In this document: piece by piece, positions 1 to 64,000 of the stretch
Numbering within the stretch: the stretch's first letter is position 1
How the letters are laid out: every line of letters starts with the position of its first letter
NCBI GenBank assembly: GCA_963823665.1
Contig: CAWGMQ010000007.1
Location: 224,001-288,000, forward strand
Direction of reading: 5' to 3'
Source of the DNA: an uncultured Planctomycetota bacterium
GTDB lineage: Bacteria > Planctomycetota > Planctomycetia > Isosphaerales > Isosphaeraceae
Length of the DNA: 64,000 bases
Position numbers and translations under genes: made by a program
Notes under the pieces: model-generated
What the model was told of the DNA's origin: nothing
What the model saw: the letters and a program-made list of their open reading frames with translations, nothing else
Databases searched by the model: none

Positions 1-38
1 TTACGTCCCAGGAGTGGAGCTCGCGCTCTTGCCGCATT
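1..38 (-). CDS. nfi: 5' start of a second endonuclease V-like gene (runs off the window)
   Basis: Reads MRQERELHSWDV. DNA 5-29 matches 9729-9753, the TERELHSWDL start of the full nfi copy. Confidence 0.6.
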
Positions 39-97
39 GTCGTCTCGACCGTAAGACCAGAGCTCTTCGATTGCTCCGCGGTTGATGAATCACCTGG

Positions 98-322
98 CTA
101 CACTGCCGGCGCGGGGATGGCACCACGGCGGAGGAAGAGCGCCAAAAGAGCGTAGTAACCGATCGCTATCCCGATCAGGGCGTTGAAACCGAACATCAAG
201 GAGAGATACGCCGTCAGGCCCCCCAGGATGATGGCGCCGACGTTCGATCCAAAATCGACATCGGGCCGCGCACTGCGCGAAACAATGTGCCGAAGATCAC
301 ACCGGCGAAGAACACCGGAAGG
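98..322 (-). pseudogene. 3' fragment of the spermidine-synthase-like membrane gene (diverged duplicate of ~9808-10030)
   Basis: Encodes LPVFFAGVIFGTLFR / SARPDVDFGSNVGAIILGGLTAYLSLMFGFNALIGIAIGYY, near-identical to the C-terminus of 9808..12063, with a 1-nt deletion near 275. It has no N-terminal part. Confidence 0.8.
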
Positions 323-375
323 AGGCGCTCCGAGGTCACTGGAGCATCGAGTCAATGCACTGGGCGATGGGTCGC

Positions 376-3300
376 TCATCGTTTGGCCCTGCGTGAGGGT
401 GAATCGGGCCGCGATTCACGAGCCCGGCACGCGAAGGATGGTATCAGAATGAGCGCGGCGGAGGCCAAGGCCTTCAGTCCGGCGCCGATGCGATCCAACA
501 GGGCCGGTGCCGGCGTGCCGGCATCGCCGCGACCGGGCTCGCTGAATTGACCGGTCGTTCCTCCGTCCCTCAAACCAGAGCCGCGCGGCGGCTCGTCCCG
601 TGCGGCCCCCGCGTCCTGGACCTTCAATCGACCCACTGGATCAGGGGCACGCACGCGCGATCCCCCGCTTAGTCGAGGCCAGAAAAGGTCCTCGCTCCAG
701 GGATCGTGCGAGGGAGCGAAAGCCCCTGACAGGGTTGATTCCCCTGAGCGACGATAGTCGCCGAGCGCCTCGTCGATCCCGACGATCAGACGCCACAGCG
801 GCGACGTGTCGCCGATCGGATATTTCGCCGAAAGCTCAGGCATGCGTCCCATGCCAGTGCTGGCTTCCTCGCCGTACCCGAATCCGAATTCGAGTACTGG
901 CACGTTCAAATACGAATTGCCCTCCATCGCGACCAGAATCGCGACGCTCGCTCCTTTCACGAGCGTGCTCACCAGCGACGTGAACCCGCCGAGCGACAAC
1001 CCCACCGACACTCCGCCTCCGGGCGCCGCGGAAACCGCGGTCGATGACGACGACGTGCTCGCGGTGGACGACGATTCGGTCGTGCTCGACTCGCTCGAGC
1101 TCGTCAGCAGGAAAGCGGCCTGATTGAGCGAAAAACCCGCAGTCGCGGACGACGGTACGCCAGTTGTGGGGAACACCCCTCCGGATGGCGTGAACGTTCC
1201 CGGAGTGAAAGCCCCCGCCGCCTGTGACGCGTACACGTAGATGGTGTCGGAGCCTTGGCTGCTCACCAGCACGTCGAAGCTCCCGCTCGCGTTCTTGAGC
1301 ACATCAATCGAGCTGGGCAAGGCGGGCGTTCCCCCCTGTGCTTGCAATTGCGCCGAGACGATCAGGCCGTCTCCCTGCGGGGCGAGGAGATCGACGGCGC
1401 CGCTGGCCAGCGCCACCACGACCTGTCCGCTCGACGGGGCTTCCGCCGCGAGCACTTGTTCACCGGAGAACACCGCGCGGGCGCCGGCTGAGGGGTCGTT
1501 CAAAGCGAACCGGACCAGGTTTCCGGTGGCCGTCACCGCGTAGCCCAATTCCGAGTTTGCAACGAAGCTTGGAGGCTGCACCACCGCGCCGCCCAGGTTG
1601 AACAGCGTCCGCGGATGCTGGTCGTCAAAGAATCCGCCGCCGACGCCGGGCAACAGAATCACCGTGCCGCTGCCGCCATTGACGACCGCCAGGTCGAGGA
1701 CACCGTTGCCGGTCAGGTCGACCGCTTGGACCGCGATCGGGCCGTCGCCGCCGGACTTGAGGCGCGGGCCGGGGGTGCCGACCCAGTCGCCCTCGGCGTC
1801 GTACGAACCGAACAAGACCGAAATGTCATTGCTGCCCTGGTTGGCGATCAGCATGTCGGGGATATCGTCGCCGTTGATATCGGCCACGGTGACGCTCGCC
1901 GGCGCGGTACCGACAAAATAGGTCCGTGGCGGCGCGAAGGTGGGCACGCCATCGGTGATCGACAGGGTCCGATAGACCAGCACGGCATTGCTGCCGGTGC
2001 TCACCACGATGGCGTCGGGCAAGGTCGAGCCCTCGTCGAGGTACGCCCACTCCACGAACCCCGGCGCCAGTTGCGACGGCGAGGCGCCGCCGAGCGTCGA
2101 GACGGTCGTGTACTGGCCGCTTTTGCCCGATGGAGCCTGGACGCTTACGCGGTTGTCAGCCTGGTTGGCCACCAGCACGCCCGCCTCGCCGGCGCCGAGC
2201 AGGTTGGGGACCACGGACAGCGAAACGCGTTCGCCGCTGATCTGGAACGTGCCGTCCCCCTTGCCGTCCAGGATAAGGACGTCGCCGAAGCTGTTGCCCA
2301 CAAGCAGATTGAATAGCCCCGGGCCATTTCCGGGGACCAGGGCGAGTCCGGTGGCCTGGTTGCCGATGGCGATGCTGAACGTGTGCTGGAACGTGCCGTT
2401 GCCCTCGTTGGTGTAGATCCAGACCTGGCCGGTGTCTTCCATCAACACGGCGAGATCGAGCTTGCCGCCCTTGTGGAAGTCACCGGCTACGATGGCGCCG
2501 GGCTGGTTGTTGGCTCCGGCCGCGTCGCTGGTCGAGGTCGTCATCGCCAGGGTCGGGTCGAGGAAGCCGCCCTGGCCGTCGCCGGGGAGCACGTTGAAGC
2601 TATGCGTGCCGCGATCGACCACCACCAGGTCGGCCTGGCCGCTGCCGAGGACGTTGCCGCTTACCAGGCTGACCGGCAGCGAATCGCCCTTGGTGTCAGC
2701 GACGGAGATGTCCGAGGGCGTCCCGCCGACGGGGACCGTGGTCGGTGCCGCGAAATAGGGGGGTGCGAACTGACCCGGCGCCAAGGGGCCGACGAAGGGC
2801 TGCGCCGGGTATTGCAATGCGATGGTCACGCTACCGTTCAACGAGTTCGCGGCGATCAGGTCATCGAGGCCGTTGCCGTTGAGGTCGGCGGCGGTCAGGA
2901 CCGTGGGCTACGCCGTGGTCGAGAACGCGACGCTGCTGCTGGTACTGCCGTTGCGCGCAACCCGATAGATCGTGACAGCGTAGACAAAGCCGCTCTTCTA
3001 GAGTGCGGGGTCGGGGAGAGAGCCGGCGGCGGCAATCGCGTAGCCGTTCGCGGTATCGATAATGGCGATGGCCCGCGCCGGGGCGCCGGGATTGAGGATC
3101 ACGGGCGGCGCGAAGGTATTGGACGCGCCCGGCAAGGCCCGGCGATAGAGGATATCTCCCGAGCCGTCGACGATCACGCTGTCGAGCAGGCCGTCGCCGG
3201 TGAGGTCGACCAGAAACGGCGTGTTGCTCTGGCCGACGGCCGTGGCCTGCGACGCGGTCACGAAGGAATCCGCACCGATGTTCAATTGCACGCCGATCTG

Positions 3301-4739
3301 GGAGGTGGAGTTGCTCACGGTCACGAGGTCGGGCCGGCCGTCGCCGTTGATGTCGGTCACCAGGGTCTGCACCGGTTGATTGCCCGTGTTGTAAGGCTGA
3401 GGCGCGCCGAAGGTGCCGTCGCCGTTGCTCAGGAGCACGCTCACCGTGTTGTCGTCGTAGTTGGCGACGACGAGGTCGGGGATGCCGTCGCCAGTCAGGT
3501 CCACCGCCGCCAGCCCGCGGATCCCGGCCTGTCGGATAGGTTTGCTGGGCCTGGAAGGTGCCGTCGCCGTTACCCAGGAGCACGCTCACGGTATTGTCGG
3601 CAGAGTTGGTTGTGACGACGTCGGGCCGGCCGTCGTTGTTCAGGTCCGCCACTTCAACCGCCGCCGGGTTGCCGCCGACATCGGAAGTCGCTCCATCCGC
3701 GAATGTGCCGTCGCCGTTGCCCAGGAAAACGCTGACCGTGCCGTTGTATCGGCTGGACTCGATGACGTCGGGCTTGCCGTCGCCATTGACGTCGGCGACT
3801 GCGGCAGAGTAATTGTTTGGACCTAGCGGAATGACCGTCGAAGACCCAAAGGTGCCGCTGCCATTGCCCAGGAGCACATTCACAGAGTTGCCGGCTCCGT
3901 CCAGGACATCGAGTTTGCCGTCGCCGTAGACGTCCGCCAGCACAATATTAAAGGAATAACCGCCGATGTCGAAGATCTGCGGAGCAGCGAACGTGCCATT
4001 CCCGTAGCCCATGAGCACGCTGACGTCGCCATATCCGTCACCGGTGATGATGTCGGGGATGCCGTCGCCGTTCAAATCCGCCACTTCGAGTTGACTCGGG
4101 AAATTTCCCGTGACGAATGTCCGCGGCGCCTGAAATGAACCGTCGCCGTTGCCCATCAACACACTCACCGTGTCCGAGTAGTTGTTGGTCACGACGAGGT
4201 CGGGAATGCCGTCGCCGTTCAAGTCCGCGACGGCAACCGCATGCGGATTTGCGCCGACGGAATCGACTTGCTGAGGCCCGAAGGTGCCGTCGCCGTTGCC
4301 CGGCAAGATACTCACCGTGTTGCTGGCGTAGTTGGCGGCGACGATGTCAAGGATGCCGTCGCCGGTAAGATCAGCAACCGCGACGCTGGCGGGGTCCTGG
4401 CCAACGACGTAGTCTACTGGAGCCTGGAATGTGCCGTCGCCGTTGCCCATCAGCACACTGACGCTGGCATCCCGGTAGTTGGCGGTGACGATGTCCAGCT
4501 TTCCATTGCCGGTGAGATCGGCGAGCGCGATGGCCCTAACATATTCTGGAAAATCGATGACTTCCGGGGGCTGGAATGTGCCATCGCCATTACCCATGTA
4601 AATGCTAATCGTGCTCTCAGATTGATCGCCGGTGGCGACCAGGTCCAGGATCCCGTTGTTCGTCAGATCGCCGATGGCAAACCCATAACTGTTCAACGCA
4701 AAGGGATAGCTGGTGCCGACCGGAGCCAGCAGCGGGCTG
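376..4739 (-). pseudogene. Large FG-GAP/VCBS repeat surface protein, 5'-truncated and disrupted
   Basis: Many DLNGDGxxDLVxAN...GNGDGTF repeats across ORFs 2861-4696, 2998-3504 and 376-2841. Frameshift ~3510-3525, in-frame TAG at 2998-3000 and 2908-2910, and 5' end fused to a kinase fragment. Confidence 0.8.
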
Positions 4740-5339
4740 GTCGCGATGAACGATTCCGTGCTGGTGCGCGAAATCCATGGCGCGCGCCAGCGTTTCCGCC
4801 AGCTCGGCAGCCGCCTGAGGCGTTGCCGGGTTCTCGCGCATCTGCGAGTTGAGGCTGCCTCCCTCCACGAACTCGAGAGTTAGATACGGGCAGCCGTCGT
4901 GATCGCCGGTTTCATAGATGTGCACGATGTTGGGATGATCGAGCTTGGCAACGGCTTCCGCCTCGGTGCGGAAACGAGCCAGGCCGGATTGACCGACGTG
5001 CGCTCCCCCCAGGATCATCTTGAGCGAGACGAGCCGATTCAACCGGCGGTGCCGTGCCTTGTAGACAACACCCATGCCGCCCCGGCCGAGCTCCTGGAGC
5101 AGGTCGTAACCCGGCACCGTCACGCCGTCGAGTACAGCGGAATCAGATGGGGAATCGCGAGATGTAGCGCTGGAGTGATCGTCGTGCGTGGGATCGACGG
5201 CTCGGCCGTTGCCGGCGATGGCTAACGTATCGCGATCTGCCTCGCAAAGGTTGTCGGCGACCGTCATGGGAGGATCAGCCGCCGTTTTCTTGTCGAGCGC
5301 GGCCAAGATTGTCTCTTCTAGGCGCGACGGAATTGTCAT
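4740..5339 (-). pseudogene. Ser/Thr protein kinase, truncated right after the HRD catalytic motif
   Basis: LGRGGMGVVYKA, VSLKMI, GIVHRD, then abrupt loss of kinase homology (no LKP or DFG). Confidence 0.85.
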
Positions 5340-5365
5340 GGGATCGCTCCGCTTCGAACTGGCAC

Positions 5366-5400
5366 CCTTCAGTGCGACGAACGGGGCTTGAACCCCTCAA
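5366..5400 (-). promoter_or_regulatory. Bipartite motif TTGAGGGGTTC-N10-CGTCGCACTGAAGG upstream of kinase 2 (putative ECF promoter)
   Basis: Same 11+14 nt blocks and spacing as at 8206-8240. Confidence 0.55.
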
Positions 5401-5442
5401 TCGGACCGAATTAATTCTCAGCGATCGAGAACATCCGCCACG

Positions 5443-8200
5443 CTACTTCTCGAACTCGCCCTTCTCGTGGCGAGCCCAGAATTCCGCGGCGGGCCAAACC
5501 TGGTTCCAATTCGTGCCGATGGTTTTGAGGCTCTTCATCTTGCGAAGGATCTCCAGGCCCCCGGCGGTGATGTTCTTGGGCGTCAGGCGGATCTCTTCGA
5601 GCGACATGTCTTTGAGCGGCAACAGGTTGGAGACTTCGGTGCCGACCAGATTGAGGTACTTCAGGTGCTTGAAGTTCTTGACGTGGACCAGCCCAGAGTC
5701 GCTCACTTGCGTGCCAGACAGGATGAGCACGGTGAGGTCTTTGCAGCCTTTGACCTGAGCGAGGTTTGGGTCACCCATCTTCGTATCGCTGCAGTTGAGG
5801 TGAATGAGCGGCATCCCACTCAGTGGCGAGAGGTCGGTCACCTTTGTGCCGCCACAGTGGAGAAAGGTCAGCTTCATTCCCGCGACGGGAGAGAGGTCGA
5901 ATACCTGGGTGTAACACACCGTCAGCGCGGTCAGTTTCATGCCCTTCAGGGGCGAGAGATCGGAAATTGTCGTGCCTTGAAAATCCAGGTCCAACAACTT
6001 CATGCCGGCCAGGTCGTTCAGGTCCCTGACTTTCGTGCCGTTAATAAATAGAGTTCGCAGCGGCATTCCCTTCAGCGGCGAGAGGTCGTGCACGTCGGTG
6101 CCGATACACTCCAGTTTCCGCAACTTCATGCCTTCCAGAGGCGACAGGTCGTGCACCCGCGTGTTCCAGCAGACCAATTCCGTCAAGGGCATGCCTCTGA
6201 GTGGCGAGATGTCATCGAGTTGACCTTCAGTGACCCACAAGGTCGTCAGCGGCAACCCGGCCAAGGGCGACAAGTCGGTCAAAGGACTTTTGCCGGCATG
6301 CCTGCCGAGACACTTGAGCGACCTCAACCGGGAGAGCACACGCACCGGCGAGATGTCGTCGACGTCATCCGTGTTCAACTCAAGTCGCCTCACCACGCCG
6401 TTCTCGATGGTGGGCACAAGAGCGCTGTCGAAGCCGGGATTGAGCTCCTTCAGTCGAGCACTCAGGGACTTCACCTGCTCGGCCGCCGACAGGACGGTCA
6501 CGACACGTTCCCAAGCGGACTCATCGGCGGACTGCGTCCTTGCGCTGGCGAGAGATCGCGGCGGCTCCCGGCTGACCCGCACGACCTGCCGGCCGTTTCG
6601 TTGGACGGTGACCAGTTCCTGACTCACGATTTTGCCGTGCTTGGTTGCTTCAACCTTGTATATCCCCGGCTGAAGGCGGATTTCCTTGGCCCCCGTCCCT
6701 GTCATAACGATGTCCGAACCGGCGATCTTGACGCTGACGCGGGGGTCGTCGACCTCGATGACCAGCGTGCCCTCCGGGGAGAACAGGCGAATGACCGTAC
6801 CGTGGAGATTGGTGGAACCAGAAGCATCCGTGAGCCCAAAGCCTGCAAGCAGCGCCAGAATCACGGCTGCGGCCACAAACCAGCGATTGTGGAGGAACCA
6901 CGGTTGTGGAAACCCCGGCGCGGCCTCAGGGTCAATCGTTGACGGGGGCTTTTTCGCCAATTCGGGCGGCGGGACAGCAAGGGTCACACGGGCGTGATCC
7001 GGACTTTGCCGCGCACCCTGGAAATCGGCCAGCAAGTCCGCGACGTCTTGCGCACTCGCGAACCGATCGGCGGGGTCTTTGGCATGTAAACGCGAGATCA
7101 AATCGCAGACATACGAAGGGACGTCCGGGACGATCTCTTGGATCGCTCGTGGCGTCTCTTCCACGACGCGTTTGAGCACGGCGACGGAGTTGGCGGCCCG
7201 GAACGGTGGCCGGCCGGTGCACATCGTATAAAGTACGCTACCCAGACTGAACAGGTCGGCCCGCTGATCGATGGTTTCGCCCTGGGCCTGCTCGGGCGAC
7301 ATGTACATGGGCGTTCCGGCGATAAATCCCGATTGGCTTGTGCTCGAGTCGTCGGCTGCACGGGCCAGGCCGAAGTCGGTGATCTTGACCTGCTCGAGGC
7401 TGCCTTCGAGCAGAATGTTGCTGGGCTTGATGTCGCGATGGATCAGGCGCCTGGAATGCGCGGCGGCCAGACCCAGGGCGATCTGGCGGCCAATGCGCAA
7501 CACATCCGGGATGGCGAGCGGCCCCGTCGCGTCGAGCTTCTGCTGCAAGGTTTGCCCGGCGATGTACTCCATCACCAGATAGGGGATTGGCTCGTCCTCG
7601 ACGCTGTAAATGGCGACGACGTTCTCGTGGCGGACTGCGGCCGCCGATCGCGCTCGCGCAAGAATCGCTTGCGGGGCGGCGATGTCGCGGCCAAGAAGAG
7701 AGACATGAGCTTGATGGCGACGGTTCGATGTAGCTTTTCATCGAAGGCCTTCGCCACGGTGCCGAAGCTGCCCTTCCCGAGCACTTCGAGAACCTCGTAA
7801 TGAGCCAACCGGCCGAGCGAGCCGGACTTCTCCGAAGGCTGCAAAACGTCGAGGGTGTTGTCGTCACCCCCATCGTGCTCGCCGGCGATCGTTTCGATCA
7901 GCTCACATTGAGGTGAGGAGGAACCAGCGAGCCAGTCGCGAAGGTCAGCCTGATCGGCCCGCTCGGTTGAATCGCATGGGCCAATTTCATGACCCTCGAC
8001 TGCGGGGCGAGCCAGGAAATCAATCGCCTGAGGATAGACCCGCAGGAGGCGTTCCACTTCAAGGCGCAGCTCGGCATCGTCGCCACACGCGTGATCCAGA
8101 AAATCGGCGCGGTCACTGTCGGAGCCCCTATCCAGGGCCGCATGAAAGATCGCTTGGAGCTCGGATGGGGCGTAAATGGCGTGACTCCTGTCGGCACTGA
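5443..8200 (-). CDS. Ser/Thr kinase with TM segment and C-terminal leucine-rich repeats (frameshift ~7655, start uncertain)
   Basis: N-terminal 'AIFHAALD..RADFLDHACGDDAELRLEVERLL', LGKGSFGTV, HRDIKPSN, DFGLAR, GTPMYMSPEQ, TM helix and DLSPLxGMxL repeats. Confidence 0.85.
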
Positions 8201-8205
8201 CTCTT

Positions 8206-8240
8206 CCTTCAGTGCGACGCGCTCGGACAGAACCCCTCAA
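8206..8240 (-). promoter_or_regulatory. Bipartite motif upstream of kinase 1 (putative ECF promoter)
   Basis: TTGAGGGGTTC-N10-CGTCGCACTGAAGG, repeated at 5366-5400. Confidence 0.55.
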
Positions 8241-8258
8241 ACATTGCGACGATTTTTT

Positions 8259-8850
8259 TCATGAGGCCGGCGAATTGTCGCGATTCGTCATTTCGGCGAA
8301 GAGCCACGTACGGGCGTAAGTCCATTTTCTTTCGACGGTTGCGAGCAGAGACCCCCAACACTTCGGCGATCTCCGCCATCGTCAGTCCGCCGAAGTAGCG
8401 GAGATTCACCAGCTCGGCAGAGCCTGGGTCTTTCACCGCCAATTTGCTCAGGGCTTCGTCGAGAGCCTCGAGATCTTCAGATTGTTCCGGCGCCAGTGAA
8501 GCGACGGCTTCGAAGTTGACGCGCTCACGGCCACCGCCGTGCTTGAGCCGCTTTTTTCGTCGCGCGTTTTCGACAAGGATCCGGCGCATCGCCTCAGCGG
8601 CGGCTGCAAAGAAATGTCCGCGACTATTCCACGGCAACTGTTTGCCTGATTCTCGCTGGGGAGTCGCAACCAGGCGCAGGTACGCCTCGTGGACCAGAGC
8701 GGTGGCGTCGAGTGTTTGCTCGGGTGGCTCGCTGGCCAATTTCCGAGCGGCCAATTTGCGAAGCTCGTCATAGATCAGGGGCAAGAGCTGACTGGCGGCG
8801 CCAGCGTCGCCCTGCTCGATCGCCGAGAGGATGAGGGTGACATCGGACAT
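8259..8850 (-). CDS. ECF sigma factor, TIGR02999-like kinase-associated type (frameshift ~8340)
   Basis: MSDVTLILSAIEQGD..LLPLIYDELRKLA..TALVHEAYLRL..HFFAAAAEAMRRIL. The alternative frame completes TVERKWTYARTWL, with stop at 8259. Confidence 0.9.
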
Positions 8851-9074
8851 CGCCGGAGCCCGGGGAATCGTTCTCGCGTTCAGATGGACATACGGTTTAT
8901 GCGAAGATTATCCCATCCTGCGAGTACCGGAGCAAGCCGGCCGGCTTGAAGCCTCAGGACGCATGTCGAACTTGCCTTCCTGGGCTTGAACCAATGGCGA
9001 AAAAGCCACCACAGCAACGATGACCGTCGTCCCCAGATACCGGCCGTCTCGATCCCGCAAATATACAGAGCAAT

Positions 9075-9776
9075 TCACTCCGGTGCGCTGAGCAAACGTA
9101 GCTCGTTGACGTACTGATGGGCCAAACGGGTTGTGATCGGCTGGCGATAAGCCGGCGACGCGGCAAGCACCACTTCGATCGCGCTCTTCAGATCGCAAAG
9201 ATGGCCGCTCGAGACGAACACGGGTTTAACTCTTGTGCGCATGCGCAAGACCGCGCCGATGGTTTCGCCCTGGTCGGTCAGGGGCGACCAGTCGCCACGG
9301 TCGGGGCCAGGCTCGTCGAATTCGCCGAAGAACCATGACTTGGCACAGCCGATTGTGGGAATGCCGAGCCATAGCCCCAGATGCGCAGCCAGGCCCATCC
9401 GCCGCGGGTGTGCAATTCCTTGGCCGTCGCAGATCAGCACGTCCGGCTTCACGCGGAGCTTTTCAAACGCTTCGATCACCGCCGGAGCTTCCCGGAACGT
9501 GAGCAGACCCGGAACATAGGGGAACCTCGCCTCGGCGAGCATCCCCGAGCGGTCGAGGACCTCAAGTGTTCCCGCCTGCAGAACGACCACGGCCGCATGA
9601 AGCCATTTGGCCCGTTTATCATACGAGACGTCGGCGCCCGCAATTGTTTTGTAGGATTTGAGCGCGCAGGTCGTATTGATCTGCGCCGCGAGGCGCAGTT
9701 GCAGGTCGCGGGCTTCCGTGGTGCTTAAGTCCCAGGAGTGGAGCTCGCGTTCTGTAGGCACCGGAAGATTTTCCAT
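9075..9776 (-). CDS. nfi: Endonuclease V (deoxyinosine 3' endonuclease)
   Basis: AGADVSY, FPYVPGLLTFRE, DGQGIAHPRRMGLA, PTIGCAKS motifs. Confidence 0.95.
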   Translation of the reverse strand: MENLPVPTERELHSWDLSTTEARDLQLRLAAQINTTCALKSYKTIAGADVSYDKRAKWLHAAVVVLQAGTLEVLDRSGMLAEARFPYVPGLLTFREAPAVIEAFEKLRVKPDVLICDGQGIAHPRRMGLAAHLGLWLGIPTIGCAKSWFFGEFDEPGPDRGDWSPLTDQGETIGAVLRMRTRVKPVFVSSGHLCDLKSAIEVVLAASPAYRQPITTRLAHQYVNELRLLSAPE

Positions 9777-9807
9777 TGACCGGTTGTCACGCGACGGTTG
9801 TCCGGGC

Positions 9808-12063
9808 CTACGCGGCGAGCGCAGGCAGTCCACGACGGCGGGCGAACAGGGCTGATAGCCCATAGTAACCGATCGCGATTCCGATCAAGGCATTGAATCC
9901 GAAGATCAACGAGAGATACTCGGTGAGCCCGCCCAGGATGATGCCACCGACGTTTGATCCGAAATCGACATCGGGCCGCGCGCTTGCGCGAAACAATGTG
10001 CCGAAGATCACACCGGCGAAGAACACCGGGAGATAGACGACCAGGCACGAGACGACGACCTTGCCGGCGCCTGGGAGCGACAGGTAGGTATCCATGGGCA
10101 CAATCACGTTGACCAGAAGACTCGCGAGGAGCACCACGTAGAAAGGCCAGAGGCGTTTGGGCCGAACGGCCATCACGAAGAGATTGCTCAGGAGGATCAT
10201 CGAGAGGATCGCGAAGAACACGATCGAGTTGACAACCCACGTCGATCCAAACAAGAGCGCCATGTGCACGACGCCTTTGGTTTCCAGCAGCATGAAGCCG
10301 GCGCCCAGAAAGAACATTGTTGCGTTCGGTCGCACTTTTCGGACCGGCGCGAATGCGAGCAGGATCGCCACCGAAAGGGCAGCGACGATGGCGATGCCGC
10401 GCAGGTTCAATGCGGGGATCGCCGGCTCGCGCAGGTACAGAAACGGCCAGAGGTCGGTGGGCACGTACTCGCGGGCAGGCGGTTCGACTTTCGCGGGGGC
10501 GATTCTCATGAATTGGTGCTGCGGAGCATCGAGTTTGGCGGGTGGCATCGGGTCGAAGCCATTCACATCGAAATTGAGCACGGGTTCCTGATAGAGCCGG
10601 AAAAAACGGCCGTTCGCGAACCGAGCCAGAATCGGTTCCAGGCGGCTCGACGTTTTTTCCGTCGCGAGCAAGACGGTGACCTGACCGCGCAAGTTGTCGT
10701 CAGGGCGAATGACCGGGCGATAGGGCACGGACAGCACAACGGGCGGCCTGCCGAAAACTCCCTCGGCGAGCGCTTTCAGCCGGTCGACGAGCCAGCCCTG
10801 CCGGTACGAGTTATACATGACGAAGGCGCCGCCGGGCTTCAGATGGGCCTGCACGTCGCGAACGGCCTGCTCGGTGAACAGGAAGCTCTCGAGCCGGACG
10901 CTGGAATAACTCGAATGAAGCGCCAGCGAATCGACGAGTGCGTAGACGATCAAGTCGTATTTTCGGGCGCTCTGGCGGAGGAACCCGCGGCCGTCGGTGA
11001 GATGGACGCTCACACGGGGGTCGCTAAAGGGTTTGTTGGGATGATCACGGCGTCCCAGCTCGTTGAAAACGGGGTCGATCTCGACGGCGTCGACGTGCTT
11101 GACGCCTTGCGCCAGAGCGGCCGCCACGTCGTTGCCCGAACCGGCACCGATGATCAGCACGTCGTCGAACGGTGCCCCTCCTGAGTCTCGATTGAGGAGG
11201 TAGGGCAAGAAGTAGCCTGCGCCGAAGGCCTCGACGCGCAGCATTCCTTGATGGCCGATGTTGTTGACGTCGATCGATTGATACTTCGGCTTGTAGCGTA
11301 CCTGATAATACGGCGACCAGATGACGTCAGTGTGCACACCTTTGACGTCGACCGGCCAGTCCGGCCAGGCAATGAGTGCCACGACTGGAAGAACGCCGAT
11401 CGCTTGCAAGACGCGCCGGCGGGGGATGAAGTACACCGCCGGTGCCAGCGCGATGGCGAACCAGGCGAACGCCGGCAGGCGGAACCATGACATGACCCCG
11501 AAGAGCGCGATGCCCGCCAGACTGCCCAGTATGTCGGCCGAGTAAGCCGCCATGCGGTTCTCGATCACCGCGAACCGGCGGCCCATTTCCTGGCCAAGCC
11601 CGAGGAAAAGAAGCGCGACGAGCGCGAAGAAGTAGCCGGCGAGGACTTCGATCGGGATCACCCACTTCGAGGTGTCTCTGAGCCGGACTTCAGTCCCGAA
11701 ATAGATGAGCTGCGGCGACTGCTGCGAGCCCACGTCGACCATGATCTGACCGAACCGGTCGTAGAGCCACCATGAACCGGAAGCAGAGGCTGCGATCAAG
11801 AGTGCGAATGGTATGAACGTGTTGATCCATGAAAACCGGCGTGGGGCCGCGAGGCAGCCCACCGAGACACCGAGGAAGCAGGCCATCAGAACGATGTTGG
11901 TGAAGTACGTCAGGAAGATGACGACGCTGCCCAGCCAGCGGATGCAGGCCAGCTCGAGGAAGAGGATGAGGAAGCTGAGCAGGAAGAGCTCGGCGGTGGG
12001 ATGGGGCGCTCGAGGGCTCGTTGGTCGTTGAGCTTCGCGAGTTATCGGGGAGGAAGAAGACAT
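9808..12063 (-). CDS. Membrane-bound spermidine synthase-like / SAM-dependent methyltransferase
   Basis: Multiple TM helices flanking VLIIGAGSGNDV, DAVEIDP, DGRGFL and PTDLWPFLYL. Confidence 0.8.
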   Translation of the reverse strand: MSSSSPITREAQRPTSPRAPHPTAELFLLSFLILFLELACIRWLGSVVIFLTYFTNIVLMACFLGVSVGCLAAPRRFSWINTFIPFALLIAASASGSWWLYDRFGQIMVDVGSQQSPQLIYFGTEVRLRDTSKWVIPIEVLAGYFFALVALLFLGLGQEMGRRFAVIENRMAAYSADILGSLAGIALFGVMSWFRLPAFAWFAIALAPAVYFIPRRRVLQAIGVLPVVALIAWPDWPVDVKGVHTDVIWSPYYQVRYKPKYQSIDVNNIGHQGMLRVEAFGAGYFLPYLLNRDSGGAPFDDVLIIGAGSGNDVAAALAQGVKHVDAVEIDPVFNELGRRDHPNKPFSDPRVSVHLTDGRGFLRQSARKYDLIVYALVDSLALHSSYSSVRLESFLFTEQAVRDVQAHLKPGGAFVMYNSYRQGWLVDRLKALAEGVFGRPPVVLSVPYRPVIRPDDNLRGQVTVLLATEKTSSRLEPILARFANGRFFRLYQEPVLNFDVNGFDPMPPAKLDAPQHQFMRIAPAKVEPPAREYVPTDLWPFLYLREPAIPALNLRGIAIVAALSVAILLAFAPVRKVRPNATMFFLGAGFMLLETKGVVHMALLFGSTWVVNSIVFFAILSMILLSNLFVMAVRPKRLWPFYVVLLASLLVNVIVPMDTYLSLPGAGKVVVSCLVVYLPVFFAGVIFGTLFRASARPDVDFGSNVGGIILGGLTEYLSLIFGFNALIGIAIGYYGLSALFARRRGLPALAA

Positions 12064-12175
12064 GTCGCTCTCGTTGCGCTCGCTGGGGTCGATACTACGG
12101 TCGTCAATCCACGGATGGCGGCGTATGATGTTGGTGTCACACCAAGAAACAGGAGTTGGCACTCTGCGTCAATCG

Positions 12176-12637
12176 ATGACTGGCGGCGCGAGACGGCCGT
12201 CTCGATATCCGCGGTTTACCGTTCGCTGCCTTCTCATCGCCAATGCGTCGATGGCCGTGTCGTTGGCGTTCGCTCTGAGCTTGCCTCATCTGGAGGATTA
12301 CACCAAGTACAAAGAGAACGAGACGAGCGCCCGGAGTCGATTGTTAACCACCCGATCGGCCAGCGAAGTGGATGGTTTGCTCGAGCACGCCGAAGCGATG
12401 TGTCGACTGAGTCAGACGAGTTTGTCACACGGGGCGACCGGTCTCGCGATTCCCGCGCTTGGGCTCGCCTGCGGCGCAGGACTGGTCGCGTGCACGCTGA
12501 TTCGGAGAAAAACGACGCGGGATTATCGTCTCTTACAGACGGTCACAGCCGTATGCCGGACCGGATTGATCATTTTTGTCGGAGCCATCGCATTCTTCCC
12601 AGTGCTCGTAGTGATTGCGATCATTACCTTGGATTAG
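12176..12637 (+). CDS. Hypothetical membrane protein
   Basis: RFTVRCLL N-terminus and 3 hydrophobic segments. Confidence 0.5.
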   Translation: MTGGARRPSRYPRFTVRCLLIANASMAVSLAFALSLPHLEDYTKYKENETSARSRLLTTRSASEVDGLLEHAEAMCRLSQTSLSHGATGLAIPALGLACGAGLVACTLIRRKTTRDYRLLQTVTAVCRTGLIIFVGAIAFFPVLVVIAIITLD

Positions 12638-12839
12638 CGTGAGCTTTCGACTGTAGATTGAATCGTACGGTAACTGCAACCTGCGGGACGCGTTGCGTAA
12701 CGTGCGGTAGAATGTTGGTGTCAGCCGGCTGGATTGATACTCGTTACAGCCCAGCCAGCGGCGTCCACTGGCCGGGTCGGCCGGTAAATCCGCTGGCTCT
12801 TGCCTAAAACTGCTGCAATCCTCTCGCTTGGTGGCAATT

Positions 12840-13199
12840 ATGGCGCCGTGGCCCAACCAGTCCTGTCCTTATCCCGACTGCGGAGAGCCGATTCGGGATC
12901 TGCTGGTGGAGATGGTGCCCAACGTCGAGCACGTAAAACCCGAGTTCCGAGCACTGTTGGGACAATCGCCCGGGGGCGCCATCACGTGTCCATACTGCCA
13001 ACAGGCGGTAGAATATGACGGGGATGGCAAATCATTGGTGGCATCTGCGCGAGTGCCATTCCGATACTCCAGAGTTAAAATGGAGCGACGTGCCAGGGAT
13101 TATGGAAACCACAAGGGTCCGCCGGACACGACGATGACACCTGAACGATGGGTGGCCGAGGACAAGTTGATGCCTGGCGCCCTCTACGGATACCAATAG
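12840..13199 (+). CDS. Small Cys-motif (CPYPDC...CPYC) putative zinc-binding protein
   Basis: Two Cys pairs. The TAG may be premature, since the frame continues IEDGLP to an ATGA overlap at 13217. Confidence 0.6.
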   Translation: MAPWPNQSCPYPDCGEPIRDLLVEMVPNVEHVKPEFRALLGQSPGGAITCPYCQQAVEYDGDGKSLVASARVPFRYSRVKMERRARDYGNHKGPPDTTMTPERWVAEDKLMPGALYGYQ

Positions 13200-13216
13200 A
13201 TCGAGGACGGCCTACC

Positions 13217-13525
13217 ATGAAGCTGACGCAGGACGAATTGGAATTCCTGTCAGCCTGGGCGCGCGAGGAATGGGAGCCTGCGTGTTACGATTTGCCCGCG
13301 CATCGTCTGCAACTGGCTCACGGTGTCGCAGGCGCCCAGTTGATCGTGTTCATAAAAGCCTGGACGGAAGGTGAAGGCAAGAAGGATCAAGAGATTCTTG
13401 TCGCCGCTGCTAACACTTACCCCCGCTGGCCGTGGTGCACGACCGAAGAATTCGCCAGCCGGCTGGCAGAAAGCGAGCGAGCGGCGAACAGATCGGGTCG
13501 GAACAAAGCCGGGGCCGTAATCTAG
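13217..13525 (+). CDS. Hypothetical protein, coupled to the upstream gene
   Basis: GAGGA RBS, MKLTQDELEFLSAWAREEW. Confidence 0.6.
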   Translation: MKLTQDELEFLSAWAREEWEPACYDLPAHRLQLAHGVAGAQLIVFIKAWTEGEGKKDQEILVAAANTYPRWPWCTTEEFASRLAESERAANRSGRNKAGAVI

Positions 13526-13643
13526 TGTCCCGACAATCTCCGATTGAGGGATTGTTGGGCGCGGGTCTCCTGACCCCGCCGTCCTCATCGACCGTAGGTC
13601 TCCAGGCGCCCGACCCGCCAATCAGCGATTGTCGCAACACCAG
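13522..13643. mobile_element. MITE-like element with 17-bp imperfect terminal inverted repeats and an internal REP-like hairpin
   Basis: CTAGTGTCCCGACAATC ... GATTGTCGCAACACCAG (14/17 complementary). Internal GCGGGTCTCCTGACCCCGC. Confidence 0.5.
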
Positions 13644-13762
13644 GGTAAAGCGAGCGCGTGATTGGGACTGTGAAGATCCGCGCCCGGATCTCGAGGCTGA
13701 TGAGCCTTCGTTCCATACGTCAAGCCCGACCTGATTTGATCGCCAGAATGGAGATTAGTGGT

Positions 13763-14003
13763 ATGACACTCGAGATCGCGCAGCTTCTTCTTGTGGTGCT
13801 CCATCATCAACTACGCCCTACTCCTCGTCTGGGCGTTGCCCGTGATGTACTGGCGGGTCGGACTGCACCGGCTGTGGGGAAGGTGGTTCCGACTCTCACT
13901 CGAACAGTTCGACATGATCAATATCGGGGGAATCACGCTCTACAAGATGGGGGTCATCTTGTTCAACGTCGTTCCGTGCATCGCGCTCTATCTTGTTGGG
14001 TGA
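13763..14003 (+). CDS. Small membrane protein, DUF6868-like (frameshift ~13780)
   Basis: FFLWCSIINYALLLVW...FRLSLEQFDMINIGGITLYKMGVILFNVVPCIAL. Confidence 0.6.
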
Positions 14004-14178
14004 GGACGGTCCGCAATGGCGGATCCTGCGTGGATTTTTGTGCTCAGCGCTCCCTTTCGCCTCACGACGTCATTGCGCGGAACGAGTACTATGGATCGCT
14101 GGGTGCCGATCGGGCAATTCTGTTCGGGAATCATCTTGCTTCCAAACGCTCAAATCTCGAGCCGCGAAGGATACTCTG

Positions 14179-16800
14179 ATGATCCTTCATACCTTCAAGC
14201 TTGTTGTCGCGATCTGGCTTACGCTGCAATTTCAGGGCGCCGTGGCGGCGCAACTGGTCGATGGCCTGGGCGATCCTCTACCGCAACGGGCCGTCGCGCG
14301 GTTCGGGTCGAGCCGGTTCCGCCACGGGGGCGGAGTCGATCGTGTCCTGTTTTCACCCGAAGGCACGAAACTTGTGTCGTGGGGTGGCGTGCACCGGGTG
14401 TCGGAGGGAATCATCATCTGGGAGGCTGCGACCGGAAAGGAAGTGCGCCGGGTCGCGCAGCCAGGAGCGCGGCTGGAAGCGTGGGCCTGGGCGGCGGACG
14501 GGCGGCTGATCGGCGTTCTCAAATCGCCCGACGGCAAGCACGCGGTGTTCGACTGGAGCGCCGCCAACGTCGAGGGCCAGGCTCTGCCGGAGCGCGACGA
14601 TGGAGACGACAGCCGGTTTGCTGTGTCTCCGTCGGGCAAACTGCTCGCCGTGAGCAGCCACGGGCGCGAGGGGCGTGGATACACCGTGGAGTTTCGCGAG
14701 TTGAGCCCGGACCGAACTCCGCGGGACGCGCGGGTTCTGCGCGTGGTCCAGGCAGATCTCGACTACGCGACCGTGCTTCGATTCACGCCCGATGGGCAGA
14801 AACTGATCGTGTTCACGCCGCCCAACCGCCCGCAACGCACCCAGTGGACCGCGGTGGTCTGGGATGTGGAAACGGCGCGTGAGCTGGGACGGATCATTTT
14901 GACTGCGAGGGCATTCGGCCCGGGCGAGACTGTCGACGCGTCGAACGAGCGGATCGCGGCGATATTTCCGATCGGGACCGCCCGCTTGTATGACTTGAGA
15001 ACCGGCAAGGAAGAACGGCTCGCCGAGGCGAACGAGCCGGCCGATCGTGATGATGCCAGAACAGTCGGTGGCGCGGTTACCGTCCGGTTCAGTGCCGATG
15101 GAAGCACGCTGGTCATGGCCGGGCCCGCGGAGGAGATTCGATTCTGGAATGTGCGCGACCGGAAGAAGACTCGCGCGATCGCGTCGGGCGGCTACGGCAT
15201 CCAGCAGATGGTCTTGTCGCGCGATGGAAAAGTCCTGGCCGTGGGCGGACGCGACGGATTCATTCGACTGCTGGATACGGCCACGGGCGCTTTGATCTCT
15301 CCTCGATCGGGGAATGAGCAAGGAGTTCTCTCCGTGGCGGTATCGGCGGACAGTCGGATCGCCGCGACGACCGGGCTCGATCGCACCATCCGCATCTGGG
15401 ACCTGGAACGCGCGAAGGAGCTGCGCGTCATCAAGTGCGATGGTTACTTGAGGGACAGCGCGCTGACACCGGACTCGAAAACGGTTCTGGCCGCGGTGAA
15501 TCCCGACCTGGATCCCGACCACGCTGTCTTGCATCTCTGGGACGTGAGCAATGGAAAGGATGTTCAAGCGGCTGGACTAACGGGGACGAAGGCTGAATCG
15601 GTGCGGTTTGCGCCCGATGCGCGGACGCTGTTCACGCTTTCCGGGGAAACCATCACACTCCGGAGCTGGCCGCAAGCCGAGCGGCTGCGCGAGATTAAAT
15701 TTCGCCCAAGAGAACCCAGGGGGTTCACGGTCCTGGGGACGTTCCTGGCGATCTCGCCGGACGGGGAGCTGTTGCTCACGATGGTGCGGCACGTGAACTT
15801 GTTCAATGGCATGGCGATTGACTCCGTCGGCGGATCGCTTGACCTGTGGGAAACGAAGAGCGGAAAGCACGTGCAGCAACTTGCCGGATCGGACGGCTTC
15901 ACGGAACGCGCTGCATTCACCAGGCTGGGCGAGCTGATCATCACGAGCGATGCACGTCTCTGGGGCGCTGATGAGAATCCGCCGGCGCGATCAGGCGGCG
16001 TCGTTCACGTGCTTGACTCCGGGACGAGGCGGGTGAAACGAACGTTTCGCGTGCCAGGGCTTGTCACGGCACTGGCGGTCTCGCCCGATGGCCGGATGGC
16101 TTTTTTCGGCGGCCCGGATGGGACGATTCACGCGTGCGATGTTGCAACAGGTGGCATTCGCTATCGTTTGGCGGGGCACCACGATCGGGTGACGTCGCTC
16201 GCGACCACAGCAGACGGTCGTCGCCTCGTGTCGACCAGTCATGATGCTTCTGCGCTCTTATGGGACCTCCAATCGGACTTGAACGTCAGTCTTGACTCGT
16301 CGGTCCTGGAGGTTGTGCTCAAGGACTTGCTCACGGAGCCCAATTCGGTGTTTGAAGGCCAAGGCGGGCGCAATCCAACGATTTTCTTTATGACGGAAAG
16401 GCCTCGCATGGCTGTGTCGGCTGAGCAGTTACTGGACCCGACGCGATCCGAGAAGGAGTGGAAAAAATTATCCCCGGCTCAACTCGAGTTGGCGCGAGAG
16501 GCTGCGAAGAACGTAGTTCAGCGCCAGGACGATCGGGACGACCTGGCGCGTTACCGCCCGATCGACAAGCGGATCGTCGTCTGGGACGCGCAGCGCGCCG
16601 AAACGAAACAACGGCGGCGCGATGTCTTCGGCCCGCAAATCTTCACGGCCCACACGCCCGGCTTTTCGACGGACAAGCAGATTGCGATGGTGCGTGTGGA
16701 TTTCCCGTGGAGCATTCACAGCGGTTACAGCACATATGTACTGACCAGAAAGGATGGAGAGTGGGTCGTACTCGTTCGGCTTAGCTTTTTTTTCTCTTGA
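14179..16800 (+). CDS. Secreted WD40-repeat protein with an extra C-terminal domain
   Basis: Signal peptide, DGLGDPLPQRAVARFGSSRFRH and many SPDG...WD repeats. Confidence 0.85.
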   Translation: MILHTFKLVVAIWLTLQFQGAVAAQLVDGLGDPLPQRAVARFGSSRFRHGGGVDRVLFSPEGTKLVSWGGVHRVSEGIIIWEAATGKEVRRVAQPGARLEAWAWAADGRLIGVLKSPDGKHAVFDWSAANVEGQALPERDDGDDSRFAVSPSGKLLAVSSHGREGRGYTVEFRELSPDRTPRDARVLRVVQADLDYATVLRFTPDGQKLIVFTPPNRPQRTQWTAVVWDVETARELGRIILTARAFGPGETVDASNERIAAIFPIGTARLYDLRTGKEERLAEANEPADRDDARTVGGAVTVRFSADGSTLVMAGPAEEIRFWNVRDRKKTRAIASGGYGIQQMVLSRDGKVLAVGGRDGFIRLLDTATGALISPRSGNEQGVLSVAVSADSRIAATTGLDRTIRIWDLERAKELRVIKCDGYLRDSALTPDSKTVLAAVNPDLDPDHAVLHLWDVSNGKDVQAAGLTGTKAESVRFAPDARTLFTLSGETITLRSWPQAERLREIKFRPREPRGFTVLGTFLAISPDGELLLTMVRHVNLFNGMAIDSVGGSLDLWETKSGKHVQQLAGSDGFTERAAFTRLGELIITSDARLWGADENPPARSGGVVHVLDSGTRRVKRTFRVPGLVTALAVSPDGRMAFFGGPDGTIHACDVATGGIRYRLAGHHDRVTSLATTADGRRLVSTSHDASALLWDLQSDLNVSLDSSVLEVVLKDLLTEPNSVFEGQGGRNPTIFFMTERPRMAVSAEQLLDPTRSEKEWKKLSPAQLELAREAAKNVVQRQDDRDDLARYRPIDKRIVVWDAQRAETKQRRRDVFGPQIFTAHTPGFSTDKQIAMVRVDFPWSIHSGYSTYVLTRKDGEWVVLVRLSFFFS

Positions 16801-16879
16801 GCGGGCGGATTGACTTGGGATGATCGCTTGATGCGCCGCCGGTAATCTGCATCGAATTTGATGACCGCGATCAGGGGGG

Positions 16880-18220
16880 TTGAGATTGATGCTTGAGCGT
16901 TCGAAATGCACTGTCACGCACTCGCAGATTGCTTCCGGGACTTGCCCCCACTGCGCAATGACGACCGACCACGATTCGACCGCAGAAGGAGCCGCTGCAG
17001 GAACTGCCGGTGTGCGCTGGAATATCACCCGCATGCTCGCGGATCTCGATCAAGAGGATGAGGCCATCCGGCTGACGACTATTCTCAACCTCTCGGATCA
17101 CCTGCCGCCACTCGAACAGGCTTTGCCTGTCATCCGGAAAGGGCTCCAGGATCGAGCTGAGCGAGTGCGCAATCGGGCGCTGACAGCCACTGTACGGCTG
17201 GTAAAAACACCGGCAGACGAAGTCCTCGTGGCGGTCTGTGAACGATTGCTTCAGCAGGACCCTGCTGATCTGGCAGCTCTGCACGTCCTTCTCTTCTTTT
17301 ATTCCACCAACAGTTGCGAATCGGACAGCTACCGCGCTGCGCGGCATGCGCTGATCCTGCGGGTCAGTGAAACCATGCCGGAGGTGCCCCGGTCATTGAT
17401 TGTCCCAATGAAGCTATTTCCCCAGTCCGACGGTGAAGTCTTCGGGCATGCCAAGACGTTGTGGCTCAAGCAGGTTGAACAGCACCCGAAGAATGTTCGC
17501 GTCCTGGAGAACGCATCGATGTTTTTTCGGGGCGTCGACGAAGTCACGGCTGGCAGACTGCTTCGACGGTGCAAGGAGCTGGAGCCGGACAACCCGCACT
17601 GGTCCGGTGAACTCGGCCTGCTTTACTCGTTTCAAGGTGATCCGAAGCAGCCCGAAAGCTACACGGACTGGGGGAAGATGAGTCTTGCCCAGCTTGAGAT
17701 CGCGTGGAAGTCGGATCGTGAGCCGAACGAGCGATTTTTGGCGCTGCTGAGCATGCCCGAGGTTGCCCTCCAGGCCCGAGAGCTTGACAAAGCGCGTGAT
17801 TACGCCGCGGAGCTACTGGCCGCAGCACCGATTCAGGAGCACTCGTTCAGCCAGATCTGGGCTGACCGGCAGGCCAATATGGTGCTGGGCTGGCTCGCGC
17901 TTTCCCGGGGCGACCTTTCCGAAGCGAGGGTCCGGCTCTTCGGTGCGAGGACACCGGAGGGTTCGTATCTTATGAATGCCTTCTGCTTCATGGACCCACT
18001 CATGAAGCTGGTTCGCTGGATGCTCGACCTGGGGCATCACGAAGTGGTTCTCGAATACTTGCGGCGCAAGGAGGAGCTCGTGCCCGGGTTTCGCGACCGC
18101 TTCGTCAAATGGGCAGGCGAGATTGAGCAGGGGCGGAAACCGGATTTCCAGGACCGCGCACTGCTTGAGCAGAACTTGAAGGCGGCGGAGTGGAAGCGGC
18201 CCGACCGCGCGAATTCGTAG
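16880..18220 (+). CDS. HEAT/TPR-like helical repeat protein
   Basis: 446-aa ORF with helical repeats (ELEPDNPHW..LG.LY, ARDYAAELL). Confidence 0.6.
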   Translation: MRLMLERSKCTVTHSQIASGTCPHCAMTTDHDSTAEGAAAGTAGVRWNITRMLADLDQEDEAIRLTTILNLSDHLPPLEQALPVIRKGLQDRAERVRNRALTATVRLVKTPADEVLVAVCERLLQQDPADLAALHVLLFFYSTNSCESDSYRAARHALILRVSETMPEVPRSLIVPMKLFPQSDGEVFGHAKTLWLKQVEQHPKNVRVLENASMFFRGVDEVTAGRLLRRCKELEPDNPHWSGELGLLYSFQGDPKQPESYTDWGKMSLAQLEIAWKSDREPNERFLALLSMPEVALQARELDKARDYAAELLAAAPIQEHSFSQIWADRQANMVLGWLALSRGDLSEARVRLFGARTPEGSYLMNAFCFMDPLMKLVRWMLDLGHHEVVLEYLRRKEELVPGFRDRFVKWAGEIEQGRKPDFQDRALLEQNLKAAEWKRPDRANS

Positions 18221-18298
18221 AACGGCACGGCCAAGTAGCCCGGTCTGCGCGAGGGGCGGCAACAGTGAAGGCGCGCCGACAACAGAGGGAGCTGAGCG

Positions 18299-18769
18299 AT
18301 GAGTCTCCGACGAATTCGGTTCTCGCTCTGGCGGTTGATGGTTGTGATCGCGATCGTGGGTTGCGCGATTGGAGCCGGTGTCGCTTTCTCAAGTGATCCC
18401 AGCACCGCCACGAACATGATTACGGGGTGGGCGGCGCTCTACGGCGTTCCTGTGCTCGTGATCGTCGCGAGGGGCGTTCCGGCTGGTAAAGTGGTCAAGA
18501 TCGTGGGGAAGGTCGGTTTGATCGGTGTGCCCCTTGCGGGGTTATTTGGGCTGCTGTGTTTTGGCATGAGCGGGTATGTCGGGTTGATCGGAGGGTTCAC
18601 GTTGGCGGCTCTTGTGATCGGCTGGTGGACGCTTCTCGGGGTTGGGGTGTTTGTTAGATTCTCGGGTGTTGAACGGGTTCGGATCGTCGGTCCGGGTCCT
18701 TTAGATTCTGATCGGGGCGCGAACGCGGTATACTCGCGATTGCGCGTGCGCGAAAGTAACAATCGATGA
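18299..18769 (+). CDS. Membrane protein
   Basis: RFSLWRLMVVIAIV N-terminus and 4 TM segments. Confidence 0.65.
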   Translation: MSLRRIRFSLWRLMVVIAIVGCAIGAGVAFSSDPSTATNMITGWAALYGVPVLVIVARGVPAGKVVKIVGKVGLIGVPLAGLFGLLCFGMSGYVGLIGGFTLAALVIGWWTLLGVGVFVRFSGVERVRIVGPGPLDSDRGANAVYSRLRVRESNNR

Positions 18770-18921
18770 AGCTTCGCAATCCTTGGATCGACCAGTGGGT
18801 CGCGGCAGTGGGGTCGAACGAATACGAGTGGAGAGCGAGCCCTGGGCGGCCCGCGAATACGTGACTCGAAATGGGTGATCCAGGATCGACGCTTGGTGCT
18901 CCTGTGAGGGAGGATCGAACT

Positions 18922-19326
18922 GTGCAATCGCCCCGAGCGGCAAGTACGTGGGGACAGATGATGGCGGCCCTGGCAGTATCCACCCTCGGCTGCGCACAAC
19001 GCGACAGCGAACGAACTCCTGCGGCCGCCGCTCGGCCCGTCGCCATTCAGAAGCCGGCGGACTCAACTGGGCCGGCTGAGGGCGAAGCGACCTTCATCGG
19101 CACTGTGAGGAGCATCGACCTGTTGCCCAAGCGTGATCCGTATTTCAGATTCGCCGTGAATCTCAAGATCGACAGGGTCGTCTCCGGGCCTTCTCCCGGA
19201 AATGGTTTCTGGTTTGCAATCCATAGCCCGTCGCAGTCACGCGTCAAAGAGGGCCAACGATATCGAATCACCGCGAACAAGAGCGTCGATGGCTGGACTA
19301 TCATCTCGCGGACGCGATTGGATTGA
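18922..19326 (+). CDS. Putative lipoprotein
   Basis: GGAGG RBS, lipobox-like AVSTLGC and a beta-rich C-terminus. Confidence 0.55.
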   Translation: MQSPRAASTWGQMMAALAVSTLGCAQRDSERTPAAAARPVAIQKPADSTGPAEGEATFIGTVRSIDLLPKRDPYFRFAVNLKIDRVVSGPSPGNGFWFAIHSPSQSRVKEGQRYRITANKSVDGWTIISRTRLD

Positions 19327-19458
19327 TACGCGGGCGGGGTGCGGCGAATCGGGAACGGTTGCGTCATGGGAACTGGCAAGTATCCTCGGACGGTCATCTA
19401 ATTGGATCGGACTCTCAACTCCTTTCTGGAGAGACCCGTCTTGAAGCGACACAGTCAA

Positions 19459-21298
19459 ATGGCGGCGCGGACTGCATGCTCGATCGTTGCCTCCGGATTG
19501 GTGCTGGGCGGCGCTTTCGGCATTGCTTTTCCAACCGATGCTCTCGCGCAAGAGAAGCAGGCCGATCTGAAGGCGGAGAAGTTGCGTGCCAGGATTGTTG
19601 AGGTCCGGACGAACGCCGTCAAGCCGACGCGGATGCCGATCCAACTGGTCGATGGCCAGGGCCGTCCGGTACAAGGGGCGATCGCGAGTACTTGGTTTCA
19701 GCGTAACGTGGACACTGAACCTGCCTTCAAGGTTCCGGAGCGGCACGAATCGGCAATATCGAACGAGCAGGGCGAACTGGCGCTCAAACTCCAGATCGGA
19801 GCGCACCTGGACGCGGACGGCATCTGCGCGATCCGCCAGGATCAGGGTCTCCCCATCGTCGGCATGCAACGGGTTTCGCGCGAGGAAATTCGGGAGGGGA
19901 AGCCGGTCAGGGTTGTCATGCATCCGGCTTGCCGCGTCCGAATGCGGATCGAGTGCCCGGGGCATGTCGAGCTTGCCGAAAAGTTTCATGCAGACCTTGG
20001 CGGCGCGAACTGGTGGCGGTCAGCCTATATCTGGCTGGGGGAGGACCACCGGTCCCCGCGCCCACTTTTCTCCAGTTCGACCAGCGGACAGATCGAGTTC
20101 CTTCTGCCGCCGGGCCGGTTCAGTGTCATGGCATATGGGACCGAGGTCTATAACAGGGAGCGGGCCTTCGAGGTCAATCCGGGGCTTCGAGTGCTCAACC
20201 TCGGTGTCATCGAGGTGCCGCCAACCGACGCTTTCAAGCAAGGGATCTTTCGCGGATTCTGGCGATCGGTCCGCCGTGATGGTCGGGCGGTTGTGGAGGG
20301 GCTCGTCGGCGAAGAAAGGATTTCGTTCCATCCCCAGCGGCTTGGAGCTTGGCTAGATGGCGACGCGAGGCAAATCCAGGACACCGTCTATTCCCCTGAC
20401 GGAGGGTTGCTGGCGACCGCGCATTGGTACAACGCCGAACCGGGCGAGGCCAAGCTGTGGGATGCGAAGACCGGAAAGCTCAAGTTGACTCTCCCAGTTG
20501 CGAACAAGGACGCAGGTGTTATTGCTCTGGCGTTTTCTCCCGACAGCAAGATCCTGGCCGGGTCCGTTGGCTCGCTACCAAAAGCCCAGCCGCCGGGCGT
20601 GGTGGTCCTGTGGGACGTCGCCACCGGCCGCGAGCTGAAGACGCTGCGCGGCCACACCGCGCGGATCACGGCGCTGGCCTTCACGCCGGACGGACGGGCC
20701 ATTGCCTCCGGCGGGGAAGATCGCACCGTGAGGTTCTGGGATGTCGCAAGCGGCGGCGAGAACCGGTCAGATTCCTGGCAACCAAGGTTGGGTGCGCGCG
20801 CTGGCTTACTCACCCGACGGCAAGGTTCTGGCGGTCGGCAGCGGCACGACACTCAAGTTGTGGGATGCGGTCGGGAAACGCCCCGGCGCGACGCTGGAGC
20901 CGGCCGGGTTCTGGGTTCAATCGGTGGCCTTCGCGCCGGACGGGCGCACGCTGGCCGGGGCCGGCACGGTGGGTGGAGAGGGCAAGGTGCGCTTGTTCGA
21001 CCTGATCAAAACACCGCCGGACCGCCGCGCGGAGCTGACGCTGCGCCACGAGGTAGGAAACCGGCCGAACGATTGGATCAGCCAGGTTGTCTTCACGCCG
21101 GATGGGCGGCGAGTCGCCGTGGTCGCGATGCAGTCCGTTGTGATCTGGAATGCGGCGACCGGGGACGAGGAAGATTCGCTCAAGCGCGAAAATGGCAGCT
21201 CGGCGGACCGGCTTGCTGTTTCGCCCGACGGCCGGTGGCTCGCCGTGACGGACGTGGGGAGCATGCGCATCTTCGACATCAGCCCGGTGGGGCGGTGA
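19459..21298 (+). CDS. Secreted WD40-repeat protein (frameshift ~20760)
   Basis: Signal peptide. WD40 repeats continue in ORF 20741-21298. Confidence 0.75.
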
Positions 21299-21423
21299 GG
21301 TCGACTTCGATGAGAGCGACGACTACCAGGTAGTGCATTCAAACAGCCTCACGAATGGTAGAAGTCGAGCCAGGCCGACTATAAACTGAGCGCCCGTGAG
21401 CGGCGCCGCGACGGAGGTGCGAC

Positions 21424-22248
21424 ATGGAGAGGGAGAAATCGGGGATGGAGCCTGGTTCGCTGGCGAGCGAGGTCAAGAGCGCCCGCTCGGCGCCGCGTGC
21501 AGACATTCCGGCGGAACTTCGCGCGGCTGCGCGCAAAGCGCACGGATGGCTCCGGTCGGGGGCGTTTGCGATATCCGCCGGGATCGTCGCGCCGGTCGTC
21601 TGCTTGGCCCTTCAGCAGGTAGTCTTGTCCGGCGAAGAATTCCAGATGCCGGGACTGCGTTTCATCAACGTCTTCTGGATTTTTGGCTACGGTTTCATCG
21701 GGCTGGAGATGGTGGTCCTCGTGCTGCGGCTTGCATTTGGAGCCCGGCTTGGAGCCTGGAACGGACCGGTCGCGGGCGTGCTGTTTGCGGGGGCACTCTT
21801 CGCGGGAGGGCTGGGGCTCGTTCTCCTGCCGCTCAGCGTAATCGGACTGATTGTGCTCATCGGCGCGCTGGGATTCGTGCCGTTCCTCACGGCGGCCGCC
21901 TACTACGCCAATGCGGTCGAAGCCTATCGCCAGGCGCGCCGGGTGGCCGGCGGGCCGAAGCTCGTGGCTTCGGTACTCGTGGGCACGATGCTGGTCCTGG
22001 GCGCGCCCGGCGTCGTGCAGGCGGGAGTATCCCTGACATTGCGGTCGGCGATTCGTGAGATCCAAATGGGAAACCCGGCAGAAATGTCGAAGCTCCGATC
22101 CTTAAACTGGCTCGGCGCGAGTGATCGCCTGGTCTGGGCGTACGCGGGCGAGTGGGATCCCGTTCGGAGGCAGCGGATCGCCGATGCGTACAGGGAACTC
22201 ACCGGCGAGGATGTGCGCGTGAGGTTGGCCCAACTACAAGGGGATTAA
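21424..22248 (+). CDS. Multi-pass membrane protein
   Basis: GGAGG RBS and 5-6 TM helices. Confidence 0.7.
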   Translation: MEREKSGMEPGSLASEVKSARSAPRADIPAELRAAARKAHGWLRSGAFAISAGIVAPVVCLALQQVVLSGEEFQMPGLRFINVFWIFGYGFIGLEMVVLVLRLAFGARLGAWNGPVAGVLFAGALFAGGLGLVLLPLSVIGLIVLIGALGFVPFLTAAAYYANAVEAYRQARRVAGGPKLVASVLVGTMLVLGAPGVVQAGVSLTLRSAIREIQMGNPAEMSKLRSLNWLGASDRLVWAYAGEWDPVRRQRIADAYRELTGEDVRVRLAQLQGD

Positions 22249-22638
22249 TATACAATCACGCGAAAGGCGATCGAGTCAAGATCGAGCTTTGAACAGAAGC
22301 TAACAAAGGAAACGAAGTCGGAGATCCTCGATCATCCGATGCGGAGACCACTTTTTGGATGTGTGATCGGGAGCGTTTGGTGACGAAACCTGGCAAAGGG
22401 CGCAGTGACGCGGTTGGTTCTTGCACGATGCAACGTGAAGCACGCTGCGTACGGGCAATTCGTGCGAAGCATAGTTGGCGCTGGGGCTCATGCACGCGAC
22501 AATGCCCGGTCTTGGCGCGAGCGAACGAGGGAGCCGTCGGATTCTTCCGGATCCTCAGCGCCGGACGCGGTCAACCCGAAATCCGGTGTCCGCGCCGGCT
22601 CGCCCCTCTGCCGGGTTTTTGGGGAATTGGGAGGATCG

Positions 22639-23403
22639 ATGCCACCCGCGACAGCCAGCACGATCGTCGGTCTCGTTGACGCCGGAGGCTCGAGCGGTGC
22701 CAGCCTGGGCCGGTCCGACGAGTGGAGGCTGAGCTTCCACCTGGCAGGATGCCGTCATCCAGGGTCGGCAGTCGTTATCGGAAATCGGCGCTGTGAATTG
22801 CCAGTTTCCAAGGACGAAATGCGCTCGCTGATGGATCTCATAAAGCCCTACTCGATCGTCGAGGTTGAGATCGAGGGCAGCTCAACCGCTGCCGTGCTCA
22901 CGCTTCGTCGCATCGTGCACGTCGGCACGAGCGACCCGGAACTGGAGCAGCTTGCCGGGGAGCTTCAGCAGCCGATCGTGGTTCAAGATGCCACGCTCGG
23001 CCGGCTCGAATACGACCGCAAGTACGGTTGGTTCGCGGGCCGCGCGGAGTGGTGTGGACAGGTCGTACGCGTCAGGATTTGCAGTCCTGGTCCGGACGAC
23101 CGAGCGGGCGCGCTAGCGGCGGCGACGCGGTTGTTTGCCGAGCAGGCACAATGGCAAAGTCGCGTCAGGGAGTACGCGGTCGAGCAGTTGCTTCCCCTGA
23201 AGAATCGCTCGTGGCTCGATGAGGACGAGGAAGAGATCTCGGCAAACCAATTCCTGGCGAAGATGAGCATCGAATCGATCTCTATCGATGAATCGGGCGA
23301 CGTCGCGTTCTGGCACGACGACGGGGGCCTCTTCTTGGGGCACGCGATCTCGATCAGCGGGACCTTATTCGAGGGGCTCGCGAACGCAACTATCGCGGGA
23401 TGA
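22639..23403 (+). CDS. DUF2262-like protein
   Basis: LGRLEYDRKYGWF, LLPLKNRSWLDEDE, FWHDDGGLFLGHAI. Confidence 0.75.
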   Translation: MPPATASTIVGLVDAGGSSGASLGRSDEWRLSFHLAGCRHPGSAVVIGNRRCELPVSKDEMRSLMDLIKPYSIVEVEIEGSSTAAVLTLRRIVHVGTSDPELEQLAGELQQPIVVQDATLGRLEYDRKYGWFAGRAEWCGQVVRVRICSPGPDDRAGALAAATRLFAEQAQWQSRVREYAVEQLLPLKNRSWLDEDEEEISANQFLAKMSIESISIDESGDVAFWHDDGGLFLGHAISISGTLFEGLANATIAG

Positions 23404-23500
23404 ATGGGCCACTGATGGGATGATCTGGCAGGAGCGACTCGGTGACGCGTTTGAAAGAACAGGCCGGGACTAACTTTCCGGGGCACCGCCTTCCCAGGTA

Positions 23501-23553
23501 GTAGGCACACTCCGTGTGCCGTTCACCAGTTACGGCACACGGAGTGTGCCTAT
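23501..23553. repeat. GTAG-type REP doublet (long hairpin)
   Basis: GTAGGCACACTCCGTGTGCCGT-9nt-ACGGCACACGGAGTGTGCCTAT. Confidence 0.75.
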
Positions 23554-23687
23554 TACGACGAGTCGATTGCGATGTCAAACCGGGAAGTTATTCCCGGCCT
23601 GTTCCGAAGTGTTTACCGGCGAGGATGTGAACGATCGGCTCGCTCTGCTACACTGGGATCGATGGGTGCTCGCAGTGAGGGCAACAC

Positions 23688-24086
23688 ATGAAAAGAAATA
23701 CTGTTGCGGCATGGATCGGTGTATTCGCGGTGGTCGGAACAGGAGTCGGTGTGCTCGTGCGGGCTCAGGCCGGTGCCGGCGCAGCGCGCGCGAATGGGGC
23801 GATCGTCCAGGTTGACCGCGATGCGAGCGAGGTAACGCCGCGGGTGGCTGTTCCTCAGGCGGAGGAAAAGCTAAACGGTGAGCGGGCGCACGGCGATCGC
23901 GATGGGCACGTTCAAAGAACCGCGCTCGACTCGGTTGTTGCTGAAGAATTGCCTTTTCCTCCGCCACCTTCGAGAGTGATGCCGGGGTACGTTCGTAAGT
24001 CCGCGCAGATTGGTCCAGAGAATCAACCGCACCTGTCTCCGAGTCCGCCGGCTCCATCGAAGACTTTGCCTGAGATCGTGCCATGA
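23688..24086 (+). CDS. Hypothetical secreted Pro-rich protein
   Basis: GAGG RBS and a signal-like N-terminus. Confidence 0.5.
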   Translation: MKRNTVAAWIGVFAVVGTGVGVLVRAQAGAGAARANGAIVQVDRDASEVTPRVAVPQAEEKLNGERAHGDRDGHVQRTALDSVVAEELPFPPPPSRVMPGYVRKSAQIGPENQPHLSPSPPAPSKTLPEIVP

Positions 24087-24593
24087 TCGTGCAGCGTGTC
24101 GTGCAGTGGGTCGTTTGGGTCGCGGCGTTCCTCGCGGTGATCAGGTTGTCCTCCGCCGGGCGTGAAGCCGCGTTTGGCTGGGGTGTGCTGATACTTGTGC
24201 TGTCTCTGTGCTTCTGTGGGATCGCACAGATGGCTAAGGATTACTTGGCGCACGGCGCATGGGGCGGCAGGGTCGCGAGGTCGTTAGTGGTTGGTGTGAT
24301 CTCGAGCAAACGGCGACAACGCCAACAATCCGGTCCGGGGGCTATGAGATCCTGGATCATCCGATGCGAGACCGCTATCTGGATAGCTGACGTGGAACGA
24401 TTGGCCCCGGCCTTGGCAGAGGACGCGATGATGCGGCTGTCTGGGTAAGCCGCTCACCGTTCGAAGTAGCATCACCGGGCGCTATCTGAGCTACACCGAG
24501 ACCCGAGTATCCGGCAGCTACTACATGCGCGGGGTTGCGATCGACTCGACGGGCCGTGTCGCTCATACCATCGCGAGGTGGTATCAGGACTAG
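24083..24593 (+). CDS. Hypothetical membrane protein (probably frameshifted ~24440)
   Basis: ATGA overlap, TM segments, and a coding-like continuation GKPLTVRSS...RWYQD* in another frame. Confidence 0.4.
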
Positions 24594-24682
24594 GACGTGC
24601 CGGAATGCAGGACTTTCCAGAATCGGAAGAACAGTCGAAGAGCTTGGCCACGGATGAAACACGGATGATACAAGAATGCGCT

Positions 24683-25752
24683 TCAATAAACCAACGTCAT
24701 CGCCGAGATCATGGCGGGCTCGATTTCTCGGATCACGCCGGCGGCGTATTCGATCTCTTCGCGCGAGACGTCGAGGTGGGTGCAGGCGCGGATGACCTGG
24801 GCACCGATCACTGTGACCATGATGTTGCGCGAGCGGAGAAACGCGGCGACTTCGGCGGCGGTGCCGACGGACGGGTCAATCTTTACCCAGACGAGATTGG
24901 TCATGACCGGGCCGGATTCGAGGGCGAAACCCTCGGCGGAGTCGAACGCACCGGCAAGCACCTGGGCGTTTTCATGATCGTCGCTCAGCCGGGCGATGTT
25001 GTGATCCAGCGCATAAAGCGCGGCGGCGGCGAGGATGCCGGCTTGACGCATTCCGCCGCCGAACAGTTTGCGAAGTCGGCGGGCGCGTCGGATCGCTTCG
25101 GATGTGCCGGCGAGCGCTGAGCCGACGGGAGCGCCCAGGCCTTTCGAAAAACAAATCGATACGGTGTCGAAGTGCTGGCAACACTCGGCGGCCGCGATGC
25201 CGCTGGCCACGACGGCGTTCATCAGGCGGGCGCCGTCCAGGTGCATGGCGAGATTGTGCTCGCGCGCCACCGCGCGATCCGGCTGATGCTCTCGAGCGAG
25301 TGAACCCGGCCGCCGCCGCGATTGTGCGTGTTTTCCAGGCAGACCAGCCGCGTGCGCACGTAATGGGCGTCGTGCGCGGGGCGGATGGCGCCGGCGATGT
25401 CTTCGAGGCGGAGGATGCCGCCGTCACCCTCGAACGTGCGAGCGGTCACGCCTGAAAGGCGAGCGATTCCGCCTGCTTCCCAGACGTAGACGTGCGAAGT
25501 CGACGAGCACAGCAGCTCGTCGCCGGGTTGGGTGTTCACGCCGACGCCGATCTGATTGGCCATCGTTCCGGAAGGAACGAACACCGCCGCTTCCTTGCCA
25601 AGAAGCTCGGCTGTCCTGGCCTCGAGATGCATCACCGTGGGGTCTTCGCCGTACACGTCGTCGCCGACGTCGGCTTCGGCCATCGCTCGCCGCATCGCCG
25701 TGGTTGGCTTGGTGACCGTATCGGATCGCAGATCAATGGGAGGTCCGTGCAT
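24683..25752 (-). CDS. ltaE: Low-specificity L-threonine aldolase (frameshift ~25270)
   Basis: [59 protein letters not shown]. Confidence 0.92.
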
Positions 25753-25789
25753 GCGTCGTGTGGAGTGGCGAGGAGTGCTTGTGGTCTTT

Positions 25790-27673
25790 TTAAAGGGTTT
25801 TCAGGTAGGCGATCAGGTCGTCGAGCTCCTTCTCGCTGAGCTCGCCCAGGCCGGTGACACTGTCGGCGCTGTGGGGTCCGGCGAGGGCTTCGCGCAGGGT
25901 CTTGGAGCGGCCGTCGTGGAGGTACGGGTCCTTGTCGTAGAGACCGCGGAGGGACGGAGGGTTGTAGCCCTTGTAGACGTCATCGGACTCTTCGAGGCCG
26001 GCCTCGTGGATTTTGCCGTCGGTGAGCTCGGGGCCGCCGTGGCAGGTGTTGCACGCGGCTTTCGGCGACTTGAAGACGTCGCGCCCGCGCTGGGCCTGGG
26101 ACGAGAGGCTGCCGTCCCGGTTGCGATACGGGTTCCTGGGGTATTCGAGCGTGCCCAGGTAAGCGATCAACGCTTTGACGTCGTCGGCTTTGGGCCGGGG
26201 ACCTTGCATGCTCTTCGTGAATGACTCAAGCGCGGCATCATCCAGGCTCTTCTGCCAGCCGTGCCAGGTCCACGGTTTCGTTTCCGTCACGCGGCGGAGG
26301 CTGGGAACTTTCTTGCGGCTGCGCTTCGGGAACGTGCTGAAGTCTTGCCTGCCGTCGTTGAGCGTGTCGAAATCGAGCCCATCGGTATGCCCGTCAGTGT
26401 GGCAGGTGTTGCAACTGTACCACTGGTTGAACGAGTGGGCGGCGTCGTGGAAGACGATTTCGCCCTTTCGCTCGAGCGAAAGTGTCTTGGGAGCGCCCAG
26501 CGGAATGGTTTGCACGAGCTTGGCGGATTCGGCGTCGACGACCTGGATGGCATCGCCCAGGTAGTTGGCGACGTAGAGCAGATTGCCTTTCGGGGCGAAT
26601 GCCAGCTCGGTGGGGCGTCCGCCCAGTTCCACCCGGCGATAGCGGCCATCATTCTTGAGCAGCTCGGGCGCGATCAGGTCGCGCGAGCTATTGGGCCGCC
26701 AGGGGATAGGGCTCTTGTCGGTGCGGAAGATCATGACCTCGTGGGTTCCGCCGCAACTGACGGCGATGTACTTCTGGTCGTGGCTGACGGCCACGCCGTG
26801 GGCATCGGCCGCAGCTTTGCCGCGGGTGTCGAGTGAGAGCGTGTCGAAGGTGGTCGCCGTTCCATCAAGGGGAACTCGCGTGAGGCGCTGGCCGAGCACC
26901 CAGCCCAGGTCGATGTTGTTCCGGGTCGTCGGCAGCCGACGGTTCTTCATGTCGGCGATATAACCCGTTTTGCCGTCGGGGCTGATCGCCACCTGGCGCA
27001 GGTTGTCGCCGTCGATGGGGATCGTTTTGGAGACTTTCCAGTTCCGGGCGTCGATCACCGACACATCCTGGGAGCGAGCGTTGCCGACGAGCAACACGGA
27101 GTCGTCAAGTGAGAGGGCAACGCCGCGGGGCTCGCGGCCGACGTCGAGTGTTCCGGTGATCTTCCGGATATGGAGGTCGACGCGAACCACTTTGTTCTCG
27201 ATGCCGATAGCGACATAAGCGGTCGAGCCGTTGGCCGTGATGGCGGCGCCTCGGGGCTCGGGGCCGACATCGACCCGGCCGGCGATTGAGAGCTTGTCGT
27301 CCTTGATGTCGAGGATCGCCATGTCGTAGCCGTACCAGTGGGTGACCACTGCGCGACCGGCGTCGCGCGCGAGGGCCACTCCGGCGGGCTTGTCTCCGGT
27401 CTTGAGCTCGTCGAGCACGCGCCTGTTCTTGAGGTCGACGAGCGAGACGCTGCCGGCGGTCTGGTTGGCGCTCAACAAGCGGTCACCGGCGGTCGAGACG
27501 GCCAGCGAGATCGGCGAGCGATGCGGCTCATCGGCGGCGCTTGAGGCTCCCTTGGCCGGCTGCGCCTTGTCGTCGCCGGTGGCGCGGGGCCAGAGGGCGA
27601 TGGCGGGAACGGCGACAAACGCGGCGGCGGAGAGGAACAGCGAAGCCAGGGCGGGAAGAATTCTGCTCGTCAT
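25790..27673 (-). CDS. YVTN beta-propeller plus di-heme cytochrome c peroxidase-like protein
   Basis: Signal peptide, YVAN/VG..P repeats and two CxxCH motifs (CNTCH), PYLHDGR. Confidence 0.85.
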
Positions 27674-27708
27674 GAAAATCGCTCCGGGCAGGGGCGGTTT
27701 CTTGAGTT

Positions 27709-27754
27709 CCGGGGGCTCGAAGCCCCTGGCTATTGACCGCGGCCCCGTCGGGGC
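27709..27754. repeat. REP-like double-hairpin element, copy 1
   Basis: CCGGGGGCTCGAAGCCCCTGGCTATTGACCGCGGCCCCGTCGGGGC, similar to 30357-30401. Confidence 0.7.
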
Positions 27755-27865
27755 CGATTGGGGTTATACCGGGTTTGAGGCGGCATTCGAGGCACGCACT
27801 TTCGCGGATCGAAAGGCGACAATCAACGGTTAGCTCATCGCCCTGCTGGGGGCAGTCAGTCCGAA

Positions 27866-29587
27866 TTACATCCGCTCCACGATATCGATTCCTAGAAGGC
27901 CCAGTCCAGTCTTAAGTGTTACGGCCGTCAGATCGCAGAGGGCCAGACGGCTATTGCGGCGCTCGGGCGACTCGGCCTTGAGCACGGGGCAGCCCTCGAA
28001 AAAGGTACTGAACGCATTCGCCAGGTCGAACAGGTAGTCGGTCAGGACATTTGGCTTGTGCTCCGAATCGGCGAGCTCGAGCACTTCGGGCAGCCGCAGC
28101 AGCTTGACTCCGAGGGCGCGCTCAGCGGGGTGGGCGAGGGAGATCGCCGGCGCCTCGCGGCGGATGTCCGCGGCGAGGAAACCGCCCTTGCGGAAGATGC
28201 TCTGAACGCGCGCGTAACCATATTGAAGGTAGGTCGCCGTGTTGCCGTTCATGGCCATCATCTTCTGCCAGTCGAAGACGTAGTCGCTGATCCGGTTCTG
28301 GCATAAGTCAGCATATTTTATTGCTCCCAGGCCCACGACCTCGGCGACGCGCTGGCGCTCGGCTGGATCGAGCTCCGGGCTATTCTCGTCGACGACCTTG
28401 CGCGCCATTGCGGTTGCCTCGTCGAGCAGCGACTCGAGCCCGACGACGTCGCCCTTGCGGGTTCTGAAGGGGCGGCGATCGGCGCCCAGGATGGTGCCGA
28501 AGGCGATGTGCTCGAGCTCGGCTGAGCCGGCGATACCCCACTTGCGGGTGACCTCGAAAAGCTGCTTGAAATGGTCGCCCTGGCGGTGGTCAACGACGTA
28601 GAGGACCTGGTCGGGATGCCACGTTTCGACCCGATACTTGATGGTGGCGAGGTCAGTGGTGGCGTAAGTGAAGGCGCCGTCGCGCTTGCGAATCAAGAAG
28701 GGGGCCTCGGTCTTCTCGACGAAGACGACGATCGCACCTTCGCTCTCGACGGCGATGCCTGAAGCTTGCAGGCCGGCCACGATCGGGGCGAGCTTATCAT
28801 CGTAGAAGCTCTCGCCGTGCTGAACGTCGAATTTCACTTCGAGGCGATCGTAGATGGCCTGGAGGGCCGCCAGGCAGTGGGGGATGAACCGAGCCCACAA
28901 GGCGCGATTCTCGGGGTCGCCGGCGTGGAGCTTCGCGGTCTCGGTTCTCGCGGCGTCCTCGACCGATCTGTCGCCCGAGTCAATCCTGTCCTGGACGAGG
29001 CGGTAGAGCCGGGCGAGCTCGGTGACGGGGTCGGATTCATAATTTGATTCGTCGCGGGCGTTCTTCCATCCCCAGAGGATCATGCCGAACTGGGAGCCCC
29101 AGTCACCCAGGTGGTTGTCACGAATGACCTTGTGGCCCACGGCCGCCGCGATGCGTGCGAGGGAATCGCCGATGACGGTCGAGCGGAGGTGGCCGACGTG
29201 CATGGGCTTGGCGACGTTGGGCGAGGAAAAATCGATCACGACGGTGCGGGGATGCTCGGGAATGGGAATTCCGCCGGCTGGATCGGTCAGAAGCCTCTGG
29301 AGCTGCAGGGCGACCCAATCGTCATTCAACCGCAGGTTCAAGAAGCCCGGGCCGGCCACTTCCGGTGGAGCGGCGATCGGGGCGAGGTCGACGCCGCGCG
29401 CGATTTCCTGGGCGAGGTCGCGGGGTTTGGAGCCGAGGGCCTTGGCGAGCATCATGCAGCCGTTGGCCTGGTAATCGCCGAACTTGGGATCGGTGGCGGG
29501 GCGGACCGCGGCGGCGAAGGCAGCGCGGTCGGCTCCTTCGGGCAGGGCGGGGCTGAAAAGATCACGCAGGCGTGAGAGTAGGTTCAT
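27866..29587 (-). CDS. argS: Arginine--tRNA ligase
   Basis: FGDYQAN, DFSSPNVAKPMHVGHLRSTVIGD, GDWGSQFG, YATTDLA, YLQYGYAR. Confidence 0.97.
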   Translation of the reverse strand: MNLLSRLRDLFSPALPEGADRAAFAAAVRPATDPKFGDYQANGCMMLAKALGSKPRDLAQEIARGVDLAPIAAPPEVAGPGFLNLRLNDDWVALQLQRLLTDPAGGIPIPEHPRTVVIDFSSPNVAKPMHVGHLRSTVIGDSLARIAAAVGHKVIRDNHLGDWGSQFGMILWGWKNARDESNYESDPVTELARLYRLVQDRIDSGDRSVEDAARTETAKLHAGDPENRALWARFIPHCLAALQAIYDRLEVKFDVQHGESFYDDKLAPIVAGLQASGIAVESEGAIVVFVEKTEAPFLIRKRDGAFTYATTDLATIKYRVETWHPDQVLYVVDHRQGDHFKQLFEVTRKWGIAGSAELEHIAFGTILGADRRPFRTRKGDVVGLESLLDEATAMARKVVDENSPELDPAERQRVAEVVGLGAIKYADLCQNRISDYVFDWQKMMAMNGNTATYLQYGYARVQSIFRKGGFLAADIRREAPAISLAHPAERALGVKLLRLPEVLELADSEHKPNVLTDYLFDLANAFSTFFEGCPVLKAESPERRNSRLALCDLTAVTLKTGLGLLGIDIVERM

Positions 29588-29590
29588 GAT

Positions 29591-30127
29591 TCAGGCGGGT
29601 AGGGAGTCGGCAGCCGCGGTTTCGTGCTCGGCGGGCTCGGATTGCCAGTCGAGCTGGGGGGCGTCGCCCCAGATATCTTCGAGGGCGTAATAGGCGCGGG
29701 ACTCGGGCGAGAAGATGTGGACGACGAAGTCGCCGTAATCGATCAGGATCCAGCGTCCGTCCTCGGAGCCTTCCAGCCCCAGCTTGGCTTCCCCCTGTTT
29801 CTTCATCGCTGCGTCGATTTCGCTCGCGATTGCGTTGCCCAGGCGGCGCGAGCTGGCCGTGACGATGACGAAGAAGTCGACCAGAGGGGTCGCTTGCCTC
29901 AGGTCAAGCAGCAGGATGTCCTTCGCTCGATTGTCGTCGGCGATCTGGGCGCAGGCTCGCGATCGCTCGAGTGCCAGCGGTGCGCGGCGCGGGTCGCGGC
30001 GCTCGGTGGCGTGATGCGGAACGTCGTCCTGCATCGAGCGGAGCGAACGATTACGAGAGATCTGCTTGCGAGCTTTGGAAGTGGGTTCGACGGCGCGAGA
30101 GCGATCGGTTGTGTTGTGATCTGTCAT
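29591..30127 (-). CDS. rsfS: Ribosome silencing factor (start uncertain)
   Basis: DDNRAKDILLLDL..DFFVIVT..WILIDYGDFVVHIF..RAYYALEDIWGDA. Confidence 0.92.
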   Translation of the reverse strand: MTDHNTTDRSRAVEPTSKARKQISRNRSLRSMQDDVPHHATERRDPRRAPLALERSRACAQIADDNRAKDILLLDLRQATPLVDFFVIVTASSRRLGNAIASEIDAAMKKQGEAKLGLEGSEDGRWILIDYGDFVVHIFSPESRAYYALEDIWGDAPQLDWQSEPAEHETAAADSLPA

Positions 30128-30356
30128 TCCTGATTTTCCGCTCGAGCGGATCAATTCCCCGGAACGAGCTCGGCCCACCTCACCTGGAATTCGCGTGAGG
30201 ACCAATGAGCCGGCCCACAGATACGGACCAGACAGCGCGGCGGGCGGGCCGGTTCACGTGAACAGTGTAACCGGTAATGCGCGGGCTGACTATGGGTCTG
30301 CGAGTCGACCGCCCGAAAGGTTCAGGCGGCGAATCTGGTCCAGGGATGAACTTGGT

Positions 30357-30401
30357 CCAGGGGGTGAACCCCCTGGCTATTGACCGCCGCCCCTTCGGGG
30401 C
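30357..30401. repeat. REP-like double-hairpin element, copy 2
   Basis: CCAGGGGGTGAACCCCCTGGCTATTGACCGCCGCCCCTTCGGGGC. Confidence 0.7.
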
Positions 30402-30488
30402 GAGGTGGGTCGTCAGGTTTTGGCGTGACGACCGGGATCCAGGCTTTGACCGTGAGGTCGTTCTCGAGAGACCGCTCGCCAGCTCGTG

Positions 30489-32419
30489 CTATCGCTTTGA
30501 TCGCGGAGCCCGGGGCTTGCCGGTGAAGAAGTTATAGGCGTATTGCATGAGACTCGAGACGGTCACGCTCGACGTGGAATTAGCCTCCGGGCTGGTCAAA
30601 ACGAACTTCAGGGTGTGATTGTAGTTCGTCGACAAACTCGGGTTGGCCAGGCTGATCGTGCCCTTGAGCGCCTCAGGCTGGGAACCGCTCGCGGGCTGCG
30701 GACCCGGCTGGATCAGGAAGGGGTTCATCTGGAACGCGAGGTCCCATGGCTGCTGCTTGCTGGATGTTTTTGTATAGATATCCAGCTCATCACCCTGTAC
30801 GAAGTTTGTGAACTGGTAATTGAAGGTCAAGCCGCTGAAGTAGAACGCGCTGGCCTTGAATGTGCCGATGTAAGACTGCGAAGCGCTCCCTTGCTGGGTC
30901 AGAGTCACCGAGGATCCGTAAGTCGAGTTGTTCTGGACCGTGACGCCCGGCGTGCTCATTTGAGGGCTCAAATTCACGGTCGTGAAAACCGGCGCGATGG
31001 TGGAGGGATTGATGTAGGGCGTCGTGAGCTGGTACTGCTGCGAAGGCTTCCAGGTCAAGGCGCCCCATGCCTGCTCGTTGAAGCTCTGAGCCGGCGGCGT
31101 GCTGCCGGCGACGAGCGGCGACCACATCCGGCCGACCTTCTGTCCGAAGGTGACATACTTCTCGGCCGACCCGGCATACCAGTAGGCCGCGTAGGTGTGC
31201 ACGTCCTCGAGATTGCCGTTCTCGAGCAGCGGCCAGGCATAAAGGTCGACGTCGATGACGTTCTGCAAGTCGGGATTGGACGGCACGCCCGATTTGGTGT
31301 ACGAGACGACGTCATACGGCATGTCGAAAGCGGATATATAATTATCAACGAACGTAGAAGTGGCTGTGGGCGTTTGGCTGATGTTCAAGTCGTTCAAGAA
31401 GTACCAGTTGTCGTTGGTGGCGCCGGCTTCGGCCAGGAAGCTGCCGCCATAGGAGTCGGATTCGGGCGAGTCGAGGATGGTGAGCTGGTTGACGGTCAAG
31501 CGATCGGCCGGGGGGGCGGTGGTCAAGAGGTCGGCGGCCACCGTCACCACCTTCGAGCCGTGGCTGTGGCCGATCAACTGGAGCTTGCCTCCGAAGTCTT
31601 GCTCGGGTCCGAGCGCCTGCTCGAGCGCGACGGCCAGACGGGCGCCGTTGACGGTGGTCAAGGCCTCGGAATGGTAGGCATCCTGGGGGATCGACAAGGT
31701 GTAATTCAGAATGGGGATGTTGATGGTCTCGTTGGACGTGGCCGAGTTGTCGATCCAGCTATAGGCGAGGACGACGGCATTATCGGGGTCGGTGGCAATG
31801 AGATCCTGCGCCATGCCGAATGCCGAGACACGGGCGGGTTCTTTCACCCCGGGATCGGGATAACCGTCGAGCAGCCACGGCGATGCCGGGCCCGCGTCGT
31901 CCGTATCCAGTTTTTTTATCGCCTGGTATTGCTTGTTCGCCTTCCCGCCGGGGTAGTTCGAAGGGATCGTCTGCCACCATTCAAGAACCTTATCATATTT
32001 GTCAGCATAGTTTTTCACCCAGCTTATGTAACCGGGTGCCCAGCCGTGGACCAGGACGTAGACGTCCTTGCCGTGAAGGAGGCTCGTGTAGTCATTCACG
32101 TCGACGAGCGGCTCGAATTCCTGCGTTGCGGGGTTGAAGTAACCGAGTCGCTCGATCGGCGTCAGCGTGGGCGCGGGGGTATCTTTGAGCTTGCGGGCCG
32201 TCGTGACGAGGGCGGCGCCATCCGCGCTCGAGCCGTGGGCTCGCGCAGAGCGTGCGCACCGGACATCAAGACCCGTTCCTCGCACTGGAAAACATCGACG
32301 TGGATGGATCTGCGGCGTCGTTTTTCCTTCGCAGTGGGCTGCAATCGATCTCGGAGCGACGGACGAAAGTTAGAGCTGACGAGAGCCGTGATGGACAACA
32401 CAAGCAGGTCCTGAAGCAA
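30489..32419 (-). CDS. Extracellular alpha/beta-hydrolase-like protein (frameshift ~32240)
   Basis: Planctomycete 'CEERVLMS' motif in ORF 32162-32419. VLVHGW, LIGHSHG nucleophile elbow, LTILD. Confidence 0.65.
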
Positions 32420-32530
32420 GAAGATGGTTGTTTCCGTCGCGGATTGCCGGTGGCACGTCCGATGTGCGGGTAAACCATATTGCCACGATTCGCCGGCGGT
32501 GGCAAATCATTCGGCGTGCCGGCTCGGTGT

Positions 32531-33640
32531 TTATTCAGTCCGGCGGCGGAAGAGCCAGGTTGCGGCTGAGAGAGTGACGATCGCGAGAATGACAAGGGGC
32601 CACAGGCTGCTCTGCACGTCCTCGGCAGGCATTGCTTTCAAGAACACGCCCTTGACGATGACGATGAAATGCCGCACGGGGTTGGCGAGGGTTGCGGTCT
32701 GGAGCCAGTCGGGCATGTTTTCAACCGGGCTGGCGAAGCCCGAGAGCAGGACCATCGGCACCATGACGGCGAAGGTGCCGAGGATCGCCTGCTGCTGAGT
32801 GAGTGCCAGGGACGAGATGAACAAGCCGATGCCGATGACAGCCAGCAGAAACGCGGTCATCGCGGCGTAGAGGAGCCACAGGGAGCCGGAGAGCGGCACC
32901 CGGAAGTAGAGCGTGGCGACGGCGACGACCAGGGAACCTTCGCCCAGGCCGATCAACATGGCAGGGACTGTCTTGCCGACGACGATCTCCGCCGGCGACA
33001 AAGGTGATACCAGCAGTTGCTCGAAGGTGCCGAGCTCGCGCTCGCGCGCCACCGAGAGCGCGGTGACCATCAGGCCTTCGAGCGCGACCAGGATCGCCAG
33101 CAGGCTGGGCACGGTGCTCCAGAGGGCATCCTGGTTGGGGTTGAACCAGACGCGAGCGACGACGGTGCTCGCGGGCGGGGGCGATGCGCCGGCCTGCGCC
33201 AGCTCGGCGTTGTATCCGTCGATGATCGCCTGGGCGTAGCCGGAGAGAATCTGGGAGGTGTTCGAGCTGCGGCCGTCCAGGATGAGCTGGACACCGGCAG
33301 GCTGGCGCGCGGCGAGCAAGCGCGAAAAGTCCTCGCGAATGTGCACGACCATGAGCACGCTCCGCGAGTCGATTGCCGGGGCGAGGTCAGAGTCGGCACT
33401 CAGGTGCTTCACGGATCGAAAGTTGGGCGAGCCCTCGAAGCGGGCGACGAGGTCGCGCGCGTAGATTCCGATATCCTGGTTCAGCACGGCGATGTTGACG
33501 TTCTTGACTTCCTGGGTGGCGGCGTACGCGAAGATCACCAGCTCGATGACCGGTGGCCCGAGGAGGATGAAGCGGCTCTTGGGGTCGCGCCAGATCGCGA
33601 GCAGCTCCTTGACGATCAGCGAGTGAATTCGCAGCCACAT
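32531..33640 (-). CDS. ybhR: ABC-2 transporter permease
   Basis: KELLAIWRDPKSR, VARERELGTFEQLLVSP, SGFASPVENMPDWLQ. Confidence 0.85.
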   Translation of the reverse strand: MWLRIHSLIVKELLAIWRDPKSRFILLGPPVIELVIFAYAATQEVKNVNIAVLNQDIGIYARDLVARFEGSPNFRSVKHLSADSDLAPAIDSRSVLMVVHIREDFSRLLAARQPAGVQLILDGRSSNTSQILSGYAQAIIDGYNAELAQAGASPPPASTVVARVWFNPNQDALWSTVPSLLAILVALEGLMVTALSVARERELGTFEQLLVSPLSPAEIVVGKTVPAMLIGLGEGSLVVAVATLYFRVPLSGSLWLLYAAMTAFLLAVIGIGLFISSLALTQQQAILGTFAVMVPMVLLSGFASPVENMPDWLQTATLANPVRHFIVIVKGVFLKAMPAEDVQSSLWPLVILAIVTLSAATWLFRRRTE

Positions 33641-33644
33641 CGAA

Positions 33645-34802
33645 CTACTCCAGCCGCACCCGGGTTTTCCGCCAGAGCGCAAAGAAGAGGGCCGCGGCCA
33701 TTCCCAGGAGCACGAGGCCGTTGGGCACGAGCACGCTCATCACGTCGCCCGCCAGGAACAGGGTCTGGAGGCTCGAGACGAAGTAGCGAGCGGGCAGCAC
33801 GTACGTCAGCAGCCGGATCGGAGGGGCCATGCTGTCGATCTCGAAGATGAATCCCGACAGCTCGAAGGCGGGCAGGAACCCCGCGATCAGCGCCGCCTGG
33901 CTGGCGGCGAACTGGTTGCGCGTGACGCTTGAGATCAACAGTCCAAGGGCCAGCATCACCGCGAGGTAGGCGGCCGAGAGGGCAACCAGCGACACGATCG
34001 AGCCGTTGAAAGGGACGCCGAGCAAGAAGACCGTGACGGACACGGAAAGCACCATGCCCGCCATTCCCAGAGCGAAATAGGGCACGACCTTGCCGATGAT
34101 CAGCTCGCCGCGGCTGATCGGAGTGGCGAGCAGGGCCTCCATCGTGCCGCGCTCCCACTCGCGGGCCACGACGAGCGAGGTCAGGAGCGTGCCGATCAAG
34201 GTGAGCACGATCGCCACCGCGCCGGGCAAGAGGGCGTAGCGGCTGTTGAAGTTGGGATTGAACCAGACGCGGGGCTCGGCGCGAATCAGGGAAGCGGCCC
34301 TGGGCCGATCGGCCAGGCTCTCGTGCGAGGTAGCCTCTTGCTCGAGCCAGTTGGCCCAGAGACCCTGGACGTAGAACTGCACGAGCCCAGCCGTGTTGGG
34401 GTCGCTGCCGTCGACCAGGACCTGGATCGGTGCCGTTTCGCCGCGGCCGAGCCGGTCGGTGAAATCCGAAGCCAGCACGACGACGCCTTTCAGCTTGCCG
34501 GAGACAAGCTCGTCCTCGACCTCCCGGCGGTCACGGGCGACGCGCACGTCGAAGTATCGCGAGTTGCGAAACGAGGCCAGCAGGCTGTTCGCCTCCGGCG
34601 TGGGTTGTTCCACGACGACGCCGACGGGCACGCGGCGCAGGTCAAGCGAAACGCCGAAGGCGAAGATGAACAGGAGCAGGAGCGGCAGCACGCCGGCGAT
34701 CATGAAGCTGCTGGGGTCGCGGAGGATCTGGATGGCCTCTTTGCGGATGAGCGCGGCGATGCGTCGCAGACTGCCGGATGAGCGATTCTCGTCCCGAATC
34801 AT
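33645..34802 (-). CDS. ybhS: ABC-2 transporter permease
   Basis: KEAIQILRDPSS, VAREWERGTMEALLATP. Confidence 0.85.
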   Translation of the reverse strand: MIRDENRSSGSLRRIAALIRKEAIQILRDPSSFMIAGVLPLLLLFIFAFGVSLDLRRVPVGVVVEQPTPEANSLLASFRNSRYFDVRVARDRREVEDELVSGKLKGVVVLASDFTDRLGRGETAPIQVLVDGSDPNTAGLVQFYVQGLWANWLEQEATSHESLADRPRAASLIRAEPRVWFNPNFNSRYALLPGAVAIVLTLIGTLLTSLVVAREWERGTMEALLATPISRGELIIGKVVPYFALGMAGMVLSVSVTVFLLGVPFNGSIVSLVALSAAYLAVMLALGLLISSVTRNQFAASQAALIAGFLPAFELSGFIFEIDSMAPPIRLLTYVLPARYFVSSLQTLFLAGDVMSVLVPNGLVLLGMAAALFFALWRKTRVRLE

Positions 34803-36552
34803 GGGGCGTTCTCCTCGCGGTCGGAGGCTTCGACCAGGGCGATGAAGGCATCCTCGAGCGTCGGCTCGGTTTCGCCCGCACCTTGGACCTGGGCCTTCAG
34901 CTCGTCGGGCGAGCCCTTGGCGATCAAGCGCCCGCGGTAGACCAGGCCGATGCGGTCGCAGTACTCGGCCTCGTCGAGGAAGTGCGTTGTAACCATCACC
35001 GTCACGCCGCGCTCGACCATGCCATTGATGTGCGACCAGAACTCGCGGCGCGTGAGCGGATCGACGCCGGAGGTCGGCTCGTCGAGGAAGAGGACCGGGG
35101 GGTCGTGCATGATCGCGCAGGCGAGGGCCAGTCGCTGCTTGAAGCCCAGGGGGAGCTCGCCGGAGGTCGAGTCGAGCTGGGCGCGGAGATCGAAATCGGC
35201 GACAGCCCGGTCGATCACGTCGCGGCGGCGCGGCCGCTCAAGCCGTAGACGGACGCGAAGAAATGGAGGTTCTGGCGGACGCTCAGATCGCCGTAGAGTG
35301 AGAATTTCTGGGCCATGTAGCCCAGCCGGGCGCGGGCGGTGCCGGCGGCGCGATAGAGATCCAGCCCTGCGACACGGGCTTTGCCGGCGGTCGGCCGCAA
35401 CAGGCCGCACATCATCTTGAATGTGGTGGATTTGCCGGCACCGTTAGGGCCCAGGAGGCCGAAGATCTCGCCGCGGCGGATGCGGAAGGAAATGTGGTCG
35501 GCCGCGGTGAAGCTGCCGAATTGCTTGGTCAGCTCGTCGGCTTCCACCATGGTTGCGGCGCTTTCGTTGCCGTCGCGGTTGGCGTCGGGGGTGCGCGGCG
35601 CGGGGGCGGCCCGGGCCGCCTCGGCGTGAGGGCGACCGCCCACGAGGTCAACAAAGGCATCCTCGAAGCGCGGAGGCGTGGGGCTGATCGTGACGCGATC
35701 ATCGCCGAGATCAGCGGGCCGCGGCGGTTTCGCTCCGTCTGCGAGCAGCAGGCGAACGCTCGAGCCCTGGATGACGCCGTCGATCACCTCGGGGCGGCGC
35801 TGCGCGCGGGCGAGCAGCCGCCGCCGGCCGGCGCCCGCTCCGGCCACCAGGAAGGTGCGGCCCTCCAGGCGGGCGGTCAGCTCGCGGGGCGGACCGTCGT
35901 AGAGCAGCTTCCCCTCACTGAGAAGGAGCACCTCCCTACATCGCTCGGCCTCATCGAGGTAAGCGGTGCTCCAGACCACGCCGATACCGCGGTCGACCAG
36001 CTCGTAGACCATGCGCCAGAGCTCGCGCCGGGAGATCGGGTCGACGCCGACGGACGGCTCATCGAGCAGGAGCAAGGAGGGCGTGCTGAGGAGCGAGCAC
36101 GCCAGACCGAGCTTCTGCTTCATGCCGCCGGAGAGCTTGCCGGCGAGCCGGGTGGTGAACCTCCCCAGGTCGGTGAAGGCCAGGAGGCGCTTGCAGGCAT
36201 CGTCACGTTCCCGGCCGACGACTCCGCGGAGGTCGGCGTAGAGATCGAGGTTCTGCTGAACCGAGAGATCCTCGTAGAGACCGAAGCGCTGAGGCATGTA
36301 ACTGACGGAGCGGCGAAGCAGGTTGAGCTGGGTTTTGGGGTCACAACCGCAAACGGTGAGGCGGCCGGAGTTGGGGAGGAATAATCCGGCGAAGAGACGC
36401 AGTAAGGTTGTCTTGCCGGCACCATCGGGGCCGACCAGGCCGGTGACGCCGCCGGACCGGATGCGCGCGCTCAAGTTGTCGATGGCCGGCGCGGCTGTCG
36501 CTGCGAACCGTTTGGTCAGTCCCTCGGCGACAATCAGCGTCTGGTCGTTCAT
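34799..36552 (-). CDS. ybhF: Double-domain ABC ATPase (frameshift ~35225)
   Basis: [47 protein letters not shown]. Confidence 0.88.
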
Positions 36553-37721
36553 TGCTCCTCTCCGGCCGGCGGAGAGGGGAGCAAACTGCGGAGGCGTTCC
36601 CAGAGCGTGCGGGGCCGCTTGCGGTGCAAGTCGAAGGCGACGGTGACAGGCATCCCCTGGCGGAGGCCGCCGTCGGGTTTGTCGACCAGCACGCGCAGGC
36701 GATAGACCAGGTTGGTGCGCAGCTCGCGAGTCTCGACGGTTTTGGGCGTGAACTCGGCGGTCGGCGAGATGAAGCCGACCCGGGCCGGATAAGCCCGGCC
36801 GGGTTCCGAGTCGGTGGTGACACTGCGCCGGCCATGTCGGGGCGAACCAGGCCCAGGTCTCGCTCATTGACATAAGTTCGCACCCATACTGGGCGAGCCA
36901 GGGTCAGGGTGAAGACGGTTTCGCCGGGCTGCACGATGGCGCCGCGCTCGCGTGCGCGGGTGAGGATGATTCCGTCGGCCGGGGCGACCAGGTCGGCATC
37001 CGCCAGCCGGCGCTCCGACTGGATGAGCATGGCTTCCTGCTGACTGAGCGTGGCACGGCCGGCGTCAATATCTTCCTGGCGCGGGCCGATCTCGGCGAGC
37101 CGCAGGCCGGCCTGGGCAAAGTTGACATTGGCCTCGGCGGACCGGACGGCCTGACGGCGTGAGTCGACATCTTCCTTGCTCATCCCGCCGTCGGGCGCGA
37201 GCTCTTCGGCCCGTTTCAAGTTGGCCCGGGCGAGGTCGAGCGTTGCCTGGCGCTGTCGCGAGCTCGGCGCGTGCTTCGGTGATCTCCTCCGGGCGCGAGC
37301 CATGCACCAGCCGGGCCAGGTTGGCGGCGGCGTTGTCGCGGCGGGAGCGCGCCAGCAGCAGCTCGTCCGAGAAGTAGCGTTTGTCGAGCGTGGCGATGAT
37401 CTGACCGGTGCGGGCCTCGTCGCCCTCGTCGACGGCCAGGGTTTCGATTCGCCCGTCAACCTTGAATGCGAGATTGACCTGGCGGACATCGATGTTGCCC
37501 TGGAGGACGAGCTGGGCGTCTTCCTCCGCCGGTGTGTGCGAGAGGACGTACCATAGACCGCCTGCGAGCCCGATAGAAACCAATCCCGCCAGCAGGAGGA
37601 TCGTGAGGCGGCGGTGCCCCCGGCGCGGCGCTTGCTCGGGGGGGTTCTCGGGACGGGGCGCGGCTTCGGCGGCGGGGCGCCGAGGCGCATCGGGTAATTT
37701 CACCACGCTCGCGGCCGTCAT
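36549..37721 (-). CDS. ybhG: HlyD-family membrane fusion protein (frameshifts ~37250 and ~36810)
   Basis: [51 protein letters not shown]. Confidence 0.8.
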
Positions 37722-38388
37722 GAGCGCCCCCTTTCCGATCCAGGGGCCGGCGAGGTCGCCGGCCGGTCGGCTCGCAGGCCGTGGAGGAGAAAATCGAGAT
37801 GGGCGCAGGAGCACGGCGGAGCTCATCGAGCGGCCGGTCGTCGTGCGGGCCGAGCGAGTGCTTCCAGAGCGCGGTGAATATCATCGGGCCGATCACGCAG
37901 AAGACGACATGATCGACGTCCACCGGACGAAACTCGCCGTGCTCGATGCCGCGGCGCAGAATCGCGGCGATCAGGTTGATTCCACGATGGGCGACGATAT
38001 CGAGATAAAAGCGAGCCAGCTCGGGAAAGTTGCCGGCCTCGGCGATGACCAGCTTGGGGATCACGCTCGCGGGCGAGGCGATGACGGCCTCCCAGGTTGC
38101 GATCAGGCGCTCGAGCAGGACCGGGGCGGGGATTGGCTCGGCGAGCAAGGCCTCGAGTTGATCAAGGTTCTGGGCGACCGCGCCGCGCACGACCGCCTTG
38201 AAGAGGTCTTCCTTGCTGGGATAGTAGAGGTAGATCGTTCCTTTGGTCACGCCAGCGCGGGCTGCCACATCCTCGAGCCGAGTCGCCGCAAACCCGCGAT
38301 CACGAAAGCATTCCAGCGCCGCGGCCATGATCTCGGCGGGCCGGGCCCCCTTGCGTCGCCGCCAGCGAGTTGGCGCTTCGATCGCCAT
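37718..38388 (-). CDS. TetR-family regulator (frameshift ~37815)
   Basis: AALECFRDRGFAATRLEDVAARAGVTKGTIYLYYPSKEDLF. Confidence 0.9.
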
Positions 38389-38430
38389 ATGTCGCACCTC
38401 TTGTAAATAAATTACTGGTCAGTCAATTGC

Positions 38431-38459
38431 ATCTTACTGACTGACGGGTAAGTAATCAA
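38431..38459 (-). promoter_or_regulatory. Sigma70-like promoter with an overlapping TetR-type operator
   Basis: TTGATT-17nt-TAAGAT. Imperfect palindrome TTACTGAC-N6-GTAAGTAA at 38434-38455 and a related site at 38412-38427. Confidence 0.65.
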
Positions 38460-38641
38460 GGTCTAGCCAGCCGGGCTCGCCGTGCGGATGGGAGCGACGT
38501 TGTAAACGATGACCTGACCCGACGCTTAGATAATCAGCCGACCGCCGCGGTGCCATGCAAGGGGCTGGTGCCGTCGCCCACCAGCCTCCGGGCTCAGCCC
38601 GGACGGCCGCCGTATGCTCCGGGCGATCGAGGAACCCAGTC

Positions 38642-41600
38642 ATGGCCGTCGATCCGCAGGTGCTAGAGCTACTCGACGAGCTCTGCGACTCCGGGTGTAC
38701 TCCGGAGGAGGTCTGCGCCGCCTGCCCCGAGCTGCTGCCCGAGGTCCGCCGTCGCTGGCTACAGATGTGCGCCGTCAAGGCGGACCTCGATGCGCTGTTG
38801 CCGGCGCCGGGGTCCGACGCCGGTCCGGGCGGCGATACCTCCGTTCCGTGGCATACCGGCGACGAGCTGCCGCAGATACCGGGCTATGAGCTGGAGGCCC
38901 TCCTCGGGCGCGGGGGCATGGGCCTGGTCTACAAGGCCCGGCACCTCCGGCTCAACCGCTTCGTCGCCGTCAAGATGCTGATCACCGGCGCCTACGCCGG
39001 GCCGGACGAGCGGGCACGGTTCCAGCGTGAAGCGGAGGCGGCGGCCAGCCTGCACCACGCCAACATCGTGCAGGTCCACGACGTGGGAGACCACCAGGGG
39101 TGGCCGTACTTCACGATGGAGCTGCTCGAGGGGGGCAGCCTGTCCCGGGCGCTGGCCGGCACGCCGCAGCCGGCCCGCCAGGCGGCCGCGCTCGTGGCCA
39201 CGCTGGCCGAGGCCGTTCAGGTCGCGCACCGAGGCGGGATCGTGCACCGCGATCTGAAGCCGGCCAACATCCTGCTGACGGCTGAGGGCACACCCAAGGT
39301 CGCCGATTTCGGGCTGGCGCGGCACTTTGAGGGAGAGCCGGCCTTTACGCTGAGCGGTACTCGGATCGGGACTCCCAGCTACATGGCCCCCGAGCAGGTC
39401 ATCGGGAAGGCGGGTACGATCGGGCCGGCCGTCGACATCTACGCACTAGGCGTTTTGCTCTACGAGATGCTCACCGGCAGGCCGCCGTTCCGAGGCGAGA
39501 GCCCGGCCGAAACCGAGCGGCAGGTCCTCAATCACGAACCGGTATCCCCCGCGCGATTGAACCCGAAGGTCCCGCGCGACCTGGAGACGATCTGTTTGAA
39601 GTGCCTGTCCAAGGAGCCGCAGCGTCGCTACGGCAGCGCCGCGGCGCTGGCTGCCGATCTGACGCGCTTCGGCGAGGGACGGCCGATCGCCGCAAGGCCC
39701 GTCAGCCATGCAGAGCGATTCTGGCGCTGGGGCCGGCGCAACCCGACGGCGGCGGCGCTCTTGGCAACGGCGCTGGCTTCGATGGGGCTCCTGAGCGCCG
39801 GCGGCGTGTGGCTCGCGCAGCAGCGAGCCCGCCACGACGCGGAGATGCGCAAAGACGTCGTCACAGCCGTGGCCCAGGCCGATAGTCTCCGCACAGGGTT
39901 CCACTTCCGCGAGGCGCGAAAGCTGCTGGAACAGGCGCGGCAGCGGCTGGAACCGGCGGAGCCCGCCGACTTGCGCAGACAGGTGGATCAGGCGCGGTCC
40001 GACCTGGAATTGGTTGAGGAATTGGACAAGGCTCGCCTACAGACCAACGCCCCCGTAAAGGGGAGGTTCGAGATAAAGTGGGCCGAGCCGCTGTACGCGG
40101 AGGCCTTCGCGAACGCGGGGTTGGGCGAGCCGGGAGACGACAGCGCGGCGGTGGCGGCACGGGTGCGGGACTCGGCGGTGTGCGCGGACATCGTCGCCTC
40201 CCTCGACGACTGGGCCAGCACGTCCTTGGATCCGGCGCGGCGGGCGTGGTTACTGGCGGTCGCCCGTGGGACAGACCCAAACCCCCTACGGGACCGCCTG
40301 CGCCAGCCGGAGTTGTGGCGGGACGGTCCCGCGCTCACGAAGCTCATCCAGGAGACAAGGCTTGTCGAGAAGGTGCGAGCTGATGAGCTATCCCCGCACT
40401 TGGCGGTCACGCTGAGCCGGATCTTGCTCCAGAACCACCAGGAGGCGGAGCCGCTGCTGACCGCAGCGCATGCGCGTCACCGGCAGGACTTCTGGCTCAA
40501 CTTCCAGTTGGGCTGGACCTTGTGCGGCTCCCGGCGGAGCGACGAGGCGCTGGGCTATTTCCGTGCGGCGATGGCGCTTCGGCCCGATGCCGCCCCGGCC
40601 TACCGCGGCGTCGGCGCGTCCCTCTTTAATATGGGTCGTGTGGATGAGGCCATCGGCTATTTTCAGCAAGCCCTCGACATGGCCCCCGACTATGCCGCGG
40701 CCCATCACGACATCGGGTCTGCCCTGGGCGAGAAGCGCCGGCTGGACGAGGCCATCGACCATTTCCGCGAAGCCATCCGGCTGCGCCCAGAGAGGTCGGC
40801 CGAGACACACACTTTACTCGCGACTGCCCTGCGAGAAAAGGGCCGGCTGGACGAGGCCATCGACCAATATCAGCAAGCCATCCGGCTGGACCCGAGCAGG
40901 TCGGCCAGGGCACACACCGGCTTGTGCGCGGCTATGTACGTCAAGGGGCGTCTTGACGACGCCATAAGTCATGCCCAGGAAGCCATCCGGCTCGACCCGA
41001 AAGGGTCCGCCCGGGCACACATCACCCTCGGCGCTTCTCTGAACGCCAACGGCCGGCCGGCCGAGGCGATCGGCCATTTCCAGGTCGCCGTCCGGCTCGA
41101 ACCCAATTTAGCCCCGGCCCACTTCAGCCTTGCGATTGTCCTGCGGGACAAGGGCCGGCTGGACGAGGCCATCGGCCACTTCGAGCGAGGTCTCGGGCTC
41201 GACCCCAACCTGGCGGTCGCCCGACGTCCGCTCTTCACGTGCCGATACGCCGCCGCCTGCGCCGCGGTCCGGGCTGCGGGTGGCGATGACGCTCGGCAGC
41301 CGCGAGTTGCTGAGGCGGAGCGAGCCGGCCTGCGCCGGCGAGCGCTCGACTGGCTGCTGGCCAACATCGAACTGACGACCGAGCTGCTCAAGCGTGGTAA
41401 GGCGGTCGATTGGTCGCTCGCTGCCTGGCAAACGGAGCCCACCCTGGCCGGCGTGCGTGACTGGGATGCGCTGGCGAAGTTGCCCGACGCCGAGCGCGAC
41501 CAGTGGCAGCGCCTCTGGGCGGACGTGGCAGCACAGGTTGCCGCCGATCCCCTGGGGCAGGGCCGGGCTCAGGCCGCCCGCCGGGAATGGGCCCGGGCCG

Positions 41601-42232
41601 CCGATGGTTACGCACGAGCCTTGAAGCACGGCCCGACGGACGACGGCAACTTCTGGTTCGAGTACGCCGCGGTGCTCCTGCTGTCCGGCGATCGCCCGGG
41701 CTACGAGAAGGCGTGTGCCCACCTTGTGGATCGGTGCGGCAAGGACAAGGGCCTGCGGCCGTACCACGTGGCCCGCGCCTGTACCCTGGCCCCCCACGCC
41801 ATCGCGGACATGTCGCTGCCGGGCCGTTTAGCCGAGAAGGAACTCCAGGCCTCCCGAGAATTCTGGTCATTGACCGAACAAGGGGCCCTGGCGTTCAGGG
41901 CCGGCCGGCTCCAGCAGGCGGTGCCGTTGTTCGAGCAGAGTCTCCAGGCCGAGCAAAAGTCGGGCCGTGCGGTGCTCAACTGGCTGTGGCTGGCCTTGAG
42001 CAATCAGCGCCTCGGGAAGGCCGAGGAGGCGCGACGCTGGCTGGAGAAGGCCCAGGTGTGGCTCGACCAGTACCATGACGGGATGCCGGCCCGGGCCGAA
42101 GAGGAGTTAGGGTTGCACTACCACAACTGGCTGGAAGCGCACGTCCTGCGCCGCGAGGCGGAAGCACTGATTCCGTCCACAGGTCCCCGAAGTGGTCCGG
42201 AAGACCGGGAAGGCGGGGTGGCACGGAAATGA
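38642..42232 (+). CDS. Ser/Thr protein kinase with TPR repeats
   Basis: LGRGGMGLVY, HRDLKPAN, DFGLA, GTPSYMAPEQ, TM helix and repeated GRLDEAI..F..AI.L.P. Confidence 0.93.
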   Translation: MAVDPQVLELLDELCDSGCTPEEVCAACPELLPEVRRRWLQMCAVKADLDALLPAPGSDAGPGGDTSVPWHTGDELPQIPGYELEALLGRGGMGLVYKARHLRLNRFVAVKMLITGAYAGPDERARFQREAEAAASLHHANIVQVHDVGDHQGWPYFTMELLEGGSLSRALAGTPQPARQAAALVATLAEAVQVAHRGGIVHRDLKPANILLTAEGTPKVADFGLARHFEGEPAFTLSGTRIGTPSYMAPEQVIGKAGTIGPAVDIYALGVLLYEMLTGRPPFRGESPAETERQVLNHEPVSPARLNPKVPRDLETICLKCLSKEPQRRYGSAAALAADLTRFGEGRPIAARPVSHAERFWRWGRRNPTAAALLATALASMGLLSAGGVWLAQQRARHDAEMRKDVVTAVAQADSLRTGFHFREARKLLEQARQRLEPAEPADLRRQVDQARSDLELVEELDKARLQTNAPVKGRFEIKWAEPLYAEAFANAGLGEPGDDSAAVAARVRDSAVCADIVASLDDWASTSLDPARRAWLLAVARGTDPNPLRDRLRQPELWRDGPALTKLIQETRLVEKVRADELSPHLAVTLSRILLQNHQEAEPLLTAAHARHRQDFWLNFQLGWTLCGSRRSDEALGYFRAAMALRPDAAPAYRGVGASLFNMGRVDEAIGYFQQALDMAPDYAAAHHDIGSALGEKRRLDEAIDHFREAIRLRPERSAETHTLLATALREKGRLDEAIDQYQQAIRLDPSRSARAHTGLCAAMYVKGRLDDAISHAQEAIRLDPKGSARAHITLGASLNANGRPAEAIGHFQVAVRLEPNLAPAHFSLAIVLRDKGRLDEAIGHFERGLGLDPNLAVARRPLFTCRYAAACAAVRAAGGDDARQPRVAEAERAGLRRRALDWLLANIELTTELLKRGKAVDWSLAAWQTEPTLAGVRDWDALAKLPDAERDQWQRLWADVAAQVAADPLGQGRAQAARREWARAADGYARALKHGPTDDGNFWFEYAAVLLLSGDRPGYEKACAHLVDRCGKDKGLRPYHVARACTLAPHAIADMSLPGRLAEKELQASREFWSLTEQGALAFRAGRLQQAVPLFEQSLQAEQKSGRAVLNWLWLALSNQRLGKAEEARRWLEKAQVWLDQYHDGMPARAEEELGLHYHNWLEAHVLRREAEALIPSTGPRSGPEDREGGVARK

Positions 42233-42480
42233 ACGCCTTCTGAGGCAAGCCGATGTCTTCGACTCGCGAGGCACTGACCGCCGCCGCCGGCTATGGTGGG
42301 ACGGCGGAACCAACTCCTTTTTCAAATGCAAGAGTGACATCCTTCCGGTATTTGAAATGTGCAAAAGGTGAACCGGGGAAGAAATGGCGATGCTTGATTC
42401 GACGAAAGGGGCCGGATAACATCCAGGCTCGTTGTGGTTGTGCGCCTTGATCTTCGTGCCGAGCCAAGGAGACTGGTCCA

Positions 42481-43434
42481 ATGAACGCAGCTTCGGTGAA
42501 TCGCCGGCAGTTTCTGGAAGGCAGTCTTGCGTGCGGCGCATTGATCGGCGCGGGAGTAGCCAGGGGCGCGGTTGTGCAGGATTCTGGCAAACCGGGAGCG
42601 GGCAAGATTGGCGATTTCAAGATTTCCCTGGCGGAATGGTCGTTGCACAAGGCGCTTTTCAGCCACAAGATCGACAACCTCGACTTTCCCAAGATCGCCA
42701 AGGAAGAGTACGGGATCGAAGGGGTCGAGTTCGTGAACCAGTTCTTCAAGGACAAGGCGGATGATTCCGCGTACCTGAAGGACCTCAAGAAGCGCGCGGA
42801 TGACAACGGCGTGACGTGCGTCTTGATCATGATCGACGGCGAGGGAGATTTGAGCGCCGTCGAGCAGGAAGCGCGGATGAAAGCCGTTGAAAATCACAAG
42901 AAGTGGGTCGACGCGGCGGCGGCGCTGGGGTGCCATGCGATCCGGGTGAACACGGGTGGGCATTACAGTCCGACGGAAGTCGGGCCGGTGGCCGAGGCCT
43001 GCGGCTTGTTGACGGACCATGGCGCGAAGAGCCAGATCAAGATCATCTGCGAGAACCATGGGGGGCCTTCGAGCAACCCGGATGCGATGGTTGCCTTGAT
43101 GAAAGCCGTCAACCGGTCAGATTTCGGGACGCTGCCGGATTTCGGCAACTTTCCGCAGGAGGAGGGGAAGTACAAGATTGACATCTACGACGCGATCGCT
43201 CGGATGATGCCGTATGCCAAGGGCGTTTCGGCCAAGAGCTACGACTTCGACAGCTCGGGCAAGGAGACCAAGCTGGACTTCGCGCGGATCATGAAGATCG
43301 TGAGCGATGCGAACTATCACGGCTTCGTGGGAATCGAGTATGAAGGGAGCCGGCTGTCGGAGCCCGAGGGCATCCGCGCCACCAAGAAACTGCTCGAATC
43401 GCTGCGCGGCAGCAATTATGAGCCGAGCGCATGA
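42481..43434 (+). CDS. Tat-exported sugar-phosphate isomerase/epimerase (TIM barrel)
   Basis: NRRQFL Tat motif, ISLAEWSLH, ENHGG, LPDFGNF, GIEYEG. Confidence 0.88.
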   Translation: MNAASVNRRQFLEGSLACGALIGAGVARGAVVQDSGKPGAGKIGDFKISLAEWSLHKALFSHKIDNLDFPKIAKEEYGIEGVEFVNQFFKDKADDSAYLKDLKKRADDNGVTCVLIMIDGEGDLSAVEQEARMKAVENHKKWVDAAAALGCHAIRVNTGGHYSPTEVGPVAEACGLLTDHGAKSQIKIICENHGGPSSNPDAMVALMKAVNRSDFGTLPDFGNFPQEEGKYKIDIYDAIARMMPYAKGVSAKSYDFDSSGKETKLDFARIMKIVSDANYHGFVGIEYEGSRLSEPEGIRATKKLLESLRGSNYEPSA

Positions 43435-43460
43435 GCGCTCCCGGCGTGCATTGACGCTCG

Positions 43461-43838
43461 CTACTCCGTCATCGATCCGATAATGGCCAGGCCAACCGCA
43501 CCGGCGATCACCAGCGCGCCGATCACGACCCCGAGCGCGGGGAAAGTCTTCGACCGATCGCGCTGAAAGAGCCCGGCGATTCCCAGACCGACGCTCACCA
43601 CGGCGAGAAATATGCCACCGATGAACCCCAGAATCAGAATCGCTTCCTGGGGCGATACCTCATCCATGCCTGCCGGATCCGCCGATTCGTCGAGGAGGGC
43701 GGCGAACGCGACGACGGCAACCTCGACCAAGCCGGCAACGCACGCGATCACGAACGAGCTGATTCCCAGGACCGAGTGCTCGGGCTCGTCGTCGTCATCG
43801 TCGTCGTCGTCTTGAAATCTCGACTCGTAAGGATTCAT
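43461..43838 (-). CDS. Small membrane protein
   Basis: Acidic N-terminus, HSVLGISSFVIA, 3 TM helices. Confidence 0.7.
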   Translation of the reverse strand: MNPYESRFQDDDDDDDDEPEHSVLGISSFVIACVAGLVEVAVVAFAALLDESADPAGMDEVSPQEAILILGFIGGIFLAVVSVGLGIAGLFQRDRSKTFPALGVVIGALVIAGAVGLAIIGSMTE

Positions 43839-43868
43839 CGGCTGGTCCGCAGTTTTGTGGGTCGTTGA

Positions 43869-43947
43869 TCAGACCCGTCGGGTCCAATGGTCCTGATGGC
43901 GTTTCAAGTGGGAGACCGAGATTACGCGAGCGGTTTTTCCGATCCAC
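43869..43947 (-). pseudogene. RelE/ParE-like toxin remnant (internal deletion)
   Basis: Only the C-terminal 'RVISVSHLKRHQDHWTRRV*' remains, directly after the addiction-module gene. Confidence 0.55.
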
Positions 43948-44185
43948 TCGAGCGCCCTTCCAGCCGTCGGCGCACTCGATCTCGAACCACAGACCATGGT
44001 GCCGTCTGGACGGCGCCGGAGTCTATTTCTGCGGAGCGGCGATTGATTTCAACCAGCAATTCCGGGTCGAACGGAAGTTCGCTCTCGTAGCTTCGTGAAG
44101 CGATTAGCGCGTCGACGAGATCCAGGCGTTCTTCTTCTGGTAACGTCAATGCGAGTTGGAGTACTTGTTGGGCCGCGGGGCTCAT
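43922..44185 (-). CDS. Putative addiction-module antitoxin (TIGR02574-like)
   Basis: ALTLPEEERLDLVDALIAS..EINRRSAEIDSGAVQTAPWSVV. Confidence 0.8.
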   Translation of the reverse strand: MSPAAQQVLQLALTLPEEERLDLVDALIASRSYESELPFDPELLVEINRRSAEIDSGAVQTAPWSVVRDRVRRRLEGRSSGSEKPLA

Positions 44186-44279
44186 TGATAGTTCGTCCAG
44201 GGAGTCAGGGACCGATGCCAGAACAAACGCCATTTTACTCCCTGCCGCCGGCGGAGTCGAGCGGCCGTCGCGCTGTCGT

Positions 44280-44588
44280 TCAAGCAGGATTGGGGTTCTT
44301 CTGCGGCAAGAGGACGCGGCGAAGTGCCATGCCGGCGTATGCTCCTGCAAAGGCGAAAGGAAGCGCCAGGAGCGATCCGTAATTGCGGTGAAGTGCGATT
44401 CCCTGCGCAGGAATCCACAACCCGACGGCGAGGGCCCAGAGCCACGGCCGGCCGGCGGCGCCCAGGATGCCCGTGACAAGCAAAATGGCCGCCACGGTGA
44501 CGCCGGTGTCATCCCAGTTCGGCCGTGAATCGACGTAGGCGATGCCGGCACCAATGGTCAGCGCGGCCACGAATAGCACTTTGTTCAT
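44280..44588 (-). CDS. Small membrane protein
   Basis: IAYVDSRPNWDDTGVT..RPWLWALAVGLWIP. Confidence 0.7.
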   Translation of the reverse strand: MNKVLFVAALTIGAGIAYVDSRPNWDDTGVTVAAILLVTGILGAAGRPWLWALAVGLWIPAQGIALHRNYGSLLALPFAFAGAYAGMALRRVLLPQKNPNPA

Positions 44589-44619
44589 CCGGAAATACCC
44601 TCGCTCGAGCTGTCATTTA

Positions 44620-44664
44620 ACTTTGCAATGCAAAGTATCTTACCGGCGAGAGCGAGTGAGTCAA
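44620..44664 (-). promoter_or_regulatory. Sigma70-like promoter plus perfect operator palindrome
   Basis: TTGACT-16nt-TAAGAT followed by ACTTTGCA-N-TGCAAAGT (44620-44636). Confidence 0.55.
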
Positions 44665-44679
44665 GGTGTTGATTAATCG

Positions 44680-46242
44680 TCAGCGCTTCAGCTCGCGCTT
44701 CAGGTTTTCGAGGGACTTGAGCGTCTCGTCGAGTTTGCGCTCCATGACTTCGAGGCGATGCTGCGCGCCGGGATCCGCGATGGGCTTCTGAACGCTCGTG
44801 CCGCGGGCGCGCGGCTCGGTGAAGTAAACCTCGACGCGGCTCCTGTTCTTCAACTCCTCGAAACTGGTGAACGATCCGACGAGCTTCAGTTTTTCCATCA
44901 TCAGGTTCGGGTGCAAAATGTCGTGGATGTACGCTTCCTTCGACACGCCTCGTTGCTTTTCTAGAAACTGATACAACGCGTCGAGGTTCATCCCACATTG
45001 CGACGCGACGCGCCCGGCCTCGGCTTCGACCTCCGCGGCGGTGACTGTGATCCCGCGGCGCTGGCATTCGCGTTCGAGGATCGCTTTGTAGATGAGCACT
45101 TCGAGCTCCTTCGCGCCGTATTTCGCCAAACACTGCTCGACCAGCGCGTTGCGCGCGATGGGTGTATCGTTCACCCGCGCGACGATCGCGGTTGGCTGGT
45201 CTGCGGCTGGCTGCACCGGCATCGGCCGCGGGGCAACCTGGGGCGTATGGCATGCCATACAGTTCTCCCTCGGACTGACTGGACACACGATCTGGTGGTC
45301 TCGCGCCGGCATTGGGGCACCACTCGCTTGCTTCACTTCCCCCGTTTGATTGCGCTGATCGGCCGACATTCCCTTGCCGACGACCGCTAGACCGACGGCC
45401 ACCGCGAGCCCACCAACCATCAGTTTCATCACGCTCATGGAAATACTCCGCGAAACATCCACCATCAGGGCCATCGCGCTTGCCGAGACCGCCTCGGCAG
45501 CCGTCGCCCGACCTTTTGCTTTCACGACCTGAAAGGCAGCTTTGAGTGTGGCTTCCACGAGAGCGGGTGGCGTGGCCGCGAGGCCTCGGCCGGCGGCCAG
45601 CGCCGCGGTGAGTGCGCCAATGGTCGGGGCGAGGCCACGGCGCGACAGCCGGGTTCGAAGCCGAGCGCGGCCGCGTGCCAGGCGGCTCTCGAGCGTGCCG
45701 ACCGGGCAGCCGATCCGGCCGGCCGCTTGCTCGTGCGTGAGACCTTCGACGAGACAGAGCACGATTGCGGCACGGAACGGCGCGGGCAGCCGGGCGAGCT
45801 CTTCGTGGAGGGCCCGCCTCAGCTCGTCATCCTGGCATTCGAGCGGGACCGACGGACACATTCGTTCGGCTGCCCGCTGCTCATGTCGCCGTCGCCGGGC
45901 CGCCGCCGATCGGGCGCAGGAGGCCGTCCGATAGGCGACCTGATGGAGCCAGGCGCCGAGTGAGTCGCGCACCCAGAGCGATCTCGCCCGGCGCACAAGG
46001 ACAAGGAAAGTCGCCTGGAACGCGTCGTCAACATCCTGGCGGTCGCGCAGGATGGAGCAACACGTGCGGAGGACCATCGGGCCGTGCCGCTCGACCAGAA
46101 TGGCGAACGCGGGCTCGGCTGCCTCGCCGCACCGCGACGTGAAACGGTGCAGGAGCTGCCCGTCAGTCAAGTTCCCCATTGTTCCCGAGTCGAATAAAGC
46201 CTGGACGTTGCGGATGACCGCGCCTTGCCGAACTCTTGACAT
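44680..46242 (-). CDS. Membrane-anchored ECF sigma factor with CxxCH and SurA-like C-terminal extension
   Basis: TDGQLLHRF..LVERHGPMV..DAFQATFLVL..GTLESRLARGR, TM helix, CMACH, VARVNDTPI..GITVTAAEV. Confidence 0.85.
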   Translation of the reverse strand: MSRVRQGAVIRNVQALFDSGTMGNLTDGQLLHRFTSRCGEAAEPAFAILVERHGPMVLRTCCSILRDRQDVDDAFQATFLVLVRRARSLWVRDSLGAWLHQVAYRTASCARSAAARRRRHEQRAAERMCPSVPLECQDDELRRALHEELARLPAPFRAAIVLCLVEGLTHEQAAGRIGCPVGTLESRLARGRARLRTRLSRRGLAPTIGALTAALAAGRGLAATPPALVEATLKAAFQVVKAKGRATAAEAVSASAMALMVDVSRSISMSVMKLMVGGLAVAVGLAVVGKGMSADQRNQTGEVKQASGAPMPARDHQIVCPVSPRENCMACHTPQVAPRPMPVQPAADQPTAIVARVNDTPIARNALVEQCLAKYGAKELEVLIYKAILERECQRRGITVTAAEVEAEAGRVASQCGMNLDALYQFLEKQRGVSKEAYIHDILHPNLMMEKLKLVGSFTSFEELKNRSRVEVYFTEPRARGTSVQKPIADPGAQHRLEVMERKLDETLKSLENLKRELKR

Positions 46243-46403
46243 CAGCTCGTCTCCACGTTTGGTGATCGGCCCCCTTCACCCTGAAGTGTAATGTCACGGG
46301 CAGGGCCGGGCAGTCCCGCGGTTTTCGGGATGCAGGCTTTTCTTTCCGAGTATGCGATGGACGATCCCTGCGGCGCCGCTTCAAAATCGTACAGAGGACG
46401 GGC

Positions 46404-46454
46404 TGGCAACCAGAATCAGCGGCCGGCGGCTTCTGCTGGATTGCCTTGTTCGAG
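46404..46454 (-). repeat. attC-like site (degenerate, last of the array)
   Basis: Top strand CTCGAAC AAGGC AATCCAGC...GCTGATT CTG GTTGCCA. Confidence 0.55.
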
Positions 46455-46823
46455 GGCTTTCTTCGCTGGCGATCGCATCTTTTTCACCGTGTCCTGGACG
46501 AGCAAATCGTATCGTGCTCGATTCTCGTAGGTCGGCGAGTACTGCCCTTGCAAGTCTTTAAGCGAGCGCAGCACACGATCGCCGTTGCCCGCCTCGAGTT
46601 CGAGGATCGCCGCGTCGATCAGCTCTTTCGTCGCGCGACCAAACCACGCGTTGGAATTAAACCGCTCGAACGATCCGACCAGGGCGGCGACGCCGAAGGA
46701 GAACAGAATAGCCGCGATCCCCAGGCCAATGCGCAGCCTGCGTCGGTCCTGGAACTCCGAGGCGAGCCAGGCAATCGGTGCAGCGACGACCAGTAGTAAG
46801 AGCAATACCCCGAGAGCGCTCAT
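46416..46823 (-). CDS. Cassette ORF: hypothetical membrane protein
   Basis: Two TM helices, P TYENRARYD. Ends inside the attC. Confidence 0.7.
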   Translation of the reverse strand: MSALGVLLLLLVVAAPIAWLASEFQDRRRLRIGLGIAAILFSFGVAALVGSFERFNSNAWFGRATKELIDAAILELEAGNGDRVLRSLKDLQGQYSPTYENRARYDLLVQDTVKKMRSPAKKALEQGNPAEAAGR

Positions 46824-46883
46824 TGCTTCGTCTCTTTCGCCGAAAATCGTCGGCCCGCGCAGCGAATGCGCCTGATGCTTTCG

Positions 46884-47354
46884 TCAGTCCTCATCGCTAT
46901 CGGGCAGCCGCGTCATGAACGTGCTATTGGGATCGTCACTGTAACCCTCAATTGGCCCACACGGCTCAAAGCCAAAAGAGGCGTACAGCCGCCTCGCCGG
47001 TTCGAAATGAGCCTTTGAGCCAGTCTCCAAGCTGAGGCGGCGATACCCGCGACGTGTGGCCTCTGCGATGATGCGTTGCAGGATTGTCGACGCGATGCCC
47101 TTTCTCCGGTGTCGCTTCGACGTGCGCATGGATTTAATTTCGCCGTGCTCTTTGGTCAGCTCCTTGAGGGCGCCGCACCCGGCGAGCTCGTCGCCGATCC
47201 AAGCCGACCAGAACGTGATCTCGGACCTTCGCAGTGCTGCTGGATCAAGCGCGTGGACGCTCTCGGGTGGCGAGATGCTTCGCATTTCTCTCAGGTGCTC
47301 CTCGAGAAGAGCGACGACCGCTCCGTCTTCCAAGGTATCGATGCGAATCTCCAA
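46884..47354 (-). CDS. GNAT acetyltransferase
   Basis: SPPESVHALD, GCGALKEL, GEIKSMRT, RRKGIA, LSLETG, YASFGF. Confidence 0.9.
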   Translation of the reverse strand: MEIRIDTLEDGAVVALLEEHLREMRSISPPESVHALDPAALRRSEITFWSAWIGDELAGCGALKELTKEHGEIKSMRTSKRHRRKGIASTILQRIIAEATRRGYRRLSLETGSKAHFEPARRLYASFGFEPCGPIEGYSDDPNSTFMTRLPDSDED

Positions 47355-47379
47355 CCCTTGACTCCTTCGTCTGGTTACG

Positions 47380-47756
47380 TCACTTCCTCGATCTCGCCAT
47401 CCACGACTCGATAATTTCAAACCAGGTCCGAATCGTCGCCCGCCTCGGGAGCGGATACCGCTGGCATGCCTCCCGCCACGCCTCGGAGTCCGAGCGCCCA
47501 GCTTTTCGCAAATCAGCGGTCAGGTAAGCTCGCTCAGTAGCTGCATCATCGAATGGGTGGCGTGCCAATATCTTTTTATGATCGCGGCGTTGTCGATTGC
47601 GTAATGAAGAAGTCCAGCGCGATCGACTTCAACGTGCGGTCGTGCGCCGTCTTCCGAGTAGCCGAACGTAGGTAACTGGTGATCAGGCGCTCCGATCCGC
47701 GCTGCCAGTTCTCGAACTGTGTTCTCGATCTCAGGCAGTCCGGGCACTTTCGCCAC
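47380..47756 (-). pseudogene. Imm63-like immunity protein, internally deleted and frameshifted
   Basis: LPTFGYSEDGARPHVEVD..LHY, then jumps to ARHPFDD..AWREACQRYPLP in another frame. Confidence 0.6.
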
Positions 47757-47762
47757 GCCTGG

Positions 47763-48200
47763 TTAGCCCCGCCTTCGACGTAAATCTGCCGACTCCACGC
47801 CAACATCCAGGCTACCGCAAATGGCTCGCAACTGCGACTCCGGGATCAGTCCATCGTTGCAGCACCGCACGAGGAAGCGGTAAGTCGCCTCCGTGACCGA
47901 GTGACGGGCCTCACGAAGCGCCGCATGGGCGACGCGCCGCGGCGGGTCCGGCGGCCCGTGGATTTCCGGATCGCTCGGGAAAAACGTCTGCGTCCGATGC
48001 TCTGCCACGTACTCGTCCTGCGCCGCCTTGAGCCGGCGGAATCGCGACTCATAGCCGTCGATGATCTCCAAGGCATGCTGGGCTTGAGCGACCCAGAAGT
48101 CGAGGTTGGCCACGTGACCGGCGAGCTGATGCGTGTTGAGGGTAACGAAGCGCGACAACTGGTCGGCGACGATCTTGGCCACATTCTCCGAGAACGACAT
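47763..48200 (-). CDS. Cassette ORF: hypothetical protein
   Basis: GGAGG RBS, HQLAGHVANLDFW. Stop lies in GGCTAAC (R''-like). Confidence 0.7.
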   Translation of the reverse strand: MSFSENVAKIVADQLSRFVTLNTHQLAGHVANLDFWVAQAQHALEIIDGYESRFRRLKAAQDEYVAEHRTQTFFPSDPEIHGPPDPPRRVAHAALREARHSVTEATYRFLVRCCNDGLIPESQLRAICGSLDVGVESADLRRRRG

Positions 48201-48267
48201 GGTCCGCCCTCCCCGCCGGCTACGGCTAAGATCAACGGCGCGCAGCCAGGCGGAATCTTTCAGCCCG

Positions 48268-48606
48268 TCAAGAAATCGCTTGTTGATCTTGGTCAACTCT
48301 TGGAAGCTCTCCTGCCGCCAGCAGGTGCTGTCGATACGCGGCCACGATCTCTTCGACCGTCCGCGCCGCCCAGTGAGCGATCTCCTCATCAAACCGGCGC
48401 AAACGCGCGTCATTGTCATCGCGCCCGCAGGGGGGGACCCGAGCGCAGTCCGATTTGAGGGCACGAATCCTCGCCGCCCGAACCTCCTCGGCCGCCCGTT
48501 CGACGGCCTCTGGTTTCACGCCAGAGCTCAGGATACGCAGCAGGTGTTGCTCCCGACGTTTAAAGCCCTCGCGCTTCTTGCCGTACCACGGAATGTAGTT
48601 GGACAT
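48268..48606 (-). CDS. Cassette ORF: hypothetical protein
   Basis: MSNYIPWYGKKR..AAEEVRAARIR. Confidence 0.6.
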   Translation of the reverse strand: MSNYIPWYGKKREGFKRREQHLLRILSSGVKPEAVERAAEEVRAARIRALKSDCARVPPCGRDDNDARLRRFDEEIAHWAARTVEEIVAAYRQHLLAAGELPRVDQDQQAIS

Positions 48607-48667
48607 CCAGGTCGAGCCTCGCGCTCCCGCTCTGGTCGCGTTGGCTTTCACGAAGAAATTGCGCGGT

Positions 48668-48728
48668 CTCTCACGCCCCGAGAGCAGTGGCCAGCCGCGG
48701 GCCGACCCGCTGCGCTGCTATGCTAGAC
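48668..48728 (-). repeat. attC-like site (degenerate)
   Basis: GTCTAGC ATAGC AGCGCAGC GG...CC ACTGCTC TCGGGGC GTGAGAG. Confidence 0.45.
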
Positions 48729-48981
48729 ACATCGGCCGCGGCACGGGTTCAGTTCTGGTATAGCTCCGGACGCCCGCGCCCAGCGACCGGATGAACACCA
48801 AGCCGCCGAAGTCCCGATCTCGTGTCAGAAAGAACCTACCCTCAGCCTGCGCGACCCGCAGCAGCCCGGCGTCCTCGGAGCGCGACATGCCCCTCTCAGC
48901 GGCGGTGGCCACATCGAGGCCGAGATTACGCACGTACTGCACCTTGGCGGCGTACACGTATTGGTCCGCGAGGAGCCTCAC
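48718..48981 (-). pseudogene. DUF5615 PIN-like toxin, C-terminally truncated
   Basis: MRLLADQ..GLDV..SEDAGLL..AQAEGRFFLTRDRDFG, then homology is lost. Confidence 0.7.
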
Positions 48982-49208
48982 GCCGTCTCCGCCAAGCGGA
49001 TGTCCTCGAGCGCGATCAGGTCGATCGCATACAGGATGCAGGCCCGGACGTCCTCCGGAGCCAGGTCCGGGTAATAGTCGCGGCGAATCTCCGCGACGGG
49101 ATTCCCTTCTCGCACCAGTTCCAACACGCTCTGGACCGTGATCCGCGTGCCCGCGGCGCAGGGTTTGCCGAAGTGGATCCGAGGGCTGACTTCGATACGT
49201 TCGTGCAT
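48978..49208 (-). CDS. DUF433 antitoxin
   Basis: RIEVSPRIHFGKPCAAGTRITVQSVLEL..YPDLAPEDVRACILYA. GTGA overlap with the PIN gene. Confidence 0.9.
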   Translation of the reverse strand: MHERIEVSPRIHFGKPCAAGTRITVQSVLELVREGNPVAEIRRDYYPDLAPEDVRACILYAIDLIALEDIRLAETA

Positions 49209-49293
49209 GCTTAGACCTCCGGAAACATGGCCTGATCGAAGCACGGCGACCCGCCGGGAAGCAACCGAGGGATAGACTCGCCAACCCGGCAAA

Positions 49294-49352
49294 GCCGGGC
49301 TTCTTGAACATTGATTGGAGGTCCGGCTTCGCGGAATCCAATCCGTCGTGGT
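49294..49352. repeat. 59-bp intergenic repeat, copy 1
   Basis: 54/59 identical to 50954-51012. Confidence 0.8.
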
Positions 49353-49374
49353 CGGACCTCGCTCGGACGCCAAC

Positions 49375-49860
49375 TCAGTCTGGGCTAAATTTTACCCTGG
49401 TTACCCGGCCACGTTCAAAGTAGACGATCCCCCAGTCGGAATCGCCCGGTCCGGCCGACGCTGGGCGAAACACGAGGGTGCCCTGGATGACGAGTTCGCT
49501 CCCCTTCTGGGATGGATCGAGCGGATTGGCGGGCCAACCTGTCCCGCGCTGGTGGTGGGCCATGATCGTCTCGACATCGGCAGGGGTCATCCCGGCCCTG
49601 ACCTTGAAGAGATCGGCGAAGAAAGAGTCGCGGGTTGGCCACGGCACGAGATGGATCACGACCAGAGAAAGACCGATGGCAGCGAGAGTGACGACGGCTT
49701 TCCTCTGCTGGGCGAGCGGCCGCCAGCGTAGCAGGCCGACTGCGAAGAGGAGGAGGACGAGCAGATAAACCCACCCGGGCGGAGGATAGCCCACGAACAG
49801 TTCGTCGAGGACGAGGACAAATGCGGCCAACGAGGTGATAAAGAGGATCAGCGGTCGCAT
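49375..49860 (-). CDS. Cassette ORF: membrane protein
   Basis: ATG 4 nt after R' GTTAGAC. TM helices, VRAGMTPADVETIM..VKFSPD. Confidence 0.75.
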   Translation of the reverse strand: MRPLILFITSLAAFVLVLDELFVGYPPPGWVYLLVLLLFAVGLLRWRPLAQQRKAVVTLAAIGLSLVVIHLVPWPTRDSFFADLFKVRAGMTPADVETIMAHHQRGTGWPANPLDPSQKGSELVIQGTLVFRPASAGPGDSDWGIVYFERGRVTRVKFSPD

Positions 49861-49864
49861 TTCA

Positions 49865-49924
49865 GTCTAACGCCCAAATTCTGCGGCTCGCCGAAGGCGG
49901 GTCCGCTGGATCGCTTTGTTAGCC
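49865..49924 (-). repeat. attC site (canonical, 60 bp)
   Basis: GGCTAAC AAAGC GATCCAGC GGAC CCGCCTTCGGCGA GCC GCAGAAT TTGGGC GTTAGAC. Confidence 0.9.
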
Positions 49925-49984
49925 CAGCCGCAGTCACAAATTATCACAAGGCGCCGCAACGGGCCGGGCCGCTGTGGAGCCAGG

Positions 49985-50209
49985 TCAGGCGGCGCCCCCG
50001 TCAGCATCAGCCTCATCAGGCTCCTGATCGGGCGGATTGCTCAGCATGCTGATGATGTGCCGAGCCAGATGCTCCTTGATCTCGCGGTGTCGCGGGAGCG
50101 GCTGGGAGACCCCGGTCGTCTGGTTCCGGTACCAGTCGTGCCGCCCGCCGTGGCGGACCAAGATGCATCCGAACCCCTCAATCGTGCGGACCAGATCAAC
50201 CCGCTTCAC
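49985..50209 (-). CDS. hicA: HicA-family toxin
   Basis: MKRVDLVRTIEGFGCILVRHGGRHDWYRN..QPLPRHREI. Confidence 0.88.
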   Translation of the reverse strand: MKRVDLVRTIEGFGCILVRHGGRHDWYRNQTTGVSQPLPRHREIKEHLARHIISMLSNPPDQEPDEADADGGAA

Positions 50210-50397
50210 GGGACCACCAACTCGTCAACCTTGCGGATTCCCGGCAACTCGCCGCTCGTCAGGTCCCGGTACAAGTCGATGAGATGATCCTTCAGATCGT
50301 CCAGGGAGTCGCCCTGGGTCCAGTAGTCGGGATAATCGAGCAAGTATCCGAGGAAGGCATCCCCGTCCCGCCAGTGCACAAACTTGATGGTTTGCAT
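50206..50397 (-). CDS. hicB: HicB-family antitoxin
   Basis: FLGYLLDYPDYWTQGDSLDDLKDHL. GTGA overlap with hicA and upstream TACAAT. Confidence 0.85.
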   Translation of the reverse strand: MQTIKFVHWRDGDAFLGYLLDYPDYWTQGDSLDDLKDHLIDLYRDLTSGELPGIRKVDELVVP

Positions 50398-50473
50398 AGA
50401 GAGGCTCCGCGGCCGGCGCATCACGGCAGGATTGTACCTCGGGGCGTCGCCCGCGGGCAACCGGCCCGTGGTC

Positions 50474-50563
50474 GTCGAACAACCAAGCTCAGGGCCCACC
50501 GGTAAGCAGGTCCGAGCGGCAATCCGGCCGGTGCCAACCGGGCCAACCTGATCCGCGTCAGGG
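50474..50563 (-). repeat. attC-like site (degenerate)
   Basis: CCCTGAC (contains the stop codon)...GGCCCTGAGC TTGGTT GTTCGAC. Confidence 0.45.
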
Positions 50564-50803
50564 ATTGCCATTGCCCCCGGTGGGCGCGGACACCGGGCCA
50601 TTTACCTCGACCTGGTTGACGAGGAGCAGGTCGACGATGCTGAACTTCTCGTCATCGTGGTAGACGATGACCGTCCGGCCGGACGGTGAGTGCGATAGGA
50701 ACTCGCTGTGGGGGACATGCAGGGCCCGCCCATCGGCCATGTGGATCGTGAAGGGCCGGAAGGGCCGTGCCTGATCGACATTGCGAAGCTGCTCGATGGT
50801 CAT
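50558..50803 (-). CDS. Small hypothetical protein with its own TGnTACAAT promoter
   Basis: MTIEQLR..ARPFRPFTIHMADGR..VPHSEF. Confidence 0.75.
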   Translation of the reverse strand: MTIEQLRNVDQARPFRPFTIHMADGRALHVPHSEFLSHSPSGRTVIVYHDDEKFSIVDLLLVNQVEVNGPVSAPTGGNGNP

Positions 50804-50953
50804 CGGAGTCCTAGACGGTAGTGCAGATCGCCGCAGCGCGAGCGACGAGGTGATTGTACCACAGGGGGTCTGCCCCATGCGACTCGGCCTGACCGATCGT
50901 TGAGCGATCCTGCCGCCGAGCGTTTCCGAAGCTCAGGGCTCTGCGTGCTCATC

Positions 50954-51012
50954 GCCGGGCTTCTTGAACATCGATTGGAGGTCCGGCTCCGCGGACTCCA
51001 ATCCATCATGGT
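50954..51012. repeat. 59-bp intergenic repeat, copy 2 (hairpin GATTGGAG-GTCC...GGAC-TCCAATC)
   Basis: Matches 49294-49352. Confidence 0.8.
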
Positions 51013-51022
51013 TCGCCGGCGC

Positions 51023-51107
51023 TCATGGCAGTGCCAACGCGGCCTTCAGACAGTCGTCGAGTTTCTGTCCCATGGCCGGCGACGAGGACGACGTCACCCC
51101 GGTTCAT
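51023..51107 (-). pseudogene. PemK/MazF-like toxin remnant (central deletion)
   Basis: MNRGDVVLV joined out of frame to MGQKLDDCLKAALALP*. ATGA overlap with the upstream gene. Confidence 0.7.
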
Positions 51108-51355
51108 GGCTCATCCGGGAGATCGTCGTACTCGTCCATGTCCTCCCAACCCGCCTGCTTGCCTGCTTCCCACGCCAAAGCTTGGAGCTCCTCCCCCGTC
51201 CATGGGCTGTCGTCGTACTCATCGTGCTTGAGCCGCTCGTATTCGTCGAGCCGGAGAAATACGAAAGTCTCCCCGGTCCGGGGGCTCACTAGACGGAGCG
51301 AGGCGGTCTCGCAATCCTCGATCGCCTGCCATTGCTGCTCGTTCAGTTCGATCAT
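51104..51355 (-). CDS. Putative antitoxin (acidic C-terminus)
   Basis: MIELNEQQWQAI..PRTGETFV..YERL..GWEDMDEYDD, coupled to the MazF remnant. Confidence 0.65.
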   Translation of the reverse strand: MIELNEQQWQAIEDCETASLRLVSPRTGETFVFLRLDEYERLKHDEYDDSPWTGEELQALAWEAGKQAGWEDMDEYDDLPDEP

Positions 51356-51401
51356 TGGGGGGCTTCTCCATACCCGCACCGTACCGCCGCCGCGCTCCGC
51401 C

Positions 51402-51461
51402 GTCCATCGCCGAGGCTCAGCGGTCCGCCGCAGGCGGGGCCGCTGGATCGCCACGTTGGCC
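51402..51461 (-). repeat. attC site (R' degenerate: GATGGAC)
   Basis: GGCCAAC GTGGC GATCCAGC GGCCCCGCCTGCGGCGGACC GCTGAGC CTCGGC GATGGAC. Confidence 0.75.
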
Positions 51462-51515
51462 GGGCCGCCATGGCCTTCATCGCGCCCTGGACCGCTGTTG
51501 GGTGCATCACGTTTG

Positions 51516-51657
51516 TTAGCCCCATTTCTCAACGTACTTCGTGATAACATCAGCCAGGCTCGGACGGCAGAGGGCCGCATATTCCTGAGCCATCCTCCCA
51601 AGCACAGACCCACGAACTCCATCCTCTGGTGGGAGCGGTGGTCGGATCGAACCGCAT
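51516..51657 (-). pseudogene. Internally deleted copy of the 56648-57490 gene
   Basis: Matches 56648-56760 and 57461-57490 but lacks the ~700 bp between them. Confidence 0.8.
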
Positions 51658-51685
51658 AGCACACGGCCCTTCCATGTCAGGCGAG

Positions 51686-52033
51686 TTAGCCGTCAGCGTG
51701 GTCGCCGCGATGCCGGGCCTTGGGCCAACGAATCCGGTCCGGCGCGACACTCGACGGGGGCCAGAGGCGACGGGGCCTCAGCTCAAATGTGAAGAAGTAG
51801 TTGTCGAACGAGACGTCCGTCGGGCCGGCGGCCCAGCCCCGAATACGCTTCTCGACCGCGACCCATCGGCGCCGCCGCCTCAGGATGCTCGGCTTCTCGT
51901 AGCGGTCCAATCGCCTCTTATGCCATTTGGCGTGGGAGATCGGGTGGCCGCCCTCCTCGTGGAGCAGCCTGCGCAACCGCTTGAGGCCATCGGCGAGCGA
52001 TTCACCGCCTGCGATCTCAACTCTGACACCCAT
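51686..52033 (-). CDS. Ribosomal protein bS21-like paralog, copy 1
   Basis: MGVRVEIAGGESLADGLKRLRRLL...DRYEKPSILRRRRR plus a C-terminal extension. Stop lies in GGCTAAC. Confidence 0.6.
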   Translation of the reverse strand: MGVRVEIAGGESLADGLKRLRRLLHEEGGHPISHAKWHKRRLDRYEKPSILRRRRRWVAVEKRIRGWAAGPTDVSFDNYFFTFELRPRRLWPPSSVAPDRIRWPKARHRGDHADG

Positions 52034-52206
52034 GTCGCGCGTCTTGACGGCCGACGCGAAGCCGTGGAAACGGATGACTGAACCCCCCGGGGATGAGCAG
52101 CCTGACTCGAAATCGCCCGAAGTCTTGATTGGCTCTCCATCCGTGGACACGCAAGCTTACCACCCGTGTCCGGCAAGGCCAAGCCGGCTTTCTCCAGCGA
52201 TCGCCG

Positions 52207-52306
52207 GCCTGACGGCTGGCGGCTCAGCGGCCCGGGCCACCAAAGTGAGTTCGTGCGCATCGACGAGTGCTGCGGCGGTTCGGGTCCGCTGCGGCGCCGG
52301 TTAGCC
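52207..52306 (-). repeat. attC-like site (100 bp)
   Basis: GGCTAAC CGGC GCCGCAGC GGACCCG...CGGGCC GCTGAGC CGCCAGCC GTCAGGC. Confidence 0.75.
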
Positions 52307-52597
52307 GTCGGCGCGCTTCTGATCCGCGACCCACGTCGCAGCGTCATGATAGATCCGCGCCATCGGACAAGGCAGTCGGTCCTCCGCCCTGAGCCATGTC
52401 AGGTGGACCTGCGCCACTCGCCCGGATCCATCCTCGATCGCGAACAGCACGTCATCGCGGTCAGGGCGGCGGCCGATGGCGCGCAGTGGCAAGCCATAGA
52501 GGCAATGGCCCGGCTACAACTCCCGACGCAGCTCCGCCTCGACCGCCTCGACGTGAGACGGCAGATCGAAGGGTTGCCACGGCCCGATCCATTCCAC
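52301..52597 (-). pseudogene. Cassette ORF with in-frame TAG (52514-52516)
   Basis: MEWIGPW..EAELRREL*PGHCLYG..DDVLF..VAQVHLTW. Stop lies in R''. Confidence 0.7.
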
Positions 52598-52612
52598 AGC
52601 CAGTCCCCCGCC

Positions 52613-52673
52613 ATGTAACGTCCAAGATCAGCGGCCCGTCGGCAGGCGGGTCCGCTGCAACCGAATCTTAGGC
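52613..52673 (-). repeat. attC site
   Basis: GCCTAAG ATTCG GTTGCAGC GGAC CCGCCTGCCGACGG GCC GCTGATC TTGGAC GTTACAT. Confidence 0.85.
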
Positions 52674-52878
52674 TCGGCTCGGCCGGGTCCGGAGGATTTC
52701 ACGAGAAGTCTCTTCGGACGCCGGCGAGTAACATTGTAGATCGCCGTGGAGGTCGTCAGGGCCATCGCTGATCCAGGCACGGCCGATGATGCGAGGGGTC
52801 GGGTCGGGCTGCCGGACCGTTTGTCCGGCGAGAATCGCGACCCTCTTTCAGCCCTCAGTGCGACGCAACTTGATCAGG
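52674..52878 (-). pseudogene. 3' remnants of duplicates of the 54749-55081 and 55164-55679 genes
   Basis: 52674-52760 matches ~54755-54840, and 52832-52879 matches ~55149-55195. Confidence 0.7.
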
Positions 52879-54018
52879 TCAGACTTTCGCTGTCGCGAAC
52901 TTCACCACACCTTTTCCGCCGTCTGCCTCGCCGTCGAAGATCGTGAAATAGCCATTCATCAGCGGCAGGCCCAGGATCGCCAACCCCGGCTGCCCCGGCG
53001 TGATCGCGGGCGCAGCGAAACCAGCCTGCTGCGTATTTGCCTGCCAGTAATTGGACGGTGGCACGTCCAGTTTCACGTCGCCGGCATCGCCCTGCAGCAC
53101 GAACGTGATCGTGGGCCACGTGTCGAGCTGCAGATCCGACATCGAAACGAGCTGGCCCTGGTGGATCGCATCAGAAAGTAGCGTCTTCTGCGCGGCCGGG
53201 AACTTAGAGAGGATAGCCGCGAGCAACGGCGGACTCAAATTGAGGCTGTTTGTCCCGCTGTCGATGATCGAATTCGACGGCATGCCTTGCGGGCCCTGTC
53301 TGCGGGCCGCTATCGGAGAAGCGGAGCCGACGATCACGGCCTTGAGGTTCGTGTTGTACCACTGGTCCGACAGCACCTTCACGGATTGGAACGTGCCCGT
53401 ATACAGATCCGTGCTCTCTTCCCCGCCGCCAACGACCATCCAACCGTTGTTGAGCGGGTCGTTCGCGTCACCGGCGCCCACGTGGACGAACGAGCGGCGC
53501 GTGTAGAAGGAAATCCGGTCCGAAACGACGCCCGCGTCGGCGAGCTGCGTCAAGTACGGAACGAGGTCAGTTCTCGTGCCGGTGCGTACCTGCACAGAGG
53601 TGTAATGCTGCTGCGACGTGTCGTCGGGCATCTGGAACGCGTCGTCGAGCGGTGCGTAGGCCAGGCCGAGGATGCCGTCGGTTTCACCGAACATGTCCGA
53701 TGTCGCGTCGTAGGCGACCGCGACATTACCGCCTTGTAGCGTGGCGGCTGCACTGCCAGTGCCAGCGGTTATGGTCGATTTGATGACCGCGCCGGTCCAA
53801 CTGCTGCCGTCGCCGTAGGAATCCGTCTGCGCGAGCTTGGTGGACTGGTCGCCGCTGGCGAAGTCCGGCGTGTACTTCGTCCCGTCGAGGGCCAGCGCGC
53901 TGCTGCCGGTGTCGAGGAGGACGTTCATCGGCTTCTTGGCCGACCCGACAAGAATTACGCCCGTGTAATCACCCTTGGCGAAAACGTTCGTGATCGGGAC
54001 GCGAATGACGGTTGCCAT
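52879..54018 (-). CDS. Pepsin-like (A1) bilobed aspartic protease
   Basis: VLLDTGSS, flap SYGDGS, DGILGLAY, IIDSGT, ILGLPLMNGYFTIFD. Confidence 0.88.
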   Translation of the reverse strand: MATVIRVPITNVFAKGDYTGVILVGSAKKPMNVLLDTGSSALALDGTKYTPDFASGDQSTKLAQTDSYGDGSSWTGAVIKSTITAGTGSAAATLQGGNVAVAYDATSDMFGETDGILGLAYAPLDDAFQMPDDTSQQHYTSVQVRTGTRTDLVPYLTQLADAGVVSDRISFYTRRSFVHVGAGDANDPLNNGWMVVGGGEESTDLYTGTFQSVKVLSDQWYNTNLKAVIVGSASPIAARRQGPQGMPSNSIIDSGTNSLNLSPPLLAAILSKFPAAQKTLLSDAIHQGQLVSMSDLQLDTWPTITFVLQGDAGDVKLDVPPSNYWQANTQQAGFAAPAITPGQPGLAILGLPLMNGYFTIFDGEADGGKGVVKFATAKV

Positions 54019-54129
54019 GGCGAAATCTCCTTGGGGATTGTTGCGGTCAGCTCGCCTCGGTTGTACGGCGTGACGTATGATCCATGCATACGGTTGTTGA
54101 TCCACGTGAATATCAGGAATGAGGCGAGC

Positions 54130-54368
54130 AACCCGAAGGCGCGCGACCTGGCCCACTCGATTTCCTGATCGATCCATTTGTCGTCATCCTCTCGCGTTAC
54201 GCCATTCCACAACGCCTTTGCGAAGCTGAGGATCGCGAGCTGCGGAATCCCCTCAGCCAATTGCGAGCGTGCCCATGATTCAGGATCGGGAGCCCCCGCT
54301 CAGCGGAAAACTTCCGTCAGCGAACGGAGTTCGTCAGGGTTCACATCTTCGTCGCGTTGAAATGACAT
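54130..54368 (-). pseudogene. Cassette ORF with in-frame TGA (54300-54302), 3' truncated
   Basis: LTEVFR*AGAPDPESWARSQLAEGIPQLA..WIDQEI. Confidence 0.6.
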
Positions 54369-54381
54369 GTTTTGTCTCGTG

Positions 54382-54480
54382 GGCTAACGATTAAGCTCAG
54401 CGCCCCCGTGCGCGAGCGCGAGCTTGGATGATAACGCGACGCGCCGTGGCGGGCCGGCTCCGCTGAATCGCCGGTCAGGC
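54382..54480 (-). repeat. attC-like site (99 bp)
   Basis: GCCTGAC CGGC GATTCAGC G...C GCTGAGC TTAATC GTTAGCC. Confidence 0.75.
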
Positions 54481-54607
54481 GCGTCCTGGCGCTTCGTCCT
54501 GGGCCCCTACTCGGTGGTGCCTTGGGTGGACCCGGCGGCCTCACGGGCGGGGTTGATGGCTGTGGGACTCGTCCCGTGTCGGTCATCTCCCCTCCGATTC
54601 CTGAGCC

Positions 54608-54673
54608 ACCTAACACCCCAGATCAGCGGCCCGCCGTAGGGCGGGTCCGCCGCACAGCATCGCGTTGTTAGCC
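54608..54673 (-). repeat. attC site
   Basis: GGCTAAC AACGC...GCGGC GGAC CCGCCCTACGGCGG GCC GCTGATC TGGGGT GTTAGGT. Confidence 0.85.
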
Positions 54674-54696
54674 ACTGCGCCGTCTACTTCGAGCAT

Positions 54697-54754
54697 GGCT
54701 AACGGCGAGGTTCAGCGGCTCGCGGAGAGGGTCCGCTACAATCGAATCTTAGTC
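54697..54754 (-). repeat. attC site
   Basis: GACTAAG ATTCG ATTGTAGC GGAC CCTCTCCGCGA GCC GCTGAAC CTCGCC GTTAGCC. Confidence 0.85.
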
Positions 54755-55081
54755 TCGGCTCGCCCGGCTCCGGAGGATCTCACGAGAGGTCTCTTCGGAC
54801 GCCGGCACGTAACACTGTAGATCGCCGCGGAGGTCGTCAATGAATAGACGACCACAGTCTCGACACTGGTACATTAATCGGGAAGTCCGGCGGATGGTCT
54901 CCCGAGCCAGATTGCAGGCCGCCGATCGCTCGAGCCGACCGGACACGAGCGCGTCGATGACCTCTTCATCGAGGGAATCGTAGATGGCGAACCAGTCTTG
55001 GTCGGGGATCAGGTGCCCCTTGTGCGGCAAGTCGTCGGTCTGATCTACGATGCTCGCACCGCAAGGGCAACCGATCTTCAC
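54749..55081 (-). CDS. Cassette ORF: CPCG...CRDCG zinc-binding hypothetical protein
   Basis: GGAGG RBS, KIGCPCGASIVDQTDDLPHKG..YQCRDCGRL. Stop lies in R''. Confidence 0.8.
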   Translation of the reverse strand: MKIGCPCGASIVDQTDDLPHKGHLIPDQDWFAIYDSLDEEVIDALVSGRLERSAACNLARETIRRTSRLMYQCRDCGRLFIDDLRGDLQCYVPASEETSREILRSRASRD

Positions 55082-55100
55082 ATAAACCTCCGCACTTGCT

Positions 55101-55169
55101 GCCTGACGCCAGAGATCGGCGGCCCGCCGCATTGCCTCATTCGGCGGGAATCGCGACCCGCCTTCAGTC
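55101..55169 (-). repeat. attC-like site (only the right arm clear)
   Basis: ...GGCGG GCC GCCGATC TCTGGC GTCAGGC. Confidence 0.45.
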
Positions 55170-55679
55170 CTCGGTGCGACGCAACTCGATCAGGTATTCG
55201 ACACTCTTTCCGTCTTGGGCTGGGCGGGCAACGAGGGGTGCGGTTGACGTCGCGGCCGAAAAGTCTTCATATCCTTCGGCGGTGACCAGGAGGGTCGTGT
55301 CTGGTAGGTCGACCCGGCGAGTGTCACGCACCAGGGAGCGGTGACCAGCACCCTGGATCTGGCCGCCGAATCGACGGATGTGCCCCGGGGCGGACGTCTT
55401 TATATCGTAGACGAGGCCGCCCTGTACGAGCTTGACCCTGGCACCAACGACGGGCTGGCCGGTTGCTGCGTCCAGGACTTTGTAAATGACCGGGGTGCCC
55501 GCGTCCGGCCCCGACCAAGGCACCGCGGTCCATCGGTCAATAGCCGTGTAGGCCGTGAGCAAGGCGGCGATGAGGATTGGGAGGGCCATGAGAGTTCGCA
55601 GCCTGAAGTTGAGTCGGCCCAGAGCCCGCCGGCTTGGCGGTGCCCGCTCCAGCGGTGCCAATGGTCGCTCGCTATTCAT
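55164..55679 (-). CDS. Cassette ORF: membrane-anchored protein with a carboxypeptidase-regulatory-like beta domain
   Basis: FRLRTLM, TM helix, VLDAATGQPVVGARV, VTAEGY. Confidence 0.7.
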   Translation of the reverse strand: MNSERPLAPLERAPPSRRALGRLNFRLRTLMALPILIAALLTAYTAIDRWTAVPWSGPDAGTPVIYKVLDAATGQPVVGARVKLVQGGLVYDIKTSAPGHIRRFGGQIQGAGHRSLVRDTRRVDLPDTTLLVTAEGYEDFSAATSTAPLVARPAQDGKSVEYLIELRRTED

Positions 55680-55740
55680 GGTCGCTCCTGGCGGTGGCCG
55701 CGGAGATTGTCACCCGAAGGACCAGCGCGTCCACACGGCT

Positions 55741-55798
55741 GCCCAACGTGACGGTTCAGAGGTCCGCCGCGGGGCGGGTGCGCTTCATCTCGTCAGGT
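55741..55798 (-). repeat. attC-like site fused into the hicB copy
   Basis: ACCTGAC GAG ATGAAGC GCACCCGCCCCGCGGCGGACC TCTGAAC CGTCAC GTTGGGC. Confidence 0.55.
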
Positions 55799-55930
55799 CC
55801 CGATACAGGTCGATGAGATGATCCTTCAGATCGTTCAGGGAGTCGCCCTGGGTCCAGTAGTCGGGGTAATCGAGCAGGTATCCGAGGAAGGCATCCCCGT
55901 TTTGCCAGTGCACGAACTTGATGGTCTGTA
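55785..55930 (-). pseudogene. hicB: Second hicB copy (ATG>ATA, 3' truncated, hicA absent)
   Basis: Near-identical to 50257-50450, including the upstream TACAAT region. Ends DLTR*. Confidence 0.8.
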
Positions 55931-56040
55931 TAGCGAGGCTCCGTAGCCGGCGCATCACGGATGAATTGTAGCCCGGGGCGGCGCCATCCGGCAACCGAGA
56001 GAGCCCATCGCCACCCAATCCGTCGCGTTGCTGCTCTTTC

Positions 56041-56095
56041 CGTCGACGTCAGGCGGCCTGCCGCCAGTCGGGACCGCTGCATCGCCATCTTAGAC
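56041..56095 (-). repeat. attC-like site (right arm degenerate)
   Basis: GTCTAAG ATGGC GATGCAGC GGTCCCG...GGCCGCCTGAC. Stop of the upstream gene lies in R''. Confidence 0.65.
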
Positions 56096-56527
56096 GAGCT
56101 TGTCGCGAACCTTCGCCGATTCCTCCTGCAGGGCATGTCGGGCTCCGAGGATGAAGCCCTCGTCAACCCCGCCCGAATCGCACCTCGGGCACAGCTCGAC
56201 GGTGATCCAGGAGATCTCGTCGCCACCCAGGAAGTTTGGGGCGTGCTTGATCTCAGTGATCGCCCCACTCGGGTCTCGCACTCGCCACGTTCCGGAGGAA
56301 ACCAAATCGTCGAACCTGTCGAATTCCGCCGCGTCGTGATCCTGGTCCGAAGCAGCCCGAGCGGTGAAGTCCTTGCAGAATTCGATGAACTCACGGATCC
56401 TGCGCTCAAGCGGCACGCCGGGCACGGAGAAAGCCGGGCGGAAGGTACCGAACCAGGTCCCCTGGTGCTCGAATACCTCGGTGATATCACCGACAACGAT
56501 AGGGCCGTGATCGAGTTGGAGATCCAT
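56090..56527 (-). CDS. Cassette ORF: hypothetical protein
   Basis: GGAGG RBS after R', HQGTWFGTF..RIREFIEFC. Confidence 0.7.
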   Translation of the reverse strand: MDLQLDHGPIVVGDITEVFEHQGTWFGTFRPAFSVPGVPLERRIREFIEFCKDFTARAASDQDHDAAEFDRFDDLVSSGTWRVRDPSGAITEIKHAPNFLGGDEISWITVELCPRCDSGGVDEGFILGARHALQEESAKVRDKLV

Positions 56528-56549
56528 CAATCCACCTCCGACGCCCGCC

Positions 56550-56610
56550 GTTTAACCACAAAGATCAACGGCCCGCCGCCGGTCGGGTCCGCTGCGTCGC
56601 CATGTTAGCC
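56550..56610 (-). repeat. attC site (canonical)
   Basis: GGCTAAC ATGGC GACGCAGC GGAC CCGACCGGCGGCGG GCC GTTGATC TTTGTG GTTAAAC. Confidence 0.9.
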
Positions 56611-56647
56611 CACGCCACTCCATGATTTCATCGCCTCGTTAAACGAA

Positions 56648-57490
56648 TTAGCCCCATTTCTCAACGTACTTCGCGATTACATCAGCCAGGCTGGGACGGC
56701 CGAGGGCCGCATATTCCTGAGCCATCCTCCCGAGCAAAGACCCACGAACTCCTTCGTCTGTCCAGTGATGCCAGTAGGCTTCACGAAGGTACGCCAAAGC
56801 GGTGCCATGGAAGCCCCGTCTGCTCGCTTGCTCCGCTGCAGTGACGTAGTGTTGGCAAGGCGTACGATAACGATCAGTCGAAGGAATAGCAGTGTCCTCA
56901 AACTGGTTCCTTGGGGCCAAGACTCCGATACCATCCATGGTCTGCAAATGATGCCAGCCATCTGGAATCACCGGCATAATGTCAACTCCGTTGCCGTCCG
57001 GACCGTAGCGGGCCGTGTTCTGGCCTGACTCCGGGCCGACGCCAAGGCGCTCGCTGAGCAACCTAATGCCGCGGACGGACTCCTCGTCCAACTCCGCGTA
57101 ATCCGGAGCACTCGACACGAGGTTGCTGAAGCCGTCGGTTGTATCGGCTCCGAGCAGGAAGACGCCGCGTGCGTCCATCGGACACAGCTGACCCATGGGG
57201 TAGTCCGACTGGTCCAACTCCGGTGCATGAACTGCATAACCGTAGTGCACCCCATCGACTCCCATAGTGCCCACGGGGAAGAACTCCGCCGGAGTCTGGT
57301 GGTACCTGAGCTCGGCGGCGCCGAAGCGAAAGCCGCCGAATGCATCGTCGAAGAAACAAGATATGTTTAGCTTGCTCTTAGATTCGTGCCACGCGATCAG
57401 AACTAACTCAACGAAGGCCGGAGGGACGGCAAAACCGAACGCGTCCGAGAGAGACTGCTTGGTGGGAGCGACTGTCGGATCGAACCGCAT
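56648..57490 (-). CDS. HPF1/DUF2228-like (or SUKH-related) protein
   Basis: AFGFAVP, RYHQTPAEFF..GVDGVHYGY, TMDGIGV, GFHGTAL, YAALGRP.LA. Confidence 0.5.
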   Translation of the reverse strand: MRFDPTVAPTKQSLSDAFGFAVPPAFVELVLIAWHESKSKLNISCFFDDAFGGFRFGAAELRYHQTPAEFFPVGTMGVDGVHYGYAVHAPELDQSDYPMGQLCPMDARGVFLLGADTTDGFSNLVSSAPDYAELDEESVRGIRLLSERLGVGPESGQNTARYGPDGNGVDIMPVIPDGWHHLQTMDGIGVLAPRNQFEDTAIPSTDRYRTPCQHYVTAAEQASRRGFHGTALAYLREAYWHHWTDEGVRGSLLGRMAQEYAALGRPSLADVIAKYVEKWG

Positions 57491-57518
57491 AGCACACGGC
57501 CCTTCCATGTTAGGGGAA

Positions 57519-57866
57519 TTAGCCGTCGGCATGGTCGCCCCGATGCCGGACCTTGGGCGAACGAATCCGGTCCGGCGCGACACTCGACGGGGGCCAGAGC
57601 CGACGGGGCCTCAGCTCAAATGTGAAGAAGTAGTTGTCGAACGAGAGGTCCCGCGGGCCGGCGGCCCAGCCCCGGATACGCTTCTCGACCGCGACCCATC
57701 GGCGCCGCCGCCTCAGGATGCTCGGCTTCTCGTAGCGGTCCGATCGCCTCTTATGCCATTTGGCGTGGGAGATCGGGTGGCCGCCCTCCTCGTGGAGCAG
57801 GATGCGCAACCGTTTGAGGCCGTCGGCGAGCGATTCACCGTCTGCGATCTCGACCCTGACACCCAT
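57519..57866 (-). CDS. Ribosomal protein bS21-like paralog, copy 2
   Basis: Same 115-aa length as copy 1 and highly similar. ESLADGLKRLR..YEKPSILRRRRR. Confidence 0.6.
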   Translation of the reverse strand: MGVRVEIADGESLADGLKRLRILLHEEGGHPISHAKWHKRRSDRYEKPSILRRRRRWVAVEKRIRGWAAGPRDLSFDNYFFTFELRPRRLWPPSSVAPDRIRSPKVRHRGDHADG

Positions 57867-58040
57867 GTCGCGCGTCTTGACGGCCGACGCGAAGCCGTGG
57901 AAACGGATGACTGAACCGCCGGCGGGATGAGCAGCGTGACTCGAAATCCTTCGAGGTCTTGATTGGCTCTCCAGCTCTGGACACAGAAGCTTACCATCCC
58001 TGCCCGGCAAGACCAAGCCGGCTTCCTCATGCGATCGCCG

Positions 58041-58098
58041 GCCCAACAGCTGATGGCTCAGCGGCGCCGCGTGTGTCCGCTGCAGCGGCGGGCTCGGC
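58041..58098 (-). repeat. attC-like site
   Basis: GCCGAGC CCGCC GCTGCAGC GGACAC...GCC GCTGAGC CATCAGCT GTTGGGC. Confidence 0.7.
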
Positions 58099-58116
58099 GA
58101 CTGGCGTGAACCGGAA

Positions 58117-58521
58117 CTACTTGACGACGGCCGTTTCCCAGCCGTCGTATTCGCCCCCCAGAGACCGCGCCATCTCGTCGAAACCTGCTCCAATCGCCTC
58201 GATCGCCGCGAGATCAGGCACCATCGACTTGGTGCCGAGGCATAACCAATTCGGGCCCTGGGCCGCTCGGTCGACTCTCGCACCAAAGCCCTTCGCTCGA
58301 ATCTTATCGGCAATGTTCAGCGCTGCCTCCCGAGTGGGCAGGTATATGAAGAACTCAATGGAATGTGGCTTTGACAGGTCACTTCCAGCCTCTCTGAGTT
58401 GCGCGAGAACGAGTGCGTCGCCGCTTTTCGGCTCTGGGGATGCCCGATAACCCTTGATAGCGTAAATGACGGCGATCAGGATGAGGAAGGCAAGCAAGAA
58501 CGGCCAACGTGACCTCTGCAC
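58117..58521 (-). CDS. RraB-like (ribonuclease E inhibitor domain) protein
   Basis: VLAQLREAGSDLSKPHSIEFFIY..GGEYDGWET. Confidence 0.75.
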   Translation of the reverse strand: MQRSRWPFLLAFLILIAVIYAIKGYRASPEPKSGDALVLAQLREAGSDLSKPHSIEFFIYLPTREAALNIADKIRAKGFGARVDRAAQGPNWLCLGTKSMVPDLAAIEAIGAGFDEMARSLGGEYDGWETAVVK

Positions 58522-58545
58522 GGCTCGACCTCCGGACGCTGCATT

Positions 58546-58935
58546 TCACTTCAATCGCACTAACCCACCTTTTCGACGGATCAGGTTCTTGTAGTCCCAC
58601 TGGACGTCCCGCGCCTCGGCCAACCAGTGCCCAAGCTGCTCCGTGTCAACTTGATCGACAGCAGTGTATCGAGCTTCAGCGGCTTTGAAAGTCCCTTCCT
58701 TTTTCAGTCCCTTCTCCTTGAAAGACTGGCCACTCCAGAAGAGTAAGCGGACACAGTTCTTGAGCTTGCTGTACCCAACGACAGGATTCCCCTCGAGAAA
58801 CCATACAGGATGGGCGTGCCAAATCTTGTTCTCCGCCTCGGGAAGACCGTGATCAATCTGTTCGGCAAGCAGTCTACAAATCGCTCGATCGCTCAGCGCC
58901 TGTGACTCATTGTACGCCGTCGTGTCCGAGTGCAT
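58546..58935 (-). CDS. DUF1801 (YdhG-like) protein
   Basis: LPEAENKIWHAHPVWFLEGNPVVGYSK..LLFWSGQSF. Confidence 0.85.
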   Translation of the reverse strand: MHSDTTAYNESQALSDRAICRLLAEQIDHGLPEAENKIWHAHPVWFLEGNPVVGYSKLKNCVRLLFWSGQSFKEKGLKKEGTFKAAEARYTAVDQVDTEQLGHWLAEARDVQWDYKNLIRRKGGLVRLK

Positions 58936-59378
58936 GCGATCTCCTCATGCTCGAGTAGGGAGCAGGTTCTCCGCGTGGACGCTCGCCATTTGTTGCGGTG
59001 CGCGGGGCAACTGCATGGCGTTGTTCAAGTATGCCGCTTGCGCGGCAAACCAATCAGTCTCCGCTCGCGTGAGGTGAGAACGCGCGATCGACCGAATTCT
59101 CGTCGATTCAGAGCGCCCTAGCAATGCCCGCGAGAAAAGGGCCGAGAAACAGTCCGCGCTTGGGAACAAGGATCCCGCCCTCCCAGCGCGATCGCTCCGC
59201 GGTTCATGGGGGAGATAGAAGCGGACCCAGTGTATTGGCGGAAGCGAGTTGGGAAGCGCACTCTCCCTCGAGAGTCTCTGAAGGGCGTTGCCTAAGAGGC
59301 GAAAGTTTGACTCGAAGCTCGCCATCATTCAAGCGTCTCTCGCCGCATGACCGCGAAAACGATCGGCTCCGGTCTCGC

Positions 59379-59801
59379 TCACATCCGCTCCCTGCCACCA
59401 GCCATCGCTGCCAGTGTGTCATTGAGCCGCTTCAGCGCGCCGAGGTACCGCTTCGCCGCTTCGTCCTTACTGATCCCCAGCACCCGGGCAGTCTCGGCGC
59501 GGCCGAGCTTTCCGAAGTGTCTCAAGTGCAGGACCTCTCGGTCGATCGGGTCAAGGCTCAAGAGCGCCTGTTGCACATCCCGCGATCCCTCGTCCGTCAA
59601 GACCAGCGGGCTTTTCAAGAAGCTGTCATCGCGCGCTCCCATCTCAAACGACGAGTCATAAGCCAGCAAGCTTTCAACTTCGGCGCGGAGAGCGGGTTCG
59701 CCGCCACACGCTGCGTCCAGAAAGGCGGCGCGTTCTTCTTCGGGCAGCTCGGCCGCTTCTGCGAACAAGGTTTTCACGCGAAGGCTATCTCGCTCAGTCA
59801 T
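59379..59801 (-). CDS. In-frame chimera: kinase N-terminal segment plus ECF sigma region 4
   Basis: RVKTLFAEAAELPEEERAAFLDAACGGEPALRAEVESLL, then QALLSLDPIDREVLHLRHF..AAKRYLGALKRL. Confidence 0.6.
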   Translation of the reverse strand: MTERDSLRVKTLFAEAAELPEEERAAFLDAACGGEPALRAEVESLLAYDSSFEMGARDDSFLKSPLVLTDEGSRDVQQALLSLDPIDREVLHLRHFGKLGRAETARVLGISKDEAAKRYLGALKRLNDTLAAMAGGRERM

Positions 59802-59847
59802 GAATCTGCTACCCGCTCGAGAAATGAAGCGTCCGTTCCATCGTCTC

Positions 59848-60398
59848 TCAAGGCAAGCTTTCGCCCAGCCGCCGCGCCAGCCACGCCCGGGCAAACCGCC
59901 ATTCGCGCTTCAATGTACTTTCCGACTCGCCAACCACATGTGCCGTTTCCTCGATGCTCAACCCCGTGTAATAACGAAGCTCGACGATCTCCGCTACCCG
60001 CGCGTGCTCCGCGTGAAGCTGCTGGATCGCCTCATCCAGCGCGAGCAGATCGCTGGAGGGTGCTTCGACCCAGACCAGACCTTCGGCCAGCTCAATGCGA
60101 TGAGACTTCCCCCCGCGCTTCAAACTGGCCCTGCTCCGTGCATGTTCGATCACGATTTCACGCATTGCCTGCGCCGCGGCGCCGAAGAAATGGCGCCGAT
60201 TGTCCCAGCCAGGATCCTCGCCCCGGACCAGCCGTAGATACGCCTCGTGGACCAGCGTCGTCGCCCCGAGTGCCTGCCCGGCGCCACCCCAGTCGTGAGC
60301 GCTCGGGCCAGCCGCCGCAACTCCGCGTAAAGAACCGGCAACAATTCCGCCGCCGAGTGCTTTGCTGCGGCTGGTATTTCATCCTCTCGCTGCGTCAT
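59848..60398 (-). pseudogene. ECF sigma factor, TIGR02999-like, frameshifted
   Basis: AAELLPVLYAELRRLA / TTLVHEAYLRL..HFFGAAAQAMREI..ELRYYTGLS..REWRFARAWL. Confidence 0.8.
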
Positions 60399-60889
60399 GA
60401 ACGAAAAATCTTCACCATGATTGGCACTCGGCCCGCGCGGTTTTCAAATCACCGCAATCAGAATATCTATCGTGCTTGCATTGTATCATGTCGTCAAGCC
60501 ATCTTAAACTGTGCAAACTGCCCAATTTAATGAGAATACGTCAAAAATCGCGTCCGAACAAGATGGTCGGGTAAATCGCTCGCTCTTTCTCGGGGCGCGG
60601 CGCTCTCCCCCGCGGCTGACCGGACATGGCGAGGAGGTTCAAAAAAACTTTCGCGTTTTTTTTGGCCCTCGGTCGGCGCATTTTTCAGATGAATATATAG
60701 CCGGCCGAACAATCGCGGCTCATGGGCGAAAGATTCGCTCGCTCGAGCGACCTTGCGGGGGCTCTGGCCCTCCGGAAATGTTGTGCGCGCGAGATGCCCT
60801 GACCGGGCGCTCGACCGGCCACCTCCTGCGGAAACCTCGATGAAACGCAACTGGCCCCGCGCGGGGCCCCTCAACAGGAAGATGACACC

Positions 60890-63252
60890 ATGACGAGCCC
60901 CAAGTCCCTCGCCGAGAAGCTTTCCGGGCTGAATCTTCGGTTGCGTCTCCGCGAGCCGCCCGCGGGCATGATTGTCCGCGTCGAGCCGACCGCCAGTTCC
61001 ACGCCGCCGCCGAGATCTCGCGGCTGGAAGAGCGCTGCATGCTGTCGGTCACGCTGGGCCTGACCAAGCTCGATTCGAGCGCACCGGACCTTCCCACCAT
61101 CCCGCCGGCATGGACCACATTTCCCGCCGCGAGCCCTTCCTTGACCTACGTGACGGGCAGCGACAACATAGATTCGCAGGTGATGTCCCTGGCGAATGAG
61201 GCGACCATCCCCAAATCGGTCACAATCACCAACGATAATCCGACACAATGGATTTATCCGATATTACTCGGAGATAACGCTTTCAGCTACAACGGCGGGC
61301 GGTATGATACGACCGACCCGGGGCTCCAGGATTACAGGGTCTACGTCGGCTACTCCGTGAACAACCAGTATTACGAAGGCGTGGCACCGGGATGGAGCAT
61401 CACATTCAACGTACCCGAGGCGCTCTGGGATGCGGGAACGATTCAACTCGTCACCGACACTCCGCAAACCGAGAGTTCGTTCTTTAGCCCCGGAAACCCA
61501 TTCAATTTCAATGGTTCCAGCGACCCGAGCAACCCAGCCGCCGCGAACACGAACGGGGGTGCGAACGTAGCCGTGCAGACGGTTCCGGGTGGCGGAGCGC
61601 TGCTCCTCTATCACGGTGGGCCCAAGGCCGGGATACCCGGCATTGCCACGAGCGCTCCATCGCAGCTCCTGGAATTCACAATAAGGGACGTGTCGCAAAA
61701 CACGGTCCCGGACGCTCCGGGCAACTTTCCAACCGCCGTTGATATCGATATATCCTATTTGAATGCCATGTACCTTCCGGTTGCCATGGAAACGGTATTA
61801 CCAGCACCAAACCAGAGCGCTCCCAGGGCAGGTTATATAGGGACGCTCACCACCTTGGCGTCCTTCGAGAATTCATTGACTCAGTTTGTGACGGGAAGCG
61901 ACCTGGGTGGCTATTTTTATGATGCGCCCGCGGGCATGGGCTGGCCGCAGTTCAATCTCACGCCCTCCGGAGTCACCTCAGGTGCGCTCATCAAGATTCC
62001 TGGAGGCGCCAATATCTTTGCAGAAAGTGCCGCCACAAGCATCTACAAGGTCAACGACTCCGATGCCCCGAGTCCATCGTTGACATCGAGCCAGCAGACC
62101 AGCGTCACGAACGCCGCAAACAACAACTATGCGGTTCAAGAAATTACCGACCTGTTCTTCGGATGGGCAGAGTTTTATGAGGATCACAAGGCAGAATTGG
62201 GCGACAAATACATCGCGCCCAACAAAGAGCTAGCCGATCTCCTCAAATCCGCGGCAGATGATCCCGAGGGTATTCAAGCACAAGATGGCATCGTGCCTTT
62301 CAAGATTCGGACTGCCAAGAGCGGCGCATACGATGAAGCACACGCCCTGAAGTTTGCAACACTCGTATGGAAGGCCATGTGGATCATGAGTAAGGATGAT
62401 GTGCCGAAAAAACCCGGCCTGCCTGCAACGATCAGTTACGAGCCGAGGTACATCGTCGCCAAGGACTTGAAGTTTAGCGTAAGCACGAAGTATCCAGGGC
62501 TCCCCGATCTTTCCGGCTTTACCCCGAAGGTTCTCAAGGAGCTAAAGGCAATGACAAGCGCCAGCAGCAATCCGCCTGTCGCTGCTCCCAATCTGAAGCC
62601 ACGGACGAACATCTATAAAATTGAGGGAGACGACGTCATATTGAACGTTCCCGCAAACTCCGCCGGGAATAAAGACACCACCTACCGCTTCTACTACTTC
62701 CCGCCCAAACCAAACCAACCAGAGCTCCAGGCCACTTCGCAATTGACCGGTCCGGCGATCATCGGAGATCTGGTTGCTGATTTTCAAGATATTCCAACTC
62801 CACCCAACGTCATTGTGCCCTGGTTGGTACACAAAGACAAAAACCCAAAGCTGGACAACAACGGCAGTGTGTCCGGCGGCAGCCAAATGGCCGCTGACAA
62901 CAGACAAGCGATCACCAGTAACGTGATCATTCCATTATTATATGGTGCGACCGCGCCCATGGACCCGCCGTACCCGACTCCCCCAACGCCCGGTAACCCC
63001 AAAACCGACTTGTCAGCCCAGTACAACCTCGATCCCCTGGTATGGTTCGTTCATGACGGCATGAACTGGCCGGTGACGACCATTCAGAATGGTGTGCCTA
63101 CGACCACATACCCGTCGATTACCGCCTATGCCTTCTCCGTCGACGACGGAGTTGGCAACATCAATGTGGCCACTGCCACCGGTTTTGAGGTTTCCGCGGG
63201 AGGTCCCCTCGGGCTTACCAATACCACCGTCTTCCAGGACAAAGATCCATAA
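60890..63252 (+). CDS. Large extracellular protein, possibly GH64/thaumatin-like (frameshift ~60960)
   Basis: 'LEERCMLS' motif just upstream of ORF 61039. VTITN..IYPIL, DIDISYLNAMYLPVAME, WFVH..AYAFSVDD. Confidence 0.55.
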
Positions 63253-63296
63253 GTCGCGCCGGCGTGCTTCTCCGGTCGCCCCGTCACAAAAAAGGA

Positions 63297-63490
63297 GAAA
63301 CCGGGACGAGGGGAAACTGGGACGCGGAGGAGGGGGAAACTGGGACGCGATTAATATTGTGAACCCAAAACGGTCCGCGTCCCGGTTTCACTCCCCCGCG
63401 TCCCGGTTTCACTCCCCCCGGTTTCACTCCCGGCGTCCCGGTTTCACTCCCGGCGTCCCGGTTTCACTCTCCGTCCCGGTTTCACTCTCC
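63297..63490. repeat. Opposed tandem repeats GAAACYGGGACG x3 and (CGT)CCCGGTTTCACTC x6
   Basis: Seen directly, in the intergenic region between convergent genes. Confidence 0.85.
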
Positions 63491-63675
63491 GAGCGCCATC
63501 GGCGCGGTAGAACGCGACGTGGTGAGATTGATCATCCTGTGAAACGAGCGCTATTCCGATGAAGCGAAACGAAGGATGCGCGCGAGCCACTTCCCGAGCC
63601 AGATGATCTCGAGCGGCGGGCGCGAGTCGGTCCGATTCTGAGATATCAAGCTGACATTGCAGCATTCGCACCAGG

Positions 63676-64000
63676 TCAATAATAAATGAACTCAAGCCGA
63701 GGAAGTTGTTTCCGCAACTCATCGATTGCTTCCTCGCTGACATCGGTTCCCTTTAACCAGAGGGATCTGAGACGGGTTAGTCCCTTCAAATGGCGCAGTC
63801 CGGCGTCGGTAATTCTGTTGTTCTCGATGTGCAGGTGTTCGAGATGCACCAATCGTCCGACGTGGATCAGTCCCGCGTCAGAGATCGACGTTCGGTTCAG
63901 GATCAGGGACTTGAGTCGGCTCAAGTGCGCCAATCGCACCATTCCCGCGTCCGAAATCGCCGACCCCCAGAGGTTCAGATCTTCGAGACTCGAAAGATTG
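63676..64000 (-). CDS. Leucine-rich repeat protein, 3' part
   Basis: LxxLxLxxTxISDAGLxHL repeats, ELRKQLPRL end. Confidence 0.85.
   Translation of the reverse strand, partial: NLSSLEDLNLWGSAISDAGMVRLAHLSRLKSLILNRTSISDAGLIHVGRLVHLEHLHIENNRITDAGLRHLKGLTRLRSLWLKGTDVSEEAIDELRKQLPRLEFIYY

Follow-up and report, generated by a model that had tools for sequence, protein, structure and literature searches.

The window, a stretch of 64 kb (64,000 nucleotides) from an Isosphaeraceae-like genome (G000), carries a cassette array without an integrase gene (CALIN), cut at its upstream end near 59135 (Table 1). All Pfam-supported genes between 46416 and 58935 lie on the minus strand. None of 22 window proteins was matched by PADLOC and none of 23 exceeded a cut-off in NCBIfam. 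The hicB-like/hicA cassette begins with G|TTGCC, includes its own promoter-like site, and recurs as a truncated copy at 55785-55994; judging from such sites, genes that carry them (toxin-antitoxin cassettes) may still be expressed. The gene of about 283 aa has a duplicate at 51516-51660 that lost about 700 bp internally. For homologues of the duplicated bS21-like gene, collection searches for their DNA context gave no locus, and no paired attC halves were found at the bS21-like loci of three relatives.

Table 1 Features of the cassette array, with positions in the window.
Feature	Position	Strand	Evidence or remark
Whole cassette array (CALIN)	46401..59135	-	Genes and attC top strand on minus
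attC, decayed, R'' GCCGAGC, 8-nt L'-R' spacer	58041..58098	-	31.0 bits, E 1.5e-5
attC, sole site passing all box checks	56550..56610	-	41.3 bits
attC, left arm intact, right arm decayed; 146-aa gene stop in R''	56036..56095	-	12.1 bits, E 1.2
attC right arm fused to truncated hicB-like gene	55741..55798	-	13.4 bits, E 0.55
attC minus its terminal stem-loop (deleted)	55101..55145	-	25.3 bits, E 4.5e-4
attC, R'' core AAG; 127-aa gene stop in R''	54697..54754	-	37.3 bits
attC, 5-nt insertion near L''; preceded by gene-less 23-bp stretch	54608..54673	-	39.3 bits
Long-type attC (99 bp), R'' core GAC	54382..54480	-	30.1 bits
attC, R'' core AAG, best-preserved stem	52613..52673	-	44.1 bits (model start 52610), fold z -3.0
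Long-type attC (100 bp), 8-nt spacer, R' core GTC	52207..52306	-	32.0 bits
attC, R' core GAT	51402..51461	-	46.1 bits
attC right-arm remnant	50474..50496	-	
attC left arm after hicA	49955..49990	-	By eye
attC, cores intact, 4/7 L-box pairs	49865..49924	-	49.8 bits
Degenerate attC	48667..48728	-	12.5 bits, E 0.96
attC right arm	48217..48241	-	Homology with contig C3 paralogue begins at arm's G|T crossover
Collapsed attC, R'' joined to tail of R'	47755..47766	-	Comparison with contig C3 paralogue
attC remnant, GNAT gene stop in R''	46833..46889	-	By eye, no model match
Last attC, chiefly right arm left	46401..46454	-	19.7 bits, E 0.013
DUF1801 gene	58546..58935	-	E 6.8e-9
RraB-family (PF06877) gene	58117..58521	-	E 5.9e-21
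bS21-like gene, copy 1	57519..57866	-	Pfam S21 below cut-off
bS21-like gene, copy 2	51686..52033	-	606-bp duplicated block, 92% DNA identity
Gene of about 283 aa, no assigned function	56648..57499	-	Duplicated
Pepsin-family aspartyl protease gene	52879..54018	-	Orthologue in G001 array, 87% DNA identity
hicB-like/hicA cassette	49985..50460	-	HicA by Pfam; hicB by position only
DUF433 / truncated DUF5615 toxin-antitoxin-type pair	48718..49214	-	
GNAT acetyltransferase gene	46884..47357	-	E 2.3e-17
135-aa gene	46416..46823	-	Also in G000 C3 and G001 C9 arrays (80-81%)
Composite: attC R'-L' arm, IS91-like right end (about 50953-51010), R''-like box (51011-51017)	50886..51017	+	
Second IS91-like right-end remnant, beside degenerate R''-like box	49294..49357	+	

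Identity and geometry of the attC sites

Matches to an attC covariance model, which the preliminary description had led us to expect, do exist in the window. Model R1, trained on 34 attC sites adjoining intI genes of relatives and on none from the window, returned 28 matches at E ≤ 5 when run on the 64 kb with filters off. At E < 0.02 it identified 11 sites on the plus strand (the attC bottom strand), all within 46401-58098, and two minus-strand matches, both palindromic echoes of two plus-strand sites. Three weaker plus-strand matches (55741, 48668 and 56042; E 0.55-1.2) lie inside the array, together with about eight extra remnants (half-sites and collapsed sites), so the earlier figure of about 15 attC sites is fair if remnants are counted. 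The best match beyond the array within the window had an E-value of 0.22. The largest gap between the 11 sites is 3.4 kb, within the CALIN spacing rule (at least two same-strand attC, 4 kb). A strict structural scan was discarded, as it recovered just two window sites because the sites are decayed.

Across G000 the repeats are not scattered: at least 21 of 26 matches fall in three single-strand clusters, and five are isolated, these counts being lower bounds with 150 of 18,188 candidates scored and two window sites missed. In the family alignment of relatives' sites, changes on both sides occurred in 48 cells; shuffled alignments gave 15 ± 3, and the covariation exceeds all 500 shuffles. The proposal of a resident family core was borne out, as the same core flanks intI genes above the TIGR02249 cut-off in same-family genomes. 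The attC identity of the window repeats is confirmed.

The box geometry (7-5-8...7-6-7, with unpaired bases in L'' and in GGAC) had been described correctly; the motif RYYTAA(C/G) given for the four best sites was wrong for three of their R'' boxes (GGCTAAC, GGCTAAC and GACTAAG), which are not RYY. The sites are decayed by substitutions, insertions and deletions. Both AAC and GTT are intact in three of ten aligned window sites, against 44 of 52 family sites adjoining intI, and a single one of the ten (56550) passes all box checks. L''/L' pairing averages 6.1 of 7 pairs and the distal extrahelical T is present in 8/10; central spacers measure 5/6 nt in 7/10, with an 8-nt spacer in two sites and a 4-nt spacer in two. 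On folding, z was about -3 in two of 17 window stretches, most window sites not exceeding shuffles in fold energy, compared with z ≤ -3.0 in all nine sites of relatives; fold energy by itself barely sets the window sites apart from shuffles.

Gene stops had been placed inside R''. Open reading frames of at least 45 aa stop there at only 4 of 13 sites, against 9% at random, and most of the other sites come after gene remnants. At 47763 the attC is reduced to R'' and the tail of R', whereas the contig C3 paralogue keeps the whole site. The stop at 51686 lies probably four codons ahead of the true R'', since homologues extend three residues further.

Integrase search, decay series and element ends

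No intI had been seen at the array, and none was found locally, in the 91.9% complete assembly or in the congener G001. None of 18 TIGR02249 matches in the G000 assembly exceeds the cut-off; the best of them skip model positions 182-236, the top ones are IS91-type recombinases, and an IntI with the integron-specific insertion was not recovered from this genome. A family IntI used as query likewise found no intI in G000 and G001, and tblastn of 19 family IntI against the window plus 20 kb on each side revealed no intI remnant, the best match near the array (E 0.049, 29% over 76 aa) being judged a chance one. IntI at E ≤ 1e-40 is present in 13 of 36 same-family genomes, G000 and G001 not among them. 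None of the G000 arrays has a PF00589 match in its vicinity. For attI, blastn of five intI-proximal regions from relatives gave no match at E ≤ 0.05, a weak test as attI is poorly conserved.

G001 has an orthologous array with the same flanks and mostly different cassettes, and a second large CALIN in G000 has cassettes in common with the window array. Six relatives have nothing inserted at the locus and two have unrelated cargo there; no intI was found at it in six stretches examined. Among about six paralogue pairs, the older ones (81-89% identity) start at G|TT, and the two pairs of 92% identity start inside the upstream attC. Cassette reordering after the split of G000 and G001 was not established: duplication and differential loss suffice, because the tail of the gene at 50558-50878 persists at 54518-54594, in G001 order.

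Both cores are intact in 31 of 35 sites adjoining intI, in 49 of 62 sites from the three G021 arrays that have intI fragments at their head, and in 3 of 41 sites of G000 and G001; the pristine reference set overlaps the R1 training set in part, and among 18 non-training sites adjoining intI, only 11 have both cores and 4 satisfy every check. What gives the array value is its place at the end of a decay series in a single attC family, leading from intact intI with clean sites, through intI fragments with nearly clean sites, to broken sites without intI.

Two repeats, at 49294-49357 and 50886-51017, each represent the right end of an IS91-like recombinase/Y2 element that adjoins an R''-like box. 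Their assignment to a long attC type was rejected, as the repeat does not fold as one and turned out to be an element end. The recombinase and Y2 transposase genes found upstream of the conserved end elsewhere are absent from the window, which has ends only. Full element genes (PF00589, PF14319) occur in G010 and G017, and truncated ones in G021; the two full copies are oriented opposite to the cassettes. In three arrays the same IS-end/attC composite comes after different genes, and this jumping element seems to aim at cassette sites.

History of the array

Very probably the locus is a sedentary chromosomal integron cassette array that has lost its integrase and is eroding. A family IntI would have inserted cassettes via folded attC bottom strands at G|TT in an ancestor shared by G000 and G001, and may have distributed copies of certain cassettes over two or more genomic arrays. 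IS91-like elements would then have inserted at some R'' boxes, and intI and attI would have been deleted. Later change was presumably integrase-free in the main, comprising point mutation (fastest at TTA>TCA, which affects core triplets), slippage that deletes hairpins, and duplications arising when repeats recombine. With neither an intI remnant nor attI at the locus, the step of loss in place is taken over from what the G021 arrays show.

The array had been called orphaned or served in trans. The first of these fits; service in trans has no support, since the searches of G000 and G001 yielded no intI and erosion has affected the sites. We consider it quite unlikely that the array is live and served by an IntI from an unassembled gene, from a visiting element, or from expression elsewhere. 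An intI could be unassembled, since G000 is 91.9% and G001 84% complete, the cassettes common to several arrays show trans activity in the past, site 56550 passes every box check, and CALINs are described as mobilisable in trans (Cury 2016, PMC4889954; Xanthomonas preprint, bioRxiv 10.1101/2025.06.18.660453). However, no IntI was found in either congener, excision requires two good sites where one of ten passes, a value of 6e-6 against 2.2e-3 is reported for a non-complementary cleavage site with IntI1 (Frumerie 2010), and the youngest duplicates have no G|TT boundaries.

It is quite improbable that no intI was ever present here and that the array began with a cassette landing at a secondary (attG) site and grew by insertion at attC, or split off another integron; the array would still be a decaying CALIN, of different origin. 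Such a beginning would agree with the lack of an intI remnant or attI-like sequence, with a genus-specific locus that is an insertion hotspot, with the five isolated model matches and with the insertion at attG demonstrated by Loot et al. The attG route was, however, proposed for single sites or small clusters, and the sites here number more than 11; in G021, three large arrays have intI fragments head-to-head upstream, and the later rearrangement that disrupts the upstream end could have removed intI.

There is also a slim chance that, after intI was lost, cassettes were moved by IS91-like recombinase/Y2 elements landing at R'' boxes, either because the element's tyrosine recombinase recombines attC or because rolling-circle transposition carries adjacent cassettes. 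If so, an integron parasite would act as a substitute integrase, and the recurrence of the composite in three arrays would be explained.

The cores GTC and GAC are very unlikely to be a second functional class, for a changed or non-IntI recombinase such as that of the IS91-like element, and a new site class was rejected. R'' reads GAC in 15 of 54 sites of the G000/G001 genus and R' reads GTC in 17 of 54, against 1/52 each adjoining intI; the two positions are complementary to each other, and the IS91-type recombinases heading the TIGR02249 matches would offer a candidate enzyme. Against this, in 13 pairs GTC at the start of a cassette showed no association with GAC at the end (Fisher p=1), and no PF00589 match lies close to an array. 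The variant, present in other genera too, goes along with stem decay (Spearman -0.69, across arrays that are not independent) and fits the most mutable context of the genome: when G000 is aligned with G001 and paralogues with each other, T>C changes are commonest in the context TTA>TCA (23/139 vs 6/186 for CTA). One R' even reads GTCAGGC in one duplicate copy and GTTGGGC in the other. The array shows integrase loss to be followed by a predictable core-triplet change (GTT>GTC, AAC>GAC), which could date arrays and will cause attC finders to undercount old ones.

A REP-like or terminator nature of the repeats, with no relation to integrons, is scarcely credible: the isolated matches and the few gene stops in R'' would suit it, but it is refuted by the intI-adjacent arrays of the same family in relatives, the clusters are strictly co-oriented, Rfam gave 0 matches and the main stems are without T tails.

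Comparison with known systems

IS1111-attC elements are among the mobile elements associated with attC. Group IIC introns (PMC7923331) and ISCR28 (bioRxiv 10.1101/2025.01.22.634252) are likewise found at attC, but the IS91-like element differs from these in combining a tyrosine recombinase with an IS91-type transposase, and the window keeps its right ends only. The case adds Planctomycete examples of an IS91-like element at attC R'' boxes and a bS21-like gene as cassette cargo.

With classical mobile-integron attC (Nivina et al. 2016, PMC5027507) the family shares AAC/GTT cores, central spacers of 5 and 6 nt, and two extrahelical bases 6 bp apart, the distal one a T in 46 of 52 intI-adjoining sites. 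The bottom-strand extrahelical L'' base is C in 46 of 52 family sites, whereas it is "usually a G" in the classical ones.

A Planctomycetes attC model was already published in 2021 (Ghaly et al. 2021, PMC8352920). The window array resembles the sedentary integrons of this phylum (intI-bearing arrays in G006, G010, G014, G021 and G026) in attC family, box geometry and the occurrence of short (56-61 bp) and long (90-102 bp) attC types, but lacks intI and attI. Like the Xanthomonas integrons whose intI is inactivated and whose CALIN loci are fixed (bioRxiv 10.1101/2025.06.18.660453), it occupies a locus conserved across related species and persists after integrase activity was lost; unlike them, it belongs to another phylum and another attC family, and no intI pseudogene survives in the window.

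As a CALIN the window array is ordinary, with at least two co-oriented attC within 4 kb, no nearby intI and cassette-type genes. CALINs are common, and those with more than 10 sites make up 6.6% (Cury et al. 2016, PMC4889954). The window array differs in being larger than most and heavily eroded, and in lying in a genome with several arrays in which no intI was found at all.

attC sites and the search for an integrase

In order to avoid circularity, attC sites were drawn from relatives and not from the window. Of 36 same-family genomes, 13 have a match to the integron integrase profile TIGR02249 at E ≤ 1e-40; matches over cut-off occur in 21 of the 61 genomes searched. A structural scan of the relatives' intI neighbourhoods yielded clean attC sites carrying the family core that the preliminary description had read in the window. 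We built a covariance model, R1, from 34 attC sites adjoining these intI genes; its training stem covaries: two-sided changes number 48, compared with 15 ± 3 in shuffles, though related sequences inflate the count. Scanned without filters, the window yields 28 matches at E ≤ 5. Eleven matches on the + strand have E < 0.02 and every one lies within 46401–58098, which bears out the proposed attC array. Three weaker matches are also inside the array, and the best E beyond it is 0.22. About eight further half or collapsed sites in the array were recognized with stem profiles lacking the R boxes and by eye.

The absence of intI, also proposed earlier, held in every search. None of the 18 TIGR02249 matches in the source genome (16.46 Mb, 12 contigs, completeness 91.9%) is over cut-off, and the top ones skip model positions 182–236. 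A family IntI as query likewise found no integron integrase there or in the congener G001 (84% complete). The best tblastn hit of 19 family IntI sequences in the window plus 20 kb on each side had E 0.049. The source genome's 20 PF00589 matches all lie away from the arrays, and five intI-proximal regions of relatives did not match the window locus. By definition the window array is a CALIN, an attC cluster without an integron integrase, rather than a complete integron. Cury 2016 (PMC4889954) lists 279 CALINs and, separately, records integrons in Planctomycetes, and a Xanthomonas preprint (10.1101/2025.06.18.660453) describes CALIN loci fixed following intI inactivation; further literature used comprises PMC5371416, PMC7923331, PMC2811028 and 10.1101/2022.09.11.507474. 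The chromosome, of which the window is C7:224001-288000, was rightly called Planctomycete-like: the named records that best match the flanking TIM-barrel gene come from Isosphaeraceae and other Planctomycetota.

Decay of the sites

Both cores (AAC in R'', GTT in R') are kept in three of ten aligned window sites, and one of the ten passes all box checks. Profiles blind to the R boxes gave these counts of sites with both cores intact across arrays: 31/35 beside intI, 14/14 in an array of relative G026, 49/62 in three arrays of relative G021 headed by intI fragments, 5/8 in two further G021 stretches, 0/7 on its contig C34, and 3/41 in the source genome and congener together; these profiles found no paired site in two stretches of relative G025. 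Sites beside intI that were not used to train R1 fare worse (both cores in 11/18). Folding z reaches about −3 in two window stretches out of 17, and all nine hand-picked relatives' sites are at ≤ −3.0. The intI fragments of the three G021 arrays (L133:995-1644, L135:14489-14689, L136:3909-4103) occupy the usual divergent position.

Parts of the array, including 51474–51629 and 56582–56950, match exactly in short-read contigs from three soil runs, of patchy cover and one possibly the source sample itself; where a check was possible, then, assembly error does not account for the decay. Indels occur only beyond the array, at 60279 and 60956, where the short-read contigs have one extra base each, so the frame breaks, one in an ECF sigma gene and one where a 737-aa gene begins, look like assembly errors. 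A 23-nt repeat in six near-tandem copies lies 3' of the latter (63373–63489).

GAC replaces the R'' core in 15/54 sites of the two congeners and GTC the R' core in 17/54, versus 1/52 each beside intI. A second functional class was rejected: the variants do not pair within cassettes (13 pairs, p = 1), increase with stem decay (rho −0.69) and are present in other genera. Exact-pattern GAC:AAC counts are 6:60 in G021, 0:43 in G026 and 7:9 in the two congeners. TTA>TCA is the top T>C context in congener and paralogue alignments (23/139, versus 6/186 for CTA and a mean of 8.9%), an excess to which stop codons may contribute. Frumerie 2010 reports that IntI1 recombination drops to 6e-6, from 2.2e-3, at a mismatched cleavage site; one partner tolerates a paired GTC change, which in both costs 150-fold. 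By analogy with that integrase, unpaired GTC/GAC-type changes probably disable these sites.

Cassettes and history of the locus

Features of the array and of compared loci (positions without prefix are in the window; G000, source genome; L134 and L192, stretches fetched for comparison)
Feature	Location	Remark
Right ends of IS91-like element	49294-49357, 50886-51017	repeat; abutting R''-like boxes
Stretches compared for element with such right ends	L134:9630-11060; L192:1810-4320	
bS21-like gene with C-terminal extension	57519-57866, 51686-52033	two cassette copies
Pepsin-family aspartyl protease gene	52879-54018	top PDB matches beta-secretases, E about 1e-9
Second large CALIN	G000:C3:1666154-1676557	at least 14 sites; orthologous array on G001 C9
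Third, small CALIN	G000 C11:652276-653079	

Pfam names cargo as GNAT, DUF433/DUF5615, HicA, pepsin-family protease, RraB and DUF1801; PADLOC gave no match. The bS21-like gene falls below the Pfam cut-off and is distinct from the genome's own bS21 on contig C4. It has 18 homologues (61–94%). The C-terminal residues of homologues are compatible with a stop codon lying in R'', so that these genes may be cassettes too; a search for their DNA context found none. The protease gene is joined to another cassette gene's 3' end. In hicB-like cassettes, a promoter-like site (50431–50460, 55965–55994) has a −35-like hexamer that overlaps R' at the point of crossover.

R1 matches number at least 26 in the source genome (at least 12 in the C3 array, seven in the window array, two on C11 and five isolated) and 32 in G001. 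The G001 array lies between the same flanks as the window array. Common to both are the protease gene, at 87%, a small gene, at 89%, and one fragment; the remaining content differs. The two flanking genes adjoin each other in six relatives, and in G021 and G033 they are separated by unrelated cargo in which neither attC nor intI is present. This places the founding of the window array in the genus ancestor. A rearrangement with a 5.5-kb insert, not in G001, cuts its upstream end; copies of a pair that we take to be toxin-antitoxin-like flank the insert (fragment 59141–59255; full copy L065:710-1193, in a fetched stretch).

Window cassettes reappear in the C3 array at 81–87%. Older paralogue pairs (48222–47762 and its C3 copy, 85%; three hicB-like copies, 81–89%) start at G|TT and differ in their upstream spacers. 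Both 92% pairs start inside the upstream attC; one is in C3, and the window pair (58065–57460, 52231–51627) has an abnormal 8-nt spacer in common. From these few cases we infer early IntI action, which would give G|TT-bounded copies, followed by recombination between repeats, which would give the 92% pairs. The hairpin gone at 47762 is retained in the C3 paralogue, as slippage deletion, mentioned by Loot et al., would predict.

IS91-like ends and comparison with known systems

The window end repeat caps a tyrosine recombinase and an IS91-type (Y2) transposase in relatives G010 and G017 and, in a truncated copy, in G021. A full-structure G021 copy splits an attC at R'': it starts past the L'' and spacer and ends at the R'' box, opposite to the cassettes. 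The G010 copy sits within an array, between R'-like and R''-like boxes; no attC halves were seen at the G017 copy. The survey covered 29 loci in 14 genomes, several of the loci being related copies. After 15 ends comes a 7-mer with at most one mismatch to GTTAGGC (background 0.4%), which may be part of the element itself; in 12, an attC half lies no more than 1.5 kb away on the opposite strand (background 3/100).

IS1111-attC elements are known attC-associated mobile elements. The literature searched gave no description of an IS91-like recombinase/transposase element at attC; attC sites beside ISCR28 are reported in a preprint (10.1101/2025.01.22.634252). A Planctomycetes attC model was published by Ghaly 2021 (PMC8352920); here the window sites were compared, through R1, with sites beside relatives' intI genes. 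In the family sites the distal unpaired base is T in 46/52, six pairs from the unpaired L'' base. On the bottom strand the latter reads C in 46/52, whereas Nivina 2016 (PMC5027507) describes it as usually G.

Follow-up and report, generated by a model that had tools for sequence, protein, structure and literature searches.

Why should an array of integron-type cassettes carry, twice, a gene for a ribosomal protein belonging to the small subunit, and how would such a gene be translated? The question is posed by two genes in the window analysed here, i.e. a stretch of 64,000 nucleotides from an uncultured member of the Planctomycetota, which an earlier note had described as cassettes encoding near-identical, basic, bS21-like proteins of 115 residues. 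Both genes lie where that note had placed them and are read from the minus strand; a plus-strand reading of the two ORFs was rejected, its translations being nonsense and 115-residue ORFs being found only on the minus strand.

51686..52033, minus strand: bS21 paralogue, copy A, 115 aa (core, residues 1-65; tail, residues 66-115)
57519..57866, minus strand: bS21 paralogue, copy B, 115 aa, 94% identical to copy A

The copies have 330 of 348 nucleotides in common, differ at 7 residues and have a pI of 11.3-11.4. The dN/dS ratio between them, which the earlier note had named as a check, is 0.28 (Fisher p 0.005) rather than about 1 and supports purifying selection on the pair. Core rpsU is retained in the host genome, separate from both cassette copies.

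Homology to bS21 is evident at the level of profiles across the family, while the window copies themselves remain below curated cut-offs: with PF01165 (Pfam S21; cut-off 27 bits) copy A scores 20.3 bits (E 4e-4) and copy B 19.6 bits (E 8e-4), and with TIGR00030 the window protein reaches 16.3 bits (cut-off 28.95). Some relatives exceed the PF01165 cut-off (48.5 bits for L063, 36.9 for L066, and 31-37 for the Pseudomonas copies), and 48 of 56 family proteins match this model at E<=0.01 and match no other family. A family profile retrieved only bS21/mS21 chains from the PDB (31 sequences, best 1e-10), and the first match in a protein-cluster atlas is an S21 cluster (0.91). The AF2 model computed from 56 alignment rows contains helices at residues 13-27 and 48-65, with pLDDT about 90 there and below 60 in the tail; in a Foldseek search with this model 11 of 14 rows are S21-type chains, all with E>=0.5 and hence not significant. 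A preceding AF2 model, computed with an alignment of 18 close rows, was set aside (pLDDT 47).

Like canonical bS21 (PF01165, TIGR00030), the family exhibits the motifs GE..I..AL.RF and YxKPS..RRR in a predicted strand-helix-loop-helix core, and its best-kept positions (E11, 94%; A16, 93%; R19, 92%; R53, 92%) are N-terminal strand-helix residues common to the canonical protein. Unlike canonical bS21, family proteins are longer (median 85 versus 69 aa), mostly contain Trp (117 of 130 versus 3 of 57), and are accessory, devoid of synteny and preceded by a pseudoknot leader lacking a Shine-Dalgarno (SD) sequence. Mean core identity among them is 32%, the N-terminal core being kept and the loops, which are Trp/Arg-rich, and tails being variable; the internal insertion and the tail recognised earlier are seen, when the window proteins are aligned with relatives, as an insertion within a loop and a tail that is conserved. 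A KP[SG]-type motif is absent in 29 of 130 paralogues, so that some may not bind rRNA, and one subfamily has a degenerate KPS helix together with long basic tails. In a quick unrooted tree, the pseudoknot-led proteins fall on a separate side from canonical bS21 (SH-aLRT 93). At the level of sequence, these comparisons establish a separate, fast-evolving bS21 group held beside core rpsU, whose members are named plain '30S ribosomal protein S21' in databases.

The description of the genes as cassette cargo holds for their upstream side, for the array and for relatives with attC sites, but their own attC sites have collapsed and no integrase was found in the genome. The relevant features are:

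46401..58098, minus strand: attC cassette array, CALIN-like, 15 attC matches, no integrase detected
52207..52306, minus strand: attC upstream of copy A, with R'', L'', L' and R' boxes readable in the sequence
52065..52206, minus strand: 5' region of cassette A, 120 of 142 nt common with copy B
51676..51682, minus strand: relic R'' core of a collapsed attC, copy A, where relatives' ORFs end
51516..51675, minus strand: fused downstream gene of copy A, an internally deleted remnant by sequence comparison with unit B
51402..51461, minus strand: next attC, closing unit A (covariance model)
58041..58098, minus strand: degenerate attC upstream of copy B (covariance model and sequence)
57898..58040, minus strand: 5' region of cassette B, homologous to that of cassette A
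57509..57515, minus strand: relic R'' core of a collapsed attC, copy B (sequence)
56648..57508, minus strand: fused downstream ORF of copy B, intact, about 280-286 aa, no family match
56550..56610, minus strand: next attC, closing unit B (covariance model)

Nine of the 15 minus-strand attC matches are training sites of the attC covariance model. Each gene lies downstream of an attC whose R' crossover is the start of the cassette, as in integron cassettes; sequence identity between the copies starts at the L'/R' end of this site, and ~140 nt separate it from the pseudoknot leader in each copy. A weak extended -10-like site (52154-52159 in A, 57988-57993 in B), of which TGnTAAGCT is kept in both copies, is assigned with low confidence, and a promoter scan did not call that of cassette A. 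At the other end, the terminal GGCTAA pointed out earlier does close both genes but is not an attC core; R''-like cores (GCCTGAC / CCCTAAC) lie 4-10 nt later. In seven of the closest relatives the ORF is 3 residues longer, ending in (D/S/N)-G/x-E-L-x or similar, and the Glu codon of this longer C-terminus is a stop codon in both window copies. A complete attC after the own gene is absent in both, just the R''-like core being left, and the collapsed site joins each bS21 gene to the next ORF; hence, as mobile units both cassettes are themselves decayed. About 700 bp are missing from the ORF behind copy A, of which the 5' part matches 57460-57508 and the 3' part 56648-56760, and the ORF behind copy B has no Pfam, NCBIfam or PADLOC match. 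This loss and the truncated duplicates at 55789-55997 and 52648-52758 agree with the earlier statement that neighbouring cassettes decayed, but six neighbours in the array (aspartyl protease, RraB-like, DUF1801, HicA, GNAT and DUF433 genes) look intact. No IntI above the TIGR02249 cut-off was found in the host genome (92% complete), the top match being a different tyrosine recombinase.

Mobility is more readily seen in the relatives. A complete attC follows the gene in L012, L109 and L362; an attC arm stands at the expected position in 11 of 80 untrained loci (0/77 and 0/75 control windows) and in 11 of 44 loci of a second set (none in controls), and the covariance model is positive for 7 of 67 related but 0 of 30 canonical-type loci. 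This model and the arm matrices replaced two home-made attC finders, which were too insensitive. L400 belongs to an array with IntI ~6 kb upstream, one relative resides within a complete Pseudomonas integron, and four of five Pseudomonas genomes tested contain IntI. These observations show the bS21 paralogues to be mobile as integron cassette cargo; the family is spread over several phyla and is not a one-off. A single-protein scan of GTDB contigs yielded no match. The sole trace of expression, a contig of 153 nt that falls within the gene (97% alike) and comes from one peat metatranscriptome (0.09 share), is not counted as support because DNA carry-over is possible there.

How these genes might be translated is suggested by what precedes them:

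52039..52064, minus strand: H-type pseudoknot leader of copy A, 26 nt, identical in both copies, with covariation
57872..57897, minus strand: H-type pseudoknot leader of copy B, 26 nt, identical to that of copy A

The pseudoknot comprises stem S1 (4 bp), L1 (3 nt), stem S2 (5 bp), L2 (1 nt) and L3 (4 nt), and ends 5 nt before the ATG; an SD is absent, and the leader sequence matches the host genome only at the two copies. The earlier note mentioned neither this leader nor the spread of the family over several phyla. A DNA-only motif scan of GTDB yielded 70 exact loci, 63 of them followed by a bS21-like ORF; six of the remaining seven are from outside Planctomycetota and have no bS21 there. The structure is not a trait of canonical rpsU leaders. 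Conversely, relatives picked by protein alone keep the pseudoknot in Planctomycetota, Pseudomonas, Chloroflexota and Acidobacteriota. For 25 protein-selected leaders plus the window, pairing is 97.9% versus 92.2% when shuffled, with 11 double changes that were equalled in 0 of 500 shuffles, and 35 of 44 further protein-selected loci are fully paired as compared with 4 of the 61 leaders of canonical rpsU and a single one of 220 shuffles. Both stems covary, with compensatory double changes at 7 of 9 pairs (33 distinct stem sets, 5 broken or mis-registered loci being excluded and the register of 39 loci being set by a pairing-maximising script). The stem pairs contain 15 G-U versus 3 C-A cells, and this excess on the sense strand points to sense-strand RNA; a DNA hairpin was rejected on this ground. 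Likewise, a frameshift stimulator was rejected, given that the U-rich stretch lies just 4-7 nt upstream and that no upstream ORF appeared to be conserved. In five relatives (L348, L353, L354, L356, L359), the stem is broken although the ORF is intact. Minimum-energy folding is blind to pseudoknots; it tends to find stem 2, and its z-score is not significant. A literature search outside the supplementary motif tables of large RNA-motif surveys found no paper describing the leader.

An SD match of at least 4 nt occurs in 0 of 89 pseudoknot-led leaders, as opposed to 57 of the 61 leaders of canonical rpsU. In the second set, 1 of 44 leaders has such a match, and this single strong-SD member (L018/L394) has lost the pseudoknot register. 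The spacer between pseudoknot and start codon measures 5-7 nt in 86 of 89 leaders. Direct pairing of leader and anti-SD was rejected, and examined host 16S tails keep the canonical anti-SD (the tail of the window's own host genome was searched for and not found). Since about half of all genes in Planctomycetia are SD-less (48% according to the accessible text of PMC10783764), SD absence alone is weak evidence in this class. The leader alignments nevertheless establish, for the sequences compared, a covarying pseudoknot that takes the place of the SD, ending 5-7 nt before the start codon. bS1 could recruit such an mRNA; for the E. coli IGR IRES, the available part of PMC9458429 reports that apparently structure-driven initiation turned out to reflect S1 plus an SD-like element.

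What, then, does the pseudoknot do? We consider the chances about even that the accessory bS21 enters the 30S platform, that the pseudoknot replaces the SD/anti-SD helix, and that synthesis would depend on the bS21 site. Quite probably, the paralogue would dock in this site via its N-terminal strand-helix and the KPS-RRR helix, the variable Trp/Arg-rich loop and tail altering the handling of anti-SD and mRNA leader. According to the accessible sections of PMC13000457, the two bS21 helices form a V through which the SD/anti-SD helix usually passes, and in the autoregulation of Flavobacterium rpsU bS21 is excluded by a longer helix. As for rpsO, its pseudoknot docks on the platform (PMC3858243, as far as its available text goes). 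It seems somewhat likely that the 9-bp pseudoknot would occupy the platform place of the SD/anti-SD helix in the bS21-lined cleft, positioning the start codon without anti-SD pairing. From such a location, initiation might be read by bS21 occupancy and depend on whether, or which, bS21 is bound, thereby providing feedback, to which we assign slightly less than an even chance; in the simplest version, ribosomes lacking bS21 or an available anti-SD would translate the mRNA, and the product would fill the site. The cassette element would then be a spare or alternative component of the mRNA exit channel, both portable and self-regulating.

It appears unlikely that the pseudoknot is instead a classical r-leader, bound off the ribosome by free paralogue or host bS21, or trapped on the platform, so as to repress as uS15 does on rpsO. 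The rpsO precedent, the position upstream of an r-protein gene at 63 of 70 exact motif loci and the strong conservation of leader sequence in addition to structure are as expected for such an operator, which would, however, lack an SD to unmask upon unfolding. One strand of stem S1 partly resembles the base of 16S helix 45, yet the similar stretch is short, does not match perfectly and has disappeared from the variants in Pseudomonas and Chloroflexota. Moreover, conservation is higher in the leader than in the protein with its 32% mean core identity, as would be expected if the reader were itself conserved, like the host ribosome.

Doubtful, too, is a defence or stress effector that poisons or reprogrammes initiation in phage-infected or stressed cells, hiding of the anti-SD being one conceivable way, and is held off by the pseudoknot until triggered. 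The cassette lies among toxin-antitoxin genes, loop and tail diverge rapidly, phage bS21 exist (PMC9723584, accessible part), a comparison by features places clusters of long viral S21 next to the family (0.85, a lead only), and translation of the timP toxin requires a pseudoknot (PMC13000454, accessible part). However, PADLOC gave no match for 5 proteins, no antitoxin partner is seen, the flanking genes are unrelated (149 components among 165 flanks), and many copies stand alone behind promoter-like sites. Nor was a phage-borne member found: two protein scans of viral contigs and a query of plasmid and phage records with the Pseudomonas member gave no match, and of 4 matches in a DNA motif scan of viral contigs the single real one sits behind an attC among cassette-like genes.

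In size and H-type geometry, the leader is reminiscent of preQ1-I and SAM-II riboswitches, and L3 ends in an invariant AA in the Planctomycetota set. We regard a ligand-sensing riboswitch or mRNA-stability element independent of bS21 occupancy as quite improbable, though, since loop bases vary freely across phyla, an SD-less leader has nothing to sequester, and the fixed 5-7 nt spacer indicates ribosome geometry; Rfam covariance models applied to window positions 43000-60000 and 8 related loci gave just sub-threshold, unrelated matches away from the leader. Least credible is a paralogue that has ceased to act on the ribosome and would bind a different RNA, the pseudoknot serving as its target, for despite the subfamily with degenerate KPS helix and long basic tails, and bS21 reported within the OLE RNP (in the part of that report accessible), the best-kept positions (E11, A16, R19, R53) are those of canonical bS21.

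The proposed reading by bS21 occupancy on the platform has its closest parallel in Flavobacterium johnsoniae rpsU (PMC13000457, PMC7797042, accessible parts), where a special signal likewise occupies the SD position of a bS21 mRNA; there, however, a core gene has a long SD that pairs with 16S rRNA, whereas here an intramolecular, SD-less pseudoknot precedes a mobile paralogue and sensing is inferred. The E. coli rpsO operator (PMC3858243, available text) is also an H-type pseudoknot in an r-protein leader and docks on the 30S platform, but it retains an SD and overlaps the coding sequence, while that of the cassette is 26 nt long, wholly upstream, SD-less and mobile. Francisella bS21 paralogues and phage bS21 create, or possibly create, ribosome heterogeneity; the accessible portions of PMC13374519 and PMC9723584 describe neither a conserved leader structure (the Francisella rpsU2 stem-loops being dispensable) nor integron cassettes. 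Integron accessory peptide deformylases (PMC12690207) are paralogues of a core translation gene in cassettes, but enzymes giving inhibitor resistance, and the text available mentions neither a ribosomal protein nor an RNA leader.

Clearly more than a hundred natural variants of bS21 are carried on mobile cassettes in this family, nearly all with the same small RNA structure at the SD position. To our knowledge, few cases of specialised ribosomes are established in bacteria, most of them involving bS21. Many 'S21' database entries are accessory paralogues, which is relevant to marker-gene trees and bin quality. Copies, including one in a complete integron, occur in culturable Pseudomonas, opening direct tests of whether an RNA structure can replace SD/anti-SD pairing and whether a bS21 swap changes which mRNAs are translated. 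Pseudoknot and bS21 cassette together hint at an undescribed bacterial way to start or control translation. It is tempting, if decidedly tentative, to speculate that the pseudoknot may be a mimic of the SD/anti-SD helix, a 26-nt, pairing-independent signal read by the bS21 cleft, which together with a diversifying bS21 might form a mobile module by which the composition of ribosomes is sensed and rewritten. If so, specialised ribosomes would be transferable between phyla by integrons.

The window holds two accessory bS21 genes on the minus strand, copies A and B, within an array of attC-like sites.

46401-58098, minus strand: array of 15 attC-like sites matched by a covariance model, nine of them training sites of that model
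48718-49373: DUF433/DUF5615 pair, the relic of a second lying at 50954-51024
49985-50397, minus strand: gene for a HicA toxin, preceded by a small partner gene
51686-52033, minus strand: bS21 paralogue, copy A
52879-54018, minus strand: eukaryotic-type (pepsin-like) aspartyl protease of 379 aa (Pfam Asp, E 5.5e-21), inside the array
55789-55997, minus strand: truncated second copy of the HicA partner with its 5' region, 5.5 kb off
56648-57508, minus strand: ORF of ~280 aa fused behind the copy B gene after attC collapse, with no family in Pfam, NCBIfam or PADLOC
57519-57866, minus strand: bS21 paralogue, copy B
58117-58521, minus strand: RraB-like domain (E 5.9e-21) after an N-terminal hydrophobic segment, immediately upstream of the copy B cassette
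1600-4670: long gene of 147-nt-period repeats, FG-GAP/VCBS-like by eye
38555-42232: kinase gene with TPR-like repeats

As the earlier note had observed, both copies encode nearly identical basic proteins of 115 aa and follow an attC; their pI exceeds 11, and 330 of 348 nt agree. The terminal GGCTAA that it singled out, however, is a stop that leaves the protein three residues shorter than its closest relatives. The copies have diverged under selection, with a dN/dS of 0.28 (9.5 synonymous and 8.5 non-synonymous differences; p 0.005), not near 1, and among 57 close pairs of the family, which are not independent, 54 gave a value, 53 of these lying at 0.05-0.32 and one at 0.78. The sequence common to both copies begins where the upstream attC ends. 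Downstream of each, an R''-like core is present while the remainder of the attC is lost, so that the bS21 gene now runs into a fused second ORF, intact at copy B and with ~700 bp deleted at copy A. Since a second gene was fused on and the bS21 gene's own attC was lost, the duplicated unit comprises leader, bS21 gene and second gene, and has ceased to be a clean single cassette. No integron integrase above the family cut-off is found in the host genome (92% complete), the best integrase-like match of which is a 282-aa tyrosine recombinase, not IntI, followed by a frameshifted transposase-like ORF (L119, 42-2049; G000 C4).

That the proteins are divergent bS21 paralogues is borne out at the family level: 48 of 56 members match Pfam S21, and in the PDB the family profile finds nothing but S21 chains (31 sequences). 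For the window proteins themselves S21 is the sole Pfam match, but at E 4e-4 it falls below the cut-off. AlphaFold models both bS21 helices confidently (the tail not), and S21 chains rank first in Foldseek, but these matches are not significant. Best kept are the N-terminal strand-helix residues and an Arg of the second helix, and the loop has gained a W-H-K-type insertion. The tail is retained in 16 metagenomic relatives at 67-88% identity, and tails are diverse among the 69 matches that a profile recovered from 1.84 billion representatives. The host genome also encodes a separate canonical rpsU with a Shine-Dalgarno (SD) sequence, which clusters with Isosphaeraceae sequences, setting the paralogue apart from the core gene. 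In a quick tree (unrooted, 72 columns, long branches, 44 later loci left out), 57 canonical sequences fall on one side and 83 pseudoknot-led ones plus locus L018 on the other (SH-aLRT 93). At least two bS21 matches occur in 47 of 50 motif-bearing genomes, and two in all five genomes tested outside Planctomycetota; some family genomes have 5-8, and many Gemmataceae-type genomes (L159-L196) carry at least two canonical-type, SD-led genes beside pseudoknot-led ones.

The proposal that bS21 travels as cassette cargo was likewise upheld: (i) clean attC-gene-attC cassettes occur at L012, L109 and Pseudomonas loci, (ii) the cassette of L400 belongs to an array and has an intact intI ~6 kb away, (iii) an attC arm stands at the expected place in 11 of 80 untrained planctomycete-type loci (controls 0/77 and 0/75) and in 11 of 44 of a second set, and (iv) an R'-like core is enriched upstream (13/80 versus 1/80), with its end exactly 19 nt away from the pseudoknot in 10 of 20. 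In most members no attC can be recognised, and the 165 flanks compared are unrelated, falling into 149 components, a picture that would fit single insertions followed by attC loss. In four copies without attC (L079, L090, L101, L115), near-consensus sigma-70 -35/-10 pairs are visible by eye ~25-45 nt upstream of the pseudoknot, which suggests that these copies were captured behind promoters of the host.

A short sequence directly before the ATG is shared by five distant metagenomic loci (41-47% identity) and reads as an H-type pseudoknot (S1 4 bp, L1 3 nt, S2 5 bp, L2 1 nt, L3 4-6 nt). It spans 26 nt in copies A and B, where it is identical, its exact pattern being absent elsewhere in the host genome. 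A DNA-only GTDB scan yielded 70 loci, 63 of them followed by a bS21-like frame (62 at ≥15 bits with a profile partly built from them, one cut by a contig end); three of the 63 carry a frameshift or a stop, and in one the start is altered. Six of the other seven are non-planctomycete loci without bS21, and one has lost its ORF. At L052 (1501-1530, Chloroflexia) the exact motif precedes an ATG by 5 nt with no bS21 similarity downstream, and may be chance or a leader before another gene. Of the 55 loci that a subfamily search gave, spread over Pseudomonas (alcaligenes/oleovorans group), Bowmanella, Alkanindiges, Thiotrichales, Chloroflexota, Acidobacteriota and one Bacteroidales bin, 44 were new.

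Because the DNA scan fixed the sequence, covariation was measured on loci found by protein alone. In 25 such leaders plus the window, one row being misaligned and relatedness inflating such tests, 97.9% of cells are paired (92.2% in shuffles; 16-50% in slid controls), with 11 double changes and both stems varying; none of 500 shuffles scored as high. When one S2 base was forced to change in a relaxed scan, the complementary partner appeared in 5/5 bS21-linked versus 14/42 unlinked matches with that same base, among the 119 listed. The pseudoknot is fully paired in 35 of 44 new loci, but among canonical leaders in just 4 of 61 and among shuffles in 1 of 220; counting against it, the other nine fail, some with the ORF intact. 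Across 33 distinct stem sets (five broken or mis-registered loci omitted), double changes affect 7 of 9 pairs, and on the sense strand G-U outnumbers C-A by 15 cells to 3. Gammaproteobacterial copies have an S2 of 4 bp plus a C-A mismatch.

In 86 of 89 leaders, 5-7 nt separate the pseudoknot from the start codon. Planctomycete leaders have a U-rich stretch at -10 to -5, which could be a site for bS1. An SD match of at least 4 nt is found in 0/89 pseudoknot leaders versus 57/61 canonical genes, to be read against an SD use in Planctomycetia of 48% (excerpts of PMC10783764). The sole strong-SD member, L018 (= L394; about 1455-1500), has no pseudoknot in register; a possible degenerate one lies further upstream, and the locus may have switched naturally from the pseudoknot to an SD.

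What the data show is homology, selection, a cassette origin, a conserved structure, a missing SD and a constant spacing; the mechanism built on these is inferred. Solved complexes have the SD/anti-SD helix passing between the two bS21 helices (excerpts of PMC13000457); in Flavobacterium a longer such helix keeps bS21 out, and ribosomes lacking bS21 hence translate rpsU (excerpts of PMC13000457 and PMC7797042). The 30S platform is also where the rpsO pseudoknot docks (excerpt of PMC3858243), and the 9-bp stack of our leader, ending 5-7 nt before the AUG, would sit in the SD-helix chamber. Together, these points make it the most likely reading, to which we give about an even chance, that the pseudoknot substitutes for the SD helix and that the bS21 site reads it, whereby paralogue synthesis would be coupled to bS21 occupancy. 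The IGR IRES precedent, reduced to S1 plus an SD-like element (excerpt of PMC9458429), and the U-rich stretch of the planctomycete leaders counsel caution about structure-driven initiation. Repression by the free protein is a distinctly less probable role for the leader, and a defence or stress effector is a still more doubtful one for the paralogue. We consider a riboswitch or stability element improbable, and a non-ribosomal role very improbable indeed.

Rfam 15 has no family matching the leader, and databases label the relatives plainly S21. The full-text literature, as far as it is indexed, yielded no paper on bS21 cassettes or such a leader, a motif-table entry in supplements being still possible. 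The terms S21, Planctomyc and pseudoknot are all absent from the main text of an r-leader survey (PMC7247131), and no such cassette or leader appears in the bS21 section of a 2024 review (PMC10931766) or in excerpts of a Francisella paper (PMC13374519). Closest in kind come the control of rpsU in Flavobacterium, the operator of rpsO and, from partial sources, Francisella and phage bS21 (PMC9723584), the timP pseudoknot and integron-borne deformylases. Hence, the initial observation is confirmed in part, and its interpretation, supported in part, is much extended: to the bS21 paralogue as cassette cargo we add a covarying, SD-less pseudoknot leader and a family spread across several phyla. We conclude that these genes belong to an accessory bS21 family carried by integron cassettes, the leader of which has a hitherto undescribed, covarying pseudoknot that would take the place of the SD sequence.
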